From the IMG/VR virus record IMGVR_UViG_3300033049_000066, positions 229,279 through 293,278 of that record: 64,000 bases of DNA. One strand, written 5' to 3'. The notes under the pieces are model-generated. The model ran no database searches. It saw only the letters and a list, made by a program, of their open reading frames with translations, and was not told the origin of the DNA. Of the stretch, positions 1 to 64,000 are shown one piece after another. The position numbers and the translations under genes are program-made. How positions within the stretch are numbered: position 1 is the stretch's first letter; every line of letters starts with the position of its first letter.

Positions 1-1609
1 ACCGGGTCACTTGGGGTAGTATTAGCAGCATAAAACAATTCACTCTGAGCTAACCAATCTGGGTCGCCAACAATATCTATTTCGCAATTTGCAATGTCTT
101 GCGGCGCGTACAATATGCTCGCCGCGTTTGCTGCTTGTTCTGTCTCTTTGTTCTCACTGCCTTGATCTGATTCGGTTGAGTTTGCTCGGTAGGATCTCTG
201 TGCGTTATAATTCGTTTGCTGTTTTGGGGCGGCCTCAGGGTTTTCCTTGTGCTTGTCAGTAAACGTAGTATAATAAAAAGTCTTGTAATCTTGCTTAAAA
301 TTTAGGACTTCTGTATTCTTACCTGTAAACCAGTAATCATATTCTTTATGGATTTTAAAACAGCTTGATGGATTAAAATCACTTGTATCAACAGTTGCGA
401 CGTCGTACACAGACACTACGTACGTAATCTTATACGACCATCGTTGACGCGTTTTATCAAAATTTAAAACTTCTATCCGGGGACGTATCTTAAACCATTT
501 TAGCAAATTTAAATTTGATTGTTTGAATATTGTAGATCCATCTTTGTTTGCGTCATTGGTTTTCTTGTATTGATTCGCAATGTACGAACTAGATCGTATA
601 GCTAAATCAATAAATTTTACAATTTTCATACCTGCGTTTGTCGCGTAGGTTTGAACTGTCTTGACTGCCTGAGCTGATCCGTTTGACATAAGGGCGAGGT
701 CAGACGATTTCGCTTGACCAAGGGTTCCGGACCGTTGTATAATTGGTGTGCCGGGTGCGAATGCTATTGCGTTGGCTATTTCAGGCGGCATTTCAATCGC
801 ATACCTATCAGCGTACTCGTAATTCTTATTTTTAGCTAATGTCGCTTGCTGCCTGTTGAGTGCTTGCATTAATCCTTGAGTTACAACACCATTGACGTTC
901 TTAGACGTTTCTCCATTGAGCAAATCAGTTAATGTATTACCTTGAAGGGCAAGATTGAACGGAATTGTACCGTGGACTTGTCCAAGGCCGACTTGAGTCT
1001 GTGGAGCAACACACTCACACGCATAAACTACTTTTGAACTCTCAACGCTGAACTGTATTTGACGAATCATAAATGGAATCCACTTTTCAGTGTACGCATC
1101 TCTGTCAGTTGTATCTACAAAGTTTGCGTTTCGTACTTGATTTCCTTTTTCGTCGTAACCGTAAAATCGCACCACCATCAAATACATCTGATTCACAGGA
1201 TTGAAATCTGTGTAACCTATATTTGCGGCGTAAGCTGACGAAGCGCGGTACAAGCGGTCCATGAATGTCAAACCCATTGGCTCAGTTACTGTAAATTTTA
1301 TTTCAAATGTGTTCTGCGGCCCACCTGTGCTTGTGCCGGCAATAAAACTCGAGAACTGTATGTCGTCTAGGTAGAAATCCTGTGTGAAGAATTTGTTCCG
1401 GATGGCTCCAAAATTGCCAGTTGTTGCTGTGCCTGCGTCAGAGCTTGCGCCACCGCTCTGTATTAACAATTCCATCCCGGTGACATCTTTTGCCTTAGTG
1501 GCAATCATATTTGCGTAGTGCTTAGGCGATTGCATATATATTGAGATGCCGTACGTCATGGTGCTAAAGGCACGGAACGGGTTTGGGATTGGCTTATTTA
1601 GTTCTGCCA
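1..1609 (-). CDS. Baseplate hub/tail structural protein (runs off the window edge, C-terminus missing)
   Basis: ATG at 1609 reads MAELNKPIPNPF...FYLDDIQF...FTVTEPMGLTFMDRL...VRFYGYDEKG. It follows the gp53-like gene in a late operon. Confidence 0.6.
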
Positions 1610-1912
1610 TTAGAATCCCAAATTATCCCGGAGTGTATCAATTGTAGGTACGTAAATTTCTGTGCCGACGCTAAAATCTAGCATGGGATTTTTTAGCGTA
1701 TTTGGATTGCGCTGGGCGAACACCCACCACAGTTCAGAATCTTCGTACAAGTCGTACGCTAGTAAATCTGGGCGGAGGTGATACGTCTGTGTTAGTGTAA
1801 CTTTAACATCACTGGATAATTTCGGTAATGGTCGATTTACCATTAAATCTAAATAGTAATCGTTAATTTGTGTTAGTGCGTATAAGCTCTTTTTTGAATA
1901 CTGTGCTGCCAT
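1610..1912 (-). CDS. Baseplate wedge protein, gp53/LysM-like
   Basis: Motif RPDLLAYDLYEDSELWWVF...G.EIYVP. ATG overlaps the upstream stop. Confidence 0.75.
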   Translation of the reverse strand: MAAQYSKKSLYALTQINDYYLDLMVNRPLPKLSSDVKVTLTQTYHLRPDLLAYDLYEDSELWWVFAQRNPNTLKNPMLDFSVGTEIYVPTIDTLRDNLGF

Positions 1913-2925
1913 TACCAAAATCCTTTCTTGAGAAGTGTACCATTTGCGTATTCCTCTAAGCTAAATTCTTTACTAACTTGATCTCGCGTTTGAATTGGGA
2001 TCATTGTAAAATTAATAGTAATCTTAGTAGGCACATAAGTGGCTTTTGTGTATACATCACTGTATTTAATTTTTCTTGCGGCCTCGGCTCCTTTTTTCTT
2101 CCGGGTGCCGCCAGTAGTTAGGCCAAGTCCACGCATTCTATCCACGTTGCTAGTGCTCGAGGCTTTCAGCTCTATCTCAGTTGGATCTGTCCCAGGCGTT
2201 TCCCCACACGGAATATAATCTACATCGGTTGGCAAATTGTAATTCATCATTGTTATTGCGCAAGGGTGATTGTTAAATTGATATTCGCCAAGGCCGGTTA
2301 AGAATACAACCGGTGGCGGCATTCCTCGGTTCACTGAATCTTTTCCGTAAAACATCTTCGTTGCTGATCTTAAAAAATGTAAGGTTGCTAACATATAATT
2401 TGCTTCGTTTACGTCGTTTGCAGTAAATGTTGCTGTTATAATTAAATTCTGTGTGACACTGCCTGTATAAAAGTATCCTCGGTAGTTGCTGTGAGTTAAA
2501 TCGTAATTTTCGTAGTTAGCATTGTACTGCACTGCGATCTCAGGCGTGTACGGAAATATGATCCCATCGGTTGTTTGAAGTGGCGCAAGGATTCCAGGAT
2601 TGTCGGCGTTGTACAGGTACTTACTGTCGGGTCCGAGGTGCAAACGTACACGCCAGTCTGCTTCTTTGATAGCAAGTCTCTGAGCTTCTGCTTTGCGTTC
2701 TTCTTGAATCGCAAATTCTTCTCTTGATAATTCACCTGAGATATCAAGATCCGTTATTCCAGCTATATCTACATCCGCTGTGTCAGTATCGTCTTCAAGA
2801 AAGTCTACAGCTTCAAGAAAGTCTGCGTCATCTGGCTCTGCGTCGAAATCAGCCTTACTAACTGGCACTCCGTCTATTAAATAGATTATGTTAAAATCAT
2901 TATCAAGTTCAGTTGTCTTTGCCAT
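1912..2925 (-). CDS. Baseplate/tail-tube initiator-like protein
   Basis: IFPYTP, HFLRSATKMFYG and PPPVVFL.G.G motifs. Late promoter at 2948-2953 supports the start at 2925. Confidence 0.55.
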   Translation of the reverse strand: MAKTTELDNDFNIIYLIDGVPVSKADFDAEPDDADFLEAVDFLEDDTDTADVDIAGITDLDISGELSREEFAIQEERKAEAQRLAIKEADWRVRLHLGPDSKYLYNADNPGILAPLQTTDGIIFPYTPEIAVQYNANYENYDLTHSNYRGYFYTGSVTQNLIITATFTANDVNEANYMLATLHFLRSATKMFYGKDSVNRGMPPPVVFLTGLGEYQFNNHPCAITMMNYNLPTDVDYIPCGETPGTDPTEIELKASSTSNVDRMRGLGLTTGGTRKKKGAEAARKIKYSDVYTKATYVPTKITINFTMIPIQTRDQVSKEFSLEEYANGTLLKKGFW

Positions 2926-2988
2926 AGTATATCCTTTTATATTCATATATTTATGGTGAGTCGTTATAACCCAATATAATAAAAGAGG

Positions 2989-3017
2989 TTGACATGTGAG
3001 TACATAGGTGCTATAAT
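2989..3017 (+). promoter_or_regulatory. sigma70-type promoter for gp55
   Basis: TTGACA-17 nt-TATAAT, perfect consensus. Confidence 0.85.
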
Positions 3018-3046
3018 TAAAGCTCATTAAGCTAAAGAGGAGAATT

Positions 3047-5017
3047 ATGGCTAAACGGAAAAAGAATTATTTAAATAACAAGGATATGCTCAAGGAAATT
3101 CACCTTAGCAAAATATCATATTGTGCGTTTACTGACAAGGTAGAGGACAATCAACAAGATTTCATCGTGGAAAGTGCTGACGCGATCTTCGGTACGCAGA
3201 ATGTAGAGGTTAAGAAAGAAACCGAAACCTCAGCTGCGGTTTTTGAAGACATCCCGGTAATACAGCTTGCGAGAAAAGCTAGGGCAGCGAGACTTACAAA
3301 ATTAGAAATTCCAACTGCGGTAGAAGATATAGTTGACACAGATATTGTATTTCGTGTAATGACGAACGAACACATTCCACGAGTCCCCAAGAAAAAATCC
3401 AAGGCACTACTAGCAAAAGAAGCAAAGCAAGCGAAATCCGACGCGATTTTTGACGAGCTTATGGATGGCGACGAGGATGGCGACGCTCCTACACCCACCG
3501 GGCCTGAGGTTATCTTGATCCCAATGCGTGTAAATTTTCCACCGTTTTTCCATTACCGGTTGACGGATGAACCGGGTGAACTAAAACTTGTCGGCAAATC
3601 CCACTGGCGTGGTGACTTAGAAACAGGCAGTTTCAACAAGACCAAGGGGCAAACTACAAACAATCTTGCTATGATGTACATCAAGCTCTGTGAGCGGTAC
3701 GGCACTAGAGGCAATTGGAGAGGGTATTGTGTAGATCAGGCCACAGAGGCTCTCACAGACCGTGGGTGGTTATTTGAAAATGAGATTACCGAAAATGATA
3801 AAATTTTATCATATAATGGCTCGACTATGGTTTGGTCTAACATTAATTCTATGTTTCGGGATAATTACAGTGGATTAATGCATAAACTTACATCTCGTAG
3901 CATCGATTCACTAATCACACCAAGTCATAAAATTGTAACCGATAAGGGGTTACTAAAGATTGAATATCTCAAAGAATCAGACCGGGTCGTTGTAATGGGT
4001 GATGCTGTGCCTACGGAGTTTGAGAAAACATACACAGATCAACTAGTTGAATTAGCTGGATGGATCATAACAGAAGGTAATTATCAACCCAAAAAGAAAA
4101 TTGTTACGATTTATCAAAACGAAGGTTCTTATGCCGACCGCATACGTAAATGTTTACATAACTTAAATTACTCGTTTTCTGAACGCAAATCTTCGAAATC
4201 CGAGAATATTTCATTTGCTATTAAGAGGAAGTACTGGGATGAAATCACAAATCTATTACCTAACAAAAATCTAACTATGGATTTTATTTTAAAACTTACG
4301 TATAATCAACGTGAATTATTAGTTAAAACAATGGTGGATGGTGATGGACACAGACACGGATTATTAATGCGATATACTCAGAAAAATAAAGAACACATGG
4401 ATCATTTTCAAACGTTATGTGCGCTAATTGGGTTAAAATCAAATGTTCATTATGTCGAGAATAAAATGTCATTCGGTAAGCCGGTTAACTATTATGTAAC
4501 AAATGTGTTTTCAAAACGAGGAAACTACACACGTGGATCGGCTATCGACATGCACGGTGGGAAAGACAATGGGAGTAGACACGTCGGCAAGGGGAAATTT
4601 TTCCACCCCAACAAGCCCACGGTGCAGTACGATGGTACGGTATGGTGCCCGGAGACTGACTACGGTTGCTTCTTAGCTAGGCGTAACGGAAAAGTATATT
4701 TGACCGGAAATACGTACAACGATGAAATGCAGGGGCAGGCTTTACTCCAGCTTTCGCAAATTGGACTTCAGTTCAATGAGCTAAAATCGCAGAATCCATT
4801 TGCGTACTACACTGCCGCGGTCACGAACAGTTTTACCCGGGTCTTAAACATTGAGAAAAAGATGCAAAATATCCGAGACGATATCCTCGAGTCAAATGGG
4901 CTCACTCCTAGCTGGACAAGGCAATACGCGAATGATGCGAAAAAGATGCCCCAGTATGATTACAATCTAAATGATCCCAGGAAGAAAAAGGCCAAAGAAG
5001 AGGAACCTAAAACTTAG
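3047..5017 (+). CDS. gp55: T4-like late sigma factor, intein-containing
   Basis: N-terminal NYLNNKDML. After intein removal the protein reads NWRGY|TYNDEM...QFNELKSQNPFAYYT...F.RVLNIEKK. It lies upstream of gp47/gp46 as in T4. Confidence 0.88.
   Translation: MAKRKKNYLNNKDMLKEIHLSKISYCAFTDKVEDNQQDFIVESADAIFGTQNVEVKKETETSAAVFEDIPVIQLARKARAARLTKLEIPTAVEDIVDTDIVFRVMTNEHIPRVPKKKSKALLAKEAKQAKSDAIFDELMDGDEDGDAPTPTGPEVILIPMRVNFPPFFHYRLTDEPGELKLVGKSHWRGDLETGSFNKTKGQTTNNLAMMYIKLCERYGTRGNWRGYCVDQATEALTDRGWLFENEITENDKILSYNGSTMVWSNINSMFRDNYSGLMHKLTSRSIDSLITPSHKIVTDKGLLKIEYLKESDRVVVMGDAVPTEFEKTYTDQLVELAGWIITEGNYQPKKKIVTIYQNEGSYADRIRKCLHNLNYSFSERKSSKSENISFAIKRKYWDEITNLLPNKNLTMDFILKLTYNQRELLVKTMVDGDGHRHGLLMRYTQKNKEHMDHFQTLCALIGLKSNVHYVENKMSFGKPVNYYVTNVFSKRGNYTRGSAIDMHGGKDNGSRHVGKGKFFHPNKPTVQYDGTVWCPETDYGCFLARRNGKVYLTGNTYNDEMQGQALLQLSQIGLQFNELKSQNPFAYYTAAVTNSFTRVLNIEKKMQNIRDDILESNGLTPSWTRQYANDAKKMPQYDYNLNDPRKKKAKEEEPKT
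3728..4711 (+). mobile_element. Intein (328 aa) with LAGLIDADG homing endonuclease in gp55
   Basis: Starts CVDQATEALTDRGW. Block B ITPSHK; endonuclease motifs LAGWIITEG and MVDGDG. Ends VWCPETDYGCFLARRNGKVYLTGN followed by T(+1). Confidence 0.92.
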
Positions 5018-5040
5018 CCCGACGGATATACTCTAAACAT

Positions 5041-5069
5041 TTGCGATTGTTGTTGTTTTATCGTATAAT
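5041..5069 (+). promoter_or_regulatory. sigma70-type promoter for gp47
   Basis: TTGCGA-17 nt-TATAAT, flanked by an inverted repeat. Confidence 0.65.
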
Positions 5070-5153
5070 ATGTTTAGCGTATATTCACCAGCATGGAATA
5101 GATCCTAGCAACCGGCAGAGTTGTAGATGTACGTAAATGACGGATAATAATAA

Positions 5154-6167
5154 ATGAGTCAACTGTTTAAGAAGGCAATGATCTTCACTGATATACATTT
5201 TGGGCTAAAAAGTAATAGTCAGCAGCATAACAAAGATTGTGAAGACTTTGTGCAATGGGCAATAAAAACCGGCAAGGAGCATGGCTGCGAGACTGGCATG
5301 TTCTTGGGAGATTGGCATCATCATAGATCATCAATTAATTTGCAAACTCTAAACTACAGTTTACGAAGTCTGGAACGGTTAAATGATGAGTTTGATAATT
5401 TCTACTTTATTCCTGGCAATCATGATTTGTACTACCGCGACAAGCGTGATATACACGGCATTGAGTGGGCTAAACATCTTCCAAATATAACAATTTGCAA
5501 TGATTGGTTTCATCAAGATAATGTATCAATTGTTCCGTGGTTGGTCGGCGACGATTACAAAAAATTAATAAAAATAAAAGCCAAGTACATGTTCGGCCAC
5601 TTCGAGCTTCCGCACTTTAAAATGAATGCGTTAGTTGAGATGCCGGATACTGGCACTGTGAAAAGTTCGCAGTTAGCAAATGTCGAAAAGGTCTTTAGTG
5701 GGCATTTTCACATGAGGCAGGTTCGTGGCAATGTCACGTACATCGGCAATTGTTTCCCGCACAATTTTTCGGATGCTGGGGATGACCAGCGTGGGGTGAT
5801 GATTCTCGAGTGGGATAAGGAACCGAAATTTTTTGCCTGGCCTGATCAACCCCTATACAAGGTCGTGAATTTAAGTACGCTCCTTGACGATGCGGATTCT
5901 ATTCTCGGACCGAATATGCACGTGAAGGTCAATCTCGACATTGACGTCAGCTATGAAGAAGCAAATTTCATCAAGGAAACTTTCGTCGAGAAATATAAAC
6001 TGCGTGAAATTAGTTTGATTCCTTTGAAGGAACAAGAATTTGAAGACGATAATAATCAGGCTGTCTCGTTTAACAGTGTTGATACTATCATACACGAACA
6101 AATCGCCGCAATCGAAAGTGAGTTTTATAAAACTGGATTGCTAATGGAAATATATAACAACCTTTGA
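5154..6167 (+). CDS. gp47: Recombination nuclease subunit (Mre11/SbcD-like)
   Basis: Metallophosphoesterase motifs DIHFG, LGDW, GNHD, GHFE, SGHFH. Confidence 0.95.
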   Translation: MSQLFKKAMIFTDIHFGLKSNSQQHNKDCEDFVQWAIKTGKEHGCETGMFLGDWHHHRSSINLQTLNYSLRSLERLNDEFDNFYFIPGNHDLYYRDKRDIHGIEWAKHLPNITICNDWFHQDNVSIVPWLVGDDYKKLIKIKAKYMFGHFELPHFKMNALVEMPDTGTVKSSQLANVEKVFSGHFHMRQVRGNVTYIGNCFPHNFSDAGDDQRGVMILEWDKEPKFFAWPDQPLYKVVNLSTLLDDADSILGPNMHVKVNLDIDVSYEEANFIKETFVEKYKLREISLIPLKEQEFEDDNNQAVSFNSVDTIIHEQIAAIESEFYKTGLLMEIYNNL

Positions 6168-6174
6168 GAAAACT

Positions 6175-6972
6175 ATGAACGAAAAAACAATACATTTTAT
6201 CGCTGGTTTACCACGTGCAGGTAGTACGCTACTCTGTAACATTTTAAATCAAAATCCAAGATTTCATGCTACAAGCACCTCGGGCATTTTAGACATTGTA
6301 CTCGCTATACGCAACCAATGGGAAAATGTTAACGAATTCCAAGCAACTCCAAATAAGCTCGGAAAAGACGCAGTAATGAAACCAATTTTACAAAATTACT
6401 ATTCAACAGTCGAGAGGCCGGTTGTATTTGACAAGTCGAGAGGATGGCCCGGGTATTTAGAACTTGCTGAACATTGTCTAGGCACAAAAGTCAAGATGAT
6501 TGTCCCGGTTCGTAGAGTCGTAGATATTCTCGCTTCGTTTGAAAAATTAACAAGAAACAATTCACGGACTTGGCAAATGCCGCAAGAGAAATCACACTTC
6601 TTTGAGATGCAGACGCTCGCTGGTAGGGCAGATGTTTGGATGAGAAACGATCAGCCTGTGGGCATTGCCTACAATCGCGTAAGAGATGCGATAGACAGGG
6701 GCTTTGGCGAACAACTACATTTTGTGGAATTTGAAAATTTAACCGCGCATCCTGAGGCTACAATGGCTGCTTTGTACGAGTTTCTCGGTGAGGTGTATTT
6801 TGCGCATGATTTTTTAAATGTTGAGCAAAGCACAAATGAGAACGATGACGTCCATGGTATCCCTGGACTCCACACGATCCGACAGGTAGTGAAGCCGTTT
6901 GACGTAGATGCTAAGAAAATCATCGGAGCGGATGCTTACAAGAAATACGAAAATGCGGAATTTTGGAGATAG
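6175..6972 (+). CDS. P-loop sulfotransferase family protein
   Basis: PAPS-binding loop FIAGLPRAGSTLL, DKSR, VRRVVDILAS, V.FENL...P. Confidence 0.85.
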   Translation: MNEKTIHFIAGLPRAGSTLLCNILNQNPRFHATSTSGILDIVLAIRNQWENVNEFQATPNKLGKDAVMKPILQNYYSTVERPVVFDKSRGWPGYLELAEHCLGTKVKMIVPVRRVVDILASFEKLTRNNSRTWQMPQEKSHFFEMQTLAGRADVWMRNDQPVGIAYNRVRDAIDRGFGEQLHFVEFENLTAHPEATMAALYEFLGEVYFAHDFLNVEQSTNENDDVHGIPGLHTIRQVVKPFDVDAKKIIGADAYKKYENAEFWR

Positions 6973-6976
6973 ATAA

Positions 6977-9940
6977 TTGATTAAAATTAAAAGTTTGGTT
7001 GTAAAAAACTTTATGAGTATCGGAAACGCAAGTCAAGCCGTGGACTTTGACCGTGATGACTTGACCCTCGTTCTTGGGGAGAATCTTGATCTTGGGAGCA
7101 ATGGTGCGAGAAATGGTACCGGGAAGGCGCAACCGTTGTACTCAAAAATAAAAACACCCGGTGGCTGGGCTACAATGGGCGATATGGTCGTTGGGCAAGC
7201 CATCACCACACCTACCGGGGGCAGTGCTGAGGTCAGTGGCGTTTTCCCACAGGGTGAGGTAGAAACATACAGAATTCATTTTTCTGATGGTAGGCAAACA
7301 GATGCTTGCAAAGACCATCTGTGGAAAGTTTACTCGCACTCGTTTAAAGATAAATGGCAGGTTCTAACTACTGCTGAGTTAATTTCGCATACAGAAAAAT
7401 ATAAAAATCATAAAAATAAATCTACGTACTACAAATATGTTCCGTTGATTATCCCAGAAAATATTGCAGACATTAAGTTGCCATTTGATCCATATTTCCT
7501 TGGCGCGATGCTCGGAGACGGTGGCATGACCGTACACGGTATCGGGTTTACAACTGCTGATGACGAAATGTTTGAAAATATGAAACAGGTTCTGCCAGAA
7601 AATTATCAGATAACAAAAAATCATTATGATGACTACGGATATTCATTAAAATTTATTAATCGAAAAAAGTACAGCACATTACGACTAGGATTATCTGCGC
7701 TGAAGTTATACGGAACGAAATCAGCAACGAAATTTATTCCAGAAATATATAAAAATGCCTCCATTAATCAAAAAATAGAACTTATACAAGGGATAGTAGA
7801 CACCGACGGTTATGTCGCAAAGAAAAACGGGTCACTTTCTATTACAACCGTCAGCAAGCAAATGGCGGATGATATTCAAGAAATAATACAGTCTATTGGC
7901 GGGATCGCTAAAATAAAAATTAAAACGAACTGTGGGTATAAAAAAGACGGCATATTTATACCATGTCAGGACGCCTACACCGTTTGCATCACATACCATA
8001 CTCCAAAACTTTTAGCTCGACTTAGCCGGAAAAAAGATCTCTTACCGGGTGAGAATTATCAGTACAAAAATAGAAAATTAAGAATCGATCATATAGAATA
8101 TATTGGTAAGATTGAATCCCAATGTATTATGGTCGAACACTCAGATCACTTATACATTACAGACAATTATATTGTTACACATAATACGACGTTGATAAAC
8201 GCTCTGAGCTATGGGCTGTACGGCAGTGCGCTTTCTGAGATTCGCGTGAACAATCTTGTCAACAAAACTAACAGAAAAAATATGCTCGTGTCGGTTGAGT
8301 TCAGCATCGACGAGGCGCAGTACAGAATTGAAAGGGGCAGATCTCCAAATGTGCTGAAATTTTACAAAAATGATCTTGAGCAGAAGGATGAGGATGGTGC
8401 GCAGGGCGAGAACAGGGAAACGCAAAAAGAGATAAATGATCTACTGGGGCTGAGTCACGCGATGTTCAAACACGCTGTCGCGCTAAACACCTACACCACC
8501 CCGTTTCTGTCTCTCAAGAATGCTGACCAGAAAGATATTATCGAGGAGCTTCTCGGAATCACTGTCCTTACCGAGAAGGCCGAGGCACTGAAAGCGGTCA
8601 ACAAGATCACAAAGGATGGGGTCAAGGAAGAAGAATTCCGGCTTGAGACTATCATGAAGGCGAATCTGCGAATTGACGAACAGATTGAGGGGTTGAAGCG
8701 CCGGCAGCGGATGTGGCAGATCTCCCACAATAACACAGTAGATGGTTATACTTCAAAGATTGAAAAATTGATGGTGGTCGACATCGAAGACGAGATTGCT
8801 AAGCATAACCGCAATGCGAAAATCCGGGTTGATACTGACAAGAAAAACACCAAGGGCAAAGCAGCAGTTGACAAATTTAACGCTGAACTAAAAATTCAAA
8901 AGGATCGTGAGATTGCCGCCATTGACAAATTCAACTCTGCTGTGCTAGAATGTAATCGGTGGATCAAACAAATTGAAAATGATACAAAGGCCCAGGAGCG
9001 TCGGTCGCAAGCGTTACAAAGAGATATTGATTTACTAGAAGATCACAAGTGCCACGCCTGCGGGCAGGATCTCCATGATGAGACACAGGAAGCAAATATT
9101 GCGGCTAAGAAAACAGAATTAACAGAATGTGCAATGCAGATTCTATCTAATCAAACGCAGGATACAGAGCAGAAACTAAAACTTGCGGACCTTGGCTCAC
9201 CGCCGGTAACAAAAGAAGCTAAGAAAGCCAAAACGTTCAAAGAAGAGCAGTACAAGGGCAACCTCACTTTTTACAAAACCATCGACGAGGCTCACGGACA
9301 CAAGAGCTCGCTCGCTACGCTCACATCGCAGCTTGAAACCGCTGTAGACACTGCTGATCCGTACGTTGAACAAGTAGACGAAATGGTTGCTAGTGGGCTA
9401 GTTGAGGTCTCTTACGAATCTTTAAATCAGCTTGTCGAGCTACAAGAGCATCAGGCATTTCTACTAAAACTTTTAACGAGCAAAGATAGTTTCATTCGCA
9501 AGAAAATCATTGAGCAAAATTTAGCGTACTTGAATGGGCGGCTTACATATTACCTCACTGAAATCGGGCTTCCGCATCGTGTGCGGTTCATGTCGGATCT
9601 TAGCGTTGAGATTACAGACTTGGGCAGAGACCTGGACTTTGACAATTTGTCACGGGGTGAGAGGACTAGGCTGATTTTGTCTCTGTCTTGGGCGTTTAGG
9701 GATGTCTGGGAAAGTCTGTACAGCCACATCAACTTACTTTTTGTAGACGAGCTTGTCGACAATGGACTTGACACAAATGGCGTCGAAGCCGCTATTAAAA
9801 TTATGAAAAGTATGGCGAGGGAGCGTGGGAAAAGTGTTTGGCTGGTCTCGCACAGAGAAGAATTAATTAGCCGCGTGAATAACACAATGAAAGTGATTAA
9901 GAGCGGTGGCTACACTGAATACAGTAGCGAATTAGAATAG
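6977..9940 (+). CDS. gp46: Recombination ATPase (Rad50/SbcC-like), intein-containing
   Basis: KNFMS; Walker A NGTGK|TT; zinc hook CHAC; signature LSRGE; Walker B LFVDE; H-loop VSH. Confidence 0.95.
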   Translation: MIKIKSLVVKNFMSIGNASQAVDFDRDDLTLVLGENLDLGSNGARNGTGKAQPLYSKIKTPGGWATMGDMVVGQAITTPTGGSAEVSGVFPQGEVETYRIHFSDGRQTDACKDHLWKVYSHSFKDKWQVLTTAELISHTEKYKNHKNKSTYYKYVPLIIPENIADIKLPFDPYFLGAMLGDGGMTVHGIGFTTADDEMFENMKQVLPENYQITKNHYDDYGYSLKFINRKKYSTLRLGLSALKLYGTKSATKFIPEIYKNASINQKIELIQGIVDTDGYVAKKNGSLSITTVSKQMADDIQEIIQSIGGIAKIKIKTNCGYKKDGIFIPCQDAYTVCITYHTPKLLARLSRKKDLLPGENYQYKNRKLRIDHIEYIGKIESQCIMVEHSDHLYITDNYIVTHNTTLINALSYGLYGSALSEIRVNNLVNKTNRKNMLVSVEFSIDEAQYRIERGRSPNVLKFYKNDLEQKDEDGAQGENRETQKEINDLLGLSHAMFKHAVALNTYTTPFLSLKNADQKDIIEELLGITVLTEKAEALKAVNKITKDGVKEEEFRLETIMKANLRIDEQIEGLKRRQRMWQISHNNTVDGYTSKIEKLMVVDIEDEIAKHNRNAKIRVDTDKKNTKGKAAVDKFNAELKIQKDREIAAIDKFNSAVLECNRWIKQIENDTKAQERRSQALQRDIDLLEDHKCHACGQDLHDETQEANIAAKKTELTECAMQILSNQTQDTEQKLKLADLGSPPVTKEAKKAKTFKEEQYKGNLTFYKTIDEAHGHKSSLATLTSQLETAVDTADPYVEQVDEMVASGLVEVSYESLNQLVELQEHQAFLLKLLTSKDSFIRKKIIEQNLAYLNGRLTYYLTEIGLPHRVRFMSDLSVEITDLGRDLDFDNLSRGERTRLILSLSWAFRDVWESLYSHINLLFVDELVDNGLDTNGVEAAIKIMKSMARERGKSVWLVSHREELISRVNNTMKVIKSGGYTEYSSELE
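7127..8185 (+). mobile_element. Class-3-type intein (353 aa) with LAGLIDADG endonuclease in the gp46 Walker A motif
   Basis: Starts with Ala (AQPLYSKIKTP). WCT signature: DHLW, SQCIMV, VTHN. Endonuclease motifs LGAMLGDG and GIVDTDG; +1 residue is Thr. Confidence 0.92.
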
Positions 9941-10471
9941 CTACTTATAATAAAAGTTAGTAGTACTAAACTCCTCGAAGAGTTTACTCAAACCTTTTGT
10001 TAATTTACGAGATTTGGGATAAGGTGGTACTTTCTTTTTAGGATATTTTGCTTTGAAAAGTTTGATCATTTTATTATAGGATGATTTTTTAACTTTTTGA
10101 GCTTTAGGAACCTCGGATGGATGGATATAAACCTCCCCGTCTTCGGTATACGCACCGGCTTCTAAGTAGTCAGCTAAGTTGCGTAAAAATGTAGGAAGAT
10201 CGGTCGGGTGTTTGGATTCATCGGCCCCATAATAACGTTTCCAATTATTCGTTATTTTTCCTTCAATGGCATTTGCCCGGAACTCAATCGCATTGCGAAT
10301 TGTTCCTTTGTTAGGTGCGTAAGGCTCGGAATTTAGCTTATGTATATGATCTAACACGCATTTGTCGATAGGGATTTTAATCCCCAGTAATGGACAAACT
10401 TCGTTATTTTGTTTATGAAGTTTTTCTTTAAGGATCTTGATATCCTTGACTTTGAGCTCGACGTATTGCAT
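9941..10471 (-). CDS. Endonuclease VII (gp49)-like His-Me nuclease
   Basis: Q...CPL...VLDHIH...G.IR.....AN.IEGK...FLRNLADYL...IHP. Late promoter at 10478-10483. Confidence 0.8.
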   Translation of the reverse strand: MQYVELKVKDIKILKEKLHKQNNEVCPLLGIKIPIDKCVLDHIHKLNSEPYAPNKGTIRNAIEFRANAIEGKITNNWKRYYGADESKHPTDLPTFLRNLADYLEAGAYTEDGEVYIHPSEVPKAQKVKKSSYNKMIKLFKAKYPKKKVPPYPKSRKLTKGLSKLFEEFSTTNFYYK

Positions 10472-10539
10472 TGTAATTATTTATTGTGTAAAACGAACAC
10501 TAGAAAATTTTTAAGATGAGCGCAGCGGACTAAATATCA

Positions 10540-11240
10540 AGCACGTGGTAGATGCATAGAAATGGCATGCTACTTCTAGGATTTTTATTATGGACATTTT
10601 GACTATACGTCGAAGAAGTAAAACAGGTATAAGGTTGGTGGGCCGAGCGTAATTCCACCGTGCAAGTATTATGAAATGTACCGCTGCGCAAACGTCTTGC
10701 TGTTTAGGCGCCTCAAATTGACTACCCGAAAGGATGCTTTAAAGTGACGCGCCCATGTGCGATCAACTTTCAATTGTTGTAAATAGTAAGGAAATATGAA
10801 AATAATTCCGAGGCAAATAATTGTAAATTGCGAGATAACAGATGTCCTGTTTGCGAACAGAAACATGGCTTGCGAATGCAACTTGTCTAGTGAGATGGAT
10901 GCCATATTTGAATGGTGGAAGACCAATCAAACACCCATCTGCACATAACATCAGCTAGGTATAAGGCGGTTATGTGCGCGTTGAGCACTGCATGTAATGA
11001 GGTGATAGCAAAACCTACCTTTCTTAGTTAAGCGATTAGTGGACTAAGTGTTGTATTATACCTAGCGAACGTTCCATGCGTTTTAGTCGTCGTCTTTGGC
11101 GGCGTGGCACCTTGGCTCACTCTCCAATTCGAACTCATTCGCTAACGCTCAATCATATGCATTACTTCTATTTTAATTTGTGTTTACTAATATGAGTGTT
11201 GAAGCGATAGCGACAACACGAATAGATCTGCTTCAGATCT
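10540..11240 (+). ncRNA. Putative large structured non-coding RNA; boundaries and strand uncertain
   Basis: About 840-nt gap with no convincing long ORF. TAAATA at 10531, many hairpins, and an 11-bp loop-distal pairing (10954-10964 with 11056-11066). Confidence 0.55.
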
Positions 11241-11313
11241 TCTATACTAAACTAATTGCTTAGAAACAAATGGAATGTCACGACCACGACTTGCGTTAAA
11301 AAGTTTATATTTT

Positions 11314-11550
11314 CTAAAAAAACGGAAGGCCGGATTTTTGCGTGGTTTCGAGATTATCCTCTGCGATCTTTGTAATTAGCTTTCGTTCTGCCGAACTTAA
11401 ATTCATTGCGGTGTCGTACTGAATACCCCCACGCATAGCCCATGCATGATGTAAGCATTCTTTTCGTATAGCGAGGGATTCTTTTTCTAGTTGATCAACG
11501 AACTTGGATATTTGCTCAGAGTTTAAGATTGTTAGCTTTGATCGAAAAAA
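11314..11550 (-). CDS. gp51/T-like tail chaperone extension, probably reached by -1 frameshift
   Basis: WAMRGGIQY..AMNLSSAER motif. No good start of its own; lies in the -1 frame behind the heptamer T TTT TTC. Confidence 0.7.
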   Translation of the reverse strand, partial: FFRSKLTILNSEQISKFVDQLEKESLAIRKECLHHAWAMRGGIQYDTAMNLSSAERKLITKIAEDNLETTQKSGLPFF

Positions 11551-12434
11551 GATGTCATGTCTAACGTAAAGTGCTGATCGTACGTATGATTGCAAACATG
11601 TGTATTTGGCTTAGTATCTTTGGCGCCTTCTTCATCATTATCTAGTACTTCATCTTTGATTAGCTCGGTACATTTAATTTTTAGAGGCTTAAGAATTTCT
11701 TTAGTCTTTTGTTCAATGACTGAGGCTTTGATCTTTTTGTACATAGAAGTTTCACAATTCTTTAAAAATTCTAATATATGTTCTTCTTTACTAACTGTAC
11801 ACTCTGGTGTTGTAATTGAGGCTATATTCTTCGCGAGCGTAGTGAGTGTGTACTCTGATACTTTTTTGAACGTGTCAGAGAGTAATTTAATTTGATCTTC
11901 TTCTTTTAGTGTAGAATCAACCAATAAGTGACTCAGCTTCTGCTCTTCAAACTGTAATTTATTGTTTTCGTTTAAATCTTTGTAAGTCATTGGCTTAAAT
12001 GCGATAGTTAAATCACCTATAACCATCACTTTACTGTAGTCAGTTGGTACAATTGAGTCAAGAACCACTCGTAAATCGACGTTGTACCCAGCAACATTAG
12101 CACAACTTGGGCATTTGGTTTCAATTTCCATATCATGGCCGAAGCTAGCGATTCTAATCGCGCACAGTACGGCGGTTAAGTCCGTTACCGGCATCGTCCA
12201 AGCATCTTTAATGGAAGGAATACAGCTTTCTATAACCTGTACGACCGCTGATCCATTGAACAAAGCGTCCGGGGTTTTATACGTTATCTCGTCAATCGCC
12301 GTCATGGGTAAAACCGGCACTTCACCAGTCTCAGGTAGATCAAGTTTTCCATCACCGTAACCTTCACCCTTGCTTGGTAATGCTAAGTGAATAGAGGCGG
12401 TTCTAAAGTACTGCGATAAAGGATTTTCGCTCAT
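11532..12434 (-). CDS. Baseplate hub assembly/tail assembly chaperone (gp26-like)
   Basis: NPL..YFR...LPS.G, PMTAIDEI, AIRIAS.G and CPSC motifs. Divergent from the tape-measure gene. Confidence 0.8.
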   Translation of the reverse strand: MSENPLSQYFRTASIHLALPSKGEGYGDGKLDLPETGEVPVLPMTAIDEITYKTPDALFNGSAVVQVIESCIPSIKDAWTMPVTDLTAVLCAIRIASFGHDMEIETKCPSCANVAGYNVDLRVVLDSIVPTDYSKVMVIGDLTIAFKPMTYKDLNENNKLQFEEQKLSHLLVDSTLKEEDQIKLLSDTFKKVSEYTLTTLAKNIASITTPECTVSKEEHILEFLKNCETSMYKKIKASVIEQKTKEILKPLKIKCTELIKDEVLDNDEEGAKDTKPNTHVCNHTYDQHFTLDMTSFFDQS

Positions 12435-12511
12435 TAAATTATTTCCATAAATAGTTAGTACGTCTATTTACCAAAGACATAAACGGCGTATAAAATAATG
12501 GATAACAGTTA

Positions 12512-14461
12512 ATGGCAGACGAAACGCAAGAAGAAATTGAACAACGAGAAAAGATGGTTGAGGTTTTGCTTGAGCAGATTCGCGCTGGTGAAAAAAGCAT
12601 TGACGCAACATTAAAACGGTACTTAGCGGAAACCAAAACCGGTAAGGCCATTAGCGAAACTCACACTGCAACTACGAAACTTACTAAAGGATTCACGAGC
12701 TCAGCACAAGCACTTGCAGGCAGTACCGGCAATCTCAACGATCTCTCGTCAGTCGTCAGCGGGACCATTGGAGCGATTACAGGATTGCTAGGATCCATTC
12801 CGCTAGTCGGGCCGGTCATTGAGAAATTTGGTGATGTTGCTGCCGAGACAATGACATTTGCGATGGGGCAAATTCAAGCAGGATTTTCATCGTTTCAAGA
12901 ACTGTCAAAAGTAGGATTAATCGGCGCAAATGGCATCGACGGAATGTCACAGGCAATGCGAGACAGCAACATACCACTCGCGACCTTTTCAAAATTGCTA
13001 ACCACTAGCTCACAGGACTTAGGGTTCTTGTCATCATCCGCACTAGCCGGCAGCAAGAAATTTAGCAAATCGTTAGCGATTATGTCCGACGATGCTGGCA
13101 AACCACTACGTAGATTAGGGTTAAGCGTTGAAGAGATAGGCGAAACAATCATTGACTTCCAGGTGATGCAACGACGTCAAGGAATCCTCGGGCAGTTGAG
13201 CCAAGACCAGATAAAGAAAGGTACTGAAGAATACGCAAAAGAATTAGACTTAATCGCAAAATTAACTGGTAAGTCCAGAGCAGATGTACAGAAAGAACGC
13301 GAAGCAGCAATGAGTGATTCACGCTTTCGTGCTTCAACAGCTGAGATGGATAATAAAACACGCCAGAAGCACATGGACGTATTAGCACTGATGACCGACC
13401 CAGCGCAGAAACGTGCGTACATGGATAACGTCTCGGGCTTTACTAACACCGCAGCGGCCATACAGCAAGAAATCAATGGCATGGGCTCAACAATTCGGAA
13501 AGTAATTGATGATATCAACGGAGGGGGTAGCGCAAAAGATGCCTTCAATGCTATAATTTTACAGTCACGAGAAGTAACTAAAGTCGGCGGAATGCTCCAC
13601 CAGATGGCAAAAGTCATGGAATCTGATGGAAACCCGTTTGGTAGCTATGCTGATGCTGCCGACATGGGAGCAAGGGAATTAGTCACCACAGCTGATATTC
13701 TTAAGGCTCGCAATAAACTAATGGATACCGAGGGAACAAAAACTGATAAGATAGTTACGTCAATGATGGAATTACAAGAATCCACCGCCGCATTAAATAA
13801 TTTGTTCATCGGAACTGACGGAGCCATTGAGGTAATATCAATGTTTAGCAGCGTAATGCACAAGACAATCAAGTTCATTGAAGGCGAACTATTAGACAAG
13901 AGGAGTTTTACTGAAAAAACTGGCGAATGGTTCTCCGATTTCACTAGTGGGACCACAGTCGATAGCGTAATTAGTACAATGTCAAACCAGATAAATTCTG
14001 CCCTCGGCACTAATGATAGTCTAGGCAAGTATGTCGGCGGTAAAGTGCACGATGCGTTTGGTGACAAACCAAAATTTGCGAATGCGCCAGCCCGGGATTT
14101 CGAGTACGTTAACGGAGTTCCTGAATTCGCATCCCGCAGCCAAGGTGCCACCCCGTCTCCAATAACGCCGCAGGTAGCCCAAGTTGCCGCAGCAAGATCA
14201 ACCCCACAAGTTGATCCAATTGCCCTTCAACGCAGAATCCTAGCAAAAGAAAAAGAACTCGACGCTGGACTGAGTAAATTTAGAATTAAAGCTGAATCCG
14301 ATCTTTCAAAATCATTAAATGCGGATGAAAGAGCAGGCGGCCGAGAAATGATGTCAGAGCTAATGCAAATTCGTAACGAATTGAAGAAATTAAATAACAC
14401 CGCAACGAAGCAAAATCAAGGCATTGCAAATGTTGATAATTCGATTAAACGGGCCAGTTAA
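12512..14461 (+). CDS. Tape measure-like protein
   Basis: 649 aa, Ala/Gly/Ser-rich and helical, with LAKLTGKSR-type motif. Adjacent to the tail chaperone; late promoter at 12448. Confidence 0.7.
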   Translation: MADETQEEIEQREKMVEVLLEQIRAGEKSIDATLKRYLAETKTGKAISETHTATTKLTKGFTSSAQALAGSTGNLNDLSSVVSGTIGAITGLLGSIPLVGPVIEKFGDVAAETMTFAMGQIQAGFSSFQELSKVGLIGANGIDGMSQAMRDSNIPLATFSKLLTTSSQDLGFLSSSALAGSKKFSKSLAIMSDDAGKPLRRLGLSVEEIGETIIDFQVMQRRQGILGQLSQDQIKKGTEEYAKELDLIAKLTGKSRADVQKEREAAMSDSRFRASTAEMDNKTRQKHMDVLALMTDPAQKRAYMDNVSGFTNTAAAIQQEINGMGSTIRKVIDDINGGGSAKDAFNAIILQSREVTKVGGMLHQMAKVMESDGNPFGSYADAADMGARELVTTADILKARNKLMDTEGTKTDKIVTSMMELQESTAALNNLFIGTDGAIEVISMFSSVMHKTIKFIEGELLDKRSFTEKTGEWFSDFTSGTTVDSVISTMSNQINSALGTNDSLGKYVGGKVHDAFGDKPKFANAPARDFEYVNGVPEFASRSQGATPSPITPQVAQVAAARSTPQVDPIALQRRILAKEKELDAGLSKFRIKAESDLSKSLNADERAGGREMMSELMQIRNELKKLNNTATKQNQGIANVDNSIKRAS

Positions 14462-14484
14462 AAATACCAAAGATTGCATAACCC

Positions 14485-14492
14485 TATAAATA
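14485..14492 (+). promoter_or_regulatory. T4-type late promoter TATAAATA (representative of about 20 TAAATA sites)
   Basis: TAAATA also occurs just upstream of late genes at 12448, 16233, 16935, 26486, 27209, 33408, 45190, 46968, 50990, 53641, 54140, 58595, 60236, 62949 (+) and 2948, 10478, 12465, 35224, 38007, 46898 (-). Confidence 0.85.
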
Positions 14493-14510
14493 GTGTAAAG
14501 AGAATTAATT

Positions 14511-16235
14511 ATGGCAGATAAAAAGAATGCTGGTGGATGGAAGAAGTATTTTAAAGTAGCAGACACCTCAGGAACAATGAGTCCGATTAGTGGGCTTGGG
14601 AATATCAATGGGCAAGTTGGGTTTAAAAACTATCAGAGTAACTTACCAGAGGTGTACACCGGTCACCCTAATAGAATCGAACGTTACAATCAGTACGAAG
14701 CAATGGATATGGATAGCGAAGTTAACGCTTGCTTAGATATCATATCTGAATTTTCAACTCAAACAAACGAGCAGAACAATACCGCATTTGACTTCTTCTT
14801 TAATGAAACACCGACCGACAACGAAATTAACATTATTACTCAGCAACTTAATCAATGGGTGAAACTGAACGAATTTGATAAACGCATTTTTAAAATATTT
14901 CGCAATACAATTAAGTACGGCGATCAAGTTTTTATACGTGATCCAGAAACATTTAAATTATTTTGGGTTGAGACAAACAAAATTTCAAGAGTAATTGTAA
15001 ACGAAAGTGATGGTAAAAAGCCCGAGCAATACATTGTTCAAGACATAAATCCAAATTTCGAAAACTTAACAGTCGCAGCAAAAACAACAACTGATTTTCA
15101 ATCAGGTATGCCAAACCAAGGTTACACCGCGCCACAATCGTACACAATACCTGATCAACAAGGTGCGAGTACAGGTGGTCGTTTTTCAATGTCGCAGACA
15201 GAATCCGCTGTTGACGCAGAGCATATTGTACACATCAGCCTTACAGAAGGGCTAGACTACAACTGGCCTTTTGGACAATCAATACTTGAGCAAATATACA
15301 AAGTTTACAAACAAAAAGAATTACTTGAAGACGCTATTTTAATATATCGCATACAACGAGCACCGGAGCGCCGCATTTTTTATGTTGACACAGGCGATAT
15401 GCCAGCACATTTAGCAATGGGATTTGTTGAACGTATTAAGAACGAAATACACCAACGCAGAATACCAACACAGAGCGGTGGAGCAAACCAACTGGATGCG
15501 AGTTACAATCCAATTTCAATGAATGAAGATTACTTTTTCCCGCAAACCGCTGATGGACGTGGCTCGAGAGTAGAGACATTACCCGGTGGACAGAATCTGT
15601 CTGAGATCGACGACCTACGTTACTTCAACAACAAAATGGCACGTGGACTTCGAGTACCGTCAAGCTACCTACCAACTGGCCCAGATGACAGCCAAGGGAC
15701 ACTAAACGATGGACGCATGGGAACGGCACTGATCCAAGAATTCCGCTTCAATCAGTACTGCGAGAGAATACAAAATACTATCATCACGAAGCTAAACACA
15801 GAATTCAAGATGTTTTTACACTGGAGAGGCTTCAACATTGATTCCAAAATCTTCGACTTAAAATTTAACAACCCGCAAAACTTTGCTAGCTACAGACAAA
15901 CAGAGCTCGACGCCACGCGCCTTGGCAACTTCGGTGGTGTTACAGATATTCCTTACATGTCTAAGCGATTCGCCCTGAAACGCTACTTAGGGCTATCAGA
16001 AGCAGAGATGGTCGAGAACGAAAAAATGTGGCGCGAAGAAAATAACGTTCCAGATGAATCAGTTACTGGCGGCGCCGGTGATGACTTACGTGGTGTTGGT
16101 GTCACTCCTGGGGGAATGGACGCAGACTTGGGAGACCTAGATGATTTTGAAGGCGCCGACGAGCTTGACCTTGATCTCGACGGTGGCCCAGATGAAGCAG
16201 GTGCCGGAGCCGAGATAGATGTCGAAACGCCATAA
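14511..16235 (+). CDS. gp20: Portal protein
   Basis: LLEDAILIYRIQRAPERRIFYVDTG, EDYFFP and ETLPGGQNL motifs. Confidence 0.97.
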   Translation: MADKKNAGGWKKYFKVADTSGTMSPISGLGNINGQVGFKNYQSNLPEVYTGHPNRIERYNQYEAMDMDSEVNACLDIISEFSTQTNEQNNTAFDFFFNETPTDNEINIITQQLNQWVKLNEFDKRIFKIFRNTIKYGDQVFIRDPETFKLFWVETNKISRVIVNESDGKKPEQYIVQDINPNFENLTVAAKTTTDFQSGMPNQGYTAPQSYTIPDQQGASTGGRFSMSQTESAVDAEHIVHISLTEGLDYNWPFGQSILEQIYKVYKQKELLEDAILIYRIQRAPERRIFYVDTGDMPAHLAMGFVERIKNEIHQRRIPTQSGGANQLDASYNPISMNEDYFFPQTADGRGSRVETLPGGQNLSEIDDLRYFNNKMARGLRVPSSYLPTGPDDSQGTLNDGRMGTALIQEFRFNQYCERIQNTIITKLNTEFKMFLHWRGFNIDSKIFDLKFNNPQNFASYRQTELDATRLGNFGGVTDIPYMSKRFALKRYLGLSEAEMVENEKMWREENNVPDESVTGGAGDDLRGVGVTPGGMDADLGDLDDFEGADELDLDLDGGPDEAGAGAEIDVETP

Positions 16236-16244
16236 ATAAATACT

Positions 16245-16484
16245 ATGAACATACAAGACGTTGTACTACTATTAGAACTTGATGCGCCAATCCCAGGCAT
16301 GCAAGATGTTGGCGATGATCTCTCAACAAAATACGCAATGCGACAAACACGATTGACACTAAAACAGCTCAACAAGCTGCGGAAAATGAATGACATCCGT
16401 GAGTACGAAAAAGCCGCCAAATTGAAGAACGTCCGAGCACAGTACGGAAACGCAGATGACGGTGACGGAATGGATTCTTTTTAA
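16245..16484 (+). CDS. Small head-module protein
   Basis: Own late promoter; RQTRLTLKQLNKLRK; lies between portal and core genes. Confidence 0.7.
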   Translation: MNIQDVVLLLELDAPIPGMQDVGDDLSTKYAMRQTRLTLKQLNKLRKMNDIREYEKAAKLKNVRAQYGNADDGDGMDSF

Positions 16485-16485
16485 A

Positions 16486-16824
16486 ATGAAATCGACTGAA
16501 TTTATAACCGAATGGAAAAAGTACGATAAAGTTGACCCACTTTTGTCACAAGCTAGAAAAATAGCAACAGGCGAAATTAATAAACTTAGTAAAGAATTTC
16601 GCCTTCGGCGCAGGTGGTCTGAATGGACTGATGACAAGGTAGCTATCCAGTTTTGGCAACGTGACAATAATTATGACCCCAAGACTGTTACACTAACTCT
16701 AGAATACCAAAAATTATTAAGAAAGCTGTGTCGCCAGTTAATAAAGTCTCCGAATATTGCAAGCGCAAAGGTAACGCCAAACGCATTACACCGTCCCGAC
16801 ATTATAGTTACAGTTTCTTACTAG
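16486..16824 (+). CDS. Putative internal head protein
   Basis: N-terminus MKSTEFITE resembles the T4 capsid-targeting sequence. Confidence 0.55.
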   Translation: MKSTEFITEWKKYDKVDPLLSQARKIATGEINKLSKEFRLRRRWSEWTDDKVAIQFWQRDNNYDPKTVTLTLEYQKLLRKLCRQLIKSPNIASAKVTPNALHRPDIIVTVSY

Positions 16825-16847
16825 CACCTAGCACTAACATTTAAAAC

Positions 16848-16890
16848 AAAAGGTAATTTCGGTAAAGAATTACCTTTTTCTACCTTTTTC
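16848..16890 (+). terminator. Hairpin with U-tracts
   Basis: AAAAGGTAATT...AATTACCTTTT followed by TACCTTTTTC repeats. Confidence 0.5.
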
Positions 16891-16982
16891 TACCTTTTTT
16901 ACCTATTAAACACCTACTTTTCTCTTTTCTCTATTAAATACACGCATAAAGAATATATATATACCCTTTAGGAGATTCTAAA

Positions 16983-17744
16983 ATGGATAAATTTGAACAA
17001 CTTATAAAATACTCAAACAATGGTGAAGATGCGTTACTTAACGAACTTTTTCACGAAATTGTAGTTGAGAAATCTCGTGAAATATACGAGTCATTAATGG
17101 ATAGCGAAAATGAAATGGGCGGCGATTCAGCTGACGAACTTCTTAACGATATCACATCTGATGAAAACGGTATGCGCGAAGACGACGATCTAAACATGGA
17201 ACCAGAACTAGGTGCTGATGACGAACTAAACATGGAACCCGAAGTAGATGCTGATGAATTTGGTGGAGAAGAAGGCGAAGCTGATCTTGAAGATCGAGTC
17301 GTTGACTTAGAAGACCAACTAGATGCATTAATGGCTGAATTTGATTCTGTTATTGGTGGAGAAGAAGCTGAACTTGGTTCTGATGAACTTGGTGCAGAAG
17401 CAGGCGAAGAATTTGGTGCAGAAGCAGGCGAAAAATTTGGTGCTGAAGAAGAAAATATGGAAGGCCGTTTTAACGAAGCAGTGTCACTGACTAAAGTTAC
17501 AACAGGAATTGCTAATTCAACTGAACCAGAAGGCACAAATAAGCGTTCTATCAATGCTGACAACAGCGGTAAGAAAGGTGCAGTTGCAAAACCACACCAG
17601 ACTAACGGCGAAGAAGGCAATGTAGCAAACCCAACAGTTAAACCAGGCGACGGTACAACAGCGCCAAACGAAAGCAAAGTTAAAGAACCTAAGAAGAAGG
17701 GTGAAGACGGCGCAATCAACAAGAAAAGTTTAAGCGGTTCATAA
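16983..17744 (+). CDS. Acidic prohead core protein
   Basis: LFHEIVVEKSREIYE and LEDRVVDLED; very acidic; directly before the protease. Confidence 0.7.
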   Translation: MDKFEQLIKYSNNGEDALLNELFHEIVVEKSREIYESLMDSENEMGGDSADELLNDITSDENGMREDDDLNMEPELGADDELNMEPEVDADEFGGEEGEADLEDRVVDLEDQLDALMAEFDSVIGGEEAELGSDELGAEAGEEFGAEAGEKFGAEEENMEGRFNEAVSLTKVTTGIANSTEPEGTNKRSINADNSGKKGAVAKPHQTNGEEGNVANPTVKPGDGTTAPNESKVKEPKKKGEDGAINKKSLSGS

Positions 17745-17753
17745 GGGCTTACG

Positions 17754-18386
17754 ATGAGTATCTTACAAGAATATTTAAATTATGACGCAGCTAATGTTGA
17801 GCTTCTCACTGAAGCCAACAGCAGCGGCGGCAAAGATTTATACATGAAGGGCATCTGCATTCAAGGCGATCAAAAAAACGCCAACCAACGCATTTACCCT
17901 GCAAGAGAAATCACAACAGCCGTTAAAACACTTAACGAACAAATCAACGGTGGCTATTCTGTCTTAGGCGAAATAGACCATCCGGAAGATTTAAAGATCA
18001 ATTTAGACCGCGTGTCGCACATGATTACAGAAATGTGGATGGAAGGCGCTAACGGTTACGGTAAGTTAAAGATACTTCCAACTCCGATGGGCAAAGTTAT
18101 TGAAACAATGCTACAGTCAAAAGTTAAATTAGGCGTTTCGTCTAGGGGAAGTGGTAATGTTAACGAAGCCACAGGACACGTCAGTGAATTTGAAATAATC
18201 ACTGTAGATATCGTAGCACAGCCATCTGCTCCGGAAGCGTATCCGACAGCTATATATGAAGGCATCATGAATATGAAAGGTGGCTTGAAGTTGTTAGGTA
18301 TTGCAGAAGACGCTTGCGAGAACAAACGTGTACAAAGATATTTGAAAGAAGGCGTAATTGCGTTAATTAAAGATTTAAAGATTTAA
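17754..18386 (+). CDS. gp21: Prohead protease
   Basis: NANQRIYP, GEIDHP, GVSSRGSG, DIVAQPSAP. Confidence 0.96.
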   Translation: MSILQEYLNYDAANVELLTEANSSGGKDLYMKGICIQGDQKNANQRIYPAREITTAVKTLNEQINGGYSVLGEIDHPEDLKINLDRVSHMITEMWMEGANGYGKLKILPTPMGKVIETMLQSKVKLGVSSRGSGNVNEATGHVSEFEIITVDIVAQPSAPEAYPTAIYEGIMNMKGGLKLLGIAEDACENKRVQRYLKEGVIALIKDLKI

Positions 18387-18982
18387 TGACAGAAGCGTTT
18401 GTATATAAGTGGACACAAATATCAACTAAGAAATGGTACATTGGGTCCAGAACAGCAAAAGGTTGTTCTATGCAAGATGGGTATATTTGCTCTAGTAGAA
18501 TTGTTAAACCTTTAATTTTAGAAAATGCAGTTGAATGGAATAGAGAAATACTAGCAGTTGGCACACCAGATAATATGCGCCAGCTCGAAAGTAAAATGCT
18601 ACAGCAGCTTGATGCAAAAAATGATCCGATGAGTTTTAACGAATCAAACGCAGATGGCAAATTTAGTACCGCGGGGATTGAACCGTGGAACAAAGATAAG
18701 AAAACGGGGCACACGCCGTGGAATAAAGGACTTGCTAAAGAGCTTCAGCCAGGATACGGATTGAAGCATACTAAAGAAAATAAAGAATTATTTAGTAAAA
18801 ATCAGCAAGGAGCGAGTAATTCTATGTATGGTGCTACGCCGTGGAATAAAGGTAATACAGGTAAGAAGTGGTTTAACAACGGCTCAATTGAAAAAACTTT
18901 TATACCAGGTAACGAATTGGAAAGTTTTGTTGTAGGAAGATTGACAAAACCCAATATGAGATCGAAAGATCTTAAAATTTAG
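18386..18982 (+). mobile_element. Free-standing GIY-YIG (Seg-like) homing endonuclease
   Basis: FVY...WYIGSR...Y.CSS; PWNKG repeats; NUMOD3-like HTKE. Confidence 0.85.
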
Positions 18983-18993
18983 GAGACCACAAA

Positions 18994-20091
18994 ATGTTAG
19001 ATGCAATCAAACAATTGCTTGACAGTAACGTGATTAACGAAGATACCAGCTCAGAGATAATGGAAGCCTGGGATTCAAAGTTAACTGAGGCTCGCGACGA
19101 ATTACGTATTGAGTTACGTGAAGAATTTGCGCAGCGTTACAATCACGACAAGACAGTGATGGTGAAAGCTCTTGATAAAATGATGACTGAAGGTTTAACA
19201 GCTGAAATTGCTGAATTTGTCGAGGAGAAATCTGCACTTGCAGAAGATCGCGTTAAGTTCAACAAGAAAATGGCTGAAAACGGTGCTAAGTTCAATAACT
19301 TCATGACAGCTAAATTAGCTGAAGAAATTAAAGAACTCCGTAAAGATCGTCAGATACAAACAGAAGGCCTAAAGAAAGTTGAAAATTTCGTTGCTGAGAA
19401 ATTAGCAAAGGAAATTAACGAGTTTGCAACAGACAAACGTGACTTAGTGGAAACTAAAGTACGTCTTGTTGCTGAAGCTCGCACTCAACTAAACGCACTT
19501 AAGAAACGTTTCGTTACTGAAAGTGCTGCTAAGGTTAAGCAACATGTTTCATCAAGACTATCATCAGAGTTAACAGCATTACAAGAAGACATCAAAGCCG
19601 CTCGCGAGAATAGCTTTGGACGACGCATTTTTGAAGCTTATTCAACTGAGTTCACATCAACTCATCTGAACGAGAACGCAGAAATACGTAAATTGAAAGA
19701 TGCTTTAGAAGCTAAAGGAACAGAGTTAACAGAATCTGTAACTAGAGCTTCTAAGTTAAAAGCTCTCACTGAGAGTAAAACGAGAGAAATTCGTATGATT
19801 AAAGAAGGCAATCAGCGTGATGAGATGTTAACAGATTTGTTAGCACCACTGAACAAAGATAAGCGCGAAGTCATGCAAAATCTATTGGAAAGCGTTCAGA
19901 CAGGTCGTTTGACGAATGCTTTTGAAAAATATCTACCAGCGGTACTTGCTAATAAAGCTAAAGACACTGCTCCTTCTAAGAAGCGAGTAGTTACCGAAAG
20001 CCGTAAAGCTGTAACTGGGGATAAACGAGCTGCTAAAGTTGTAGTTGATAATAATATTATTGACATCAAGAAATTAGCTGGCTTAAAATAA
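18994..20091 (+). CDS. gp22: Prohead scaffold protein
   Basis: Coiled-coil with FGRRIFEAY and a C-terminal KLAGL; sits between gp21 and gp23. Confidence 0.85.
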   Translation: MLDAIKQLLDSNVINEDTSSEIMEAWDSKLTEARDELRIELREEFAQRYNHDKTVMVKALDKMMTEGLTAEIAEFVEEKSALAEDRVKFNKKMAENGAKFNNFMTAKLAEEIKELRKDRQIQTEGLKKVENFVAEKLAKEINEFATDKRDLVETKVRLVAEARTQLNALKKRFVTESAAKVKQHVSSRLSSELTALQEDIKAARENSFGRRIFEAYSTEFTSTHLNENAEIRKLKDALEAKGTELTESVTRASKLKALTESKTREIRMIKEGNQRDEMLTDLLAPLNKDKREVMQNLLESVQTGRLTNAFEKYLPAVLANKAKDTAPSKKRVVTESRKAVTGDKRAAKVVVDNNIIDIKKLAGLK

Positions 20092-20112
20092 GTGTAAATA
20101 GGAGATATAAAA

Positions 20113-21306
20113 ATGTCACAAGCACTATTAGAAAACCGTTGGGGTGAGACCAAAGAAGCATTGCTTGAAGGTCTTGACGGAACGAAACGTTCATCAATGA
20201 GCGTTATCTTAGAAAATACCCGTAACCACTTAGCAGAATCTGCTTCAAGTGGCGCTACTGCCGCTGGTAACGTTGCAACATTAAACCGTGTTATTTTACC
20301 AGTTATTCGACGTGTTATGCCTACCGTTATTGCTAACGAATTAGTAGGTGTTCAACCAATGAGTGGACCTGTTTCACAGATTCACACACTTCGCGTTCGT
20401 TACGGTGAAACATTAACTGACGGTTCTGCCGCAGCTACTAACGTTGCACCAGGTGATGAAGCTTTATCACCATTCAAAATTGCTCAGGCTTACTCAGCTG
20501 GTAATGGCGCAGCATCACAAGCTAACTATACAGCAGCAGCAACAGCTGGAATGGAAGGCACAGGTGGACGTTCAATAAGCGTACAGATCCTGAAGCAGGC
20601 AGTTGAAGCTAAAACTCGTAAGTTACAAGCACGTTGGACTTTCGAATCAGCACAAGACGCACAGTCTATGCATGGCATCGACGTAGAAGCAGAAATCATG
20701 GCAGCATTAGCGCAAGAAATTACCGCTGAAATTGACCAAGAAATTCTTCTTTCTTTACGTTCACTTGCTAGCACAGAAGAAACTTACAACCAGGCAGCAG
20801 TGTCAGGTACAGCTACATTTGTAGGTGACGAACACGCGGCTCTTGCAGTATTGATCAATCGTACTGCTAATAAGATCGCTCAGCGTACACGTCGTGGTGC
20901 AGGTAACTATGCAGTTGTTTCACCAGCAGCATTAACAGTACTTCAATCAGCTACTACCTCTGCTTTTGCACGTACAACTGAAGGTACTTTTGAAGCACCT
21001 ACAAACACTAAGTTTGTTGGTACTCTTAACTCAGCAATGAAAGTTTACGTTGACAGCTATGCTGCTGACAGTTCGCCAGTACTTGTTGGTTATAAAGGTT
21101 CAAGTGAATCAGACGCACCAGCGTTCTATTGTCCTTACATACCTTTAATGAGTTCAGGTGTTGTACTTGATCCAAGTACGTTTGAACCAGTTGTTAGCTT
21201 CATGACCAGATATGGTTATGTTGAGCTTACAAATACTGCTTCATCTTTCGGCAACGCTGGAGATTATCTCGGAGAAGTGGCCATTTCTAACCTTAGCTTC
21301 CAGTAA
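20113..21306 (+). CDS. gp23: Major capsid protein
   Basis: GVQPMSGP, KTRKLQARWT.E.AQD, EIDQEI, FYCPYIPL, MTRYG. Confidence 0.97.
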   Translation: MSQALLENRWGETKEALLEGLDGTKRSSMSVILENTRNHLAESASSGATAAGNVATLNRVILPVIRRVMPTVIANELVGVQPMSGPVSQIHTLRVRYGETLTDGSAAATNVAPGDEALSPFKIAQAYSAGNGAASQANYTAAATAGMEGTGGRSISVQILKQAVEAKTRKLQARWTFESAQDAQSMHGIDVEAEIMAALAQEITAEIDQEILLSLRSLASTEETYNQAAVSGTATFVGDEHAALAVLINRTANKIAQRTRRGAGNYAVVSPAALTVLQSATTSAFARTTEGTFEAPTNTKFVGTLNSAMKVYVDSYAADSSPVLVGYKGSSESDAPAFYCPYIPLMSSGVVLDPSTFEPVVSFMTRYGYVELTNTASSFGNAGDYLGEVAISNLSFQ

Positions 21307-21348
21307 GCTAACAAAGAAATAAAACTTTACTTAGGTAAATGTTAAATT

Positions 21349-21377
21349 AAAATACGCTCTTCGGAGCGTATTTTTTT
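21349..21377 (+). terminator. Rho-independent terminator after gp23
   Basis: AAAATACGCTC-TTCG-GAGCGTATTTTTTT. Confidence 0.92.
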
Positions 21378-21442
21378 GGCTAGTAAAAGGTTGACTTTAT
21401 GTCGTACTTGTGATAACATGAATATAAAAGTGAAATACTACT

Positions 21443-22040
21443 ATGCAACCTTATACATACATACTTACTAAAACATATACCAACTAACACCTTTTACTAT
21501 GGTGTACGTTATCAAAACGTCAAGAAGAAAATTCCCATTGCTAAAGATTTGTGGGTAAAGTATTTTACAAGTAGTCCAAAAATCAAAAGTTTAATTACAG
21601 AATACGGTGCCGATAGCTTTGAATTTGAGATCCGCAAAATATTTAAAACCCCTGAGCGAGCTACTGCCTGGGAAGCAAAAGTACTCAAGCGGATGAAAGT
21701 GTTAGAAAACAGAAAATGGATTAACGCAAATATCGCCGGGCACATTATGCCTACAGCTGAATCAAATAAGAAGATAAGTGACTTTCACAAAGGAAAGCCA
21801 AAATCCGCAGAACACAGACGTAAGATTAGCGAATCTGTAACAGGAACAACAAAACCGCCTCGGCATGAATGGTTGCAGAATCGCCCCGCTGAACTCATCA
21901 TTGCGCTAATAACCGCCCTTCAAAAAGATAAATTAACATGCTGGAATTTAATAAAAGATCCTGATATCCGGAAACAAAAAGCCTTCGAACACGAAATGGG
22001 CCGGTGTCAGCTGATGGTTGATCGTCTGCAAAAAATATAA
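21443..22040 (+). pseudogene. Frameshifted GIY-YIG homing endonuclease
   Basis: Removing one ATAC from the (ATAC)3 run restores MQPYTYLLKHIPTNTFYYGVR...YFTSS. NUMOD3-like KSAEHRRKISES. Confidence 0.75.
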
Positions 22041-22124
22041 TGTCTGTCCTAGGTGAAATAGCTCGATGCAATGCTGCCGAAGCCGAGCCTAGCAATCCTA
22101 TCACCATCAATGATTCTTATCGAT

Positions 22125-22328
22125 TCACCTCGCTTGCAATCCAATCCAGATGATCACCGTGTCGAAGGCGGCCTCTGCCTCTGGTGACGCCTCTGAGAAA
22201 ATCTTGTCACCTAAGATGTAATTATAATTCGCAAAATCAAGCTGCTTGAAATTCGTCGGGATATTGAGCAACGGACGCCACCTCTTGCCGGCATACCACG
22301 TATCTTTCTTGGCCTTCCTCTGTATCAT
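22125..22328 (-). CDS. Small hypothetical protein (67 aa)
   Basis: ATGA-coupled to the upstream ORF; ends IIWIGLQAR. Confidence 0.6.
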   Translation of the reverse strand: MIQRKAKKDTWYAGKRWRPLLNIPTNFKQLDFANYNYILGDKIFSEASPEAEAAFDTVIIWIGLQAR

Positions 22329-22516
22329 TTGTTGAGCTCCTCCCAGACCCTTGCACCTGCAAAGGCAGTGCAAAAATCTTCACTCCACGCAGTGTACAGA
22401 ACATCATCAATTTTAAAATTGAGGTGATTAAAATCTGTGATCCTTGGTAAAAAGTACCGAGGAACCGGCGTCCAGTAATTTGGACTACCATTGTCAATGT
22501 TTATATAATATATCAT
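22325..22516 (-). CDS. Small hypothetical protein (63 aa)
   Basis: Downstream of a TTGACT-17-TATACT promoter (22615-22643); ends VWEELNK. Confidence 0.6.
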   Translation of the reverse strand: MIYYINIDNGSPNYWTPVPRYFLPRITDFNHLNFKIDDVLYTAWSEDFCTAFAGARVWEELNK

Positions 22517-22796
22517 ATTTTTACCACTAGCATCCTATGTCCAATTACCCGAGCTCTGCTCGGTTGCCTTCTAAGAAGGCAAGGCGTGTAATCGTTCTAC
22601 GCTTGCATAGTATGAGTATAACAGGTAAAATCGCAAAAGTCAATGATATTTCTGTATTTAGAGCAAATTACTCTAAATGGTTGCGAACTTACTATAAATA
22701 AGTTAAGCTAGTGCTGTAAACAGACACAGCAAGAAGCGCGAAATTATGAAAGATAAAGCATCCGATAAAATATGGAATAATCTTAAAAAAGAATAC

Positions 22797-22825
22797 TTGA
22801 CCATTGAGCAAAAAAAAGCTATAAT
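22797..22825 (+). promoter_or_regulatory. sigma70-type promoter
   Basis: TTGACC-17 nt-TATAAT. Confidence 0.7.
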
Positions 22826-22913
22826 ACAAGAACATTATATGCATATTGCTAATGATTCTATAGCAGCGGTACGTATTTTTCTTAAGACTCAAAAATAAGA
22901 TAACGGTTTAAAA

Positions 22914-24088
22914 ATGTTAACATCATACCAGGAAAAAGTTAAGTTACTAATGATATTAAAGTACGGCAGCTTAGAGCTAGCCTTTTTATCTGACGCTAAA
23001 TTTGATAAAACTGAAACCATTATTCTTAGGGACTATTTGTCAATTAAGGTACATCAGAGCAACTCCAAGATATATTACCCGGAAGAAAACAATGAGTGAA
23101 ACCGAGACATTCATGATATTAAAATACGGCAGCATTGCCGAAGCCTTTCGCGAGTACATTTGTCTAACCGAAGACGAAAAAAAGCTAATTCCGACGGACG
23201 AATATGAAATACTAATGGAATATGAATACGAATTGCACCCATTTAACTCCACGCCATTTGAGCCAAAATGAATACACAGACCTTCCTCGCCCTTAAATTT
23301 GGTAGCCTGTTTCGAGCATATCGATATTGGCTTGGAGATGTGAGATTGCGTACAACAATCGATCTCACTGCGGAACAACATTCAATCATGAACATCTATT
23401 TCGAGGACCTTAGCGTCAGCGAAAGAATACGACTTTATAGAAGAGACTGGAAAACCTAATGCAAACGTTTAACTACTACCGAACAAAATTGTACCTGCGC
23501 ATCACCTATGGAAGCGAAGAGGACATTCAAGAAGCAGGTAAGAACCACGAGGACGAGTCCAAGCGGACCCTAATCGCCACCTTCCTAGCCGAGGCCGCTA
23601 AACGAAATGACAGCATCAAATTCTCAAGAAAACGTTAAATTATTTCTGATCCTCCGTCACGGCTCAGTTCAGTCAGCATTCATAAAATGGATGATATACG
23701 AAGACCTTGACCTCTTTAGTAAGGAAGAAAACGCCCTGCTTGAAGCACTTTTTGCGGACTACTATCCAAATTTACTTCGCGCAAAAAATCCCATGCTTCA
23801 AAAACAGAATCAAAAAGAGGTTGACAAATGACAAAACGTATGCTAAAATATAAGCTTAACAACGCTCTCAAAAGAAGCAGACTATTCTCAACCAATTCAA
23901 CCTCTAGGATGAAAATAATGACACTAGAACAAGACCATCTTATTACACTGCTGCGCATAAAATATGGTGATATCGACGTCGTAACTGGTATGTGGTTGTA
24001 TAATGATCCGGAACTTAGTCCTGAAGAACTCGCGGCAGTTGATGCTTGGCTAAATTCCGATGAAAAAGAGGTTGACATCTTGGGCTAG
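22914..24088 (+). CDS. Tandem family of six small proteins (22914-23099, 23092-23271, 23268-23459, 23459-23638, 23607-23831, ~23918-24088)
   Basis: Overlapping start/stop coupling; shared N-terminal motif ILKYGS/ALKFGS/RITYGS/ILRHGS/RIKYGD. Confidence 0.75.
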
Positions 24089-24138
24089 TTGTCGTATAAT
24101 ATATATATAACAGTTAGATAACGAGCAAAGGTATAGAT
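24072..24138 (+). promoter_or_regulatory. Early promoter plus conserved leader
   Basis: TTGACA-17-TATAAT then ATAACAGTTAGATAAC, the same leader as the four repeats at 39.7-41.8 kb. Confidence 0.85.
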
Positions 24139-24450
24139 ATGTCAGCAAGTAAAACTATTATTAAAGAACTCCGGAAAGAAATCAGGGAATTATCAAATAA
24201 ACTCGAGGATTCGGAGAAGCATTTAGTTAGGCAAAAGCGACATATTCAAAGAATGGAGACTGCACATCTCGTAAAACTGTCGGATCTAAATTCACGAACA
24301 AATATCATAGCAAGTCGCCTGCGTTATAACTTTTCAAAAGAACTGACTTGGATGGCACTAGTCGATGACGGAGAATCGGTCTTCAGGATAATTCAAGAGG
24401 TTATTACTCAGCTTCGCGATACAGCTCATCCAAGCCAAGTTAACAGATAG
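24139..24450 (+). CDS. Hypothetical coiled-coil protein
   Basis: ORF directly behind an early promoter and RBS. Confidence 0.7.
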   Translation: MSASKTIIKELRKEIRELSNKLEDSEKHLVRQKRHIQRMETAHLVKLSDLNSRTNIIASRLRYNFSKELTWMALVDDGESVFRIIQEVITQLRDTAHPSQVNR

Positions 24451-24456
24451 AATTCG

Positions 24457-24565
24457 AACAACAAACAACAAACAACAAACAACAACAAACAACAAACAAC
24501 AACAAACAACAAACAACAACAAACAACAACAAACAACAACAAACAACAACAAACAACAACAAACA
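24457..24565 (+). repeat. A/C-only simple repeat (AAACAAC and AAACAACAAC units)
   Basis: About 109 nt with no G or T, intergenic. Confidence 0.97.
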
Positions 24566-24571
24566 TATATT

Positions 24572-26464
24572 ATGAAGTCAATACCAAAGTTCGAAAACCT
24601 AAATAAAGGTGGGGTACCGCTCGGGACATTATCTGTCTTTTCGTCCGACACTATATCATCAAAACCTCTAAGTAGCAAAGATCTCGTATGGGATCGATTG
24701 CAAAACGGAATCACACCAAAACCGGACTGGTCAGCAATAAGTATGACCCAGGCAATGTCCCGATTAAATCAGGCAATGCGAAAAGCTAAACCCACAGTGG
24801 AATTTTTTGTCAAAAAATCGCGTGACTACGAGCAAAATGGGATTGCTGATGATTGAATGAACACAGATTACAAAAAGTTGGAATCACCATATCCGAGTAA
24901 ATACTATAACCATTGAATACGTAGAATAGAATTATGATATTACCAAAGAAATTGTTTGAGAAAATAGAATTTTTTGAACACTCAATTGACCAGAGCTGCG
25001 GCCCTGTTGAAGTCAGTGACAAATTTATCCTACATTTCAGGGACTGGTGGCGCCGGAAAAAAGTGATAAAAATTAATCGTATCATTGAACATTACAACGC
25101 AGATGACGGATCATTTGTTCATAGATCGACACCCGGCGCAGCAGATTTATATAACCAATTAAACGACTGGGCAATATCAACTTTTGAAGAAAAGCTTACT
25201 AGCATATCAAGAAAGTATAAAACTCACAACAATGATAATATAATTGAGTTGAATCCAAAACCGGCCAACTTAGATGATGAGTAAAAGACGTAAGCGTAGA
25301 CAGCGCGGTAAGCGCATCGAAGAGCGAAAACTAGCTCTTAAAGTTTGGGTGAGGCTACAACGGAGACAAGGCCCTTCGGAAATGCCACCAGCCCCGCACT
25401 GGCTTAGACATTTCTCGTCCGTAGCACAAGAGCTTCACACTCTTGTAGTCGATCAGAATTCGTTAGAATATGAAACCACAACACGGGAAATCGCATACCG
25501 ACGAAAGAAAGATACCGCCGCTAAAAAAAGAAGAAGAACATATATTAAAAACGTTTATCTAGCAAAACACAAGCCCGTAATAGAATGAAAGAATCCAAAA
25601 TACAGATAACCCAACGCAAGATACGCAATGCGGTCCGTCGCCACAAAGATCGTGAAGCTGCCGCAGTATGGAAAAAGCTCACAGCATCCGAACCCAGGTC
25701 AATTGAGCATTACTTTAGCGAATTTAATGCTGCGGTCAAGTTGTCTTACAAGACACAACGACAACATCGAGAAAATAACTTATTAAAAACTGCCACGGGC
25801 TTAACAGCTACGACAATATCAACAGATGAGGTCCAAGATGGAAAAAAGTGAGATAATCTACGAGAGCGTGTGCCGCGACGTGATTCAATGCGAGCACTAT
25901 ATCGCGTGGGAATTTTATTCCGAGACGAATGACGATGAACGGTACTACGAATCCAACCTCACCTGTCATTCGTGTCAGCTAGTAGGGCAATCGTACAACA
26001 TAACCGAGTACAATGAATTCTGCCCCAATCAGAAAATTCTCAACAAGTATCACGACCGCCGCGTGATTGAAATCATAGCCCACGAGAAAAAGTGCGCAGA
26101 AGAAAAAATGTGGAAAATACTAAATGAGTAAACTTAGCAAAACTCAAGCAAAAGTTTGGGATCGCTTGATAAATCAGCCAGTCCCACCACGACCAACGTA
26201 CCCAACCGCAGGTACCAAGTACCACAATACAAAAACCAACCGGCTGCACATCTACAATGGCAAACAATGGATAGAGATAACGTGAGTAAGAACCTTAGCA
26301 AAACTCAAGCAAAAGTTTGGGAGAGACTGAACGCCAAGCCCACCTCGCTCGCAGATAAAGAAATTGAGATGATCCGCCGCTACATAAAATCCGACGAAGT
26401 ATTACAGTCCGCGAAGATGACGCTAGACATAGAACTACTCCTGGCAGACCGAAACAAAAATTAA
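24572..26464 (+). CDS. Cluster of small hypothetical proteins (24572-24856, 24934-25284, 25274-25588, 25585-25851, ~25838-26131, 26124-26285, 26282-26464)
   Basis: Mostly coupled ORFs; six of seven carry a (V/M)WxxL motif. Confidence 0.7.
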
Positions 26465-26576
26465 GTACTAATTCAATTTTCTTCATAAATAAGACATACG
26501 CTAGAATAATCTAGTTTATGCGGATCCAACCGCGTAGCCCTTAGAACGGCAATTCTTAAACAAAGGAGAAATTCAA

Positions 26577-27128
26577 ATGGGACGACCAATCAACAAACGA
26601 TACTTGGGTGAGCCAACTGTCACAGGTAACGAAATTAAAGTACAATTTTTCAACGGCACAGCTTCAGTAAATGGCTGGATCGTCAAGCAGCTAGGCGCTA
26701 AAAAGTTTCGCTGCACAGATGGTACAGACACAGCAGATTGTCTGTTAGTTGACAAACTAGCAGCAGCTCTGATAGCTGGTGAAATGTCAATTAGTGTACG
26801 AGACGACAGCGCCGCAGTTAAGCAGATCGTTAAAATCGCTGGACGTAAAGTGACACTTGGGTCAGGCGAAAGCATTCCTTGGGACTTTAGCAGTTCAACA
26901 AGTGACGAACGTGTCGAAGTTGAAGAAGGTGGCGACCAATCAGCTCTGACAATTAGCATTCTTGACGCAACCGCTGGTGTAACGTACGCAATCGCAGTAC
27001 CAGGAACCACAGATTTCACACTACTTGGCGCAGCAGACAGCACAGCAGCAACCGAGTTTGAAATGAATGATGTTACTCCAGAAGGTACCGGAACTGTAAC
27101 AGCAGTCGAAGATACATTCGGTCTATAA
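26577..27128 (+). CDS. Virion structural protein
   Basis: MGRPINKRYLG...WIVKQ.G.KKF; late promoter, strong RBS and own terminator. Confidence 0.7.
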   Translation: MGRPINKRYLGEPTVTGNEIKVQFFNGTASVNGWIVKQLGAKKFRCTDGTDTADCLLVDKLAAALIAGEMSISVRDDSAAVKQIVKIAGRKVTLGSGESIPWDFSSSTSDERVEVEEGGDQSALTISILDATAGVTYAIAVPGTTDFTLLGAADSTAATEFEMNDVTPEGTGTVTAVEDTFGL

Positions 27129-27146
27129 TTTTTAATTAAGTTAGTT

Positions 27147-27170
27147 AAAAAACCCCATCTGGGGTTTTTT
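27147..27170 (+). terminator. Rho-independent terminator
   Basis: AAAAAACCCCA-TC-TGGGGTTTTTT. Confidence 0.8.
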
Positions 27171-27235
27171 AATGACCAAAAACTCTAATTAGGAATATTT
27201 AATTTGGATAAATAACAGTATATGGAGCATAACGA

Positions 27236-28372
27236 ATGAGTTTAAAAAAGCGATTTACAGGTGATCTAACCATCGAGTCAGTGGACTCTGGTAATACCTT
27301 TGTAATGAAAGAAGGTGGCGGAGTTAGCCTAACGGTCAGCACACCTGTTATAGCCGTTACGTCTATGGTTATCGGAACACAATACCGAATTATAACCTTA
27401 GGCACAACAGATTTCACGACACTTGGCTCTTCACTAGTTACCTCTGGTAGTTTTACTGTAGGTGAAGAATATATAATTTCCGTACCCGGGACAACGGATT
27501 TCACGCTCATCGGCGCAGCTGATAGCGTAGCTGGGACAGTGTTCACGGCGACCGGACCAGGCATTGGTGATGGCACCGCACTTGAGACAGTGTTCACAGC
27601 AACCGCAGTAGGAGCAGGCACAGGCACAGTTAAGTCAATTGTTGCAGTAGTTATAGATGGAGACTTAACAGTCCTTGGTACATCGACGTCAATCCAGTCA
27701 GTTAACACTGATATCGTCGACAATACAATAATATTGAACTCTGGAGAAACTGGACCTGGCGTATCCGCCGGTACCGCAGGCATAGAAATTGATCGAGGTG
27801 ATGGTATATCAGCAGGAGAAACCCCAGCTGGTTTGCGCTTTAACGAAGGATCAGACAGATGGGAACTAAATAATGGTGATGGAACCTGGGATGAAATTGA
27901 TTCCGGCGCAGCAGGATTTAATCTCGTTAGTGACTTATCACCCCAGCTTGGTGGCGACTTAGATGTCAACGGTTCTGCAATTACAAATGATAGCGGACCA
28001 GTAAACATTACAACAACTACGTCCGGCGATATAAATTTAACGTCAGTGGACGCGGCTGTAATAACAGGAACAACCGCAACGACAGTCACGTCACCGGGAC
28101 TAACAACATTGAGCTCGTCAGCTGCCGATATTGAAATTACCGCAGCAACCGAGCTTACATTCGCCGCTGGTACATTTTTAAAAGTTGATCACAACTTGTC
28201 GATGCTAATCGAGTCAATACCGGCAGTGAATCCAGGACTATTACCAAATTATAATACACTATCGGCAGGCGTAGTAGGCCCGGGCGGATCAGGATTATAT
28301 TTTGTAAATAATACAATAACAGACGAACTAGTTTCAAAGAAACGAGCTATAGCATATAGCATAATATTTTAA
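27236..28372 (+). CDS. Tail fibre/structural protein
   Basis: IDGDLTVLG, DNTIILNSGETG, AGIEIDRG and DLSPQLGGDLDVNG motifs; Thr/Gly-rich. Confidence 0.8.
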   Translation: MSLKKRFTGDLTIESVDSGNTFVMKEGGGVSLTVSTPVIAVTSMVIGTQYRIITLGTTDFTTLGSSLVTSGSFTVGEEYIISVPGTTDFTLIGAADSVAGTVFTATGPGIGDGTALETVFTATAVGAGTGTVKSIVAVVIDGDLTVLGTSTSIQSVNTDIVDNTIILNSGETGPGVSAGTAGIEIDRGDGISAGETPAGLRFNEGSDRWELNNGDGTWDEIDSGAAGFNLVSDLSPQLGGDLDVNGSAITNDSGPVNITTTTSGDINLTSVDAAVITGTTATTVTSPGLTTLSSSAADIEITAATELTFAAGTFLKVDHNLSMLIESIPAVNPGLLPNYNTLSAGVVGPGGSGLYFVNNTITDELVSKKRAIAYSIIF

Positions 28373-28383
28373 AGGGTTAATAC

Positions 28384-29004
28384 ATGGCAATTCAAACATC
28401 AACAGTCGGGCTAACAGTGTCGACAGTAACTTATACAAGCACAAATGAGACTGCAATAACGTTCATGTCTCTTTGTAATTTTAGCGGGGTACCAGTAACA
28501 GTTGATATTCACATTGTGCCATCTGGTGGGATTAGCAACAATGCGAATAAAATAATTAGCTCACTTGAGATTGCGTCCGACGACACCTATATTATGTATG
28601 AAGGCAATGAAAAATTAGTACTTGGGAATAGCGACGGAGTGGTGGTTGTGGCACCAGGTGCAATCGCTGACCCAATCGCAGTAACAGCAATATCCGCAAA
28701 CGGAGAGTACCAAATTGTGACACTTGGCTCCACAAATTACATTGCGATCGGAGCCACGCAGATTACTACAACTAATTTTGTCCCTGGGACCGTGTATATA
28801 ATTGACGCAGTAGGCGACACAGATTTCACACTTATTGGAGCCGGTAGCAACTCGGTTGGTGAAGTATTCACTGCGACAGGAATAGGCGATGGCACAACCG
28901 GCACCGCACTTGAAGCCGTGTTTACAGCAAGTGCGGCTGGCACAGGAACTGGCACAGTAAGAGCGGCACTGGTTACCGTAGTGACGAGTTACATAGAGGT
29001 TTAA
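28384..29004 (+). CDS. Tail fibre-associated structural protein
   Basis: AIT.MSLCN...EKLVL..D type beta-sandwich with an inserted repeat module. Confidence 0.7.
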   Translation: MAIQTSTVGLTVSTVTYTSTNETAITFMSLCNFSGVPVTVDIHIVPSGGISNNANKIISSLEIASDDTYIMYEGNEKLVLGNSDGVVVVAPGAIADPIAVTAISANGEYQIVTLGSTNYIAIGATQITTTNFVPGTVYIIDAVGDTDFTLIGAGSNSVGEVFTATGIGDGTTGTALEAVFTASAAGTGTGTVRAALVTVVTSYIEV

Positions 29005-29005
29005 C

Positions 29006-29383
29006 ATGGGATATTTTATTAAACAATCCGGTGATGTTACTTATAATCCAGGAACTAACAACATGGAATATAATAACGGCACGGATAATGTAGTAATTGC
29101 CAAAACTGGTGCAGTGCCGCCGGTGGTAGACACATTTCTGACCGCAGGTGCCAGCGCAGGCCCGTACTCAATCACTGTTGACTACACCACCGGCATCTAC
29201 GCAACCGATTCAAATAACCCAGCGTACATGCTTGTTTTTATTGACAGCGTGTACCAAGAACCGACAAATGCGTACACTGTAACCGGTAACACAATTACAT
29301 TTACATCGACTCCGTCAGATGGATTAACTGTTACAGTTTTACATGGAATGTATAGCACAGATGTTCCGAACGCAAATTTATAA
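29006..29383 (+). CDS. Structural protein
   Basis: VFIDSVYQEP..AYTV.G.TITFTSTP motif, typical of T4-like fibre/baseplate repeats. Confidence 0.7.
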   Translation: MGYFIKQSGDVTYNPGTNNMEYNNGTDNVVIAKTGAVPPVVDTFLTAGASAGPYSITVDYTTGIYATDSNNPAYMLVFIDSVYQEPTNAYTVTGNTITFTSTPSDGLTVTVLHGMYSTDVPNANL

Positions 29384-29400
29384 ATGAGGAATAACAAATA

Positions 29401-32022
29401 ATGGCCATTAATTACATCAAAGGTGAATCACTAGCTGCAAATTTATTGCGCGGTGGAGTTGACCTAGCTGTTGAAACAGATTTACTCTATGTTGATGTAG
29501 CCAACGGACGCATTGGTATACAAAATGCAACACCAGGAACAACACTTGACATCACAGGAACAGTATCTGCGATGGCAGTCGTAACACCGATTGTAACCGT
29601 CGGCAACGTTATTATTAGCAACAACAATATTACAACCTCCATAGATGACTTAACCCTTACTTCAGCAACCACAAATGTTTCCTTACTTGGTGACCTAACA
29701 TTTAACGCTCCAGTTAGCGACATAACTGGTCAAGGTGATCTAGATAATTTAAACAATCAATCCGCACTTACAATAGTCACAACACTAGTTGATACACCGT
29801 ATTACCTGGGCAACGCAAGAGATGCAGTGTCTATAGGCTCGGACAGCGTAATCGCCGCAGCTAGCAGCCTGTATCTCACCCCAGACGGCTTGACAATATT
29901 TTATGTTGACAACAGCGGTGCTGGTACAATCCCAGTGGATGTGTACCAATCAACACTTGGTGTAGCCTTTGATTTATCAACAGCTGGTGTACCATCATTT
30001 ACAACGATTACAGGCGGCGCAATAACAGAAGCTGCCCATGCCGTTACTTTTAATATAAACGGCTTGGAAATGTATATTTCAAAATATACAAACGCTGGCG
30101 TTGATACGATAGTAGAAAAATTTACCCTTAGCTTAGCATTTGATTTATCATCGACAGTGACTTACATAGGAAATATTGTGTTAGGCGCTGGTGATGCGTT
30201 TAACTTTGCGCCAACATATTCCGCAGATGGATTAAAAGCTTACAACGCAGCCATTGACACCGCCGGCATATTTATTAATGAATACGATCTTAGCCCAGCA
30301 TATGATTTAACAACCGCTGTTTTTAATGGCAACTTTGATATCTCAACTGAGATAGTTAACACCACAAATTACATTACGACAGCCATGTCAACAGATGGAT
30401 TTACTGTATTTGCAGCGCAATATGCGGCGACAAATAACGTACTAGTAAGCTATGCATTAGGCACCGCACTTGATATTACAACCGCAGTTGAGCTACAAAC
30501 AGTTACCCCAGCAACAACCGCCGAAGTACAAGGCATATGGTTCCCATCAGATGGATTTAATTTTTACTGGCTAGACGATGACGGTGTGCTACTTCAATTT
30601 GATAGTACAAACAAATCCCCAAACACGACATCCACGGCGCTTAATTTCAGCGGCGCAGGAAAACTTATTACAACGGATGACGGAGTACAGATAAGTGGGC
30701 AGCTAATTTTACCAGGATATGCTACTGCGAGTATACCAGCTACAACTATAGCAGGCGGTCTGATTTACGACACAGATACAAACTCATTGAAAGTTTACAA
30801 CGGCAATGACTGGACAGCAATTGCTGGAGGCGGCAGTGGTGGCGGCAGTGGTGGCGGTATGCAAGGATGGAATTTGTCCACCGCAACAAACGCATCAAAG
30901 TCATTTTCAGTAGCAGGTCAGTTAGGTGAACCCACAGATTTAGCTATAAGTGAAGACGGTACAAAAGTTTATATTACAGATTTTGATGGCGTAGCGCCAG
31001 GGGTGTATCAGTATAATTTGACCACAGCTTGGGATTTTAGCACCGCATCGTACTCGGGCAATTTCGCCTCGACAATCGGCAACGGGGATTTCCCACTGTC
31101 CATAGCGTTCAATCGCAGCGGAACAAAAATGTTCATCGGGTCTACGAATGAAGTACATCAGCACACTTTGTCCCCGGCATGGGAACTTAGCGGCGCGAAC
31201 CCGGATCTAATCTCGTACACAATCGGCGCAGGTGTCGCAGCATCTGCGATAGCGTTCAACCCAGCCGGCACGGTGTTGCTCGTGCTAGACGACACAACAC
31301 GGACCGTCACCCAACATACTATGACATTACCGTACGACGTGGAAAATGCGGTAGCATCAGGGCTAAGCGGAGATGTTTTTGGCACAGTTAATAGTGGAGC
31401 ACGTGGGCTTAGTCTTAGTCCAGATGGTTACAAGATGTACGTCTCAGATGGACCAAATGAAGAAGTATACGAGTACCAGCTCACCACAGCACACGATCCA
31501 TCCACCTTAGTCTACACCAATCGGGCCCTAAGCACCACGGCCATCGACGGAGACATAGGCGGGATATTTTTTAGATACGACGGAAACAGACTGTACATGG
31601 TAGGCACCACCACCGACGCAGCCTATCAGTTCGACTTAGCATGGCACGACGAATACAGCCTCGCCACACAAGATTACGTAGACACCACATCCGTTAGCAT
31701 CGCGGGTGATGCTATGACCGGTGCACTAACAACCACCGGTGGTGTTGACTCACTAACAACCGCAACGACCGTAGTAAACGTAGCCGCAGCAGCAGCGCCG
31801 ACAGTCGGTCAAGTACTTACAGCAACCTCGGACTCACTTGCGACATGGCAAGATGCAGCAGGCGGCGACCCAGCCTCAGAGACCGTATCTGGAACAATTG
31901 AAATAGCAACACAGATAGAAGTTGATACCGGCACTGATGCGGTCCGTGCGGTGACACCAGCAACGCTACAAAAGAAAGCCGAAGAAACAGCAATGATAAT
32001 GTCTGTAGTATTTGGGATATAA
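29401..32022 (+). CDS. Tail fibre / receptor-binding protein with beta-propeller-like repeats
   Basis: LYVDVANGRIGI; repeated DG.K.Y...Y.L..AWD.STA units; gp34-like ATQIEVDTGTD..RAVTP. Confidence 0.8.
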   Translation: MAINYIKGESLAANLLRGGVDLAVETDLLYVDVANGRIGIQNATPGTTLDITGTVSAMAVVTPIVTVGNVIISNNNITTSIDDLTLTSATTNVSLLGDLTFNAPVSDITGQGDLDNLNNQSALTIVTTLVDTPYYLGNARDAVSIGSDSVIAAASSLYLTPDGLTIFYVDNSGAGTIPVDVYQSTLGVAFDLSTAGVPSFTTITGGAITEAAHAVTFNINGLEMYISKYTNAGVDTIVEKFTLSLAFDLSSTVTYIGNIVLGAGDAFNFAPTYSADGLKAYNAAIDTAGIFINEYDLSPAYDLTTAVFNGNFDISTEIVNTTNYITTAMSTDGFTVFAAQYAATNNVLVSYALGTALDITTAVELQTVTPATTAEVQGIWFPSDGFNFYWLDDDGVLLQFDSTNKSPNTTSTALNFSGAGKLITTDDGVQISGQLILPGYATASIPATTIAGGLIYDTDTNSLKVYNGNDWTAIAGGGSGGGSGGGMQGWNLSTATNASKSFSVAGQLGEPTDLAISEDGTKVYITDFDGVAPGVYQYNLTTAWDFSTASYSGNFASTIGNGDFPLSIAFNRSGTKMFIGSTNEVHQHTLSPAWELSGANPDLISYTIGAGVAASAIAFNPAGTVLLVLDDTTRTVTQHTMTLPYDVENAVASGLSGDVFGTVNSGARGLSLSPDGYKMYVSDGPNEEVYEYQLTTAHDPSTLVYTNRALSTTAIDGDIGGIFFRYDGNRLYMVGTTTDAAYQFDLAWHDEYSLATQDYVDTTSVSIAGDAMTGALTTTGGVDSLTTATTVVNVAAAAAPTVGQVLTATSDSLATWQDAAGGDPASETVSGTIEIATQIEVDTGTDAVRAVTPATLQKKAEETAMIMSVVFGI

Positions 32023-32045
32023 ATAACATAACAAGGAATTAAATA

Positions 32046-32372
32046 ATGGCGAACACACTTAAAAACGCAGGACAACTGATTGGTGCAACAAGCACGACAA
32101 TATATACAGTGCCTGCAGCGACGACCGCAGTAGTACATGCGGCATGGTTCGCAAACTTACACGCATCAAATCAGCTAACCATCACCGTTACGTGGACTGA
32201 TTTGTCAGACGCGTCGACAGTACATACAATATTAAATAACGTGCCTATCCCAGTAAATGATACGCTTATCTTTGATAAGCCAATAAACTTAGAGACAGGT
32301 GATATTTTATCAGCCCTTTGTAGTTCGGCAAACGATGTGGAAGCGACTGTAGCGTTGATGGAGATTACATAA
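32046..32372 (+). CDS. Fibre-associated small structural protein
   Basis: MANTLKN...IYTVPA.T...INLETGD. Confidence 0.7.
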   Translation: MANTLKNAGQLIGATSTTIYTVPAATTAVVHAAWFANLHASNQLTITVTWTDLSDASTVHTILNNVPIPVNDTLIFDKPINLETGDILSALCSSANDVEATVALMEIT

Positions 32373-33379
32373 TGTCACTGGTATCGGGAACTAATTATAG
32401 CAAGACAGTGGTCGGCGGAGCAAGGAACGCAATCATCAATGGAAACTTTGATATATGGCAACGCGGAACCTCATTTGCTGCAATTGCCGGAAATGCATAC
32501 TCAGCTGATAGATTTCAGTATGAAAAGAACGGTGCAATGATACATACCGTATCGAGAAGTACTGACGTACCAACCTACGCTGAAAGTGGTGTTCTAAGCA
32601 ATTATTCATATCTAGCTGATGTTACGACAGTAGATACGTCAATTGCTGCAGGTGATCATTGTTTCATTGAATATACTCTAGAAGGATACGATTACGCGCG
32701 GATAGCAGGTGGTGATGCTACGTTATCATTTTGGGTCAAGGCCGCAAAGACAGGAATCCATTGTGTTGGCCTTAGAAATTCTGTAGCTGACAGAAGTTAC
32801 ATAAGTGAGTACACAATTATTGCGGCTGATACTTGGGAAAAGAAAATCATAACTGTACCACTAACAGAAACTGGCGGAACTTGGAATTACACAACTGGAA
32901 GAGGATTGCAAATTGTTTTCATGCTTGCTGTCGGTACAACATTTCAAACCACAAAAGACGCATGGCAAACAGGTAATTTCTTAGGCACTGCAAATCATGT
33001 CAACGAAGTTGACAATGTCGCAAATAATTTTAGAATAGCCCAAGTTCAACTTGAAAAAGGGGAAGCCGCCACGCCATTTGAATTTCGCGCATTTAGTGAT
33101 GAACTAGGAAAGTGCCAAAGATACTACGAATCAGGAACCAGGCATATTGTTCATCCTGGTATGGTCAACGGCACAACTACAACAGCAGGAACCATTAGTG
33201 TCAAATTTAACACACCGAAGCGGGCCACCCCGACGATTTCGTATGCAACACTTAATACCACCACCACCGGCACCTTCCAGTTAGATGACGAAAATGGATT
33301 TGAGGTCATAAATCTTACAGCAGATGGGAGCAGCTCAATAGCCAGGATCAACAGCTGGTCAGCAGATGCGGAATTATAA
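32372..33379 (+). CDS. Tail fibre tip / carbohydrate-binding-like protein
   Basis: RNAIINGNFDIWQRG, TLSFWVK, VQLEKG..ATPFE.R....EL..CQRYY, C-terminal ADAEL. Confidence 0.8.
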   Translation: MSLVSGTNYSKTVVGGARNAIINGNFDIWQRGTSFAAIAGNAYSADRFQYEKNGAMIHTVSRSTDVPTYAESGVLSNYSYLADVTTVDTSIAAGDHCFIEYTLEGYDYARIAGGDATLSFWVKAAKTGIHCVGLRNSVADRSYISEYTIIAADTWEKKIITVPLTETGGTWNYTTGRGLQIVFMLAVGTTFQTTKDAWQTGNFLGTANHVNEVDNVANNFRIAQVQLEKGEAATPFEFRAFSDELGKCQRYYESGTRHIVHPGMVNGTTTTAGTISVKFNTPKRATPTISYATLNTTTTGTFQLDDENGFEVINLTADGSSSIARINSWSADAEL

Positions 33380-33436
33380 GGAAACTGCACCAACGAAATC
33401 TAACTGATAAATAGTGTTAAATAATAGGATAAAAAT

Positions 33437-33844
33437 ATGAAATATAAATTAGAAGCCAATGGCGTTAAAAATAACGAAACCGGTGCAATTATTCCAAACT
33501 CGACAGAAAATCGGGATTGGGTAGAATATCTAGCATGGGTAGCCGACGGTAACACCCCAGACGCAGAATTCACAGCTGAAGAAATTGAGGCCAAACGAAT
33601 TCTCACTATCAAAGCGACAGCGGGATCAAAGATCGTTGAGATAATGCCTGAATGGCGTCAAAGAAATAATCTAGCGAGAATGCTTGAGATAATTTCAACC
33701 GCTGTTGATTTAACTAAACTATCAGCTCTGGATCTTGACGAAATCGCAGCAGCCCAGATTCAATGGAATGACGTGAAGGTAATCCGTACAAAATCTAACG
33801 ATGCTGAAAAGGATGGCACAGCAGCAGATAAAATAAACTGGTAG
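33437..33844 (+). CDS. Tail fibre assembly chaperone-like protein
   Basis: IP....NRDW.EYLAWVA.GNTP; follows the fibre gene. Confidence 0.65.
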   Translation: MKYKLEANGVKNNETGAIIPNSTENRDWVEYLAWVADGNTPDAEFTAEEIEAKRILTIKATAGSKIVEIMPEWRQRNNLARMLEIISTAVDLTKLSALDLDEIAAAQIQWNDVKVIRTKSNDAEKDGTAADKINW

Positions 33845-33848
33845 TAAT

Positions 33849-34286
33849 TTATTTAATATATAAATCTTTTAGTGTGTTTATGCGCTTAAAAATATCATCA
33901 ATTTTTATAGTAGCCCACAAGCCAGGGTGAAGCGGCCTCGGAATAATATCTGAATCAATCCAAGCGTACCCGACGTGTTCGTGATTTAGTACCGGGGTAA
34001 ATTCTTCTTCTACTAGACAATAAAAAGTATGGAAGACAAAGAAGTCCCCCTTCGCAGTGAATTTTTCAATGGGAATAAGTTTTATCGTCTCGGGCATGAA
34101 ACCCATTTCCTCACGACACTCACGTTCTATAGCGTCAAGGAGCGTTTCCCCAACCTCAATCTTGCCACCCGGCAAAGACCAGTGCCCCTTATATTTTCGA
34201 TCATTTCGCATCAGGTACAAGTGCCGGTTAGTAGCTTGGCTATAGAACCATACCCCCACCGCTTCAATGTGATTTCTGCGATTCAT
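33849..34286 (-). CDS. Nudix hydrolase
   Basis: Nudix box GGKIEVGETLLDAIERECREEMG. Confidence 0.93.
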   Translation of the reverse strand: MNRRNHIEAVGVWFYSQATNRHLYLMRNDRKYKGHWSLPGGKIEVGETLLDAIERECREEMGFMPETIKLIPIEKFTAKGDFFVFHTFYCLVEEEFTPVLNHEHVGYAWIDSDIIPRPLHPGLWATIKIDDIFKRINTLKDLYIK

Positions 34287-35218
34287 GAGTCACCTTTATT
34301 TTTCCATAATCTACCAAGTAAAAAGTCCTGTGGTTCGGTTCCTGGAATACATCGTGTATTAATTGATCCATTATTGTACCATTTTTGTTTACTGAGCGTG
34401 GATGCTATTTTTTTATTAATATTAGAATTTCGGTTAACTGCAATTTCTTTCATTTTGTTTGAGAATTTTAATTTACTTTCATCATTCTGATCATTTCTTG
34501 TTTGCTGTCTTTTTTGTTTTATTTTGGATTTTTCATTTGATGATTTATTATTATGTGTTATGATTCTTTTATTAATAATAGATTCTTTTTCTATAGGTGA
34601 TTTATTTTTCCATGCTTCCTTTCGCTTATTGGAAATAACGGTTTTTTCTATTTGTGATCTGTTTGTAGCTTGATCCTTGGATCTTTGCGCATGTATTTCT
34701 TTTTCTTCTTTGGGTTTATTATTCCAAATTTCTTTAAACTTACGGGCATATTCATCCTTTCCATATTGGGATTTATTCTCCCAATTAATTTTATGTGAGT
34801 TAGATGCCCTTTTAAAAATCGCATCTTTCTCGTCTTGAGATTTATTTGCCCATTGTTTTTTGGTTTGGTTAGATTTATGAATATTTAACTCTTTTTTAAT
34901 TTTGGCGAACACTCTGGCGGTGATCATGGATTGATATCTATTCTGGCGCGGGTCCGCCCTCATCATTGAAAGTGCGTTTATCATAGCATATTTGGATTTA
35001 TTTGTTATCATTTTTGTTAATAGCCAATGGCAAATAAAATGTTCCCTATGTGTTAAATGTACTCCATTCCAGTTATGTTTGAATAAATTTTTATATTCTG
35101 GGCACAAAGATTTTGGAAGAACATGATGATGCTCGGTTTCGTTAGCAATCTTAACATCGTTTGCTCTGTATATAATATTAAAGTACCATCTTGTGTATTT
35201 GTTATTTAAAAATTGCAT
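34283..35218 (-). mobile_element. Free-standing HNH homing endonuclease
   Basis: NNKYTRWY, EHHHVLPKS, LTHREHFICHWLL; W.NKS..EK repeats; own late promoter; very AT-rich. Confidence 0.85.
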
Positions 35219-35240
35219 ACCGCTATTTATGCGATAACAA

Positions 35241-36620
35241 TTAAAATATTAAATTCCAATCACCACCGCTGTAAACGCCCTCGTAACTTCTTGTCCAAGC
35301 CCCAATGGTGTATTTGAATTGTACACTTGTAGTTAAATTTGAAACGTACTGCGGTGTCGCACCGTCAGGATCGGCAACGTCATGTGCCTGGGCCGAGAAC
35401 GCAACAGACCACCCAGCGCCGTCGTACACAATAATATCATTCTCGTTAGCTACAACATCACCCCAGGCCGAAGCAAATACAGGATTCACCCCATCCCCGA
35501 TAGCGTCCGTAAGCAGGTAACGATCTCCTGTAGCAAGCCCTGTTAACGGCCCAGACTCAATTGGATTTATTACAGCAGTTACAGGATCAAGTGTATTCGT
35601 CGGTAGCGTATCAGTATCAACATTAAATAGTAGCAAGCTGGAATCTGATGGGTGATATGAAATTGTGCCAATGACGTCAGGGCGATCAGGAGCCTCCAGG
35701 CGAATCTGTGAAATGCCGCTGTTCAACGTGCCGTACTCATCTATCACAGCATGCCACGACAAATCATCCGCTTTAGGATCCGGAATCAATCCGATGTTGC
35801 CATCATCCCCGGGGACATTGCCATCTAAGATGCGTATCTGATTGCCCAGTAGCAAAATTTGATAACCATGCGGTGTGATTTTCAGCCTTGTTCCGAGAAG
35901 AATATCGTCACTGTCGATGGCATCAACGTACTGTCCAACGTCGTCGTAGATGCTAGCAATGACCTTGTGTATTACGCCTTCCTTGGTAACTCGAGCCGGC
36001 GGGCTAATCCATATCGGTAATGTAAATTTCAATGTAGCAATGTCGATCGCCCCATCATTATTTGGAATTGATCTTGACGACCAGTTCGTGTCGTCAATAT
36101 CAACGACACTGAGGCTAGTCCAATCAAGATAATTGTCGGTGCTCTGTATTTCAAATGACGGGTTAAAAAGTACTAAAATTTGTTCAAGTAATTGTAGCTT
36201 CATGTCGGTGCTAGAAGTCCACGCATCTAATTTGAGACTCAAACTGTACGGAACCGGCATCGGTCTCTCAATGTCAAAGGCATTGCCCTGGACCATTTCG
36301 AAAGTTTGTGTATCTTCATCCCAAGCTCGTTGTTTTACATTTTTTCTGTCAACGTGGTACGGTTCCTGCATTCGAGGCCGATCATATTTTAGCCCATCAA
36401 TATAAAAAGACATCAGCGGTGCACTCGGCATGCTGTTTGCTGAGGCATCCGCTAAGATAGTAGTAGCCTGTCGCGTCGCATCCCCGTATCGTATCGGAAC
36501 CCGCACTAGTACTGGTTGGTTGTTGCTGTCGAGCCCACCGACCACCTCGAAGTTGCTAAACATTCTAGCAAATTGTACTAAAAATCTTCGTATCTGCCCA
36601 TCGTAAAAATATGTACTCAT
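35241..36620 (-). CDS. gp15: Tail sheath stabilizer/terminator
   Basis: YFYDGQIRR, VPIRYG, PVPY.L, QLLEQILVLFNP. Confidence 0.88.
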   Translation of the reverse strand: MSTYFYDGQIRRFLVQFARMFSNFEVVGGLDSNNQPVLVRVPIRYGDATRQATTILADASANSMPSAPLMSFYIDGLKYDRPRMQEPYHVDRKNVKQRAWDEDTQTFEMVQGNAFDIERPMPVPYSLSLKLDAWTSSTDMKLQLLEQILVLFNPSFEIQSTDNYLDWTSLSVVDIDDTNWSSRSIPNNDGAIDIATLKFTLPIWISPPARVTKEGVIHKVIASIYDDVGQYVDAIDSDDILLGTRLKITPHGYQILLLGNQIRILDGNVPGDDGNIGLIPDPKADDLSWHAVIDEYGTLNSGISQIRLEAPDRPDVIGTISYHPSDSSLLLFNVDTDTLPTNTLDPVTAVINPIESGPLTGLATGDRYLLTDAIGDGVNPVFASAWGDVVANENDIIVYDGAGWSVAFSAQAHDVADPDGATPQYVSNLTTSVQFKYTIGAWTRSYEGVYSGGDWNLIF

Positions 36621-36623
36621 AAT

Positions 36624-37985
36624 TTAATTGTCCTTGTCCGGCCTCAAAAGTTCTGAGAGGGACTGTCTGCTTGGAATATCGCCTCTGTCTGTCGTGCTGA
36701 TCATATCGGTGTTGTTCACAAATTGGCTACGCTGTGTCTCACCATTCAGATACAAATCAGTGCGCACATCATCCTCAATCTTGATCCACGTCGTCCCATC
36801 ATATCTAAAAAGTCTGTTGGGCTTGTAGTCTAGTCGGAGTACGTGCTCTCCAATGTCAGGGTTAACTGGAAATGATGTGCCTGGGGTAACGGGCCAACCG
36901 TTTGGTGCGAGACCATCACCTATCAGATAACCCAATCTCAATTTGTTACAATTTGCGCCACTAAAATCTGCGGTAGATACTGCGAGCTGGTCGACAGTTA
37001 CATTGTCAAGATCAGCAGTGACACCAGGATTGTATGTACTCGCATCAACTGTTATACCCGAGTCCACCGTGATAACGATACTGTCTGCCGAAAGGCTAAG
37101 AGTGGTAGTGTCTGCTGTTGGCGTACTGCCATCAGCCGTGAGCCCATCCTCCGCCGCCGTTATCACCCCAGCATCTGCGGTAATGCCGACAATCTTCACC
37201 GGTTCCTGATTCTCATCATATGAGATAACGTAGAATTTGCTTACATCGTACCCACTCTGTGGAACCTCGACCTCAGCCTGCTCGAGAATCGCGTCGTTAA
37301 TATCAAGATTTTTGTTATGCTGCGACATATAGTCCGCCAACGACCCCGCCCCATTTCCTTTCCCATCATCCCCATCGATCCCGCCTGTGGTGTCGATGTA
37401 GCCTTCAAGAATATCGTTGTATTCCTGGGTGGCAACCAGCGGTACTGCTTTCACCCGCCATAGATGCGGCATCCACGTTTGACTGAACCCTTCACTGGCG
37501 AAAGAAGCATCATTGATGACGTAAAATTTCGGCAGTGCTTTGGGTATTGATTGATCGAGCGGATGGAAGTCTCGCAAATTAGGTATTTCAAGCACGTCAC
37601 CATTCATTAGCTTACGACCGAGATAATCAATCATATCATTGTAGTGGAACGTGATGAATAACGTATCATTTTGCATGAATAAGCCAAATTGGCTTAAATC
37701 AAAATCTATATCCTGTGTACGATACACCCCGCGCTGTACGTAGACATCGTCTGCGTACTTGCGATTACGATTTTCAAGCAATAGCAAATCTTCTATGAAC
37801 AGAGGATTCGTCTCGTCGTATGTTGGGATAGTAGCATCCCCAGACGGTTCAGCTGTGGTTTTCGGTCCGAGATACTTGTGGATGTGTATATCTAACCCGC
37901 CCACAGTATATTGCTCTCGAATTATATTATCGAGAAACTTAAAATCGTTAGTTTTGTCTTGGCGCCACAATGACAGTCTTGGCAT
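36624..37985 (-). CDS. Neck protein (gp14-like)
   Basis: MPRLSLW, DLLLLENRNRKY, LSQFGLF, GDVLEIP; directly upstream of gp15. Confidence 0.75.
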   Translation of the reverse strand: MPRLSLWRQDKTNDFKFLDNIIREQYTVGGLDIHIHKYLGPKTTAEPSGDATIPTYDETNPLFIEDLLLLENRNRKYADDVYVQRGVYRTQDIDFDLSQFGLFMQNDTLFITFHYNDMIDYLGRKLMNGDVLEIPNLRDFHPLDQSIPKALPKFYVINDASFASEGFSQTWMPHLWRVKAVPLVATQEYNDILEGYIDTTGGIDGDDGKGNGAGSLADYMSQHNKNLDINDAILEQAEVEVPQSGYDVSKFYVISYDENQEPVKIVGITADAGVITAAEDGLTADGSTPTADTTTLSLSADSIVITVDSGITVDASTYNPGVTADLDNVTVDQLAVSTADFSGANCNKLRLGYLIGDGLAPNGWPVTPGTSFPVNPDIGEHVLRLDYKPNRLFRYDGTTWIKIEDDVRTDLYLNGETQRSQFVNNTDMISTTDRGDIPSRQSLSELLRPDKDN

Positions 37986-38053
37986 ATTATATTCCTGCGT
38001 TTCATGTATTTATGCAGAAATCTATTGTACGGTTTTAAGTTACTGAGATATAG

Positions 38054-38910
38054 TTAAACTTCACCGGGCAGAATGTTCTCAATAATTTCTTTTAACTCAG
38101 GATGATAATCAATCTTGTACGTCACATCACTCGGGTGTAACGACCATCTACTGTGCACAATTTTGTCACCCTCGGGGATATCATCGTAGACAATGTGGAC
38201 ACGATAGACCCCATTCCCGATGATGACGCGCCATTGATTTTGCGTCTTCGTTCGCTCACCCCCGCACCAGCAGTGATATCTCACATAGCCCTTGAGCTTA
38301 CAAATCACAATAAATTCTGAGAGTGTCATTCAATCTCGCATGAGGATAGCAGTAATAATTTTTTCCAGTGACGCCGAATCGTCGACGATATTGCCGGACG
38401 ATATGCGCTCAATTAGCATCGCACTGAGAATGATAGTTTCACCTTTAGATTGGTAGTACTGAATGACCGCACTGTGCGATTCGGTGGCTATGCGGATGTA
38501 GAATTTTGTACATGGACCGTTGCAGGTTGGTAATTCGCTATGATGTTGGACCATCCCTTTAAGTTTGCATACTAAAATAAAATCAAGCAATGTCATCAGG
38601 CGGGTATGAACTGATTTTGCAAATCGCTTATTTTAGCTTTTTTGATAAAAACCGTTGATTTCCGGCCATTGAAGCCAGTGAATAAAACATCCGCATACAC
38701 AAGCGCAAATTTAGACTTACCTTTTGCGTTACTGGTATAACGGTATATTATTTGACTGTGCATATTCCCATAGCGCGGCAAATCTCGGACTTCTAATTTG
38801 CATATAACGTTCCTGTTGTGTGAATCATATATCTCGTCGCTGGATATAATGGATTCATTGTGTATCATCCCTTTGAGTTTCCAAAACGTTAGCATATTTT
38901 CAAATTTCAT
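38054..38910 (-). CDS. Three small proteins with a shared N-terminal KLKG motif (38054-38329, 38330-38596, 38596-38910)
   Basis: FIVICKLKG, FILVCKLKG, MLTFWKLKG; abutting ORFs. Confidence 0.75.
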
Positions 38911-39473
38911 AATCTTTCTTCCGTTGCGTGTTATTCAAGCGTTATGTGTGGTCATCGGCCATTTTGCTTATCGTTCGCATACAGCAATTTAATTCATTAA
39001 CTTTGTCCTGTAGTTCAGTTATTTTGTCCCATGTTTTTTCGATAGCGCATACCTCCCACTTACCATCCGGAGTTGTTCTGTATACTAATCTTCCACCTAT
39101 CATTTTTTCTTCATAATACATACTGACCTCCATTTTTTTCTGCTGCTGCTGTGTTGAATATTTTGTGTACCATAATCTTTCTTCCTTTGCGTGTTATTCA
39201 AAGTCGTTATATTCTTTTCATGTTCGCCAGATATATCTTCCCGCGCTTATCGCCAGTATCAATTTCGATAGTCCCATATGGCTCGTATTCTTTAGCTTCG
39301 TCAGGCGTTAAGAATCTAGCCGATTTGCCACAAAAAGCATCAGCAAAAAATTGCTCGGTTTTTTTCTTCTTTTTCTCTATTTCATCATTAACCATATCAT
39401 TCTCCAAATAAAAATATAAAAATATAACAAGCAAATTTCATAATCTTTCTTCCTTTGCGTGTTTCAAGCGTTA
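38908..39473 (-). repeat. Three copies of a ~31-nt intergenic leader repeat (38911-38941, 39174-39206, 39442-39470)
   Basis: TAA-CG(A)CTT(T)GAA(TA)ACACGCAA(A/C)GGAAGAAAGATT-ATG. Confidence 0.92.
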
Positions 39474-39668
39474 TAAACTCACATTAATACAACCGTCATT
39501 TTTTAATCCGTTGTACTCACTAGGTTCTTCAATGTCTATTGTTGGGTTATTGACATCTCCGTAATTTTTCTCAACGTAATTTATAATTTCGTCCCGACTA
39601 GGTGTCTCACCATCAAATATAATTAAAATAGTGTTGTCTCCATAATCCTTACTTGACTCATACATCAT
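38942..39668 (-). CDS. Three small early ORFs (38942-39121, 39207-39395, 39471-39668)
   Basis: Each has an RBS and stops exactly at a leader repeat. Confidence 0.7.
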
Positions 39669-39902
39669 AATCTTTCCTTTGCTCTTTATCTAACTGTTAT
39701 ATACATTATATGACATATAACGCCAAAGGTCAACCTCTAATTGCGGTTATTTAAGATTATTTTAGGGCTGTTTTACTATGATTTACTGGTACTGCTACGT
39801 GAATGCCGGCCAAAAACGCCGCTAAAAACCAGTATTCTTATATAAATCAATAACTTACCAATATATTACTCTGATTTAATAAATGCTAGAACCTTATATA
39901 AA

Positions 39903-40256
39903 TCAATGACTTACTAGAGCAGCTCTCGGGGATTCCCCGATCACCTGCTTTCCGTGCCTGTACCACTCCTTCGTGCCATCAGCTAGTTCAACAGCCGGCC
40001 CGCCTATTCTGTGTAGTTTACCGTATCTGTACCACCACGTAGCACCATTTGTAAGTGCCATAGCCGGGCCGCCTATTCTGTGTAATTTTCCATTTTGGTA
40101 CCAAAATTTGTCACCATTTGCGTACTCGATAGCAGGCCCATCTTCTCTGTGTGATTTTCCATTTTGGTACCAAAATTTGTCACCATCTTTGTCAACACGA
40201 ATATCGTACTTTAAGCGATTGAATGTTTCTTGTGCTGTACCTTCAATCACGAGCAA
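39903..40256 (-). CDS. HREDGPA-repeat (MORN-variant-like) protein
   Basis: Repeats of WY.NGKLHR..GPA. Confidence 0.85.
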   Translation of the reverse strand: MLVIEGTAQETFNRLKYDIRVDKDGDKFWYQNGKSHREDGPAIEYANGDKFWYQNGKLHRIGGPAMALTNGATWWYRYGKLHRIGGPAVELADGTKEWYRHGKQVIGESPRAALVSH

Positions 40257-40943
40257 AATCCTTCATAGCTTCGTGATAATCACTAGCAAAATCCTTCATA
40301 GCTTCGTGATACGCATCTTCATCTTCGTAGCCACCATCAGCGTAGATTTTGTAAGCAGCGAAGTGAGCCTCAGCCTCTTCCACCACTCGCTTCATTTCCT
40401 CAATAGTAAAAGAAACAGTAACCTCTTCCCCGCAGTATCCACCCGGAACAGCCACCTCAATCTCACCGTAAGAATCCACCTCAACGTTAAACATCACCTT
40501 TCTGTTGTATTCTATCATGCTATCTCCTACAAAATGTCGTCTATTGCGCGTATCACTTCATCGTACGCAAATTCCTTGCCATCATCTACCGCACGTTCTT
40601 CGTCCGACCCGTACAAAAACTGATCGGTAACACGGTACCGAGCCTCTTCACACTCAGCTCGTAGTTTTAGCAAGTTTGCTTCAAAATACTCGGCTCTCGC
40701 TTTGTATACGCTAAATTCTTCCATTGTAAAAGTTGCTTTTGGCATAATATTCTCTTAAAAGTTGCGTACGAATTCAATTTCGCTAAGCTTGAATGTTTTG
40801 TAACAAAATGAGCCCTGAAACGGCATATTCATGTTGCTAACACGTACGGTACCTTTAACAATATCAGTATCCATTACACGTGCAAATTCGTTCATATGTC
40901 CTTTTTTAAACTTCTTAATGCGTACTATATCCATTATATCCAT
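40243..40943 (-). CDS. Three small early ORFs (40243-40518, 40527-40745, 40755-40943)
   Basis: Operon behind a promoter repeat, with RBSs. Confidence 0.7.
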
Positions 40944-41092
40944 AATCTTTCCTTTGCTTGTTATCTAACTGTTATATACATTATATGACAAGTAGCGCCA
41001 AAGGTCAACCTCTATTTGCAGATATTTAAGATTATTTTAGATTATTTTAGATTATTTAAGGGCTCTCTTGGACACGATGACGGTTTATAGAC

Positions 41093-41124
41093 GCAAGTGC
41101 CGATGTTATAACATCGGCACTTGC
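41093..41124. repeat. Perfect 32-bp palindrome
   Basis: GCAAGTGCCGATGTTA|TAACATCGGCACTTGC. Confidence 0.95.
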
Positions 41125-41174
41125 ATCACGGTTTGGTTGATTCTATTATGCTATTTCCTACGAAATATCGTTTA

Positions 41175-41336
41175 CTACCTTACTAACTCGTAACTATCAT
41201 ATTCTTCTTCATTTATGAAGAAGTATTCTTCGTTACCATCAGTAGTTATTACCACAATGTGACTGTCGTGAACCTCTGTAACTATTAGTTCTTCACCACT
41301 GTCTATATATCTAATTGTGTTGTTTGTTTTGAACAT
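41175..41336 (-). CDS. Small acidic protein (53 aa), not in the ORF track
   Basis: AGGAG RBS behind a promoter repeat; MFKTNNTIRYIDSGEELIVTEV... Confidence 0.7.
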   Translation of the reverse strand: MFKTNNTIRYIDSGEELIVTEVHDSHIVVITTDGNEEYFFINEEEYDSYELVR

Positions 41337-41431
41337 TCGTTTTCTCCTACGAAATATTGTTATCTAACTGTTATATACATTATATGACAAGTAGCGCCAA
41401 AGGTCAACCTCTAATTGCGGTTATTAGCAAA

Positions 41432-41689
41432 TTATTCGTAATTTTCGCTTAAAATCTGTTCATTTGCTTCATTTAGCGCAATAGGAACAATTTTTACATG
41501 ATGTTCACTAATGCGCATGTGATATGTGCTAAAAGGCTTATTATATTTCTCAATAAATAACGCCAGTTCCTTCTCGGCCGTTTTGACCTTGTTGAAAATG
41601 CCGACAATGCTTGTCGTAGACCCATAATTGCCAGATCGGCCCGGAATTGATGCGATTATCATGTAACCTGTTGATGTAAAATGATTCAT
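41432..41689 (-). CDS. Small early protein
   Basis: Sits exactly between two promoter repeats. Confidence 0.7.
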   Translation of the reverse strand: MNHFTSTGYMIIASIPGRSGNYGSTTSIVGIFNKVKTAEKELALFIEKYNKPFSTYHMRISEHHVKIVPIALNEANEQILSENYE

Positions 41690-42091
41690 AATCTTTCCTT
41701 TCTCTCGTTATCTAACTGTTATATACATTATATGACATATAGCGCCAAAGGTCAACCTCTAATTGCGGTTATTAGCAAATTAAATTTAACTGTGCTAAGT
41801 CGTTGATTTTAAAATAATGCTGTTTTGTGGTGTTTTATACTATATAGTGTATCAACACGCACGATAAGAAACAAAAACGCCGTTAAAAACCACTATTCTT
41901 ATATAAATCAATGACTTACCAATATATTACTCTGCATAGTAACTCTATATAAATCAATGACTTACACCATTCTGCCGTCTTTCCTGGATAAGTGTATATA
42001 TAATAAAGTACAGAAGATAAAAATAAAGGTAGACATTTAGGATTACTTGTCGTATAATAGTAATACAAATTAGGAACTAGGAGTTCATAGC

Positions 42092-43282
42092 ATGGCAAAA
42101 GCAAAAACAAAAGCAAATAGAGCACGAGTTAACGGAACAGCACCATTGAATCCATCAGCTGACACATTACGCATTGGATTTGATAACGCAAAATACGTTG
42201 GGCACGAGCCGCTTTGGAACGAAGTTGCTTTGACTGAGGAAAATCGCCAGTCACATTTAGCAAACGGGTTCAACTGGTACAATCACAGCTTCAATCATAA
42301 AGACGCTAGAGTATTCCTAGCAGAATTCCTTACAGTGAACAAGCGCATGGATGAAGCTAAGAAGGTTAAACGTGCGAAAGATTACGCATTTCCGAACGCA
42401 TTGGGTTGGATGGCACGTATGACAATGATGGGTTGGGAACTCGACGCACTAGAAACTGAACGTGTCGAAGGCGCAATTACAAAAGCAATCGCATCTGTTG
42501 TCGCAAAAGTAGAAGTTGAAGACAGTGAAAAGCCAGCTAAAGCAAAATTTAATATTCAAGAGCTTATGCGCGAAAAGTCAGCAGCAGCCGGCGGCGAGCT
42601 TGAAGGCATGCTAGATGATTACATTGCCAATGGCGCATTGTCAAAGCACGGCCTGAAGCCAATTGACGTACTTAAAACAGCAAATATCTTACCAGCACAT
42701 GCAGGCGTTGAAATTGCGCACTGGACAGGCGTACTAGCTGAACTAAAAGAAGCAAAAGCTGGTAAAGATGCTGATTTAACTGAAGCTTACAGCAGCTACA
42801 ACAAAATTCAGCTACGAAACATCATGAAATTTGTTGAACTTATTATATCTGATTACAATGGTTACGTCGCATTTAAAAAGTCAACGAAGAAAGTACGTAA
42901 GAAAAAAGTTAAAACTCCTGAGCAGCTTGCGTTCAAGCTGAAATTTCTTGCTACTGACAAAGATTTGAAGCTTACGAGCATCAAACCAGCTAAAATCATC
43001 GGCACAAAAGAGCTATTCGCTTATGATGTTAAGAAACGCAAACTAATGTATTTCGTAGCAGATGAATATGCAGGCGAGCTTACTATTAAAAATAACACAA
43101 TAGTTGGCTTTGATGTAATGAAGTCAGTACAGAAGACCGTACGTAAACCAGCAGAACAGCTCAAAGGATTTACGTCAGCAAGCCGTCCAAATACCCGCAA
43201 ACTATTCAAGGATACTAAGTCCGTAGAAGTAAAAGTAAGCGGTCGATTTAATGAAAACATTGTAATACTGAAATGTTTCTAA
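42092..43282 (+). CDS. Hypothetical early protein (396 aa)
   Basis: TAGACA-17-TATAAT promoter and AGGAG RBS; NWYN and KTVRKPAEQL...GRFNE motifs. Confidence 0.8.
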   Translation: MAKAKTKANRARVNGTAPLNPSADTLRIGFDNAKYVGHEPLWNEVALTEENRQSHLANGFNWYNHSFNHKDARVFLAEFLTVNKRMDEAKKVKRAKDYAFPNALGWMARMTMMGWELDALETERVEGAITKAIASVVAKVEVEDSEKPAKAKFNIQELMREKSAAAGGELEGMLDDYIANGALSKHGLKPIDVLKTANILPAHAGVEIAHWTGVLAELKEAKAGKDADLTEAYSSYNKIQLRNIMKFVELIISDYNGYVAFKKSTKKVRKKKVKTPEQLAFKLKFLATDKDLKLTSIKPAKIIGTKELFAYDVKKRKLMYFVADEYAGELTIKNNTIVGFDVMKSVQKTVRKPAEQLKGFTSASRPNTRKLFKDTKSVEVKVSGRFNENIVILKCF

Positions 43283-43296
43283 CTAGGAGTAACACA

Positions 43297-43509
43297 ATGA
43301 AGATCTACATGCTATTATTCAGCACTGCTATGCTAATGTCCTGTGACCACCGCCTTGGTCCAGTTGAAATTTTAACAGCACAAGAAAAATGTAAGAGCAA
43401 TAATGGCATCTCGTACCTTAAGGTTGAGTCTCACTATTATGATGTTATCTGTAAGAATGGTGCAACATTTCCAACCTTGCCCACCTCCATCATTCGCAAA
43501 GCACAATGA
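43297..43509 (+). CDS. Putative lipoprotein
   Basis: MKIYMLLFSTAMLMS-C lipobox-like signal; AGGAG RBS. Confidence 0.65.
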   Translation: MKIYMLLFSTAMLMSCDHRLGPVEILTAQEKCKSNNGISYLKVESHYYDVICKNGATFPTLPTSIIRKAQ

Positions 43510-43619
43510 AAGTCAACGAACGATACCAATACAATAAGAGCGACATGAATGTCGCTCTATTCGCCGGGATAGTAATCGGCGCACTTATTGCAATCCTATT
43601 AAATGTAATTTTTTGTTAA
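43506..43619 (+). CDS. 37-aa membrane peptide, not in the ORF track
   Basis: ATGA-coupled; VALFAGIVIGALIAILLNVIFC. Confidence 0.6.
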   Translation: MKVNERYQYNKSDMNVALFAGIVIGALIAILLNVIFC

Positions 43620-43628
43620 GGAATACTA

Positions 43629-44027
43629 ATGATTAGCTCAATGAAAGCTACAATTAAAAGATGGTTCAATTGGACCACTCCAGAGAAACGCTTCGCTACA
43701 GCATTTTGGCTGGGGGTCTTGTTCAACACATTTATAATGTTGTTTCTTCAGGACTATAGGGGCAAGGAAGCGTACATTGCCTACGTTGCCGAGAACTGGA
43801 CGAATATACACTGGGCAGTTTGGATCCCGCTGATCATCGGCGTTCTGCTACTATACAATCGCAACCGGCAAAAATTTGAAAAGGAAATGGCTTGGATGCT
43901 AATTAAAAATCCAATGAAGGTAAATGTTGAGGCAGATGCCGCAAAACCAAACGTTACTAGCTCACGCTGGTGGAATACTCCGCCACCCCGACCCCCCCCA
44001 CCCCCGACCCCACCACCGAAGAAATAA
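43629..44027 (+). CDS. Two-TM membrane protein with polyproline tail
   Basis: Two hydrophobic segments; ends TPPPRPPPPPTPPPKK. Confidence 0.7.
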   Translation: MISSMKATIKRWFNWTTPEKRFATAFWLGVLFNTFIMLFLQDYRGKEAYIAYVAENWTNIHWAVWIPLIIGVLLLYNRNRQKFEKEMAWMLIKNPMKVNVEADAAKPNVTSSRWWNTPPPRPPPPPTPPPKK

Positions 44028-44043
44028 TTCAGAGGATTAAGCT

Positions 44044-44565
44044 ATGAGCGAAACAAAAAGATTTAGTCTAGTAGTATACGACGGAATAAATTTATTCCGT
44101 GACGGAACGTGGACTAAATTAGAGTTCAAGACAGTTGAAGAAGGCCAAGAGGTTATTGGATTCCTAGAGACACTAAATGATGAGCAAGTGGATCAATGGA
44201 TTAGATTACAATCGTACATGAATGGCTCACACATGTCATTTAATCGACTAAAATATAACACGTCATACAGCGGCCAAACTACAAATCACAACACTCGAAC
44301 AATGAAAGATGGGAAATGGAAGGAAACTCCAAATTCCGGCAGCGAGTGTATCCAAGCAGTGAATTTCTTCGACGTACAATGGTCTAATTGCCCGATAGAA
44401 GTTGCAGATGAAGTACGGCAATTATGGCGAGATGTTGAGTACGGTAACGATGCTTACTTTTACGACTGGGAGGATGCTGACCCAGATACGGAAAATTATC
44501 CAGTAATTAAAAAGTATTTAAAATCACGTGGCATTACTGAATGCCACATACATTGGTGGTGGTAA
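44044..44565 (+). CDS. Hypothetical protein
   Basis: 173-aa ORF with RBS. Confidence 0.65.
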   Translation: MSETKRFSLVVYDGINLFRDGTWTKLEFKTVEEGQEVIGFLETLNDEQVDQWIRLQSYMNGSHMSFNRLKYNTSYSGQTTNHNTRTMKDGKWKETPNSGSECIQAVNFFDVQWSNCPIEVADEVRQLWRDVEYGNDAYFYDWEDADPDTENYPVIKKYLKSRGITECHIHWWW

Positions 44566-44567
44566 TC

Positions 44568-44894
44568 ATGAGCAGAGAAGAGCTACAGAACGAGTTCGAT
44601 GACGTATTAGATCGCGAAAAGGAAGAAGAGAGAACAAAGCCCCCGAAGCAACATCAGGTGTTCATCATGAACGATGATTATAGTACCTGGCCGTTTGTGA
44701 TTGAATGCTTGATGAAATTCTTTGGGCAAACAGCGGAGCAAGCGGAAAGAACCACAACGACTATCCACACAAAAGGCAAAGGTCTCGCAGGCACCTACAC
44801 AAAAGACATTGCCGAGACGAAAGCCCGAGCTATGAATGAATACGCACAAACCAATGGCATGCCGCTACATGCTGAAACTGAGGAAGCACCATGA
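44568..44894 (+). CDS. clpS: ClpS N-degron adaptor
   Basis: V...NDDYST..FVI..L.KFF.....A......IH.KGKG.AG.YTKDIAETK.....A.....PL. Confidence 0.9.
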   Translation: MSREELQNEFDDVLDREKEEERTKPPKQHQVFIMNDDYSTWPFVIECLMKFFGQTAEQAERTTTTIHTKGKGLAGTYTKDIAETKARAMNEYAQTNGMPLHAETEEAP

Positions 44895-45196
44895 AGAGAG
44901 TAACCGTACTAGCAACAATTTTGATCGTCTTGTCTGTGGGGATGAATATCTTTACTTATTATGAGAAATCTCTGCCCATTGAGTGGCAAGGCGACCTACA
45001 GTATACATACCCGGGTATGTTTGCCGGCACAGCGTTGATCGTCAGACCCCCAGGCACCGAAGGACTAGCGATTGTAGATATGGATCAAGCAGTCTTCTTT
45101 GTTACAGAATTTGGAGATCCGATGAACTGTGCTGTGCTTAGCCTACGCACGCCAAGCGGCACTCTCCATGGCGAGTGCGTAGAAGGTCATAAATAG
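44891..45196 (+). CDS. Hypothetical exported/membrane protein
   Basis: N-terminal hydrophobic signal; ATGA-coupled. Confidence 0.6.
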   Translation: MKRVTVLATILIVLSVGMNIFTYYEKSLPIEWQGDLQYTYPGMFAGTALIVRPPGTEGLAIVDMDQAVFFVTEFGDPMNCAVLSLRTPSGTLHGECVEGHK

Positions 45197-45219
45197 TTTA
45201 AACTCAGCGAGAAAACTAT

Positions 45220-45969
45220 ATGGCAAATTTACAAGATATGAAAAAGGGTGTATTTGATTACGCTTCTGCAATGCTAGGTTCAGGAATGATAGATTTATCC
45301 CTTGACCCTATTCATTACGAAACAGCCTACGCACGAGCACTTGGCGTCTATCGCCAACGTGCGCAAAATGCGTATGAAGAATCGTATGTCTGGATTGACC
45401 TCGCTCAAGGAGAATCGGATTATACCTTGCCGCAAGAAGTTACTGAGGTCCGACAGGTATTTCGTAGAACGTTTGGATCCGTTGGCGGAGATTCAGCATT
45501 TGATCCGTTTAGCTCGGCAGTCATCAACACCTATGTATTGAACCTGGGCGGCACCGGCGGCCTAGCAACGTGGGAGATGTACACGCAGAAGTTAGAACTG
45601 GCCGCAAGAATGTTTGGTGGCTTTATGAATTTCACCTTCAACCCCAGCACTAAGCGAATCAAATTCGTGAGAAATATCACAGCAAGCGGAGAAACGGTTT
45701 TACTCTGGACCTACAACATGAAACCTGAAATCCAGCTGCTTACAGAATTGCAAATCTCACAGTGGATGAAAGACTACACCTACGCAAACTGTAAGTACAT
45801 GGAAGGCGAAGCCCGTGAAAAGTTTCAAACCATCGCCGGCCCAAATGGCGGAACTAGCCTCAACGGCTCCCAGCTAAAATCTGAAGCTCAGGCGCACATG
45901 GAACGTCTTGAAGACGACTTGAAGAAATACGTAGATGGCAGCGATCCAATTTCCTGGGTAATCGGCTAA
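45220..45969 (+). CDS. gp13: Neck protein
   Basis: LG.GMIDL.LD..H, W.KDYT.A.CK...GEAR.KF..I.GP.GG..LNG. Confidence 0.88.
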   Translation: MANLQDMKKGVFDYASAMLGSGMIDLSLDPIHYETAYARALGVYRQRAQNAYEESYVWIDLAQGESDYTLPQEVTEVRQVFRRTFGSVGGDSAFDPFSSAVINTYVLNLGGTGGLATWEMYTQKLELAARMFGGFMNFTFNPSTKRIKFVRNITASGETVLLWTYNMKPEIQLLTELQISQWMKDYTYANCKYMEGEAREKFQTIAGPNGGTSLNGSQLKSEAQAHMERLEDDLKKYVDGSDPISWVIG

Positions 45970-46011
45970 CTAAAATTTGACAAACCTGTTTAACTATAGT
46001 ATACTATACAA

Positions 46012-46545
46012 ATGCTACAAAAATATACTGACCTAATGATAGATATAGAGACGATTGACGTCTTGCCGACCTCCGCAATTCTTACAATCGGAGCACAGGG
46101 ATTTAACCCTTTTAGCGACAAATTCACCGACGTTACATTTTACAAACGATTAACACTTGAATCCCAAGCTGATCGTACCATTGACGACGGCACAGTTGCG
46201 TGGTGGGGGAACCAATCTGCCGACGCACAAGAAGAGGCCCTTAGTGATGGCGATGACAGAGTTGATATTAAACCCGCCCTGCAAGAATTATCAAAAATCG
46301 CGTGGAAACATAAGCGAATCTGGGCAAATGGAATTACATTCGACATGGTAATTCTTGAAAATGCGATGCGACAGTACGGCGTCAATTGCCCCTGGAAATT
46401 CTGGCAAGTTTTAGACGCAAGAACCATCTACAAACTAACCAACGCAAAGCCACTAGGCAACAATCACAACGCTCTCGCAGATTGCGTGAATCAAATCGAC
46501 ACACTACAGCAGTCGATCCAGCAACTTGGCATTACAAAGATTTAA
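46012..46545 (+). CDS. DEDDh 3'-5' exonuclease
   Basis: MIDIET, WANG..FD..ILE, HNALAD; promoter TTGACA-17-TATACT upstream. Confidence 0.9.
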   Translation: MLQKYTDLMIDIETIDVLPTSAILTIGAQGFNPFSDKFTDVTFYKRLTLESQADRTIDDGTVAWWGNQSADAQEEALSDGDDRVDIKPALQELSKIAWKHKRIWANGITFDMVILENAMRQYGVNCPWKFWQVLDARTIYKLTNAKPLGNNHNALADCVNQIDTLQQSIQQLGITKI

Positions 46546-46892
46546 TTATCGGGAGTTAACCCCAAGTCCTTAGCCCAGGGCATATCTTGTTTCTCGACCG
46601 CAACCGCACAATTCAAACAAATCGATCTCAGATTAGTACGCTGAGTATTTTTTAAGTCACCGTCAACATAGTAAACTATAATCTGTTTACCCCACCTCGC
46701 CTTGAAGTGGCACTTGTCACACTCTGTCTTTTTCTTGTAGCCAGTTTTCGTCCAGTTCGGAATAGCAGCCTTCACCCCACGTCCTGTGCGAATACAATTG
46801 TCACACTTGGACCGATAATACGTTTTACCATTGCGTTTATAGTTGATGCTGGCGTGTCTTTGGTTGCAAGCCGCACATATCGGTCGTTTCAT
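46542..46892 (-). CDS. Zn-finger / degenerate HNH-like protein
   Basis: Four CxxC pairs; VYYVDGDLKN....NL..ICLNC lacks the usual HNH His; late promoter at 46898. Confidence 0.7.
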   Translation of the reverse strand: MKRPICAACNQRHASINYKRNGKTYYRSKCDNCIRTGRGVKAAIPNWTKTGYKKKTECDKCHFKARWGKQIIVYYVDGDLKNTQRTNLRSICLNCAVAVEKQDMPWAKDLGLTPDN

Positions 46893-47011
46893 GCAGGTAT
46901 TTATCTCGCAGTTCTTTCCAAAGGTGAAAAACCCGGCCGATAAGTGACTGTAATATGAAGATTCAAATAAATAGAAGCAAAGAGACAGATTCAATCAAAT
47001 TAGGAGATTAG

Positions 47012-47680
47012 ATGTTAACATACTTTACAATATATAAAGTCAGCAATTTACTCAATGGGAAATTTTATATCGGACAGCATCAAACTACAGATTTACAAGA
47101 TACCTATTTAGGTAGCGGAACGTCGGTAGTAAGGGCTATTAAAAAGTATGGTCGGCTGAACTTTTCTAAGGAAGTTTTATTTGTATTTGATAATTTTGAT
47201 GAAATGAATAACAAGGAAATTGAAATGGTTACTGAGGGATTAATTAAACATCCACTATGTTACAATCAAGTAATAGGCGGACAAGGTGATAATTCCAAAT
47301 CATTAAAGGAATACGTTAGAACTCCAGCGCATTGTGCTGCGTTAAGCAAAGCGAAGCTAGGTAGAACGCAAGATCCGCTAGTCGTTGAAAGACGAGCAAA
47401 AACTTGTAAAGCAAATCGAGCTAAAATGTCTCAAGAAGAGCGAAATGCACGATTTGGTCAGTGTGGTGAAGCTAATGGATTTTATAATAAACAGCATACA
47501 GCAGATTCAAAACAAAAAATAAGAGATACAATCGGAGATAGCAGAAAAGGAAAGTACAATGCTAACGCCAGATCAATTACTATAGACAATATAGCATATC
47601 AGACTCATAAAGAATGTATGCAACAACTTGGGCTATCGAAGCGAAAGCTCAAAAAATTAAAGAAATCTTTGGGAATTTAA
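47012..47680 (+). mobile_element. Free-standing GIY-YIG (Seg-like) homing endonuclease
   Basis: TIYKVSNLLNGKFYIGQH...YLGSG...KKYG..NF.KE; NUMOD3-like N.FYNKQHT. Confidence 0.92.
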
Positions 47681-47708
47681 GAATGAATAATATTAAGGAG
47701 AGAAAAAA

Positions 47709-50700
47709 ATGTTAGTATCACCAGGAGTTGAGGTCACAATTATAGACGAAAGTCAGTACACTTCAGCAGGACAAAATACAGTACCGTACATCTTGTTAGC
47801 TACAGCGGAAAATAAATTAACCCCAGCTGGCACAGGAATTGCATCGGGTACATTAGCATCGGCATTAGGCGATGTTTATTTAATTACAAGTCAACGCGAA
47901 CTTGTTAACACATTTGGTAATCCAAACTTTGTTAAAACATCCGGCGGTGACGCAATACACGGTTATGAACTAAACGAGTACGGCTTAATGGCTGCTTACT
48001 CCGTCTTAGGAGCAACTAACCGAGCATACGTCCAACGTGTTGATGTTGACCTAGCAGAAATTGAAGCTTCTGTAGTACGCCCAATAGGTGCGGCGAGCGA
48101 GGGTACATATTGGTTTGATTTAGCTGAATCAGTTTATGGTTTGTTTGTATGGAACGCGACCGCGAATACCTTTACAAACGTCGAGCCTCTTGTTATTACT
48201 GATAACGCTGACTTAGTCTCAGATGGTGGCGTGCCACTAGCAAGCATAGGAACAGTAGATTCATATGCGATTGTCACAACTGATTCAAATAATACAGTAT
48301 ACTGGAAGAACTATGCTAATGTATGGGTAGTTGTCGGATCCGACGCATGGAAATTAACTACTCCTGTTACTGTCGGAACCACAACTCCGTCAGCAGCAGT
48401 CACTGCCGGTGCGTTTGATGTTATTACAGTAACTACACCAGGCCCTACTACAATCACCGTAACTGGGCTTGCCTCATTTGCACTTCAAGTAGCTGAAATT
48501 GTTGGTCAATTACCGGCAGAAGTTTCTGCATTCATCAAAGATGGAGCAATAGCATTTGCAACTTCCGACGCAACGTTAGAAATTAATAACCCAACTACTA
48601 CAACACTAACCGAGCTTGGGATTACAGCCGCAGTTTACAACTCATCTACAATGGCACACGATACTCACATTAATGTACCACGTTGGAGAGCAACAGATAC
48701 AACGCCTCGCCCAACCGGTTCAATGTGGCAGAAGACAACTTCAGTCAATAATGGCTTATCGGTAGTTGTTAAACGTTATAATTCAGTTACTGCCACATTT
48801 GACGTACAGTCAGCACCTGCTTACCTTGACGACGTAGCGGCAAACGCTGCTCTAGACCCAGGCACAGGCGGATCTGCTATACCAAGCGGTGACACTTATG
48901 TACAGTACGATGTCAACGAAGATAATAGTGCTACACTGAAATTATTTAGACGCACTGGCGGCACAACTTCTGTTACTGGCACCAATGGCACAATTGCTTT
49001 ACCGTTAGTATTTGCGATAGGCGATGCTTTTACAATCCAAGCAAGCCTAAAAAATAATGATACATTGCCAGCAGCAGTAACAGTCACCTTAACAGGTACT
49101 ACAGCAGCAGATTTTGTAGCAGACTTAGCAGCAGCCGGCGTAACAAATGTCGCATCATCTGTTACAGCAACCGGTCGTATTACAATTGAACACACTGCCG
49201 GCGGCGTAATTGTACTTAATGATACAACTAATGCTCCGATAGCAAACATCGGTATTACTGATGCACTTGACAATGTTCGTTTAAATGCCGCAGGTGATTT
49301 AGTACTTAGTAACTGGAACTTCTTAACTTACACAGCAGAAGCCACAGTGCCTGGGCAAGATCCTTTGAACGACACACGCTGGTACTATTCAGCAATTGAT
49401 CAAATTGACATTATGATCCACGAAGGTGGCTCTTGGATCGGATATAAGAATGCTACTACCGACATACGTGGGCATGACTTATCCCTTACTAATCCAACCG
49501 GTCCGATTGTTAGTGCAACTGCCCCGGTTCTTCAAACAGATGATACAGATCTTGAACTTGGTGACTTGTGGCTTGATACAAGCGACTTGGAAAATTATCC
49601 AGTAATACGTCGTTGGGAAGCCGATGTAAACTCTGTAGAAAGTTGGACATTAATTGACAACGCTGATCAAACATCTACTAACGGCATATTATTTGAAGAT
49701 GCACGTTGGGGTTTAACTGGTGAAGAAGATATAGCAGCTGGCGATTTTATAGCAATTACTGATTTATTGCTTAGCAATCAGCTTGATCCAGATGCGCCAG
49801 ATTCAACACTATACCCAGATGGCATGTTACTTTGGAATACACGACGCAGCGGTTACAACGTTAAAGAATATCGCGTTAACTACTTCAACGGTACGGACTT
49901 CGATCTTTCGTCATTGCCTAACATTCATCCGAACGCTTGGGTTACAGTATCCGGCAAGAAAGATGACGGAAGCGCAAACTTTGGTCGACTAGCCCAACGT
50001 AGTTTGATAGTTGAAGCAATGAAAGCTGCGATCGATACAAACACAGACATCCGTGAAGAACAACGCCAATTCAACCTTATCGCAGTACCTGGATATCCAG
50101 AGCTAATACCGAACATGGTTGCGTTAAACAATGAACGTTCAAATACAGCATTTGTAGTCGGTGATTCACCACTGCGCCTAGCTAATAACGGAACAGACAT
50201 TGCTAAATGGGCATCTAACAACGACGGACTTGGTGTTTCGACCAATGACGGACTTGCAAGTAACGATGAGTATTTAGGTGTTTTCTATCCAAGTGGTAGA
50301 ACTAACGACTTAACTGGAACTTCAATTATTGTGCCTCCAAGTCACATGATACTTCGTACCATTATACACAGCGACGAACAAGCCTATCCGTGGCTCGCAC
50401 CAGCTGGAACACGCCGAGGTCAAGTTGACAACGCAGACGCAATTGGTTATGTTGACGCAGTTACTGGTGAATTCCAGCAGATGTCTACACGCCAAGGAGT
50501 ACGTGATGTGCTTTACACTAATAACGTAAATCCAATCACATTCATTCCAGGTTCAGGCATTGTTAACTTCGGTAACAAAACTACCAAGTCTGGTTCAGCA
50601 CTTGATCGTATTAATGTATCACGTTTAGTATCGTTTATTCGTGTACAAGCTGATGCAATTGCGAAACAATTTGTATTTGAACCTAACGACAAACTAACAC

Positions 50701-50918
50701 GTGATGAAATCAAAGGTCAGATGGAACGTATGCTAAATGATTTAGTTGCAAAACGTGGTGTATACGATTATATAGTAGTTTGTGATAAGAGTAACAATAC
50801 AAATACTCGCATTGATCGCAACGAACTTTGGGTTGACATAGCAATAGAGCCAGTCAAAGCTGCTGAATTTATTTACGTCCCAATTCGCATACAGAATACG
50901 GGCGACATTAGCGGTTAA
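47709..50918 (+). CDS. gp18: Tail sheath protein
   Basis: LVSPGVEV...DES, YPWLAPAG.RRG, VNPITF, SALDRINVSRL, IEPVKAAEFI. Confidence 0.97.
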   Translation: MLVSPGVEVTIIDESQYTSAGQNTVPYILLATAENKLTPAGTGIASGTLASALGDVYLITSQRELVNTFGNPNFVKTSGGDAIHGYELNEYGLMAAYSVLGATNRAYVQRVDVDLAEIEASVVRPIGAASEGTYWFDLAESVYGLFVWNATANTFTNVEPLVITDNADLVSDGGVPLASIGTVDSYAIVTTDSNNTVYWKNYANVWVVVGSDAWKLTTPVTVGTTTPSAAVTAGAFDVITVTTPGPTTITVTGLASFALQVAEIVGQLPAEVSAFIKDGAIAFATSDATLEINNPTTTTLTELGITAAVYNSSTMAHDTHINVPRWRATDTTPRPTGSMWQKTTSVNNGLSVVVKRYNSVTATFDVQSAPAYLDDVAANAALDPGTGGSAIPSGDTYVQYDVNEDNSATLKLFRRTGGTTSVTGTNGTIALPLVFAIGDAFTIQASLKNNDTLPAAVTVTLTGTTAADFVADLAAAGVTNVASSVTATGRITIEHTAGGVIVLNDTTNAPIANIGITDALDNVRLNAAGDLVLSNWNFLTYTAEATVPGQDPLNDTRWYYSAIDQIDIMIHEGGSWIGYKNATTDIRGHDLSLTNPTGPIVSATAPVLQTDDTDLELGDLWLDTSDLENYPVIRRWEADVNSVESWTLIDNADQTSTNGILFEDARWGLTGEEDIAAGDFIAITDLLLSNQLDPDAPDSTLYPDGMLLWNTRRSGYNVKEYRVNYFNGTDFDLSSLPNIHPNAWVTVSGKKDDGSANFGRLAQRSLIVEAMKAAIDTNTDIREEQRQFNLIAVPGYPELIPNMVALNNERSNTAFVVGDSPLRLANNGTDIAKWASNNDGLGVSTNDGLASNDEYLGVFYPSGRTNDLTGTSIIVPPSHMILRTIIHSDEQAYPWLAPAGTRRGQVDNADAIGYVDAVTGEFQQMSTRQGVRDVLYTNNVNPITFIPGSGIVNFGNKTTKSGSALDRINVSRLVSFIRVQADAIAKQFVFEPNDKLTRDEIKGQMERMLNDLVAKRGVYDYIVVCDKSNNTNTRIDRNELWVDIAIEPVKAAEFIYVPIRIQNTGDISG

Positions 50919-50937
50919 TAACTAACGCTATACATTT

Positions 50938-50962
50938 AAGAGGGCTTCGGCCCTTTTATTTT
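50938..50962 (+). terminator. Rho-independent terminator
   Basis: AGGGC-TTCG-GCCCTTTTATTTT. Confidence 0.85.
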
Positions 50963-51027
50963 GGAGAAAAATTCACGTCAACAAGATGATAAATAACAGT
51001 AAGATATAATCAATAGGAGACAATATA

Positions 51028-51645
51028 ATGTCAGTATCCAGTCTTACAAAAATGACCACTCCGTTAGCGAGTGACCAAAGCGCAACAAGCCAGGGCTTGT
51101 TAATGCCTAAACTTTCGTATCGCTTTCGGGTGGTATTTGAAAACTTAGGTGTCTCAACTCCTCGCACAGAGTTAACAAAACAGGTTAAAGACTTTACACG
51201 TCCGAATCCTACTTTTGACCAAACCATAATTGATGTTTATAACTCAAGGATTAAACTAGCAGGAAAACCAAATTGGTCAGACGTGACATGTAATTTACGT
51301 GACGATGCATCAGGTTCAGTTTCTAAGTTAATTGGCGAGCAGATGCAGAAGCAATTCGATTTCATGGAACAGGCGTCAGCATCGTCCGGGATCGATTACA
51401 AATTTACTACACGCTTAGAGATGCTTGACGGCGGAAACGGAGCACACGAAGTAACAGTTCTTGAGACTTGGGAAATGTATGGTTGTTACTTAACGGGTGT
51501 TAACTACGGAACAGTAGATTACTCAAGCAGTGAGCCAATCATGCTTGCGATGAGTATTTCATTCGACAACGCAGTTCAAACTCCAGATAATACCGGTATC
51601 GGCGCAGCAATTGGTCGTACGCTTGGAAATAACGTTACAGGTTAA
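51028..51645 (+). CDS. gp19: Tail tube protein
   Basis: MPKL.YRFRV, LAGKPNW, ETWEMYGC, FDNA; follows the sheath gene. Confidence 0.88.
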   Translation: MSVSSLTKMTTPLASDQSATSQGLLMPKLSYRFRVVFENLGVSTPRTELTKQVKDFTRPNPTFDQTIIDVYNSRIKLAGKPNWSDVTCNLRDDASGSVSKLIGEQMQKQFDFMEQASASSGIDYKFTTRLEMLDGGNGAHEVTVLETWEMYGCYLTGVNYGTVDYSSSEPIMLAMSISFDNAVQTPDNTGIGAAIGRTLGNNVTG

Positions 51646-51651
51646 TAGGCC

Positions 51652-52785
51652 ATGAGCGGCTTAGATAGTTTAAGTAAGAAATTTGGAGCCTCGTCACTAA
51701 GTGATTTAGCAAGCCAAATTACCGATGGCTTCTTTGGTGATGCTGGATATCTAAAGGATTATTCTCACGCGTCAAAGCTGATGCGCCCAAACGGGTTAGC
51801 ATTGGCGCCGAAGCAAAAGTTTCTATTCCATGTTTATTTCAATCTAACAAATCCGGGTTTGTTAAAATCAGCAACTGACAAAGCCCTTGTTGGTGCGCTG
51901 GTGAAGACAGTGCAGCTACCATCTTTCAAACTAGACACAGAAGAGCATATCCAGTACAACAGAAAACGCTTAGTTCATAACAGAATTAAATATGACCCCA
52001 TTACAATAAAACTTCATGACGATGGCGAAGGGCATGTGCTTGATATGTGGACAAATTACTATCAGTACTACTTTGCTGATTCACAGTACAGTTACTCCGA
52101 GGGAATTCCGACCGACCGAGGTCCAAACGGCCGCACGAACTACAATCAGCGAGACTTGTACGCAAAAGAAAGAATCAATCAAATAGCCGGCTGGGGTAAG
52201 ACCGTAACTAGCCCTCAGTCAAATGGGGATAAGCCAGCTTTCTTCAAAGATATTAAAATTTATGGGTTCAACCGCGGCGCATACGTCCTCTATACACTAA
52301 TAAATCCAGTGATTACAGCATGGGATCATGACACGTATGACTACGCCGACAGCACTGGAGTCATGGAGCACACCGTGACGCTACAGTACGAGGCAGTAAA
52401 ATATGCGGATAGTACAGCAGTAGATGAGAACGTCAAGGGCTTCGGACTAGAATCACGTTACGATCAAGAACCGGGCGCACTAGGACCAGGCAGCACAACC
52501 TCATTGTTCGGCACCGGCGGCCTGACCGACACAGGCGGATCAATCATAAGTGATTTGTCGCAAGGGAACTTAAAAGGAGCACTGTCCGCAGCACAAAAAC
52601 TTGGCTCATCTGCTAGGACATTTGGGAGCATTGACAATTTAAAAAACGTGGTAACTGGCGACGGCATCGGCGCCATTAAAGGCGAATTTCTAAGAGCAAT
52701 TGATTCAAAGCCAAGGCTGGAAGATTCATTCCCTACACCAAACACCGGAAATTCAAGTGCCACTCCGAAGAAATCCGAAGGATAA
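51652..52785 (+). CDS. Tail-tube-fold protein (tube paralog / baseplate-tube junction)
   Basis: PK.KFLFHVYF, LP.F.......QYNRKR, Y.LINP.IT.W.HD. Confidence 0.7.
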   Translation: MSGLDSLSKKFGASSLSDLASQITDGFFGDAGYLKDYSHASKLMRPNGLALAPKQKFLFHVYFNLTNPGLLKSATDKALVGALVKTVQLPSFKLDTEEHIQYNRKRLVHNRIKYDPITIKLHDDGEGHVLDMWTNYYQYYFADSQYSYSEGIPTDRGPNGRTNYNQRDLYAKERINQIAGWGKTVTSPQSNGDKPAFFKDIKIYGFNRGAYVLYTLINPVITAWDHDTYDYADSTGVMEHTVTLQYEAVKYADSTAVDENVKGFGLESRYDQEPGALGPGSTTSLFGTGGLTDTGGSIISDLSQGNLKGALSAAQKLGSSARTFGSIDNLKNVVTGDGIGAIKGEFLRAIDSKPRLEDSFPTPNTGNSSATPKKSEG

Positions 52786-52788
52786 ACT

Positions 52789-53157
52789 ATGGCAACTAGC
52801 ACAAGCACAATAAATAATCCGGAATTTAGTGATGCGAATATACCACGAGCGATCGTTCGTGATAACTTATTACCTTTGCCGGTCGGCCCTGAATACGATT
52901 ACGTGCTGAGCATTTTTAAGAGCATAATGAAAGACGAAACTGCGGCTAAGAGCTTCGCACAATCGCTATACACTGTATCGCAATTAACTGGAATTTATGT
53001 CGTTACACTGCTTGAGGCACTTGACACCACAGACGAAATCTCGTTGACAACGGCCATGGCGTTTTACCTGAACGGAATCAACTCGCCAACAACACTTTAC
53101 GGGGTAAAAAATTTAATTATACCTAATTTCTATGCTGGACGCAACGTGCTGAGCTAA
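52789..53157 (+). CDS. Hypothetical late protein
   Basis: Tight operon spacing. Confidence 0.7.
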   Translation: MATSTSTINNPEFSDANIPRAIVRDNLLPLPVGPEYDYVLSIFKSIMKDETAAKSFAQSLYTVSQLTGIYVVTLLEALDTTDEISLTTAMAFYLNGINSPTTLYGVKNLIIPNFYAGRNVLS

Positions 53158-53159
53158 CC

Positions 53160-53606
53160 ATGCGCAGAGGAAGCAATAAGTTTTCACAGGGGGTTTACAC
53201 GCCTCGCAATCCAAACAAGTACACCGGCAAGGGAAAAATCATCTACAGAAGTTCGTGGGAAAACCACTTCTGCATATTTTGTGACACCAACAATCACATA
53301 CTTGAGTGGGCAAGTGAGGCGATCCGTATTCCTTACCGCCATCCGCTCACCGGAAAGCAAACTACGTACGTTCCAGATTTTTTAATAAGATATCGAACTA
53401 AAAATAATAAAATCATCACTGAGCTTATTGAAATCAAGCCCGCTGGTCAAGCATCTTTGCGAGAAGGAATGAATCAGAATCAACGAGCTACAGTAGCGGT
53501 AAATAAGATGAAATGGGCTGCTGCCTCGAAATGGGCCAAGGCAAATGGCATAATCTTTCGGATTCTTACGGAACATGATTTGTTTGCTGCAACAAAAAAA
53601 CGATAA
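53160..53606 (+). CDS. gp4: Head completion nuclease (TnsA-like fold)
   Basis: P.NP.KY.G, YRSSWE, W.SE...IPY, Y.PDF, IEIKP, VN..KW.AA. Confidence 0.92.
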   Translation: MRRGSNKFSQGVYTPRNPNKYTGKGKIIYRSSWENHFCIFCDTNNHILEWASEAIRIPYRHPLTGKQTTYVPDFLIRYRTKNNKIITELIEIKPAGQASLREGMNQNQRATVAVNKMKWAAASKWAKANGIIFRILTEHDLFAATKKR

Positions 53607-53651
53607 CTCAACTTTCTAATTCTACACAGCATGAACTAGCTAAATATGTGT

Positions 53652-54134
53652 ATGACACAACGACTTGCAGAATTATTTGATTTACCCCCCGACGAACCTA
53701 AGGTTAAAGAGCCCAAGGCAGAAGAGCCTAGTACTGAGATAATAACTACAGAGGCACTAACCAATCTTGAAAAGATTGATCAAGCACTTCCTTCAATCAA
53801 AGGACTAGACTCTAGCGATAAAGAAATGGACGACATTGCTGACTTAGCAATTGACAGTTACAAGGATCTAATGGATTTAGGTATGAACGTCGAGGCTAGA
53901 GTAGCCTCAGAGATACTAAGTTCAGCAAGTCAATTCCTTGGCCACGCGATTACAGCGAAAAACGCAAAAATAAATAAAAAATTAAAGATGCTTGATCTCT
54001 TGCTGAAGAAAGCTAAGCTTGATCAAGACACCGGTACCGATGACACCACACCCGGCGAAGGTAAGATGCTTGATCGCAACGAACTACTAGCTGAGGTCTT
54101 GCAAGCTGCTAAAGATAATGACAAAACAGATTAA
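53652..54134 (+). CDS. Terminase small subunit-like
   Basis: Helical; YKDLMDLGMNV, DRNELL; late promoter. Confidence 0.65.
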   Translation: MTQRLAELFDLPPDEPKVKEPKAEEPSTEIITTEALTNLEKIDQALPSIKGLDSSDKEMDDIADLAIDSYKDLMDLGMNVEARVASEILSSASQFLGHAITAKNAKINKKLKMLDLLLKKAKLDQDTGTDDTTPGEGKMLDRNELLAEVLQAAKDNDKTD

Positions 54135-54173
54135 AACGATAAATATATACAAATATTGCGAGTGAAACAATTT

Positions 54174-54767
54174 ATGAAAACACTAAACGAATACCTAACT
54201 GCATCTAAGAAACAATACATTTACCGTGTTAAAGTTGCAGGTGAATTTCCTAAGGAAACTTACGAGAAGTTTAAGTTAGCACTGGATATGTACCAAGTAG
54301 ATAATTGTACGGCACCCAAAACAACTCCCGTACAAGAACAACCATTTGATTTTCCCGGTCTAACAAATCAAGAAGTTAACATCTTTGATGTTACTCTAAA
54401 CTATCCAGCAAACAGCGAGCAGATCGCAGAACTTGCTAAACTATCAGGAATTGCTTTGCCAAATCTTGTAGTGATTCTTAGAGACTTTGACGAAAGCAGG
54501 AAAGCAGAAGCAGAAGGGTTTGAAGATGGCACACGTCTTGAAACACCTGAATATCCCGAGCAGACTAAGGAACAGAAAGCAGCTAGTGACGCATACGCAG
54601 ATAGCTACAAAACAGCCGCAAGAGAATTTGCAGGTGATGTAAATACAAAATTTGAAATTGCAGGTGAAAAGACACCAGCAGCAAAATTCACAACAGACGA
54701 AGCAGAAGGTAAAGACAGTCCCCTGTCAAAAGTTGCGCGTCAAGAACTAAAGGACATACTAAAATGA
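54174..54767 (+). CDS. Late hypothetical (candidate head) protein
   Basis: MKTLNEYL N-terminus; TTPVQ..P.DFP; late promoter. Confidence 0.7.
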   Translation: MKTLNEYLTASKKQYIYRVKVAGEFPKETYEKFKLALDMYQVDNCTAPKTTPVQEQPFDFPGLTNQEVNIFDVTLNYPANSEQIAELAKLSGIALPNLVVILRDFDESRKAEAEGFEDGTRLETPEYPEQTKEQKAASDAYADSYKTAAREFAGDVNTKFEIAGEKTPAAKFTTDEAEGKDSPLSKVARQELKDILK

Positions 54768-57124
54768 GAGACACAAAACTTTATAAAATCTTAGAAAATT
54801 TCGACAAGATTGATTCAGCAGCCGATAAATTGACTCCTATCACAGAAAATTACGACGAAATTCATAACATCTTAAATCGATTATCTGATTCAGGTAAGCA
54901 ATTAATTGCTCAAGGCGACGCAAACATCGATGAGTTACTAACAGGTGAGTACACCGATGTGGCTGGGATTGACATGAGAGCTGATATTCGCATATTGCGC
55001 AAAGCTTCACGTCAACTACAGCAACAAGGAAATCTTAACCGAGACCAAATATTAAATATACTTCATAATTCAATTGATGATGCGCTGACTGATGTCACCG
55101 AAACTCAAACCACCGTACAGACCATGGGTAACAAAATAAAAGTTACTACAGATGGTGATACTACAGAATACGACGACGCTGAAACTGCCAAGGCAATGAT
55201 GGGCGACGACGAATTTACAACCGAGAGCGACAATGCTGAACCATCACTTGCTTTTAACGCTGGTGCAGATGCTGCCAACGCAGGAAAAGATCTACGTGAT
55301 ATAAATGTTGCTTTCTACCCAGAAGCCGATCGCAATGATTTCATTGCTGGATACGAGAGTGTACCTACCGTAGCAGTGACAGAAGGCGGCCTAGGTGGAG
55401 ATATGTGGGATTCAGCAGCAGATGAGCTGGATCTTGCCGACTACGGCGACAACGACTTTTCAGTAAGAGATGAACCACCAGCAGAATTTGGCATCAGCGA
55501 TGATGAATGGATGATTAGTGACTTAGATGAAGAAATTGAAGCAGACTTCGATTCTGATTTAAGTTCCGGTTACCCAGGAGACAACGATGATGACGCAGAG
55601 CTAGCGACTTTTGACAGCGAAGATGAATCGCATCGTAAACGTTTGCAACGCGGCACCCCAGTTGTTTTAAGCCCGGATTTATTTGCCGACAAGAACAGCA
55701 ACAGGCGCGGTGTCTTTATAAATCGTAGCCCAAGCGGTCACTACGGTACTGTAATACGTGATTTTGATCACAAAGAAGTTAAAGTTCATCTTAGTGATAT
55801 TGTATCCGCAGATTTAGTAAACAATTCAGTCTACGAAGAATACGGGATCAACCTTGAATCTATGCTAGCTGAAGATAAAATTAAGTTTAGTGATTTAAAG
55901 GTCGGTCAGAAATTTAAGAAACCTAACAATTCTGAATTAGTGTTAACAAAAACAAAAACTAATAAATTTAAAAAGAATCTTACTAAGCCACAAGGCGGAG
56001 CGGTACATTTTAGTATTTCTCCAGACGCTGAGGTTATAGCTGAAGATATTACAATGACCCAAACAACTAACCTAGACCACCCAGAAAACGATACAACTAC
56101 AGTGACAGCAGTAGGCCAAGACGCTGGTGACGACTTAGCGGCGCTTATGACGAACGCAGGGCTAAACAGCACATCGGGATACTCCGCAGCAGTTGAACCT
56201 GAGGTAGTTGACACAGGCGAGCCACTAGAAATGCAAGGTATGCTCGACATGATGGACGCACCTGAGATGACACAAGAAGCTTACGGTGATCCAACTTACA
56301 ACGCTGACTTATTTCCAACACCCGACCCTGAGGACTTTGAACCATCAAACGCAGAATTAGATGCGATTGAAGCCGACCCAGAGATGTTTGAAGCCGAAGG
56401 GCAAGCAACATTAGCTAACATTGACCCAGCATTAGCAGCCGACATAATTGGCGGCTTGGATATAGCGCAGGTGCTAAGTCACAATTCGCACAGAGCCTCA
56501 CAGAAGGACCTCGACATACTTGAACGAGAATATTCAGATGTAGCTGCGAAATACGGCTTAGACGAGTTTTTATCTTCAGACGCAATACTTGATAGATTAG
56601 AATCTGCTATCTTTGATTTGTTTGGTGGTAACGATGCACCAGTAGTTGAAGATGCGCAGCCAGTATACTCACTTGATAGCTTGTTATCTAATTTTGATGA
56701 GAGTGAAGTTTTAGCATGGTTAGGAGATGACGGCAATCAGGCTATTGATGTTGCGCTAGTTGCTAAATACGGCACCGATAAAGAAAGTGCCGGGGACTTA
56801 TTTAATTGGTTATACAATCGTTATGGTAAAATAATTTCCGATTACGCAAAAGAGAATTTTGGAGCACACTTAGGTGAAGAACGCGATCAGGAATACACAA
56901 ACACCCCAGGTGAACTTGAAGCTGGTGTAGACGTAGTTACACATGGCTTGAGCGGTGGACTTAACCGACGTAAGAATTCTTACAAGCTAGCAGCTGGTGG
57001 TGACAATCCAATGAAGCGTCCAGTAACTGAAAACAAGTCATCGAAGATTGTAAATGAACACGAAAGTGTTGATAACTTTTTAAATATGTACAAAGTGTTT
57101 AAACATAAAGGCGAAAAGAAATAA
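54764..57124 (+). CDS. Large acidic late protein (candidate internal head polyprotein)
   Basis: 786 aa, D/E-rich, many hydrophobic-x-E sites; C-terminal GGLNR.K...GDNPM. Confidence 0.7.
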   Translation: MRDTKLYKILENFDKIDSAADKLTPITENYDEIHNILNRLSDSGKQLIAQGDANIDELLTGEYTDVAGIDMRADIRILRKASRQLQQQGNLNRDQILNILHNSIDDALTDVTETQTTVQTMGNKIKVTTDGDTTEYDDAETAKAMMGDDEFTTESDNAEPSLAFNAGADAANAGKDLRDINVAFYPEADRNDFIAGYESVPTVAVTEGGLGGDMWDSAADELDLADYGDNDFSVRDEPPAEFGISDDEWMISDLDEEIEADFDSDLSSGYPGDNDDDAELATFDSEDESHRKRLQRGTPVVLSPDLFADKNSNRRGVFINRSPSGHYGTVIRDFDHKEVKVHLSDIVSADLVNNSVYEEYGINLESMLAEDKIKFSDLKVGQKFKKPNNSELVLTKTKTNKFKKNLTKPQGGAVHFSISPDAEVIAEDITMTQTTNLDHPENDTTTVTAVGQDAGDDLAALMTNAGLNSTSGYSAAVEPEVVDTGEPLEMQGMLDMMDAPEMTQEAYGDPTYNADLFPTPDPEDFEPSNAELDAIEADPEMFEAEGQATLANIDPALAADIIGGLDIAQVLSHNSHRASQKDLDILEREYSDVAAKYGLDEFLSSDAILDRLESAIFDLFGGNDAPVVEDAQPVYSLDSLLSNFDESEVLAWLGDDGNQAIDVALVAKYGTDKESAGDLFNWLYNRYGKIISDYAKENFGAHLGEERDQEYTNTPGELEAGVDVVTHGLSGGLNRRKNSYKLAAGGDNPMKRPVTENKSSKIVNEHESVDNFLNMYKVFKHKGEKK

Positions 57125-57125
57125 G

Positions 57126-57467
57126 ATGAGAGCAGATGAGTTTGTCACAGAAACAAAGCGTGGCAAGGTACTTGACGCAGTGTCAAAAGTCAGCCCGGGC
57201 AGTTCGTTCACAGCGGATGGTGGGATTGACTTGTATCGAGCAGCACAGCTCATAGCACGATTACCGGGTGACATCGGTGACCTCGACCCGTACAGTTTCG
57301 TAACAGGCCGGCCAATGATTGTTACTTACACTAAAGAAGAACAAACGATGGTTAAAGACGCATTCAAAGCAATGGGTATTGATTATCATGAAGAACTACA
57401 CACCGGAAGCGAAGAGCCCGCCGGTGTCAATACAACGAGCCCGACACAAGGATTTAAAGGATATTAA
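57126..57467 (+). CDS. Candidate internal head protein
   Basis: N-terminus MRADEFVTE. Confidence 0.7.
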   Translation: MRADEFVTETKRGKVLDAVSKVSPGSSFTADGGIDLYRAAQLIARLPGDIGDLDPYSFVTGRPMIVTYTKEEQTMVKDAFKAMGIDYHEELHTGSEEPAGVNTTSPTQGFKGY

Positions 57468-57468
57468 A

Positions 57469-57867
57469 ATGAACGAAATAAATCAACTTAAGAACTTAGT
57501 TGAGAGCCTTAGCAATATCGGAGTGGATAATCAAGGTACAGTCGAACTGCCAAAAGATACAGTAGACCGAATACTTGAGGCTTTAGAAGCTGGAATACAC
57601 GCAATAGAGAACCAAGATAGCGATCAGCAATTTGCAGTTACCTCCATGCATTCAGCGCTAAAGCTAATAGACCCACACCACACATATAACGAGTCAGCTA
57701 GCGTAATCGAAGCAGGTACAGATTTTAACCAAGCAGCTCGTATTGAAAAAGTGCAGGGTTTAGAATTCAACCAAGCAGAAAAATTAATTTTTAATTGGGT
57801 AAAAGCCGGTGTTATAAATGTTAGGAATTTCTCAGAATTAATTAAGGCAAACAGAGACGTATTTTAA
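57469..57867 (+). CDS. Candidate internal head protein
   Basis: N-terminus MNEINQLKNLVES. Confidence 0.7.
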   Translation: MNEINQLKNLVESLSNIGVDNQGTVELPKDTVDRILEALEAGIHAIENQDSDQQFAVTSMHSALKLIDPHHTYNESASVIEAGTDFNQAARIEKVQGLEFNQAEKLIFNWVKAGVINVRNFSELIKANRDVF

Positions 57868-57952
57868 AGATAACCTCTTCGGACGCTAGGCGTTAAGGCC
57901 GCGCCCAGCGTTAACACAACGCAAGGATTTAAAGGATTTAAAGGATATTAAA

Positions 57953-58354
57953 ATGAACGAAATAAATCAACTTAAAAGTTTAATGGAATCAATAACACAA
58001 CTGTCAGAATCATCAGCTGGCAGAATGAAGAATGCTGACTTTGTCAAAATGTACCCAAATTTGCCACTAACTTGGTCTATTTTTGTAGATACCACGTCTA
58101 GAACAACTAGTACAAATGATGTAGGTGAAAGTATTGTTGATCTATCTACGTATGCTCCAGACGGTACGTATGATGTATTTTTTAATAATGCGCTAACAGA
58201 TGGCATTATCGTAAACGATGGCGTGTTTGTTATTAAACCAACGGTTGATTCAATTAAGGCAGCAGTCGACGCCGCAAGATATACTGGCAACTCCATTGAA
58301 AAATTAGAGTGGGACCCAAAGGTTAAAATCTTTCGTCTCACAATGGGATCATAG
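57953..58354 (+). CDS. Candidate internal head protein
   Basis: N-terminus MNEINQLKSLMES. Confidence 0.7.
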   Translation: MNEINQLKSLMESITQLSESSAGRMKNADFVKMYPNLPLTWSIFVDTTSRTTSTNDVGESIVDLSTYAPDGTYDVFFNNALTDGIIVNDGVFVIKPTVDSIKAAVDAARYTGNSIEKLEWDPKVKIFRLTMGS

Positions 58355-58367
58355 CAGAATTTCTGCT

Positions 58368-58484
58368 ATGGATAATTTAACCATCGCAGTTTTAGCCTGG
58401 GCCGCAGTCACCGCAACGACTGTTATTGTACTATGGTATCAATCTAGGACTCTCGTAAAATCTAAAAAAAGAATAACCTCTTAG
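58368..58484 (+). CDS. 38-aa single-TM peptide, not in the ORF track
   Basis: MDNLTIAVLAWAAVTATTVIVLWYQSRTLVKSKKRITS. Confidence 0.45.
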   Translation: MDNLTIAVLAWAAVTATTVIVLWYQSRTLVKSKKRITS

Positions 58485-58547
58485 GACGGTTAGGCGTTAC
58501 GGCCGCGGTACTGAATTCGCTACTCAATCCGCACAGTAGAGTAAAAT

Positions 58548-58573
58548 AGCAGTCCTTGGGCTGCTTTTTATTT
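58548..58573 (+). terminator. Rho-independent terminator
   Basis: AGCAGTCC-TT-GGGCTGCTTTTTATTT. Confidence 0.75.
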
Positions 58574-58605
58574 TCCATCTATTCAAAATTCGGTTAAATA
58601 CTATT

Positions 58606-60183
58606 ATGAGCAAAAATCTCGATGGCGTGCTGGTCAAACGACCGCATAGTAAAACACATTACGATGAAAATCACGTTAGATGTTTCGCACGATGCGTTAA
58701 CCCACTCACGGGCCCGTTGTATTTTCTTACAAATTTTTTCTACATTCAACATCCGATCCAAGGTAGATTAAAATACAGTCCGTATGAGTTTCAAAAAGGC
58801 TTAATCGACAGCTATGTAAATCATAGATTCAGTATCAATCTTCTTAGCAGACAAACAGGCAAGACGACGACCGCAGCAGGATATCTACTGTGGTACGCGA
58901 TGTTCAGACCCGACAGCACCATTCTTATCGCAGCGCACAAGTACAGCGGCGTACAAGAAATTATGCAGCGTATACGCTATGCGTATGAACTATGCCCGGA
59001 TCATATAAGGGCAGGTGTAACATCGTACAATAAGGGATCAATGGAGTTTGACAATGGTTCACGCATAGTCGCGCAAGCAACGACAGAAAACACCGGACGT
59101 GGTATGTCTATTACATTATTGTACTTAGACGAATTCGCATTCGTAAGGCCGAACATTGCGAAAGAATTCTGGACTTCAATCTCCCCGACACTGTCAACAG
59201 GTGGTGGGGCAATTATCACAAGCACGCCGAACAGCGATGAAGATCAATTTGCGTTACTGTGGAAGGGCGCCAACAAAACTGAGGACGCATTTGGAAATCA
59301 GACAGAACTGGGCGTCAACGGATTCAAGGCATTTTCAGCGGACTGGAAGCAACACCCGGACCGCGATGAACAGTGGGCCGATGATGAACGTGGCCGCATA
59401 GGAGATGAACGCTTCCGACGTGAGCACTTGAATGAATTCTTAATCTTTGACGAAACACTAATCGCCGCAACTACACTGATTGACATGGAGGGGATCGAAC
59501 CCATCCGCAAATCAGGGCAAGTGCGCTGGTACTCAGAGCCCAAGCCAGGGATGATATACACCGTGGCACTTGACCCAAGCCTTGGCACCGGGGGCGATCC
59601 CGCAGCTATACAGGTATTTGAAGCAAACACAACAAAGCAAGTCGCGGAGTGGAAGCATAACAAAACTCCGATACCCATGCAGATTCGTGTATTTGCAGAT
59701 ATTATCAATGAAGTTGCGGAGAAATGTAAGAATATGAATAACGTGTACTTCAGCATAGAAAACAACACAATAGGTGAGGCAGCACTCATCAGTATTGATG
59801 AGTACGGCGAGCAAAATCTTCACGGCGTATTTCTAAGCGAGCCAAGAAAAACCAGAGGCAGCCGCTCCTCACGCTCACGCAAGGGATTCAATACCACAAA
59901 CAGATCCAAGCTATCAGCATGTGCAAAAGTTAAAACACTAGTTGAGAAAAAATCAATGACAATAAGTAGCAAACCACTCATCACAGAATTTAAGCACTTT
60001 GTAGCACACGGAGCAAGTTTCGCAGCAAAACCCGGAGAGACCGACGATTTAGTGATGGCCTTACTGTTAACGGTGCGTATGTTTGCAGTTCTTAAAGACT
60101 ATCACAAGGAACTTACAAATCAATTGCGTGACTACAGCGATGATATAGTTGCACCTATGCCGTTTATATCAATGATAAGCTAA
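58606..60183 (+). CDS. gp17: Terminase large subunit
   Basis: Walker A SRQTGKT, Walker B LLYLDEFAF, ITSTP, nuclease ALDPSLG.GGD and DDLVMA. Confidence 0.97.
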   Translation: MSKNLDGVLVKRPHSKTHYDENHVRCFARCVNPLTGPLYFLTNFFYIQHPIQGRLKYSPYEFQKGLIDSYVNHRFSINLLSRQTGKTTTAAGYLLWYAMFRPDSTILIAAHKYSGVQEIMQRIRYAYELCPDHIRAGVTSYNKGSMEFDNGSRIVAQATTENTGRGMSITLLYLDEFAFVRPNIAKEFWTSISPTLSTGGGAIITSTPNSDEDQFALLWKGANKTEDAFGNQTELGVNGFKAFSADWKQHPDRDEQWADDERGRIGDERFRREHLNEFLIFDETLIAATTLIDMEGIEPIRKSGQVRWYSEPKPGMIYTVALDPSLGTGGDPAAIQVFEANTTKQVAEWKHNKTPIPMQIRVFADIINEVAEKCKNMNNVYFSIENNTIGEAALISIDEYGEQNLHGVFLSEPRKTRGSRSSRSRKGFNTTNRSKLSACAKVKTLVEKKSMTISSKPLITEFKHFVAHGASFAAKPGETDDLVMALLLTVRMFAVLKDYHKELTNQLRDYSDDIVAPMPFISMIS

Positions 60184-60246
60184 TGCGATGTTTTAATTTA
60201 CAGTCGTTTGATTTATATTAAAACTATTTCTAAGGTAAATACAACT

Positions 60247-62799
60247 ATGAATAACGTAGCAGATAAATTATACAACATACTCGGCACTAAATTTAACAAT
60301 ACAGACATTAAAACACTAAGCGCATCCGGCAAAGAAACTACCGATATGGAAGAAATTCAAATGTTTAGTTTTGATTTTCTTGTTGATTCACGTAATTACG
60401 GACCGGTCGTATTATTATTAAGCGCAACAGACAACCTTGAAGTCTACTACGGCGACAACACAAGTAAATCCCTTGATAGAGACGCGAAGAAAAAATGGGA
60501 GAACTTAATTGAACATTTGAGTACTTTTGCGCGTACAAATAGATTAGGGTTTAGTTTGAAACACACCTCAGATTTAAAATACGATTTATCAAATATCGCA
60601 GATATTACAGAAAGCTACAGGAATATTTTTGAAGGATATTACGGAACCAGGAAGACTAGCTACAGCCCACAAGGCAACGCCAAAATTATCATAAAACATA
60701 CTAAGGCAATCAGCGAAGGCGAGAAAAGGTTTCGTAATATATCTTCACTTTTTATTGAAAATGCTGACGGCGAGCGTTTTAAACTTCCATTCACTAAGCT
60801 AGCAGGCGCAAGGGCAATGGCACGTCACGTAACAGAAGGCGGCAACCCTTACGATTTATTCGGCGTTCACATCTCAGAGATGGTCAAAGATATCAACACG
60901 CTGGGCGGATTTGTTAGGCGCTCTAAGATGTACGAAGGCAACGACGACGCAATGGCAATGGTCGAAACTGGACGCTCTCACTACACTGAAATGCGTAAAG
61001 GCCTCAAGAGAATAGCAGGTGTACGTGGATACAAAACATACAAAGAAAGCTGGGAACCCTCAGCAATCACAGAACAAGATTTAGACACATCAAAAATTAG
61101 GGGCCTGTTCACTGAAAAGAAAGTTAATCAACGCACAGAAGATGCATTACCACTGCTAGCACGTCTACAACAAATGGCAGAAGCACAAAATCAATCCGAC
61201 CTTCCGAGAGATGAACTAAGCAAACACAGAGAAGATCACGGTGAAGAACCTGACACCAACGACGAAGGCGCGACTTATGAATTTCACCCATTCGACATTG
61301 AGCAACGTGATTCAGACAAATGGCATGCTGATCGTTACGCTGAATATTATGAAGAAACTAACAAACAGGACCCAAAAATGAAGCAAATGAATGAGCAGTA
61401 TGAAGAACAGCGTACAAAAATTATAGTAGACTTTCTCACAGCAGAAGGCCACCGCGGAAGTTTTAGTACGATGACACTAACTAATGTCATGGCTAAGGCA
61501 GGTTACCGCATGGAACTCAATCAACTGGAAAAATTCTTAGGGACACTAGCCGACCAAGGCATAATACGGAGCACTGGCACTTCGAGTGGTTTTGGAAGCA
61601 CACCGTCTACGACATGGAAGCTAGGTGGCGGAAGCCCTGCGCAATATGAAGAACAGCGTACAAAAATTATAGTAGATTTTCTCACAAAAGAAGGTCATCG
61701 CGGAAGTTTTAGTACATTGACACTAACTAATGTCATGACTAAGGCAGGACATCGCATGGAACTCAACCAACTGGAAAAATTCTTAGGAACACTAGCTGAT
61801 CAAAACATAATACAGAGCACTGGCACTTCAACTGGTTTTGGAAGCACGCCATCTACGACATGGAAGCTAGGTGGCGGCGGTATGAAGACGGAGGGAGAAG
61901 ATAACGTTAGCCCACCAACAGAAGAAGATAACAAAACAAAAGACTACGGAATGATAACTTGTTCAACATGCGGCGGTAGCGGCATGGTTGAACGTAGTTG
62001 GTGCCCAGAATGTGATGGATTTGGTCTAGTAACGCCTAACGCTGCCGAAGAGGCTGAAATGAAGGAAGTAACAGAATTTACACAATGGGCAGAGACCATA
62101 GTTGAAGGAACGTGGGCATTTGCTGATACCCCAGACGCACTAGCAGAGCTTAAAGAGTTTATGGCGACAGAACGACCCGTTGGAATCGATGCAATGAATG
62201 CGACCACAGCACTTTACAATATATTAGGCAATGACGAATTGTTTGATCTTTTAGCAGAGATAGCTGAAGAAAACCCAGAATCCGACGCACGTATAGCAGT
62301 TAAAACTTATATTGAAGGCGTATACAGAAATTTAGACAGCTACAATGAAAGTGATCAGTTAAATATTGTTAACATGTATAATACTATTATCGGCGAAAAG
62401 ATGTACCCGCACGAAGTTGACGAAAATTGCGCAATGGACTTAGACATTGATGATGAAACACAATTAAATGCTAGCCACAATAAAGCAATGGACGACTACA
62501 TACAAAAAGAAGACGTTGACGACGAGTATCCATCTGAGATGGCGAGAGCGAGAGCGAGAGCTAGCGCAAGAACAAGAGCTATGAGTGGTCGAGAAGATTC
62601 CGGAGCGTATTATCATGTAACAGGTGAGCCCGGGCACAAAGGAACATACGCAAACGACATGGACAAGATGTCCGATCCAACCGGCGATGACGACGAATAT
62701 GAATATGACGATATGAAGTCCGGCACAAGCAGCAAATTAGATGAGTCTACTGATTTAGTGAAGTTGATGTCTCGTACAAACTTCTTACTTAACAGATAA
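60247..62799 (+). CDS. Large late mosaic protein with tandem winged-helix-like repeats and a CxxCxGxG zinc finger
   Basis: GERFKLPF..L.GARAMARHV.EGG.PYD core; 82-aa tandem repeat; CSTCGGSG...CPECDGFG. Confidence 0.75.
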   Translation: MNNVADKLYNILGTKFNNTDIKTLSASGKETTDMEEIQMFSFDFLVDSRNYGPVVLLLSATDNLEVYYGDNTSKSLDRDAKKKWENLIEHLSTFARTNRLGFSLKHTSDLKYDLSNIADITESYRNIFEGYYGTRKTSYSPQGNAKIIIKHTKAISEGEKRFRNISSLFIENADGERFKLPFTKLAGARAMARHVTEGGNPYDLFGVHISEMVKDINTLGGFVRRSKMYEGNDDAMAMVETGRSHYTEMRKGLKRIAGVRGYKTYKESWEPSAITEQDLDTSKIRGLFTEKKVNQRTEDALPLLARLQQMAEAQNQSDLPRDELSKHREDHGEEPDTNDEGATYEFHPFDIEQRDSDKWHADRYAEYYEETNKQDPKMKQMNEQYEEQRTKIIVDFLTAEGHRGSFSTMTLTNVMAKAGYRMELNQLEKFLGTLADQGIIRSTGTSSGFGSTPSTTWKLGGGSPAQYEEQRTKIIVDFLTKEGHRGSFSTLTLTNVMTKAGHRMELNQLEKFLGTLADQNIIQSTGTSTGFGSTPSTTWKLGGGGMKTEGEDNVSPPTEEDNKTKDYGMITCSTCGGSGMVERSWCPECDGFGLVTPNAAEEAEMKEVTEFTQWAETIVEGTWAFADTPDALAELKEFMATERPVGIDAMNATTALYNILGNDELFDLLAEIAEENPESDARIAVKTYIEGVYRNLDSYNESDQLNIVNMYNTIIGEKMYPHEVDENCAMDLDIDDETQLNASHNKAMDDYIQKEDVDDEYPSEMARARARASARTRAMSGREDSGAYYHVTGEPGHKGTYANDMDKMSDPTGDDDEYEYDDMKSGTSSKLDESTDLVKLMSRTNFLLNR
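61396..61878 (+). repeat. Intragenic tandem duplication, period 246 nt
   Basis: QYEEQRTKIIVDFLT...TPSTTWKLGGG occurs twice. Confidence 0.97.
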
Positions 62800-62823
62800 A
62801 ACAATACAATACTACAGTGTTTT

Positions 62824-62849
62824 TAAAACGGCGAAAGTCGTTTTATTTT
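62824..62849 (+). terminator. Rho-independent terminator
   Basis: TAAAACGGC-GAAA-GTCGTTTTATTTT. Confidence 0.75.
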
Positions 62850-63057
62850 GGCTATCATTTCTGTTGCAATTTTCTGCTAAATGTTGTATAATACGTATGT
62901 GGTTACAAAAATAAGAATTAAAAATTCCCAGTAACACACCAAAGACGATAAATAATCGTATGCTACAACGCCGCGAAGGTTTAGTAGTATTAGGAAATAT
63001 TCTATAAGCCCGCGAAGGGTTAGGTAGATTCAGGACATAAATTAGGAGAAAACTATC

Positions 63058-64000
63058 ATGGCCTCATTAGCAGATATTCGAGCTCGCTTAGCAGCTCAAG
63101 ACACAAAAAAATCATCATCATTCACAGACGGCGAAGGCCCGGTATACCCACATTGGACAATTGACGAAGGACAGACTGCCATCGTGCGTTTTCTAAATGA
63201 CAACGATCCAACGAACACATTCTTTTGGGTTGAACGCGCAATGTTTAAATTTCCGTTCAAAGGAGTAAAGGGTGACCCAACAGCATCACAGAATACAATC
63301 GTTCAAGTGCCCTGCATGGAAATGTACGGCGAGAAAGATGCTGTCCTGGACGAAGTCCGAGGCTGGTTCAAAGATACCTCAATGGAAGAAATGGGACGTA
63401 AATACTGGAAGAAACGTACATATATTTTTCAAGGTTTTGTACGTAGCGATCCAAAAGGTGCGGCCGGTCCAGAGAACCCAATCCGTCGCTTCATGATTAG
63501 CCCACAGATTTTCACGCTAATTAAAAGCAGCTTAATGGATCCAGAAATTGAATATTCGCCAACCGACGTAAACAAAGGTTTAGATTTTAGAATTGCTAAG
63601 CAAGAAAAAGGTGGATATGCGGATTACACAAACTCAAGTTGGGCTCGCAAAGAAACAGCGTTAACCGACGAAGAAACCGCAGCCATCGCAAAATATGGCT
63701 TAAATAATCTTGTTGAGTTGCTACCACCTAAGCCTACCACTGAAGTGCAGGCTGTCATTCGTGAAATGTTTGAAGCTTCTGTTGACGGCGAACCCTATGA
63801 TCCTGAACGTTGGGCATCATACTACACTCCAAAGGGCATCTCAAAAGTTGACAACGCAGCAGCCGTTATAGTACCAGCAGCACCAGCAGCCGAAGCAGCA
63901 CCAGCAGCCGAAGCAGCACCAGCAGCCGAAGCAGCACCAGCAGCCGAAGCAGCACCAGCAGCCGAAGCAGCACCAGCAGCCGAAGCAGCACCAGTTGTCG
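63058..64000 (+). CDS. gp32: Single-stranded DNA-binding protein (runs off the window edge)
   Basis: MASLADIRARL, VRFL, FFWVER, VPC.EM, YWKKR.Y.FQGFV, GGYADY..S.W.RKE. Both a sigma70-type promoter (62864-62892) and a late promoter lie upstream. Confidence 0.9.
   Translation, partial: MASLADIRARLAAQDTKKSSSFTDGEGPVYPHWTIDEGQTAIVRFLNDNDPTNTFFWVERAMFKFPFKGVKGDPTASQNTIVQVPCMEMYGEKDAVLDEVRGWFKDTSMEEMGRKYWKKRTYIFQGFVRSDPKGAAGPENPIRRFMISPQIFTLIKSSLMDPEIEYSPTDVNKGLDFRIAKQEKGGYADYTNSSWARKETALTDEETAAIAKYGLNNLVELLPPKPTTEVQAVIREMFEASVDGEPYDPERWASYYTPKGISKVDNAAAVIVPAAPAAEAAPAAEAAPAAEAAPAAEAAPAAEAAPAAEAAPVV
63883..63990 (+). repeat. Six perfect 18-nt repeats encoding (PAAEAA)6
   Basis: CCAGCAGCCGAAGCAGCA x6. 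Confidence 0.97.

What the first reader, a model, noticed from the sequence alone, without database searches (positions are those of the whole stretch)
26124..26464. Two adjacent genes with the same tag-bearing N-terminus on different cargos
Seen: CTTAGCAAAACTCAAGCAAAAGTTTGGGA is duplicated, giving MSKLSKTQAKVWDRL (26124-26285, 53 aa) and MSKNLSKTQAKVWERL (GTG 26282-26464, 60 aa); similarity stops right after the motif. The first cargo, YHNTKTNRLHIYNGKQWIEI, resembles YDTDTNSLKVYNGNDWTAI in the tail fibre at 29401. This is the best direct evidence that the tag is copied as a module.
Basis: partly seen in the sequence, partly recalled or inferred. Interest (0 to 1): 0.7.

Follow-up and report, generated by a model that had tools for sequence, protein, structure and literature searches.

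The report
Shared gene start that recombines
Two tiny neighbouring genes of a marine giant phage start with the same 29 DNA letters. Natural phage populations have already recombined at that shared start and lost one of the genes, so this is ordinary gene shuffling caught in the act, not a proven protein address tag.

Summary
A 29-nt string occurs exactly twice in the 293-kb phage genome, at 26133-26161 and 26294-26322. It forms the 5' coding ends of two overlapping small genes, and protein similarity stops after about 20 residues.

These are the last two of five tandem, basic, database-orphan genes that share only a ...VWx[R/K]L...P helix. They appear to form one unit behind a consensus sigma-70-type promoter cassette. 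The unit sits in a 5.3-kb insertion hot spot between the major capsid gene and the next conserved structural gene of a T4-like jumbo phage.

Gene 1 is a chimera: the family helix plus a roughly 30-aa three-strand beta module that is otherwise found inside tail-fibre-like proteins. Gene 2's body is one long predicted helix.

Codons are identical inside the 29-nt tract (9 of 9) but differ at all 4 conserved residues flanking it. That indicates old paralogues with a recent conversion tract.

A seawater assembly carries an allele that lacks exactly 161 bp between the repeats and fuses gene 1's start to gene 2's body. Both alleles coexist in another sample.

The motif occurs nowhere else in the genome or in public data, is internal in three of the five members, and has no protease site. 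A targeting "tag" is therefore unsupported. The shared start demonstrably acts as a recombination patch.

The parts
24063..24135 (+). Promoter and leader cassette: TTGACA-17-TATAAT at 24072-24100, followed by a conserved leader with a Shine-Dalgarno site. It is the likely early-type promoter of the small-gene unit.
   Evidence: 12/12 match to the sigma-70 consensus. It is one of at least 31 copies of a 65-80-nt cassette in the genome. Other contigs in the runs share this stretch with different flanks.
24139..24450 (+). First small gene behind the cassette (103 aa, basic, no tag motif).
   Evidence: ORF list. Its frame is the best of six by codon usage. No family match.
24457..24565 (+). CAA-rich microsatellite (periods 7/10/17) in the leader of the next gene. 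Assemblies break here.
   Evidence: Tandem Repeats Finder. L002 begins at 24471. Logan contigs end at 24456 and restart at 24568.
24572..24856 (+). Family member 1 (94 aa). The motif LVWDRL...P lies at residues 38-43.
   Evidence: Returned as own protein P0002.
24934..25284 (+). Unrelated small ORF (116 aa) inside the unit.
25277..25588 (+). Family member 2 (103 aa from the second ATG; pI 11.3). It starts ATGAGTAAA like gene 1, has an Arg/Lys-rich insert, then KVWVRL...P.
25585..25851 (+). Family member 3 (88 aa). The motif AVWKKL...P lies at residues 27-32. It overlaps the previous gene in ATGA.
25826..26131 (+). Unrelated Cys-rich small ORF (101 aa). Its stop lies inside gene 1's ATGAGTAA.
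26124..26285 (+). Gene 1 (53 aa), a chimera. Family helix at residues 6-16, a Pro-rich link, then a three-strand beta module at residues ~22-53 of the type found in tail-fibre-like proteins.
   Evidence: PHROG hits 9e-6 and 1.4e-5. AlphaFold2 gives H6-16 and E32-35/40-44/49-52, with pLDDT above 90 in the beta part. tblastn to cyanophage and pelagiphage proteins. Coding score is only marginally best in frame. Not called in public gene sets.
26133..26161 (+). Repeat copy 1 (29 nt exact), codons 4-12 of gene 1 plus two bases of codon 13.
26133..26293 (+). The 161-bp segment that is absent from the natural deletion allele. It equals one repeat copy plus the 132 nt between the copies, so it removes the body of gene 1 and the start of gene 2.
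   Evidence: Run X2 contig joins 26132 to 26294, with 29 letters fitting both sides. In run X1 there is a graph bubble: depth 197.5 for 26132-26323 against 100 for a 31-nt junction record, with flanks at 329-340.
26282..26464 (+). Gene 2 (60 aa from GTG). Family helix at residues 7-17, then one long helix at 23-59.
   Evidence: AlphaFold2 mean pLDDT 85. The public call begins at ATG 26267. In the deletion allele the same body is read from gene 1's ATG.
26294..26322 (+). Repeat copy 2 (29 nt exact).
30736..30822 (+). The only other copy of the beta module in the genome. It lies inside the 873-aa fibre-like gene 29401-32022 and is followed by a Gly-rich stretch.

Best explanation
**What it is.** The duplicated 29-nt string is the 5' coding end of the last two genes of a five-gene tandem family. 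The family encodes very small, basic proteins restricted to this phage lineage.

**Where it sits.**
- The genes appear to lie in one early-type transcription unit. A sigma-70-consensus promoter cassette stands upstream, and from 24934 onwards the genes overlap stop-to-start.
- The unit fills an insertion hot spot between the major capsid gene and the next conserved structural gene of a marine T4-like jumbo phage.

**What the proteins share.** Only an N-proximal amphipathic helix, ...[K/A/L]VWx[R/K]L followed by a proline. The rest of each protein is unrelated. Gene 1 carries a ~30-residue beta module that elsewhere is a piece of tail-fibre-like proteins, so it is a chimera. Gene 2 carries one long helix.

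**How the identity arose.** The letter-perfect identity of the two starts is a short, recent gene-conversion or recombination tract between two old paralogues.

**What it does now.** The tract serves as a patch of homology for the phage's recombination system. Crossing-over between the two copies removes 161 bp. That deletes the body of gene 1 and yields one in-frame gene: gene 1's ATG and tag joined to gene 2's body.

**Shown:** the repeat, the family, the different bodies, the codon mosaic, the deletion allele and its coexistence with the two-gene allele.

**Inferred:**
- The deletion is the derived state.
- The genes are expressed early.
- The shared helix is kept because it contacts one common partner, while the variable tails differ in effect.
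For: - **Repeat:** significant and unique to these two sites.
- **Family of five, clustered:** all five VWx[RK]L...P genes lie within 1.9 kb on one strand. A profile of the motif finds nothing else in the genome.
- **Bodies unrelated:** BLASTP aligns only residues 1-20. No pair of C-terminal parts is significant. Predicted folds differ, helix plus beta-meander against helix plus long helix.
- **Independent homology of gene 1's body:** phrog_8309 at 9e-6 and phrog_1325 at 1.4e-5. It shows 48-52% identity to segments of a 380-aa cyanophage protein and a 401-aa pelagiphage tail fibre.
- **Codon mosaic:** 9 of 9 shared codons are identical within the tract (P about 1.4e-4 for independent codon choice). 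All 4 conserved residues just outside it (K3, R, L, P) use different codons.
- **Deletion allele:** the X2 contig skips exactly 26133-26293, with 29 nt fitting both sides. X1 shows both paths. The product is an intact 59-aa frame.
- **Hot spot:** the gap between the capsid gene and the 183-aa gene is 158-1032 bp in 40 of 43 related loci that held both genes. It is about 4 kb with unrelated cargo (cold-shock and DsrC-like genes) in the other three, and 5271 bp here.
- **Promoter cassette:**
- **Precedent:** recombination between short conserved elements flanking orphan genes in T4-type hyperplastic regions (PMC2839356).
Against: - No expression data exist. No RNA run was listed, so early expression and translation are inferred only.
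- Gene 1's coding score is barely better than that of an antisense frame, and gene callers skipped it. It could be a non-functional by-product.
- The runs are held as assembled contigs, not reads. Allele proportions are rough, and the absence of the two-gene allele from X2 cannot be proven.
- My reading of the 31-nt record in X1 as the deletion junction is an inference. It rests on 30 of its 31 letters lying at 26132-26161 and on the run's count of one record that fits two places.
- The direction of the event (deletion or insertion) rests on parsimony.
- No close relatives exist for a comparative test.
Confidence: 0.7

Rival explanations
1. **A true address or binding tag.** The N-terminal helix would be a portable signal, for example a capsid-targeting leader like that of the T4 internal proteins, or a helix that docks on one host or phage partner. 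Different cargos would be hung on it, and selection would keep the tag while the cargos are exchanged.
For: - Unrelated bodies sit behind the same ~20 residues.
- All five proteins are small and basic, pI 9.5-11.3, as T4 internal proteins are.
- The phage has T4-type head genes next door: portal, prohead protease and major head protein.
- The motif is kept at the protein level with different codons in R, L and P. Something therefore selects for the peptide itself.
Against: - The motif occurs only in five adjacent genes, not on dispersed cargos, and nowhere else in public data.
- It is internal in three of the five members.
- No member has an [L/I]-x-E site directly after the motif. This is read from the sequences; the cleavage rule is from general knowledge of T4 gp21.
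- The unit stands behind a sigma-70-type cassette of the kind that precedes many non-structural small genes. That points to early, not late, expression.
Confidence: 0.15
2. **Gene 1 is junk.** The two-gene form would be a recent, neutral or slightly harmful rearrangement. It would have placed a fibre-gene fragment behind a copy of gene 2's start. The ORF would be a non-functional by-product that the population is losing again.
For: - Gene 1 is only 53 aa, was not called by public gene finders, and has a marginal coding score.
- An allele without it is common in one sample and assembled alone in another.
- Its beta module normally occurs only inside proteins of 300-900 aa.
Against: - The frame is intact, with a start-stop overlap at both ends like its neighbours.
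- The module is complete and folds confidently from a single sequence.
- Its DNA is far from the phage's own fibre copy, 54% identical, so it is not a fresh fragment.
- Residues after the repeat (R, L, P) fit the family with their own codons. Gene 1 is therefore an old family member, not a new paste.
- A 67-position PHROG profile of a 'virion structural protein' matches the same module near its C-terminal end (phrog_20787, E 0.0015).
Confidence: 0.12
3. **The 29-nt identity is kept at the nucleic-acid level.** It would serve as a regulatory site, for example an operator for a translational repressor on both mRNAs or a small hairpin. Recombination or protein function would not be the reason for the identity.
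For: - Identity is perfect at every synonymous site in the tract, and it begins at the translation start region of both genes.
- A 7-bp hairpin can be drawn within it.
Against: - Folding is no better than for shuffled sequence (z -1.26 and -0.36).
- Only two copies exist in 293 kb. The other three family members lack the sequence.
- The deletion allele shows that the two copies are not both needed.
Confidence: 0.05
4. **Simple tandem paralogy over the whole length.** The C-terminal halves would merely have diverged beyond recognition.
For: - The genes are tandem, on the same strand and of similar small size, in a family of five.
- A loose multiple alignment can be drawn along the whole length for some members. 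Member 24572 against gene 2 gives a shuffle p of 0.08.
Against: For the pair in question the bodies have different predicted secondary structure. Gene 1's body also has significant homologues of its own in fibre-like proteins. Divergence from a helical ancestor does not explain that.
Confidence: 0.08

Closest known systems
PeSL cassettes (promoter-early stem-loops) and modular shuffling in hyperplastic regions of T4-type phages (Arbiol et al. 2010, PMC2839356; also PMC4122927)
   Same: - Short conserved sequences flank database-orphan small genes in a plastic region between core genes.
- Recombination between two copies removes the gene in between and leaves one chimeric copy, as in the RB49/phi1 ORF192 example.
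- This phage also carries a large family of sigma-70-type promoter cassettes, with at least 31 copies.
   Different: - Here the recombining patch is 29 nt inside the coding sequence, codons 4-13. It is not an intergenic promoter plus stem-loop of ~100 bp.
- The product is therefore an in-frame protein chimera rather than a clean cassette excision.
- Only two copies of this patch exist.
- No mini-circle was looked for.
Capsid targeting sequence (CTS) of the T-even internal proteins (IPI, IPII, IPIII and their many variants)
   Same: - A short shared N-terminal leader sits on otherwise diverse, small, basic proteins.
- The genes lie in polymorphic loci of phages with T4-type heads (PMC3012670; PMC2839356).
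   Different: - The leader here is unrelated in sequence.
- It is not at the N-terminus in three of five members.
- It is not followed by a prohead-protease site.
- It sits behind an early-type promoter.
- Packaging into the head is untested.
Deletion between short direct repeats in phage T4 non-essential regions (Mosig et al. 1998 and Singer et al. 1982, as cited in PMC2839356)
   Same: A deletion of small non-essential ORFs whose end points lie in a short patch of homology (under 50 bp), produced by the phage's own recombination and replication machinery.
   Different: Here it is seen as a natural polymorphism in seawater populations rather than in laboratory deletion mutants. It also joins two reading frames in phase.
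The beta module of tail-fibre-like proteins (phrog_1325, phrog_8309; weakly Pfam DUF7360)
   Same: Gene 1 residues ~22-53 carry the conserved ...AG..Y.NT.TN.L.[IV]YNG..W..[IV] pattern. It is shared with the phage's own 873-aa fibre-like protein, a cyanophage S-RIM14 protein and the Pelagibacter phage HTVC034P tail fibre.
   Different: In those proteins the module is a small part of a protein of 380-873 aa, in two of the three cases (this phage's fibre and the cyanophage protein) just before Gly-rich stretches. Here it is the whole body of a 53-aa protein behind an unrelated helix.

Membership tests
T4-type capsid targeting sequence (internal-protein leader) | The same short leader on otherwise unrelated proteins | tested here: met
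   Gene 1 and gene 2 align only over residues 1-20. Their bodies have different predicted folds.
T4-type capsid targeting sequence (internal-protein leader) | The leader sits at the extreme N-terminus of every member | tested here: not met
   The motif starts at residue 11-12 in genes 1 and 2, but at residues 21, 28 and 39 in members 25277, 25585 and 24572.
T4-type capsid targeting sequence (internal-protein leader) | A prohead-protease cleavage site ([L/I]-x-E) directly after the leader | tested here: not met
   Reading the five sequences, no [L/I]-x-E follows the motif in any member. The rule itself comes from general knowledge of T4 gp21.
T4-type capsid targeting sequence (internal-protein leader) | The protein is present inside the head and is ejected with the DNA | not testable with these tools
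   This needs virion proteomics. The phage is known only from metagenomes.
PeSL-type mobile regulatory cassette | An intergenic element made of a strong sigma-70-like promoter plus a stem-loop | tested here: not met
   The 29-nt repeat lies inside two coding frames and holds no promoter. Its hairpin is not better than chance. The genome does hold a separate promoter-cassette family, whose stem-loops were not examined.
PeSL-type mobile regulatory cassette | Copies flank orphan ORFs in a plastic region between core genes | tested here: met
   Orphan status. Hot spot between the capsid gene and the 183-aa gene.
PeSL-type mobile regulatory cassette | Recombination between two copies deletes or inserts the ORF in between | tested here: met
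   A 161-bp deletion allele has its end points in the repeat.
Simple tandem paralogues | Similarity over the whole length of the proteins | tested here: not met
   (p = 0.71 for the parts after the motif), plus the different folds.
Simple tandem paralogues | Adjacent genes on the same strand with a shared family motif | tested here: met
   Five genes within 1.9 kb. The profile finds only these.
Fibre beta module (phrog_1325 / phrog_8309; Pfam DUF7360) | A significant match to the family profile | tested here: inconclusive
   PHROG E-values of 9e-6 and 1.4e-5. Pfam DUF7360 scores only 16.1-17.8 bits against a cut-off of 27.6. tblastn E is 1e-3 to 3e-3 to phage proteins. The predicted three-strand sheet is confident.

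The most novel reading that the evidence does not exclude
The ~20-residue helix would do two jobs at once.

- **As a peptide**, it would be a functional docking or address signal shared by a set of early effector proteins.
- **As DNA**, it would be an in-frame recombination linker.

The phage could then swap whole protein bodies behind a constant targeting helix, a prokaryotic-virus counterpart of exon shuffling. The 161-bp allele would be one such exchange caught in a natural population.
Probability: 0.15. Interest if true: 0.7.

Novelty: new member of a known kind. Interest (0 to 1): 0.35.

Why it matters
- **Gene turnover seen in nature.** Two alleles that differ by an exact repeat-to-repeat deletion coexist in seawater. 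The crossover lies inside coding sequence, so it makes an in-frame protein chimera.
- **Scope of T4-type shuffling.** The result suggests that short-homology shuffling described for T4-type hyperplastic regions also operates in uncultured T4-like jumbo phages. It also suggests that such shuffling can act on protein-coding leaders, not only on intergenic cassettes.
- **Limits.** It does not reveal a new biological system. The function of the five small proteins remains unknown.

Tried and rejected
**Homologue searches**
- Gene 2 found only itself. Gene 1 found nothing.
- A family profile against 1.84 billion representatives returned only the window's own four called genes.
- The degenerate DNA pattern for KTQAKVW[DE]RL found only the identical sister contig in IMG/VR and nothing in JGI metagenomes.
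- blastn of the region against cultured phages gave no match.
- The ESM Atlas gave no usable hit for gene 2 or member 25277.

**Structure and family searches**
- Pfam gave nothing above threshold for any small gene.
- The PDB sequence search and Foldseek on the gene 1 model gave only insignificant hits, E at least 0.59.
- A homotrimer prediction for gene 1 returned no verdict, score 0.00. It is not evidence either way.

**Nucleic-acid tests**
- RNA folding of both start regions is not better than shuffled sequence.
- A weaker likeness of the repeat to 25560-25574 is at chance level (E 2.3) and was dropped.

**Expression and other variants**
- No RNA run was listed.
- No other joints were reported in 21300-27200 in the three runs. 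The only other differences were two base changes at 27150 and 27152 in X2 and a 2-nt gap at 24102 carried by a 57-nt record on the repeated promoter cassette in X1.

**Comparative analysis**
- It was not possible. The nearest other loci share only 50-69% protein identity in the flanking gene and lack the cluster.
Full report
**Where the window lies.** The window is the last 64 kb of a 293,278-bp IMG/VR virus record, 41.6% G+C. Its head genes are of the T4 type:
- portal (phrog_213), prohead protease (phrog_207) and major head protein (phrog_138);
- the capsid protein is 65-66% identical to those of Vibrio phage 2.275.O and Pseudomonas phage PA5oct, both jumbo phages.

The DNA is held by two seawater metagenome runs.

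**The observation.** It is correct.
With flanks it is 31/32 identical. It occurs nowhere else in the genome (E 4e-11; all other matches are at chance level).
- It forms codons 4-13 of ATG 26124-26285 (53 aa) and codons 5-14 of GTG 26282-26464 (60 aa).
- The two genes overlap in GTGA. Allowing one extra codon in gene 2, the likeness starts at the start codons ([A/G]TGAGTAA[A/G]).
- BLASTP aligns residues 1-20 only.
- The public gene call for gene 2 starts five codons earlier, at ATG 26267. Gene 1 is absent from the public protein collection.

**A family of five.**
- Three further genes just upstream on the same strand carry the same core, [K/A/L]VWx[R/K]L followed within nine residues by a proline. 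They start at 24572, 25277 and 25585.
- In the six-frame translation of the whole genome, VWx[RK]L occurs seven times. Five of these lie in these genes, all within 1.9 kb on one strand.
- A profile built on the motif finds no other copy in the genome.
- The motif is N-terminal only in genes 1 and 2. In the other three it begins at residue 21, 28 or 39, behind Arg/Lys-rich stretches.
- All five proteins are basic, pI 9.5-11.3.
- Three of them begin with the same nine letters, [A/G]TGAGTAA[A/G]. That string occurs only nine times in the genome on both strands.
- After the motif, no pair shows significant similarity.
- The family has no relatives. None appeared in 5.8 billion clustered proteins (word-limited search), in 1.84 billion representatives with a profile, or in IMG/VR and JGI contigs with a degenerate DNA pattern. 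The only exception is an identical sister contig (L002, 0 differences in 8,655 nt).

**The two bodies.**
- AlphaFold2 predicts for gene 2 a helix at 7-17 and one long helix at 23-59 (mean pLDDT 85).
- For gene 1 it predicts a helix at 6-16, a proline-rich link and a three-strand sheet at 32-52, with pLDDT above 90 from the single sequence.
- The sheet region has homologues of its own: phrog_8309 (9e-6), phrog_1325 (1.4e-5) and phrog_21413 (2e-4).
- It is 48% identical to residues ~48-80 of a 380-aa cyanophage S-RIM14 protein and 52% identical to a segment of the 401-aa tail fibre of Pelagibacter phage HTVC034P.
- The only other copy in this genome is in the 873-aa fibre-like gene, at 30736-30822. 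It shares 12/29 residues but only 47/87 nt, so it is not the source of a recent copy.
- Gene 1 is therefore a chimera. Residues 1-20 belong to the family and residues ~22-53 are a fibre-type module.

**How old is the identity?**
- Inside the tract all nine shared codons (L S K T Q A K V W) are identical. With this genome's codon usage that has a probability of about 1.4e-4 if codons were chosen independently.
- Just outside the tract, the four residues that are still conserved (K3, R, L, P) all use different codons (AAA/AAG, CGC/AGA, TTG/CTG, CCA/CCC).
- The flanks are thus old paralogues held by selection on the peptide. The 29-32-nt tract is young, either a gene-conversion or recombination patch or, less likely, a site constrained as nucleic acid.
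- RNA folding gives no support for the nucleic-acid option (z -1.26 and -0.36).

**The deletion allele.** I laid the assembled contigs of the two seawater runs on the region.
- In run X2 a 3,348-nt contig runs from 24568 to 26132 and continues at 26294. It skips 161 nt, with 29 letters fitting either side of the joint.
- In run X1 the assembly graph splits at the same place:
  - one piece ends at 26161;
  - a 192-nt piece covers 26132-26323 at depth 197.5;
  - a 31-nt record at depth 100 lies with 30 of its 31 letters at 26132-26161, and the run's summary counts one record that fits a second place;
  - a further piece starts at 26294;
  - the flanks have depth 329-340.
- The repeat is shorter than the assembler's 31-letter words, so repeat collapse cannot create such a joint. 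I take the 31-nt record to be the junction word of the deleted form.
- On that reading about one third of the X1 population lacks the segment and two thirds carry it. This step is an inference from contig tables, not from reads.
- The deleted form reads as one intact 59-aa gene: gene 1's ATG and tag joined to gene 2's body. This also argues that the functional N-terminus of gene 2 is MSK(N)LSK, not the upstream ATG.
- The segment carries its own diverged start region for gene 2, and gene 1's post-repeat residues fit the family with their own codons. The two-gene form is therefore the more likely ancestor, and the short form a deletion by crossing-over between the repeats.

**Context.**
- In 40 of 43 related loci that held both genes, the capsid gene and the homologue of the 183-aa gene at 26577 are 158-1032 bp apart.
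- In the other three loci the gap is about 4 kb and holds unrelated genes, among them a cold-shock-domain protein and a DsrC-like protein.
- Here the gap is 5,271 bp. The site is an insertion hot spot.
- The gap holds three near-consensus sigma-70-type promoters on the coding strand, at 22797, 23821 and 24072. The window has 10 such matches against 0.78 expected.
- The promoter at 24072 belongs to a 65-80-nt cassette comprising the -35 box, a conserved spacer, the -10 box and a conserved leader with a ribosome-binding site. It has at least 31 copies across the genome.
- From 24934 to 26464 the genes overlap stop-to-start. For each gene the annotated frame is the best of six by codon usage, though only marginally for gene 1.
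- This is the layout described for hyperplastic regions of T4-type phages. There, orphan early genes stand behind strong sigma-70-like promoter cassettes and are gained and lost by recombination between short conserved sequences (PMC2839356).

**What the tag is not shown to be.**
- The present motif shares the general idea and the small basic proteins. It fails the testable defining features: it is not N-terminal in three members and no [L/I]-x-E site follows it.
- Its promoter context suggests early, not late, expression.
- It is not spread over unlinked genes.
- A docking or address function of the helix remains possible, because the peptide is conserved with different codons. Nothing here tests it.

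**Verdict.**
- The best account is a lineage-specific tandem family of small early-type proteins with a shared helix and unrelated tails. One member is a chimera with a fibre module.
- The two last members were recently homogenised over 29 nt. That patch now mediates loss of gene 1 in natural populations.
- This is a new member of a known kind of phage genome plasticity. It is mainly interesting because the crossover is in frame and both alleles are seen in nature.

Noticed in passing
window 24063-24135 (+); also 39676-39738 (-), 40951-41017 (-), 41359-41412 (-), 41691-41760 (-), 42016-42059 (+); at least 31 copies in the 293-kb genome: A conserved 65-80-nt cassette precedes many small genes. 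It comprises a -35 box (TTGACC), an almost invariant 17-nt spacer, a -10 box (TATAAT) and a conserved leader ending in a ribosome-binding site. It looks like a family of early promoter cassettes comparable to PeSLs. Four copies within 39.6-41.8 kb are 73-92% identical over 100 nt.
   Followed up: partly
window 24457-24565: A 109-nt CAA-rich microsatellite (periods 7, 10 and 17) lies in the leader of gene 24572. Three independent assemblies break there. It could be an unstructured translation leader or a length-variable tract.
   Followed up: partly
window 22914-24088 (+): A second tandem set of about six small ORFs shares an N-proximal motif of the form [L/M]ILKYGS..[A]F and is otherwise dissimilar. 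This is the same pattern of a conserved start with variable tails. Two of the ORFs are preceded by near-consensus promoters with an 18-nt repeat (23809-23826 and 24060-24077).
   Followed up: no
window 18386-18982 and 21549-22040 (+): Two ORFs match the homing-endonuclease family phrog_314 (E 5e-13 and 3e-12). One lies between the prohead protease and the scaffold-like gene. The other lies directly after the major capsid gene, at the edge of the insertion hot spot.
   Followed up: no
L040 2811-3011 and 3455-3751 (and L041, L042): In three related jumbo-phage contigs the same hot spot between the capsid gene and the 183-aa gene holds a cold-shock-domain gene (PF00313, 1e-24) and a DsrC-like gene (PF04358, 3e-22). 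The site therefore collects host-like accessory genes in other lineages.
   Followed up: partly
window 39834-39914 and 41895-41965: There are four copies of a 25-nt repeat containing TATAAATA, the T4 late-promoter consensus. A one-mismatch version (CATAAATA, 26484-26491) lies 85 nt before the 183-aa structural gene that follows gene 2.
   Followed up: no
window 27150 and 27152: Apart from the 161-bp indel, these two A>G changes in run X2 are the only base differences seen between the two seawater populations over 21300-27200. The phage populations are almost clonal.
   Followed up: no

What the first reader, a model, noticed from the sequence alone, without database searches (positions are those of the whole stretch)
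26950..28960. Self-nested (matryoshka) ~50-aa module in three consecutive virion proteins
Seen: the module Y.I...GTTDFTLIGA.....G.VFTAT..G.GTG occurs once in the 26577 ORF. In the 27236 ORF (~27350-27631) and the 28384 ORF (~28672-28959) a full copy is inserted inside another copy, between its DF/NY..G and VFTA halves. Inference: a mobile surface-display domain that extends by loop insertion and spreads between genes.
Basis: partly seen in the sequence, partly recalled or inferred. Interest (0 to 1): 0.6.

Follow-up and report, generated by a model that had tools for sequence, protein, structure and literature searches.

The report
Self-nesting mini-domain in phage tail proteins
Three neighbouring structural genes of an uncultured jumbo phage carry an unannotated 45-residue beta-domain, and in two of them one whole copy sits inside a loop of another copy, a recurring habit of this domain family that could let phages build loop-anchored projections of adjustable length.

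Summary
A profile of 120 copies of the module reads the 27236 ORF as positions 1-26, then 1-45, then 30-45, and the 28384 ORF as 4-26, 1-45, 31-45. That is one complete copy set inside the loop of a split copy. The 26577 ORF has one copy. No shuffled flank reproduced the half-matches (0 of 500).

A syntenic relative has the same three genes, but the second and third lack the module. Other homologs carry one copy at the same sites.

The AlphaFold2 model of the 27236 protein is confident over the nest (pLDDT 93-97). The outer halves repeat the inner copy's strand pattern, and the inner copy alone overlays SH3-like barrels only weakly (Z 4.0). The model of the 28384 protein failed.

The module has no Pfam, PHROG or PDB match. 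It occurs in about 3,600 protein clusters, and its structural neighbours are almost all phage virion proteins.

Across the family it occurs singly, in tandem, or nested at two or three loops. Openers and closers match. One metagenomic protein has about 20 N-halves followed by about 20 C-halves.

Same-domain nesting is known from cyanobacterial RNA polymerase Si3 and myosin X, so this is a new variant. Function is inferred, and nothing indicates DNA-level mobility.

The parts
26577..27128 (+). p1, 183 aa. The host protein is about 125 aa and ends in an acidic tail. It carries one module near the C-terminus.
   Evidence: Of the listed homologs, 74 (130-169 aa) have no module, 39 (180-209 aa) have it, and 6 carry a PF16190-type domain at the same site.
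26973..27107 (+). Single module of p1 (aa 133-177).
   Evidence: HMM match hmm 5-44, 35.5 bits, i-E 4e-10.
27236..28372 (+). p2, 378 aa, a tail-fibre-like protein. The nested double module sits between its N-terminal segment and the conserved 'GDLTV.G' body.
   Evidence: homologs with 0, 1 and 2 modules at this site. (likeness to tail-fibre proteins). (the syntenic ortholog of 219 aa has no module).
27359..27436 (+). p2 outer module, N-half (aa 42-67, hmm 1-26). The model also places a short strand at aa 38-40 that seems to belong to it.
   Evidence: 27.6 bits, i-E 1e-7. Strands 38-40 and 49-54 in the model.
27446..27580 (+). p2 inner module, complete and contiguous (aa 71-115, hmm 1-45). The compact unit in the model spans aa 65-118.
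   Evidence: 73.4 bits. pLDDT 93-97. FeoA 3e19_A Z 4.0, rmsd 2.2 A, 47 residues aligned over model residues 65-118.
27584..27631 (+). p2 outer module, C-half (aa 117-132, hmm 30-45).
   Evidence: 15.2 bits, i-E 8e-4. Strands 119-121 and 131-134 have the same spacing as in the inner copy.
28384..29004 (+). p3, 206 aa. A small host domain of unknown function (phrog_20100) has the nest inserted before its last strand.
   Evidence: homologs of 157-177 aa have one module. (the syntenic ortholog of 105 aa has none).
28693..28761 (+). p3 outer module, N-half (aa 104-126, hmm 4-26).
   Evidence: 15.9 bits, i-E 5e-4.
28771..28908 (+). p3 inner module, complete (aa 130-175, hmm 1-45).
   Evidence: 58.8 bits, i-E 2e-17.
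28915..28959 (+). p3 outer module, C-half (aa 178-192, hmm 31-45).
   Evidence: 13.4 bits, i-E 3e-3. 78% DNA identity over 59 nt to the p2 closer, including the junction (family D1).
28960..29001 (+). Last strand of the p3 host domain (aa 193-206), which resumes after the nest.
   Evidence: Aligns with the C-terminal strand of homologs carrying one module and of the module-less ortholog.

Best explanation
The module is a small domain of about 45-50 residues, probably a beta-barrel, that folds on its own. Its two ends lie close together, so it can be spliced into a surface loop of a host protein without disturbing that protein.

At least two of its own loops accept another copy: the 'ADS.VG' loop before the FTAT strand, and the 'G.G.G' hairpin before the last strand. 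In p2 and p3 a complete copy sits in the first of these loops of a second copy, and that second copy sits in a loop of the host protein. This makes three levels.

The chain runs out through the N-halves and back through the C-halves. A nested array therefore starts and ends at the same point and projects from the host like a stalk. Nesting depth would set its length, and the innermost copy would sit at the tip.

Shown here: the sequence anatomy, the homolog series with 0, 1 and 2 copies, the family-wide matching of openers and closers, and a confident model for p2.

Inferred: that the outer halves really fold into one domain, that deep nests form rods, and that the projection acts as a spacer or weak adhesin on the virion, for example by binding a host-surface polysaccharide.
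For: 1. Anatomy. The inner copy is contiguous and has the canonical loop. The flanking pieces are hmm 1-26 plus 30-45 in p2 and 4-26 plus 31-45 in p3, which adds up to one module.

2. Complementarity across the family. In 29 nests of this type from many proteins, the two outer pieces together cover on average 44.2 of 45 profile positions. The end of the N-half correlates with the start of the C-half (r = 0.60).

3. Openers predict closers. Among 413 full modules in proteins that are no more than 50% identical to each other, 15 of 23 preceded by an N-half are followed by a C-half, against 8 of 390 of the rest (odds ratio 90, p = 2e-16). The second insertion site gives an odds ratio of 27 and p = 2e-7.

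4. Deferred last strands match in number. P0024 has three modules followed by three 'G.GTA' strands, and P0064, P0032 and P0257 have four and four. P0183 has about 20 N-halves followed by about 20 C-halves.

5. Homolog series at fixed host sites.
- p2 family: 0 copies (P0007-9), 1 (P0010), 2 nested (p2, P0001-5).
- p3 family: 0 (L011 ortholog), 1 (the 157-aa group), 2 nested (p3, P0122).
- p1 family: 0, 1, or a different small domain.
- A syntenic contig has p1 with the module, and p2 and p3 without it.

6. Structure. In the AlphaFold2 model of p2, residues 40-135 have pLDDT 93-97. The outer strands (38-40, 49-54 ... 119-121, 131-134) repeat the spacing of the inner strands (67-69, 78-83, 102-104, 114-117). 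The contiguous stretch 65-118 overlays whole SH3-like domains: FeoA Z 4.0, rmsd 2.2 A over 47 residues, and IdeR Z 3.8.

7. Split-chain test (ESMFold2). Residues 36-116 were folded against residues 117-150. The verdict was weak support: score 0.46, best of 3 controls 0.00. The mark was reached by 58 of 80 solved complexes and 2 of 110 mismatched pairs. At 0.60 or under, only 7 of those 80 solved complexes reached it, and both mismatches that passed were in that range. The runs agree in at least 94% of contacts and the partner's pLDDT is at least 62. My own alignment was used, so these counts hold only roughly.

8. Virion context. Atlas structural neighbours are 96-100% Uroviricota and include tailspike, baseplate, adaptor, sheath-completion and distal-tail proteins. 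BFVD and tblastn link p2 to tail-fibre proteins.
Against: - No coordinates were available, so I could not read strand pairing in the model. The nest in 3D is inferred from secondary structure, confidence and one aligned range.
- The SH3-like match is weak (Z 4.0, where a best Z of 7-8 is common for unrelated models).
- The p3 model failed (mean pLDDT 41), so p3 rests on sequence alone.
- The split-chain test gave only weak support.
- About a third of N-halves have no detected closer. This may be a detection failure, or these may be truly incomplete copies.
- Nothing here bears on function. The most conserved residues are Gly, Thr and hydrophobic, as expected for a fold rather than a binding site.
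- Presence in the virion is not shown for p1 or p3.
Confidence: 0.7

Rival explanations
1. Simple tandem or partial duplication. Unequal crossing-over duplicated first the N-part and then the C-part (A-A-BC-BC). The extra halves are unfolded linker with no partner.
For: True tandem arrays of the same module exist in relatives (FF, FFF and up to FFFFFF). Some N-halves have no detected closer.
Against: - The leftover pieces add up to exactly one module.
- They are conserved in orthologs P0001-5 and P0122.
- Openers and closers are strongly associated.
- The whole stretch is modelled at pLDDT 93-97, with the outer halves in strands.
- Two independent duplications with matching breakpoints in many unrelated proteins are less parsimonious than one insertion.
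Confidence: 0.08
2. Domain-swapped or permuted pairing. The first N-half folds with the first C-half and the second N-half with the second C-half, giving two intertwined domains rather than a nest. Alternatively, the unit is a circular permutant.
For: All four pieces are alike, so sequence alone cannot exclude other pairings. I could not inspect contacts in the model.
Against: - The second N-half and the first C-half are joined by the canonical loop and together make a full-scoring contiguous module (73 and 59 bits).
- Residues 65-118 overlay a whole single SH3-like domain as one contiguous range.
- In deep nests such as P0183, only antiparallel out-and-back pairing is sterically possible, because the last N-half is followed at once by the first C-half.
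- No rotated order (BC before A) is seen in p2 or p3.
Confidence: 0.07
3. Not globular modules at all. The Gly/Thr-rich repeats form a continuous fibrous beta-structure (a beta-helix or beta-sheet ribbon), and the 'halves' are merely two repeat types of a fibre.
For: The composition is Gly/Thr-rich and the host proteins are fibre-like. In P0183, runs of about 20 N-type repeats and about 20 C-type repeats could each form a separate repetitive structure.
Against: - Single copies occur alone inside loops of compact host proteins (P0010, the 157-aa p3 homologs, p1). This requires an autonomous fold with adjacent ends.
- The model shows a compact unit that matches small barrels.
- The numbers of N- and C-type elements match.
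Confidence: 0.1
4. An actively mobile DNA cassette: the module copies itself between genes as a genetic element.
For: - The module is in six ORFs of one genome and in many unrelated virion protein families.
- The p2 and p3 closers share 78% DNA identity over 59 nt, including an identical 14-nt junction.
Against: - Copies in the genome are 49-76% identical in DNA. The two nests are 59% identical overall.
- No flanking direct repeats were found.
- Outer copies are no closer to their own inner copy (55%) than to copies in other proteins (52-53%).
- This pattern fits old domain shuffling by recombination, not recent transposition.
Confidence: 0.05

Closest known systems
Si3 insertion of cyanobacterial RNA polymerase beta' (nested sandwich-barrel hybrid motifs, SBHM/HABAS)
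   Same: Copies of one small beta-domain are inserted into one another. Several copies are therefore built from distant parts of the chain. The whole array sits in a loop of a host protein and forms an elongated projection of 150 A. Nesting of five to six levels has been described (PMC10895346, PMC13114784).
   Different: - A different domain: SBHM is about 70-80 aa, while this module is about 45 aa and looks weakly SH3-like.
- A different host: a cellular enzyme against phage virion proteins.
- Si3 is one lineage-specific array in one protein. Here the nesting recurs in many unrelated proteins, at two or three defined loops, with apparent depth of up to about 18.
Myosin X PH1N-PH2-PH1C split PH domain
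   Same: One domain is split by a copy of the same domain inserted in a loop (A1-B-A2). The two form a rigid supramodule (PMC3216653).
   Different: It is eukaryotic, has a single level and occurs in one protein family. Its function is known (cooperative lipid binding). Recursion and variation in copy number are absent.
SH3-like small barrels (FeoA, C-terminal domain of DtxR/IdeR)
   Same: These are the best structural matches to the inner copy: 3e19_A Z 4.0, rmsd 2.2 A, 47 residues; 4o6j_A Z 3.8. Size and strand count are similar.
   Different: There is no sequence relation (no Pfam hit, no PDB sequence hit). The Z-score is in the range of common arrangements. The module is about 25 residues shorter than FeoA.
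Accessory decoration domains of phage virion proteins (Ig-like, FN3, BACON and similar; from my own knowledge of the field)
   Same: These are small beta-domains added to many different structural proteins, present or absent among close relatives. They are thought to mediate weak adhesion to surfaces or to act as spacers.
   Different: Those domains are known as terminal or tandem additions. Systematic self-nesting is not a described feature. No Pfam family of that kind matches here.
PF16190 (E1_FCCH-type) small domain found in some p1 homologs
   Same: It occupies exactly the same site in the p1 family (between 'EEAG' and the acidic tail) as the module does in p1. It shares a short local motif, Y.V....T.FTI.
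   Different: The profile-profile comparison gives 11% probability over 16 columns, so homology has no support.

Membership tests
Homotypic nested domain insertion (A1-B-A2 of one domain family) | A complete, contiguous inner copy | tested here: met
   hmm 1-45 at p2 aa 71-115 (73.4 bits) and at p3 aa 130-175 (58.8 bits).
Homotypic nested domain insertion (A1-B-A2 of one domain family) | The flanking pieces are complementary parts of one further copy | tested here: met
   p2 has hmm 1-26 plus 30-45, and p3 has 4-26 plus 31-45. In 29 nests the outer pieces cover a mean of 44.2 of 45 positions.
Homotypic nested domain insertion (A1-B-A2 of one domain family) | The outer pieces fold together into the same fold in 3D | tested here: inconclusive
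   - The p2 model has pLDDT 93-97, and the outer strands repeat the inner pattern.
- The split-chain test gave weak support: 0.46 against a best control of 0.00. The mark was reached by 58 of 80 solved complexes and 2 of 110 mismatched pairs. At 0.60 or under, only 7 of the 80 reached it, and both mismatches that passed were in that range.
- No coordinates were available to read contacts.
- The p3 model failed.
Homotypic nested domain insertion (A1-B-A2 of one domain family) | Relatives without the insert exist at the same site | tested here: met
   Series with 0, 1 and 2 copies exist in the p2 and p3 families.
Simple tandem repeat | Head-to-tail copies, each running from profile start to profile end | tested here: not met
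   The order in p2 and p3 is N-half, full copy, C-half. True tandems do occur in other family members.
Circular permutation | Rotated order of elements within one copy (C-part before N-part) | tested here: not met
   No C-part precedes an N-part in p1, p2 or p3.
SH3-like barrel superfold (FeoA/DtxR-C type) | Structural superposition on a five-stranded small barrel with a convincing score | tested here: inconclusive
   Best Z is 4.0, rmsd 2.2 A, 47 residues. Foldseek against the PDB found nothing at E <= 0.001.
SH3-like barrel superfold (FeoA/DtxR-C type) | Sequence-profile membership in a known SH3-like family | tested here: not met
   No Pfam family at E <= 1 for p1-p3 or for six multi-module relatives. 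The best PDB sequence E-value is 0.42.
PF16190 E1_FCCH-type domain | Profile-profile similarity | tested here: not met
   hhalign probability 11%, 16 columns.
Mobile genetic element (self-copying DNA cassette) | Near-identical DNA copies at several loci | tested here: not met
   49-76% nucleotide identity between copies within the genome.
Mobile genetic element (self-copying DNA cassette) | Flanking target-site or terminal repeats, or an associated enzyme | tested here: not met
   No flanking direct repeats in 26900-29050. I did not search systematically for an associated enzyme.
Virion structural protein | Detected in particles, or homologous to a protein so detected | tested here: inconclusive
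   - Part of p2 matches annotated tail-fibre proteins and sits in the syntenic position in PA5oct-like phages.
- The module occurs in a 'virion structural protein' of cyanophage S-TIM54.
- p1 and p3 have no annotated relatives.

The most novel reading that the evidence does not exclude
This is an undescribed mini-domain family, largely restricted to tailed phages, whose normal way of growing is recursive insertion into its own loops. The result would be out-and-back strings of split domains, two deep in this window and apparently about 18 deep in one metagenomic protein. These would form rods that begin and end at the same loop of a virion protein. That would be a new way of building fibres or antennae of adjustable length, distinct from trimeric coiled or beta-helical fibres and from tandem Ig-like arrays.
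Probability: 0.45. Interest if true: 0.78.

Novelty: new variant of a known kind. Interest (0 to 1): 0.62.

Why it matters
For protein evolution:
- Self-nesting of a domain is known from very few cases.
- This family nests at defined loops in many unrelated proteins and at depths from 1 to about 18. That makes it a natural series for asking how a chain folds when every domain but the innermost is split.
- The series also gives a template for designing loop-anchored projections.

For phage biology:
- It names an unannotated module present in about 3,600 protein clusters, mostly from marine and other environmental viromes.
- It explains length differences among orthologous tail proteins.
- It points to a candidate for host-surface contact that can be tested by deletion and binding assays.

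Tried and rejected
- **blastn against phage records.** The region found nothing among 50,697 records. tblastn of the nest found only two records, a 'virion structural protein' of S-TIM54 and a 'b-glycanase' of an uncultured podovirus.
- **Pfam and PHROGs.** Neither has a hit on the module. The best PDB sequence match has E = 0.42.
- **Foldseek against the PDB.** The whole p2 model gave nothing at E <= 0.001.
- **AlphaFold2 of p3.** With the clean 9-row alignment A2 it failed (mean pLDDT 41). It neither supports nor contradicts the nest in p3.
- **Adding nest fragments to the p3 alignment.** MAFFT then misaligned the host strands of the 157-aa homologs onto the outer N-half (A3 and A7). I did not use those alignments for folding.
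- **Homology to the PF16190-type insert of p1 homologs.** hhalign gave 11% probability, so I rejected it.
- **Bracket parse with separate half-profiles.** It was too insensitive for short closers and split the clusters. I replaced it with coordinates from the full profile and 2x2 tests.
- **First regex parse.** It over-called the FTAT strand, because the start of each module ('SFVVG', 'VTAG') resembles it.
- **Origin of the nests.** Outer copies are 55% identical to their own inner copy and 52-53% to copies elsewhere. Local duplication and import of a ready-made double unit therefore cannot be told apart. The 78% identity over 59 nt between the p2 and p3 closers is only suggestive, since the two nests are 59% identical overall.
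- **ESM Atlas feature search.** Best score 0.79, below the level of a usable lead.
Full report
**Context**

The window is the last 64 kb of a 293 kb linear IMG/VR virus record. It encodes a portal, a T4-type major head protein, tail sheath proteins and a late sigma factor. The head protein is 65-66% identical to those of jumbo myophages such as Pseudomonas phage PA5oct and Vibrio phage 2.275.O. The finding lies about 5 kb downstream of the head gene. It sits just upstream of two ORFs with tail-fibre profile matches (29006-29383 and 29401-32022).

**The observation**

The three ORFs are as described. I built a profile from 120 non-redundant copies of the module taken from this genome and from database relatives. 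The consensus is 45 residues: h.hG..Y.I...G.TDFT.IGA.....G..FTATG.G.GTGTA.

Against all six-frame ORFs of the genome the profile gives:
- p1: one copy at aa 133-175.
- p2: profile positions 1-26 (aa 42-67), then 1-45 (aa 71-115), then 30-45 (aa 117-132).
- p3: positions 4-26 (aa 104-126), then 1-45 (aa 130-175), then 31-45 (aa 178-192).

The partial matches are individually significant (i-E 1e-7, 8e-4, 5e-4 and 3e-3). None of 500 composition-preserving shuffles of the flanks gave a half-match of 13 bits or more on either side.

The same module occurs in three further ORFs of the genome. These are a 702-aa ORF with a single copy and a third nest, a 366-aa ORF with two copies, and a 4,405-aa ORF with one copy.

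**Nest, tandem repeat or permutation**

The inner copy is contiguous, scores as a full module and keeps the canonical loop between its N-part and C-part. What is left on either side adds up to one more module. This holds generally:
- In 29 nests of this type, from proteins of many different families, the two outer pieces cover on average 44.2 of 45 profile positions. The point where the N-half stops correlates with the point where the C-half resumes (r = 0.60).
- Among 413 full modules in a sample of proteins no more than 50% identical to one another, 15 of the 23 preceded by an N-half are followed by a C-half. Only 8 of the other 390 are (odds ratio 90, p = 2e-16). These tests treat modules as independent, which they are only roughly.

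A simple tandem would read 1-45, 1-45. Such arrays exist in relatives but not in p2 or p3. A circular permutant would put a C-part first, and none does.

**A second and a third insertion site**

- In other family members the next copy is inserted one loop later, in the hairpin before the last strand. The last strands are then deferred and pile up at the end in matching number. There are three modules and three 'G.GTA' strands in P0024, and four and four in P0064, P0032 and P0257. The opener-closer association for this site has an odds ratio of 27 (p = 2e-7).
- A few nests break at the turn before 'TDF'.
- The extreme case is P0183, a 4,359-aa metagenomic protein. Between about residues 1569 and 2540 it has about 20 N-halves in a row, two of them completed on the spot. 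These are followed by one closing C-part and about 20 further C-halves. The counts are 19 and 15 by a sensitive profile scan and about 20 and 21 by eye.
- Because the last N-half is followed at once by the first C-half, only out-and-back pairing is sterically possible. That pairing is a nest.

**Homologs without the insert**

- *p2 family.* Proteins of about 210-230 aa have no module. P0010 has one. p2 and P0001-5 have the nest. All are at the same point, between the N-terminal segment and the conserved 'GDLTV.G' body.
- *p3 family.* Proteins of 157-177 aa have one module inserted before the last strand of the host domain. p3 and P0122 have the nest there.
- *p1 family.* Of the listed homologs, 74 lack the module, 39 have it and 6 carry an unrelated small domain (PF16190 type) at the same site.
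- *Syntenic contig.* A 100.8 kb metagenomic contig carries the same gene order. Its p1 ortholog has the module (74% identity). Its p2 ortholog is 219 aa and its p3 ortholog 105 aa, both without any module.

The module is therefore an accessory insert. In p2 and p3 the architecture has three levels: host, outer copy, inner copy.

**Structure**

- *p2 model.* An AlphaFold2 model of p2 was made with a checked 36-row alignment. Its mean pLDDT is 71, but residues 40-135 reach 93-97.
- *Strand pattern.* DSSP strands of the inner copy lie at 67-69, 78-83, 102-104 and 114-117. Those of the outer copy lie at 38-40, 49-54, 119-121 and 131-134. The spacings within each half are the same.
- *Fold search.* An exhaustive structural search gave as best matches whole SH3-like domains aligned to the contiguous range 65-118. 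These were FeoA 3e19_A (Z 4.0, rmsd 2.2 A, 47 residues) and the IdeR C-domain (Z 3.8). That fits an inner copy which is a compact unit on its own, and it argues against swapped pairing. Scores of this size show no more than a common small-barrel arrangement.
- *Split-chain test.* Residues 36-116 were folded against residues 117-150. The verdict was weak support: score 0.46, best of three controls 0.00. The mark was reached by 58 of 80 solved complexes and 2 of 110 mismatched pairs. At 0.60 or under, only 7 of those 80 reached it, and both mismatches that passed were in that range. The runs agree in at least 94% of contacts and the partner's pLDDT is at least 62. My own alignment was used, so these counts hold only roughly.
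- *Limits.* The p3 model failed (mean pLDDT 41). I had no access to coordinates, so the pairing of the outer halves is inferred, not seen.

**What the module is**

- It has no Pfam, PHROG or PDB sequence match.
- A profile search of 1.84 billion cluster representatives found 3,593 proteins at E <= 0.001 and 1,805 at E <= 1e-10. Some have up to 28 matched stretches. I ran this costly search because the family scans left the protein open.
- Only two of 50,697 deposited phage genomes show the module by tblastn.
- Structural neighbours in the ESM Atlas are 96-100% viral. They include proteins with pectate-lyase, baseplate-wedge, SU10-adaptor, T4 gp15, tail-L, Phage-tail_3 and pb9-type domains. Word-search hits add Mtd_N and Phage_stabilise domains.
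- The part of p2 after the nest resembles the N-terminal part of annotated tail-fibre proteins of Synechococcus phages. It also resembles a 'long tail fiber protein' that lies a few kb downstream of the head gene in PA5oct-like phages.

**How it probably works**

A domain whose ends meet can be dropped into a loop. If its own loops tolerate the same operation, repeating it gives a string of domains in which the chain goes out and comes back. The whole array then still begins and ends at one point. This suits insertion into compact host proteins, where a tandem array would pull the two host segments apart. Array length would follow from depth.

I infer that the arrays project from the tail or another virion surface and act as spacers or weak adhesins. 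I rate the architecture at about 0.7-0.8 and the function at about one in three.

**Mobility**

- Copies within the genome are 49-76% identical in DNA.
- The p2 and p3 nests are 59% identical overall, 70% in the closer.
- There are no flanking repeats.
- Outer copies are no closer to their own inner copy than to copies elsewhere.

This fits old domain shuffling, not an active element.

**Comparison with known systems**

Same-domain nesting is established in two systems:
- The Si3 insertion of cyanobacterial RNA polymerase. Several sandwich-barrel hybrid motifs there are built from distant chain segments, and the array forms a 150 A projection from the trigger loop (PMC10895346). A 2026 survey counts up to six levels (PMC13114784).
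- Myosin X, with its PH1N-PH2-PH1C arrangement (PMC3216653).

The present case shares the principle. It differs in the domain, in the setting (phage virion proteins), in recurring across many unrelated hosts at defined loops, and in apparent depth. I therefore rate it a new variant of a known kind.

Noticed in passing
P0183 (metagenomic protein of 4,359 aa), residues about 1569-2540: About 20 N-halves of the module in a row are followed by about 20 C-halves. If the halves pair, this is an apparent nest about 18 deep.
   Followed up: partly
window 3047-5017 (+): A 656-aa ORF matches a late-transcription sigma factor profile at aa 3-228 and another at aa 555-650. A PhoH-like ATPase profile matches in between, at aa 228-559. 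This may be another domain insertion, or a fusion, in a gp55-like sigma factor.
   Followed up: no
window 24457-24565: A microsatellite (AACAACAAAC)n of about 11 copies lies between ORFs 24139-24450 and 24572-24856.
   Followed up: no
window 61395-61877: A 246-nt unit is repeated twice in tandem (90% match) inside the 863-aa ORF 60208-62799.
   Followed up: no
window 63876-63994: A perfect 18-nt repeat, 6.6 copies, lies inside the ORF that runs off the window end (63058-63999).
   Followed up: no
window 39993-40175: A 69-nt repeat, 2.7 copies (77% match), lies at the start of ORF 39973-40623.
   Followed up: no
window 27199-28089 (-) and 26573-27043 (-): Long antisense ORFs (296 and 156 aa) overlap p2 and p1. 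They are probably shadows of the Gly/Thr-rich coding strand, since the sense ORFs have many conserved homologs.
   Followed up: partly
P0393, P0396, P0417, P0418, P0422, P0425 (p1 homologs): The site that holds the module in p1 holds a PF16190 (E1_FCCH-type) small domain in these homologs. The site behaves like a slot for exchangeable small domains.
   Followed up: partly
window 26124-26464: Two overlapping ORFs in different frames (26124-26285 and 26156-26464) both encode the motif LSKTQAKVW(D/E)RL. This may be a local duplication or a frameshift.
   Followed up: no
window 35241-36620 (-) and 47709-50918 (+): Two different ORFs match tail-sheath profiles: 458 aa (phrog_11196) and 1,069 aa (phrog_10581).
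   Followed up: no
P0288 at about residue 831 and P0105 at about residue 107: In these nests the outer copy breaks at profile position 16/17, the turn before 'TDF'. This is a third insertion site in the module.
   Followed up: no

What the first reader, a model, noticed from the sequence alone, without database searches (positions are those of the whole stretch)
57420..58508. Duplicated frame with swapped payload: two MNEINQLK genes
Seen: CAAGGATTTAAAGGATATTAAAATGAACGAAATAAATCAACTTAA precedes both 57469 and 57953, and ATAACCTCTT(C/A)GGACG..TAGGCGTTA.GGCCGCG follows both (57870, 58473), but the coding bodies are unrelated. Inference: a slot with fixed flanks (RBS plus targeting peptide, and a 3' RNA element) into which different injected cargos are exchanged.
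Basis: partly seen in the sequence, partly recalled or inferred. Interest (0 to 1): 0.6.

Follow-up and report, generated by a model that had tools for sequence, protein, structure and literature searches.

The report
Swappable capsid-cargo slot in jumbo phage
Next to the DNA-packaging gene of an uncultured marine giant phage lies a fixed "slot" in which related phages carry different small genes that share only a 12-residue start peptide, most likely a tag that loads them into the virus head as in phage T4, and the slot is closed by a previously undescribed folded RNA.

Summary
A 44-nt RBS-plus-leader block is exact at 57448 and 57932, a 34-nt 3' block recurs at 57870 and 58473, and the two proteins align only over residues 1-23.

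The genome is a 293-kb seawater jumbo phage. It has a T4-type portal, a gp21-family prohead protease, a Gp23 capsid protein and a T4-type TerL.

Five of its genes, in two loci, begin MNEI(N/T)QLKxLxE, which ends in the T4 protease motif L-x-E. Relatives carry the same leader on at least 11 unrelated, acidic bodies at about five sites, one of them just upstream of the protease gene.

Between a conserved 113-aa gene and TerL, relatives hold A+B+TM, B+TM, B alone, another cargo, TM alone, a 7-codon remnant, or nothing. So the slot and the exchange are shown.

The B body has about 150 mostly leaderless relatives elsewhere, so the leader was grafted on.

The full 3' element (58468-58574) is a covarying four-helix RNA plus terminator. 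It is present whatever the cargo, and the 57870 copy is a truncated recombination scar.

Capsid targeting, cleavage and injection are inferred, not shown. This is a new variant of the T-even internal-protein/CTS loci, plus a new RNA motif.

The parts
57126..57467 (+). Conserved 113-aa gene forming the left wall of the slot. It begins MRADEFVTE (the second, T4-CTS-like leader class). Its last codons (QGFKGY*) supply the AAGGA ribosome-binding motifs of gene A.
   Evidence: The ORF is listed. A 113-115-aa homologue lies directly left of the slot in every closer relative examined.
57448..57491 (+). 5' block, copy 1: AAGGA-N5-AAGGA, a 7-nt spacer, the ATG, and leader codons 1-7 plus two bases of codon 8. 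It is exact over 44 nt with copy 2.
57469..57867 (+). Gene A, 132 aa, acidic. Leader MNEINQLKNLVE | S... The body has no detectable relatives outside near-identical copies of this phage.
   Evidence: Calculated pI of the mature part is 4.8.
57867..57903 (+). Partial copy of the RNA element (first ~34 nt). Helix P1 is broken, and P3, P4 and the terminator are absent. It is a recombination scar.
   Evidence: It scores 16.5 bits against 99.2 for the full copy. See the alignments and the fold.
57904..57952 (+). Decayed copy of the 3' end of a 113-aa gene, with a ~9-nt deletion and a 9-nt AAGGATTTA duplication. It is followed by the intact RBS of gene B, and it joins the element fragment at a short GCC(C)GC microhomology.
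   Evidence: Alignment with the 113-aa gene ends of the window and of relatives.
57953..58354 (+). Gene B, 133 aa, acidic. Leader MNEINQLKSLME | S... The body belongs to a widespread family of mostly leaderless ~100-aa proteins that end in IGS.
58368..58484 (+). 38-aa transmembrane ORF, with homologues in L016 and L125. Its stop codon lies inside the RNA element.
   Evidence: Read from the sequence. Homologues appear.
58468..58547 (+). Structured RNA element. P1 is 58475-58478 paired with 58488-58491 (loop holds CUUAGGAC). P2 is 58493-58495 with 58502-58504 (loop GUUACG). P3 is 58505-58508 with 58529-58532, and it encloses P4, 58512-58514 with 58524-58526 (loop AUUCGCUAC). An invariant AGUAA follows.
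   Evidence: The single-sequence MFE gives the same helices. RNAalifold supports them. Covariation counts give 95.8% of cells paired, 14 pairs with compensatory changes, 0 of 500 shuffles as good, and slid controls at 33-48%. There is no Rfam match.
58548..58574 (+). Intrinsic terminator: a 7-bp GC-rich hairpin plus a T-run, ending the transcription unit that holds the slot.
   Evidence: It covaries in relatives (helix 5).
58595..58600 (+). TAAATA motif 5 nt before the TerL start codon, conserved down to ~55% TerL identity. It is a candidate T4-style late promoter.
   Evidence: The function is inferred only.
58606..60183 (+). Large terminase, T4 type; the right-hand neighbour of the slot.
   Evidence: Pfam Terminase_6N at 1e-18. 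It is 53% identical to PA5oct TerL.
17754..18386 (+). Prohead protease of the T4 gp21 family (Peptidase_S77), the enzyme expected to cut after L-x-E.
   Evidence: PF03420 at 4e-24. It is 34% identical to T4 gp21 at E=4e-20.
20113..21306 (+). Major capsid protein (Gp23 family). Its N-terminal extension ends in HLAE|SASS just before the conserved mature part.
   Evidence: PF07068 at 1.6e-97. Alignment with T4 gp23 and the PA5oct MCP.
16486..16824 (+). 112-aa gene beginning MKSTEFITE (second leader class). It sits between the portal-adjacent 79-aa gene and the acidic core-like protein, upstream of the protease. Relatives hold MKELDQLK-leader genes at this same site.

Best explanation
The region 57448-58574 is a hot-spot for cargo genes of a T4-like head.

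Shown:
- The slot lies between a conserved 113-aa gene and a conserved structured RNA plus terminator, just upstream of TerL.
- Relatives carry two, one or no genes there, and the bodies differ.
- Every cargo gene begins with the same ~12-19-residue leader, M-[KN]-E-[ILV]-x-Q-L-[KR]-x-L-x-E-[SAG]. The leader is conserved at the amino-acid level on at least 11 unrelated, acidic bodies.
- The window phage holds two cargos because an unequal crossover joined nt ~34 of the RNA element downstream of gene A to the last ~45 nt of a 113-aa gene upstream of gene B. The join is at a short microhomology, which stacked two cassettes.

Inferred:
- The leader is a capsid-targeting propeptide that binds the scaffolding core during prohead assembly.
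- The gp21-family protease removes it after L-x-E (after E12, with a second possible site near residue 19).
- The mature acidic proteins stay in the head and enter the host with the DNA, where they probably counter host defences.
- New cargos arise by recombination within the shared RBS/leader on the left and the conserved RNA element on the right. This can also graft the leader onto genes that are leaderless elsewhere, as with B.
- The RNA element itself is a 3'-UTR structure or 3'-derived small RNA of the upstream late transcript. Its function is unknown.
For: 1. T4-type head machinery is present. The genome has Portal_T4, Peptidase_S77 protease (34% identity to T4 gp21), a Gp23 capsid protein and a T4-type TerL.

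2. The protease specificity fits. The capsid protein propeptide ends in LAE|S here and LVE|N in PA5oct, immediately before the conserved mature N-terminus, near T4's LTE|A.

3. Five genes in two loci of this genome share the leader but nothing else. This mirrors T4, where Ip1-3 lie in two loci and share only the leader (PMC12373910; PMC3012670).

4. In relatives, 16 leader proteins fall into 11 BLASTP-unrelated body families.

5. Leader residues Q6, L7, K8, L10, E12 and S13 are kept through synonymous codon changes: CTT/TTA/CTA/CTC, GAG/GAA, AGC/TCA/TCC/TCG. Selection therefore acts on the peptide.

6. One leader site lies inside the head-morphogenesis operon, between the portal-adjacent gene and the core protein just upstream of the protease (L096, L100, L102).

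7. The slot states, in a series of relatives with TerL 75-85% identical:
- A+B+TM: the window.
- B+TM: L125.
- B alone: L013, L018, L091.
- Another 111-aa cargo: L015.
- TM ORF alone: L016.
- A 7-codon remnant (MNETCEE*): L019.
- Empty, with the stop of the 113-aa gene abutting the element: L110, L113, L017.

8. The B body has 154 relatives at E<=0.001. They are mostly ~100-aa proteins that lack the leader. One lies among small ORFs of a T4-like phage contig.

9. B is only 34-42% identical between phages whose TerL is 75-85% identical, so the cargo evolves fast.

10. A second leader class, M[RK]xxEF[IV]xE, resembles the T4 CTS MKTYQEFIAE. It sits on six further unrelated proteins. In the window genome one of these occupies the very site that holds the first-class leader in relatives.

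11. The RNA element is supported.
Against: - There are no virion proteomics, N-terminal sequences or transcript data. Only seawater DNA runs hold the phage.
- The cargos are acidic (pI 4.1-4.8 for 15 of 16), whereas T4 IPs are highly basic (PMC8442874).
- The MNEINQLK leader has no sequence similarity to the T4 CTS.
- The nearest cultured relative, PA5oct, which has a virion proteome, has neither leader class in the 150 kb examined, and nothing lies between gp281 and TerL.
- Single-sequence structure models of A and B were unusable (pLDDT ~41).
- The protease-leader complex prediction gave no answer.
- Gene A is known only from this phage, so its exchange is inferred from its absence in L125-type relatives.
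Confidence: 0.65

Rival explanations
1. This is an ordinary tandem gene duplication. A and B are paralogues whose bodies diverged beyond recognition while the ends stayed similar.
For: The two units are adjacent, of almost equal length (132 and 133 aa), and share both ends.
Against: - The 44-nt 5' block is 100% identical while the bodies show no similarity at all. Uniform divergence cannot give that pattern.
- B has a large family of its own, in which A is not found.
- L125 has B without A.
- The junction contains a piece of the 113-aa gene and only a fragment of the RNA element. That marks a crossover between two differently loaded slots.
- The same leader sits on 11 unrelated families.
Confidence: 0.06
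2. The shared block acts at the RNA level. It would be a translation-initiation or operator sequence bound by a regulator, for instance through the AAGGA repeats, and the encoded peptide would be incidental.
For: - Within this genome the leader is almost invariant at the nucleotide level, including third positions.
- The 5' block has two or three AAGGA motifs about 10 nt apart.
Against: - Across relatives the peptide is conserved while codons change synonymously.
- In locus 2 the leader genes have entirely different upstream sequences, with overlapping stop/start codons, yet keep the peptide.
- The peptide ends in the protease motif.
Confidence: 0.07
3. The leader is a protein signal of another kind. 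It could be an amphipathic helix for oligomerisation, for membrane or nucleoid localisation, or for docking to a non-capsid structure. The proteins would then not be packaged.
For: - The leader is predicted helical (residues 2-15 in both low-confidence models).
- The cargos are acidic, unlike T4 IPs.
- There is no proteomic evidence.
Against: - The leader ends in L-x-E followed by S/A/G, as at the capsid-protein maturation site.
- All loci lie in the virion-gene region on the late-gene strand, and one lies within the portal-protease operon.
- A T4-CTS-like leader class is interchangeable with it at the same site.
Confidence: 0.15
4. The 3' element is a site-specific recombination site carried by each cassette, like an integron attC, and a recombinase moves the cassettes.
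For: - A structured, covarying element lies at the 3' end of the slot, with a partial copy after gene A.
- The T-even IP loci and PeSL cassettes have been compared with integrons (PMC2839356).
Against: - There is only one full copy per genome.
- It is present when the slot is empty.
- It is absent from locus 2 and from the other leader sites.
- The second copy is truncated and joined by microhomology to a gene fragment.
- No Pfam or PHROG match to a recombinase appeared in the nine ORFs around the slot that were scanned.
- It lies on the sense strand directly before a terminator, as expected of an RNA.
Confidence: 0.04

Closest known systems
Internal-protein (IP) loci of T-even phages with the capsid targeting sequence (CTS) (Repoila et al. 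1994 as cited in PMC3012670, PMC2839356 and PMC12373910; Mullaney & Black 1996 as cited in PMC9026906)
   Same: - Unrelated small proteins share only a ~10-19-residue N-terminal leader that ends in the gp21 motif (L/I)-x-E.
- The phage has gp21-family protease, gp20, gp23 and gp17 homologues.
- The genes sit in two or more small hyperplastic loci.
- Conserved flanking sequences, including stem-loops, bound the variable ORFs.
- Content differs between close relatives.
   Different: - The leader sequence (MNEINQLKxLxE) is unrelated to MKTYQEFIAE.
- The cargos are acidic, not basic.
- The hosts are marine and the phage is a ~300-kb relative of PA5oct, far outside Straboviridae (TerL is about 53% identical to PA5oct).
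- At least five insertion sites exist across the clade.
- The right flank is a complex covarying four-helix RNA, not a simple AT-rich stem-loop.
- Packaging and injection are untested.
PeSL (promoter-early stem-loop) cassettes of RB49/phi1-type phages (PMC2839356)
   Same: - Conserved intergenic blocks flank ORFans and act as homology patches for insertion, deletion and replacement.
- Empty sites consist of a single fused block.
   Different: - No sigma-70-like promoter was found above chance in the flanks.
- The left homology patch includes coding sequence, namely the leader.
- The genes are in the late or virion region rather than the early hyperplastic regions.
Propeptide-bearing inner-body and ejection proteins of phiKZ, 201phi2-1 and SPN3US (PMC9026906, PMC5694885)
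   Same: These are giant phages with gp21-related proteases that cut many head proteins after a Glu, removing N-terminal propeptides from proteins packed inside the head.
   Different: - According to the T4 head-assembly review, the sites in those phages show extremely few determinants other than the glutamyl residue (PMC9026906); here the motif is L-x-E.
- No short, near-identical, portable leader has been described on unrelated small cargos in those phages.
- The phage here is T4/PA5oct-like, not chimallivirus-like.
3'-UTR structured elements and 3'-derived small RNAs ending at intrinsic terminators
   Same: A conserved, covarying multi-helix RNA lies immediately upstream of a Rho-independent terminator, at the end of a coding transcription unit.
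   Different: - No Rfam family matches at E<=1.
- The loops (CUUAGGAC, GUUACG, AUUCGCUAC, AGUAA) are invariant, which suggests a specific ligand or partner that is unknown.
- No expression data exist.

Membership tests
T4-type CTS-bearing internal (capsid-packaged, injected) proteins | A short N-terminal leader is shared by otherwise unrelated proteins of one phage. | tested here: met
   Five genes in this genome share the leader, and their bodies are unrelated. With relatives, 16 proteins fall into 11 body families.
T4-type CTS-bearing internal (capsid-packaged, injected) proteins | The leader ends in the prohead-protease cleavage motif (L/I)-x-E. | tested here: met
   LVE, LME, LSE, LFE, LTE or LKE occupies residues 10-12 in all 16 proteins, followed by S, A or G.
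T4-type CTS-bearing internal (capsid-packaged, injected) proteins | The phage encodes a gp21-family prohead protease with a T4-type portal and capsid protein. | tested here: met
   PF03420 at 4e-24, PF07068 at 1.6e-97, PF07230 at 7e-102, and BLASTP to T4 gp21 at E=4e-20.
T4-type CTS-bearing internal (capsid-packaged, injected) proteins | The loci are hypervariable among relatives while their flanks are conserved. | tested here: met
   Seven different slot states lie between the same 113-aa gene and the same RNA element.
T4-type CTS-bearing internal (capsid-packaged, injected) proteins | The leader is homologous to the T4 CTS MKTYQEFIAE. | tested here: not met
   MNEINQLKxLxE shows no similarity. 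A second class in the same genome, M[RK]xxEF[IV]xE, does resemble it, but that class is not on genes A or B.
T4-type CTS-bearing internal (capsid-packaged, injected) proteins | The mature proteins are highly basic. | tested here: not met
   Calculated pI is 4.1-4.8 for 15 of 16 and 6.6 for one. T4 IPs are described as highly basic.
T4-type CTS-bearing internal (capsid-packaged, injected) proteins | The proteins are present in the head, cleaved after the leader, and injected with the DNA. | not testable with these tools
   No isolate, proteome or RNA run is available. The complex prediction gave no answer.
PeSL regulatory cassettes | A strong sigma-70-like early promoter plus a stem-loop lies in each flank. 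| tested here: not met
   Promoter-like sites numbered 6 against 4.7 expected in 56800-58800, and none lies in the conserved blocks except a weak 9/12 match.
Integron-like cassettes (attC) | Each cassette carries its own structured recombination site, and an integrase is present. | tested here: not met
   There is one full element per genome. Empty slots keep it. Other leader loci lack it. An integrase was not searched for genome-wide.
Any Rfam RNA family | A covariance-model match. | tested here: not met
   There were no matches at E<=1 in 57000-58700 on either strand, and ARAGORN found nothing.

The most novel reading that the evidence does not exclude
A clade of marine jumbo phages has evolved its own portable capsid-loading tag, alongside an older T4-like one. 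It uses the tag to pre-package a fast-turning arsenal of small acidic proteins, possibly DNA mimics or other anti-defence factors. Some of these were recruited from genes that other phages express without a leader. The slot is bounded by a new class of structured RNA with invariant loops, and that RNA has a specific function of its own, such as a regulatory small RNA or a protein- or ligand-binding 3' element.
Probability: 0.3. Interest if true: 0.75.

Novelty: new variant of a known kind. Interest (0 to 1): 0.62.

Why it matters
- The leader-plus-slot logic of the T-even internal proteins would extend far beyond coliphages, into uncultured marine giant phages.
- It gives a simple sequence rule (M[KN]E[ILV]xQL[KR]xLxE at the N-terminus) for finding proteins that are probably delivered with the DNA. 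Such proteins are prime candidates for new anti-defence factors.
- The B family is a natural example of one effector used both with and without the tag.
- The short leader could serve as a packaging tag for engineering such phages.
- The covarying RNA upstream of TerL is a new RNA motif that can be tested directly.

Tried and rejected
- **Family scans.** Pfam and PHROG scans of A, B, the 113-aa protein, the TM ORF and the 786-aa protein found nothing.
- **Word-index protein search.** For A and B it found only self or near-identical copies. It missed the B family that the exhaustive profile search later found.
- **Structure prediction.** Single-sequence AlphaFold2 of A and B gave pLDDT 41 and 42, so the models were not used for fold search.
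- **ESM Atlas look-alikes of A.** No usable hit.
- **Complex prediction.** Protease plus A residues 1-45 scored 0.01, which is no answer and not evidence either way.
- **Known RNAs.** Rfam and ARAGORN found nothing on the element.
- **PA5oct.** Its syntenic regions and 150 kb of its genome contain neither leader class. No homologue of A, B or the 113-aa gene was found there.
- **Metagenome scan for the element.** Only two contigs came back, both already known.
- **Public runs.** Only seawater DNA contigs were laid. They showed no structural variants, only assembly breaks at the repeats. The stretch laid was 2,501 letters.
- **Repoila et al. 1994.** The paper could not be read. Its content is cited through later papers.
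- **Alternative readings considered and rejected.** The 57870 copy as a functional terminator or RNA: it lacks P1 pairing, P3, P4 and the T-run. The element as a TerL 5' leader: in L015 a radical-SAM gene separates it from TerL, yet it stays attached to the slot.
Full report
**Observation**

- A 56-nt direct repeat lies at 57448-57503 and 57932-57987 (91% identical). Its first 44 nt are exact: AAGGA motifs, a spacer, the ATG, and codons 1-7 plus two bases of codon 8.
- The 24-nt core occurs twice in the window, against none in 100 shuffles, and twice in the whole genome.
- The two 3' blocks recur at 57870/57887 and 58473/58491. Exact copies are found nowhere else in the genome.
- The products of 57469-57867 (A, 132 aa) and 57953-58354 (B, 133 aa) align only over residues 1-23.
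- A 38-aa transmembrane ORF (58368-58484) lies between B and the second 3' block.

**Context**

The window is the last 64 kb of a 293,278-bp single-contig virus record with 41.6% G+C, and it is held by seawater metagenomes.
- TerL (58606-60183) is T4-type. It is 53% identical to that of Pseudomonas jumbo phage PA5oct.
- The window also encodes a T4 gp20 portal, a gp21-family prohead protease (34% identical to T4 gp21) and a Gp23 capsid protein.
- The capsid protein's N-terminal extension ends in LAE|S just before the conserved mature region. PA5oct has LVE|N and T4 has LTE|A in the corresponding region.

**The leader is a family trait**

- Three more genes, at genome positions 22670, 23032 and 23616, start MNEI(N/T)QLKKLME. 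They sit at the end of a block of virion genes, just before an exonuclease gene.
- Pattern scans of IMG/VR found relatives with M[KN]E[ILV]xQL[KR]xLxE[SAG].
- After removing chance matches, 16 distinct proteins fall into 11 families with no BLASTP similarity beyond residue 20. Of these, 15 have a calculated pI of 4.1-4.8. Only 31% of all ORFs of at least 100 aa in the genome are below pI 5.
- Conserved leader residues are encoded by different synonymous codons in different phages. The constraint is therefore on the peptide, not the RNA.
- Leader genes occupy about five sites:
  1. the slot studied here;
  2. just left of the 113-aa gene (L091);
  3. before the exonuclease gene (locus 2 of this genome);
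  4. after the exonuclease gene;
  5. between the portal-adjacent small gene and the acidic core-like protein directly upstream of the protease.

**A second leader class**

Six further unrelated proteins of this genome begin M[RK]xxEF[IV]xE. This resembles the T4 CTS MKTYQEFIAE.
- One is the 113-aa gene that forms the left wall of the slot.
- Another (16486-16824) occupies the protease-proximal site, which in relatives holds a first-class leader gene.

The two leaders therefore look functionally interchangeable.

**The slot varies while its walls stay**

TerL-anchored loci give a graded series of relatives. All keep the 113-aa gene on the left and the 3' element plus terminator on the right.

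| Slot content | Where |
|---|---|
| A + B + TM ORF | window |
| B + TM ORF | L125 |
| B homologue only | L013/L014, L018, L091 |
| An unrelated 111-aa leader gene | L015 |
| TM ORF only | L016 |
| 7-codon remnant that starts with the leader's first three codons | L019 |
| Nothing (stop codon of the 113-aa gene abuts the element) | L110, L113; L017 with a truncated element |

PA5oct has no such region.

**Origin of cargo B**

A profile of the B family found 154 representative proteins at E<=0.001.
- They are mostly ~100-aa proteins that match only the body and lack the leader. A few are fused to Macro domains.
- One leaderless member lies among small ORFs in a T4-like phage contig.
- B is 34-42% identical between phages whose TerL is 75-85% identical.

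So a pre-existing, fast-evolving small gene acquired the leader in this clade. Gene A has no relatives anywhere.

**The 3' element**

The full copy at 58468-58574 is conserved in nine distinct relatives. It is 79-85% identical at the nucleotide level, at least as conserved as TerL DNA at 74-80%.
- The single-sequence fold, RNAalifold and pair counts on a model-guided alignment agree on four helices plus a terminator.
- The counts are 95.8% of cells paired, 14 pairs with compensatory changes, 0 of 500 shuffles as good, and 33-48% paired when the partners are slid. The alignment was fitted to the model, so the percentage paired leans towards the structure. However, P2, P3, P4 and the terminator were also predicted on the plain MAFFT alignment, and the P1 compensations (CC/GG, CG/CG, CAG/CUG, CCG/CGG) are visible in the raw sequences.
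- The loops CUUAGGAC, GUUACG and AUUCGCUAC, and a downstream AGUAA, are invariant.
- It matches no Rfam family and is single-copy in the genome.
- In L015 a radical-SAM/SPASM gene lies between the element and TerL. The element therefore belongs to the 3' end of the upstream unit, not to the TerL leader.

Its function is unknown. I rate a 3'-UTR stability or regulatory element, or a 3'-derived small RNA, as most likely.

**How two cargos came to stand in tandem**

The junction at 57867-57952 consists of three parts:
1. the first ~34 nt of the element, with P1 complementarity lost and scoring 16.5 bits against 99.2 for the full copy;
2. a decayed copy of the last ~45 nt of a 113-aa gene, with a ~9-nt deletion and a 9-nt duplication of AAGGATTTA, joined to the element fragment at a short GCC(C)GC microhomology;
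3. the intact RBS and leader of gene B.

This is the footprint of an unequal crossover between two genomes, or sister copies, whose slots were loaded differently. Relative to L125-type phages it adds A in front of B. Assembly unitigs of the source runs break at the 44-nt repeat with doubled depth and show no variant lacking A.

**Comparison with what is known**

This is the architecture described for the T-even internal-protein loci:
- two small hypervariable loci;
- more than 30 IP variants;
- a shared N-terminal capsid targeting sequence cleaved by gp21;
- conserved flanks with stem-loops thought to mediate shuffling;
- functions as injected inhibitors of Type IV restriction enzymes (PMC3012670, PMC9026906, PMC2839356, PMC12373910).

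The differences are a different leader sequence, acidic cargos, more sites, a complex covarying RNA as the right flank, and a distant marine jumbo-phage lineage. I therefore file it as working like a T4 CTS/IP system and as a new variant of that kind. I do not file it as a member by homology, because leader homology and basic charge were tested and not met.

**What is shown and what is inferred**

| Status | Claims |
|---|---|
| Shown | the repeats; the unrelated bodies; the leader family and its protein-level conservation; the variable slot with empty and remnant states; the leaderless relatives of B; the RNA structure; the scar at the A/B junction |
| Inferred | binding of the leader to the prohead core; cleavage after E12; retention in the head; injection; anti-defence function |

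Overall confidence in the capsid-cargo reading is 0.65.

**Housekeeping**

All translations used table 11. 

Noticed in passing
window 16486-16824 and 57126-57467; genome G000 positions 15390, 96194, 127837, 131095: Six otherwise unrelated proteins begin M[RK]xxEF[IV]xE. This second shared leader resembles the T4 capsid targeting sequence MKTYQEFIAE. About 0.002 such N-termini would be expected by chance among ~600 candidate starts.
   Followed up: partly
window 58595-58600 and the equivalent position in L013-L039: TAAATA(C) lies 5-6 nt before the TerL start codon and is conserved down to ~55% TerL identity, often directly after a terminator T-run. It looks like a T4-style late promoter, or else a translation signal.
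   Followed up: no
window 60208-62799: The 863-aa virion-like protein contains a tandem ~86-residue repeat (QYEEQRTKIIVDFLT...WKLGGG). A near-identical contig (L003) has one copy fewer, giving 777 aa.
   Followed up: no
L003 4429-4803 versus window 57953-58354: A population variant of gene B ends 9 residues earlier (124 aa). In run X2 the contigs break at 58293-58319, consistent with this variant.
   Followed up: partly
proteins P0015 and P0017 (relatives of the gene B body): Some members of the B-body family are C-terminal fusions to a Macro (ADP-ribose-binding or -hydrolysing) domain. This hints at a link to ADP-ribosylation-based conflicts.
   Followed up: partly
L015 4949-5959 and L017 4878-6008: A radical-SAM/SPASM gene is inserted between the slot's terminator and TerL in two relatives. 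It is absent from the window phage.
   Followed up: partly
L019 1851-5106 and L025 731-4076: An extra ORF resembling the TerL N-terminus precedes TerL, and TerL itself is lengthened (856 aa in L025). This may be a split or intein- or endonuclease-invaded terminase.
   Followed up: no
window 18386-18982: A 198-aa ORF with repeated 'PWNKG' motifs sits between the protease and scaffold-like genes, where PA5oct has nothing. It may be a homing-endonuclease-like insertion, but it has no Pfam match.
   Followed up: partly
genome G000 positions 132226, 169096, 183244, 183690, 184385, 185218 (outside the window): A multi-copy gene family begins MNTAQ(D/N)TF(N/D)RLKYDI. Whether the members share only the N-terminus or are full-length paralogues was not examined.
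   Followed up: no
L010 2875-8178 (PA5oct gp254-gp245): In PA5oct, several of the small virion proteins detected by mass spectrometry in the region syntenic with locus 2 have [IL]-x-E at residues 7-12 (gp246 ...ILVE, gp247 ...KITE, gp248 ...KILE). This suggests short cleavable N-terminal peptides there too, though without a shared leader.
   Followed up: no
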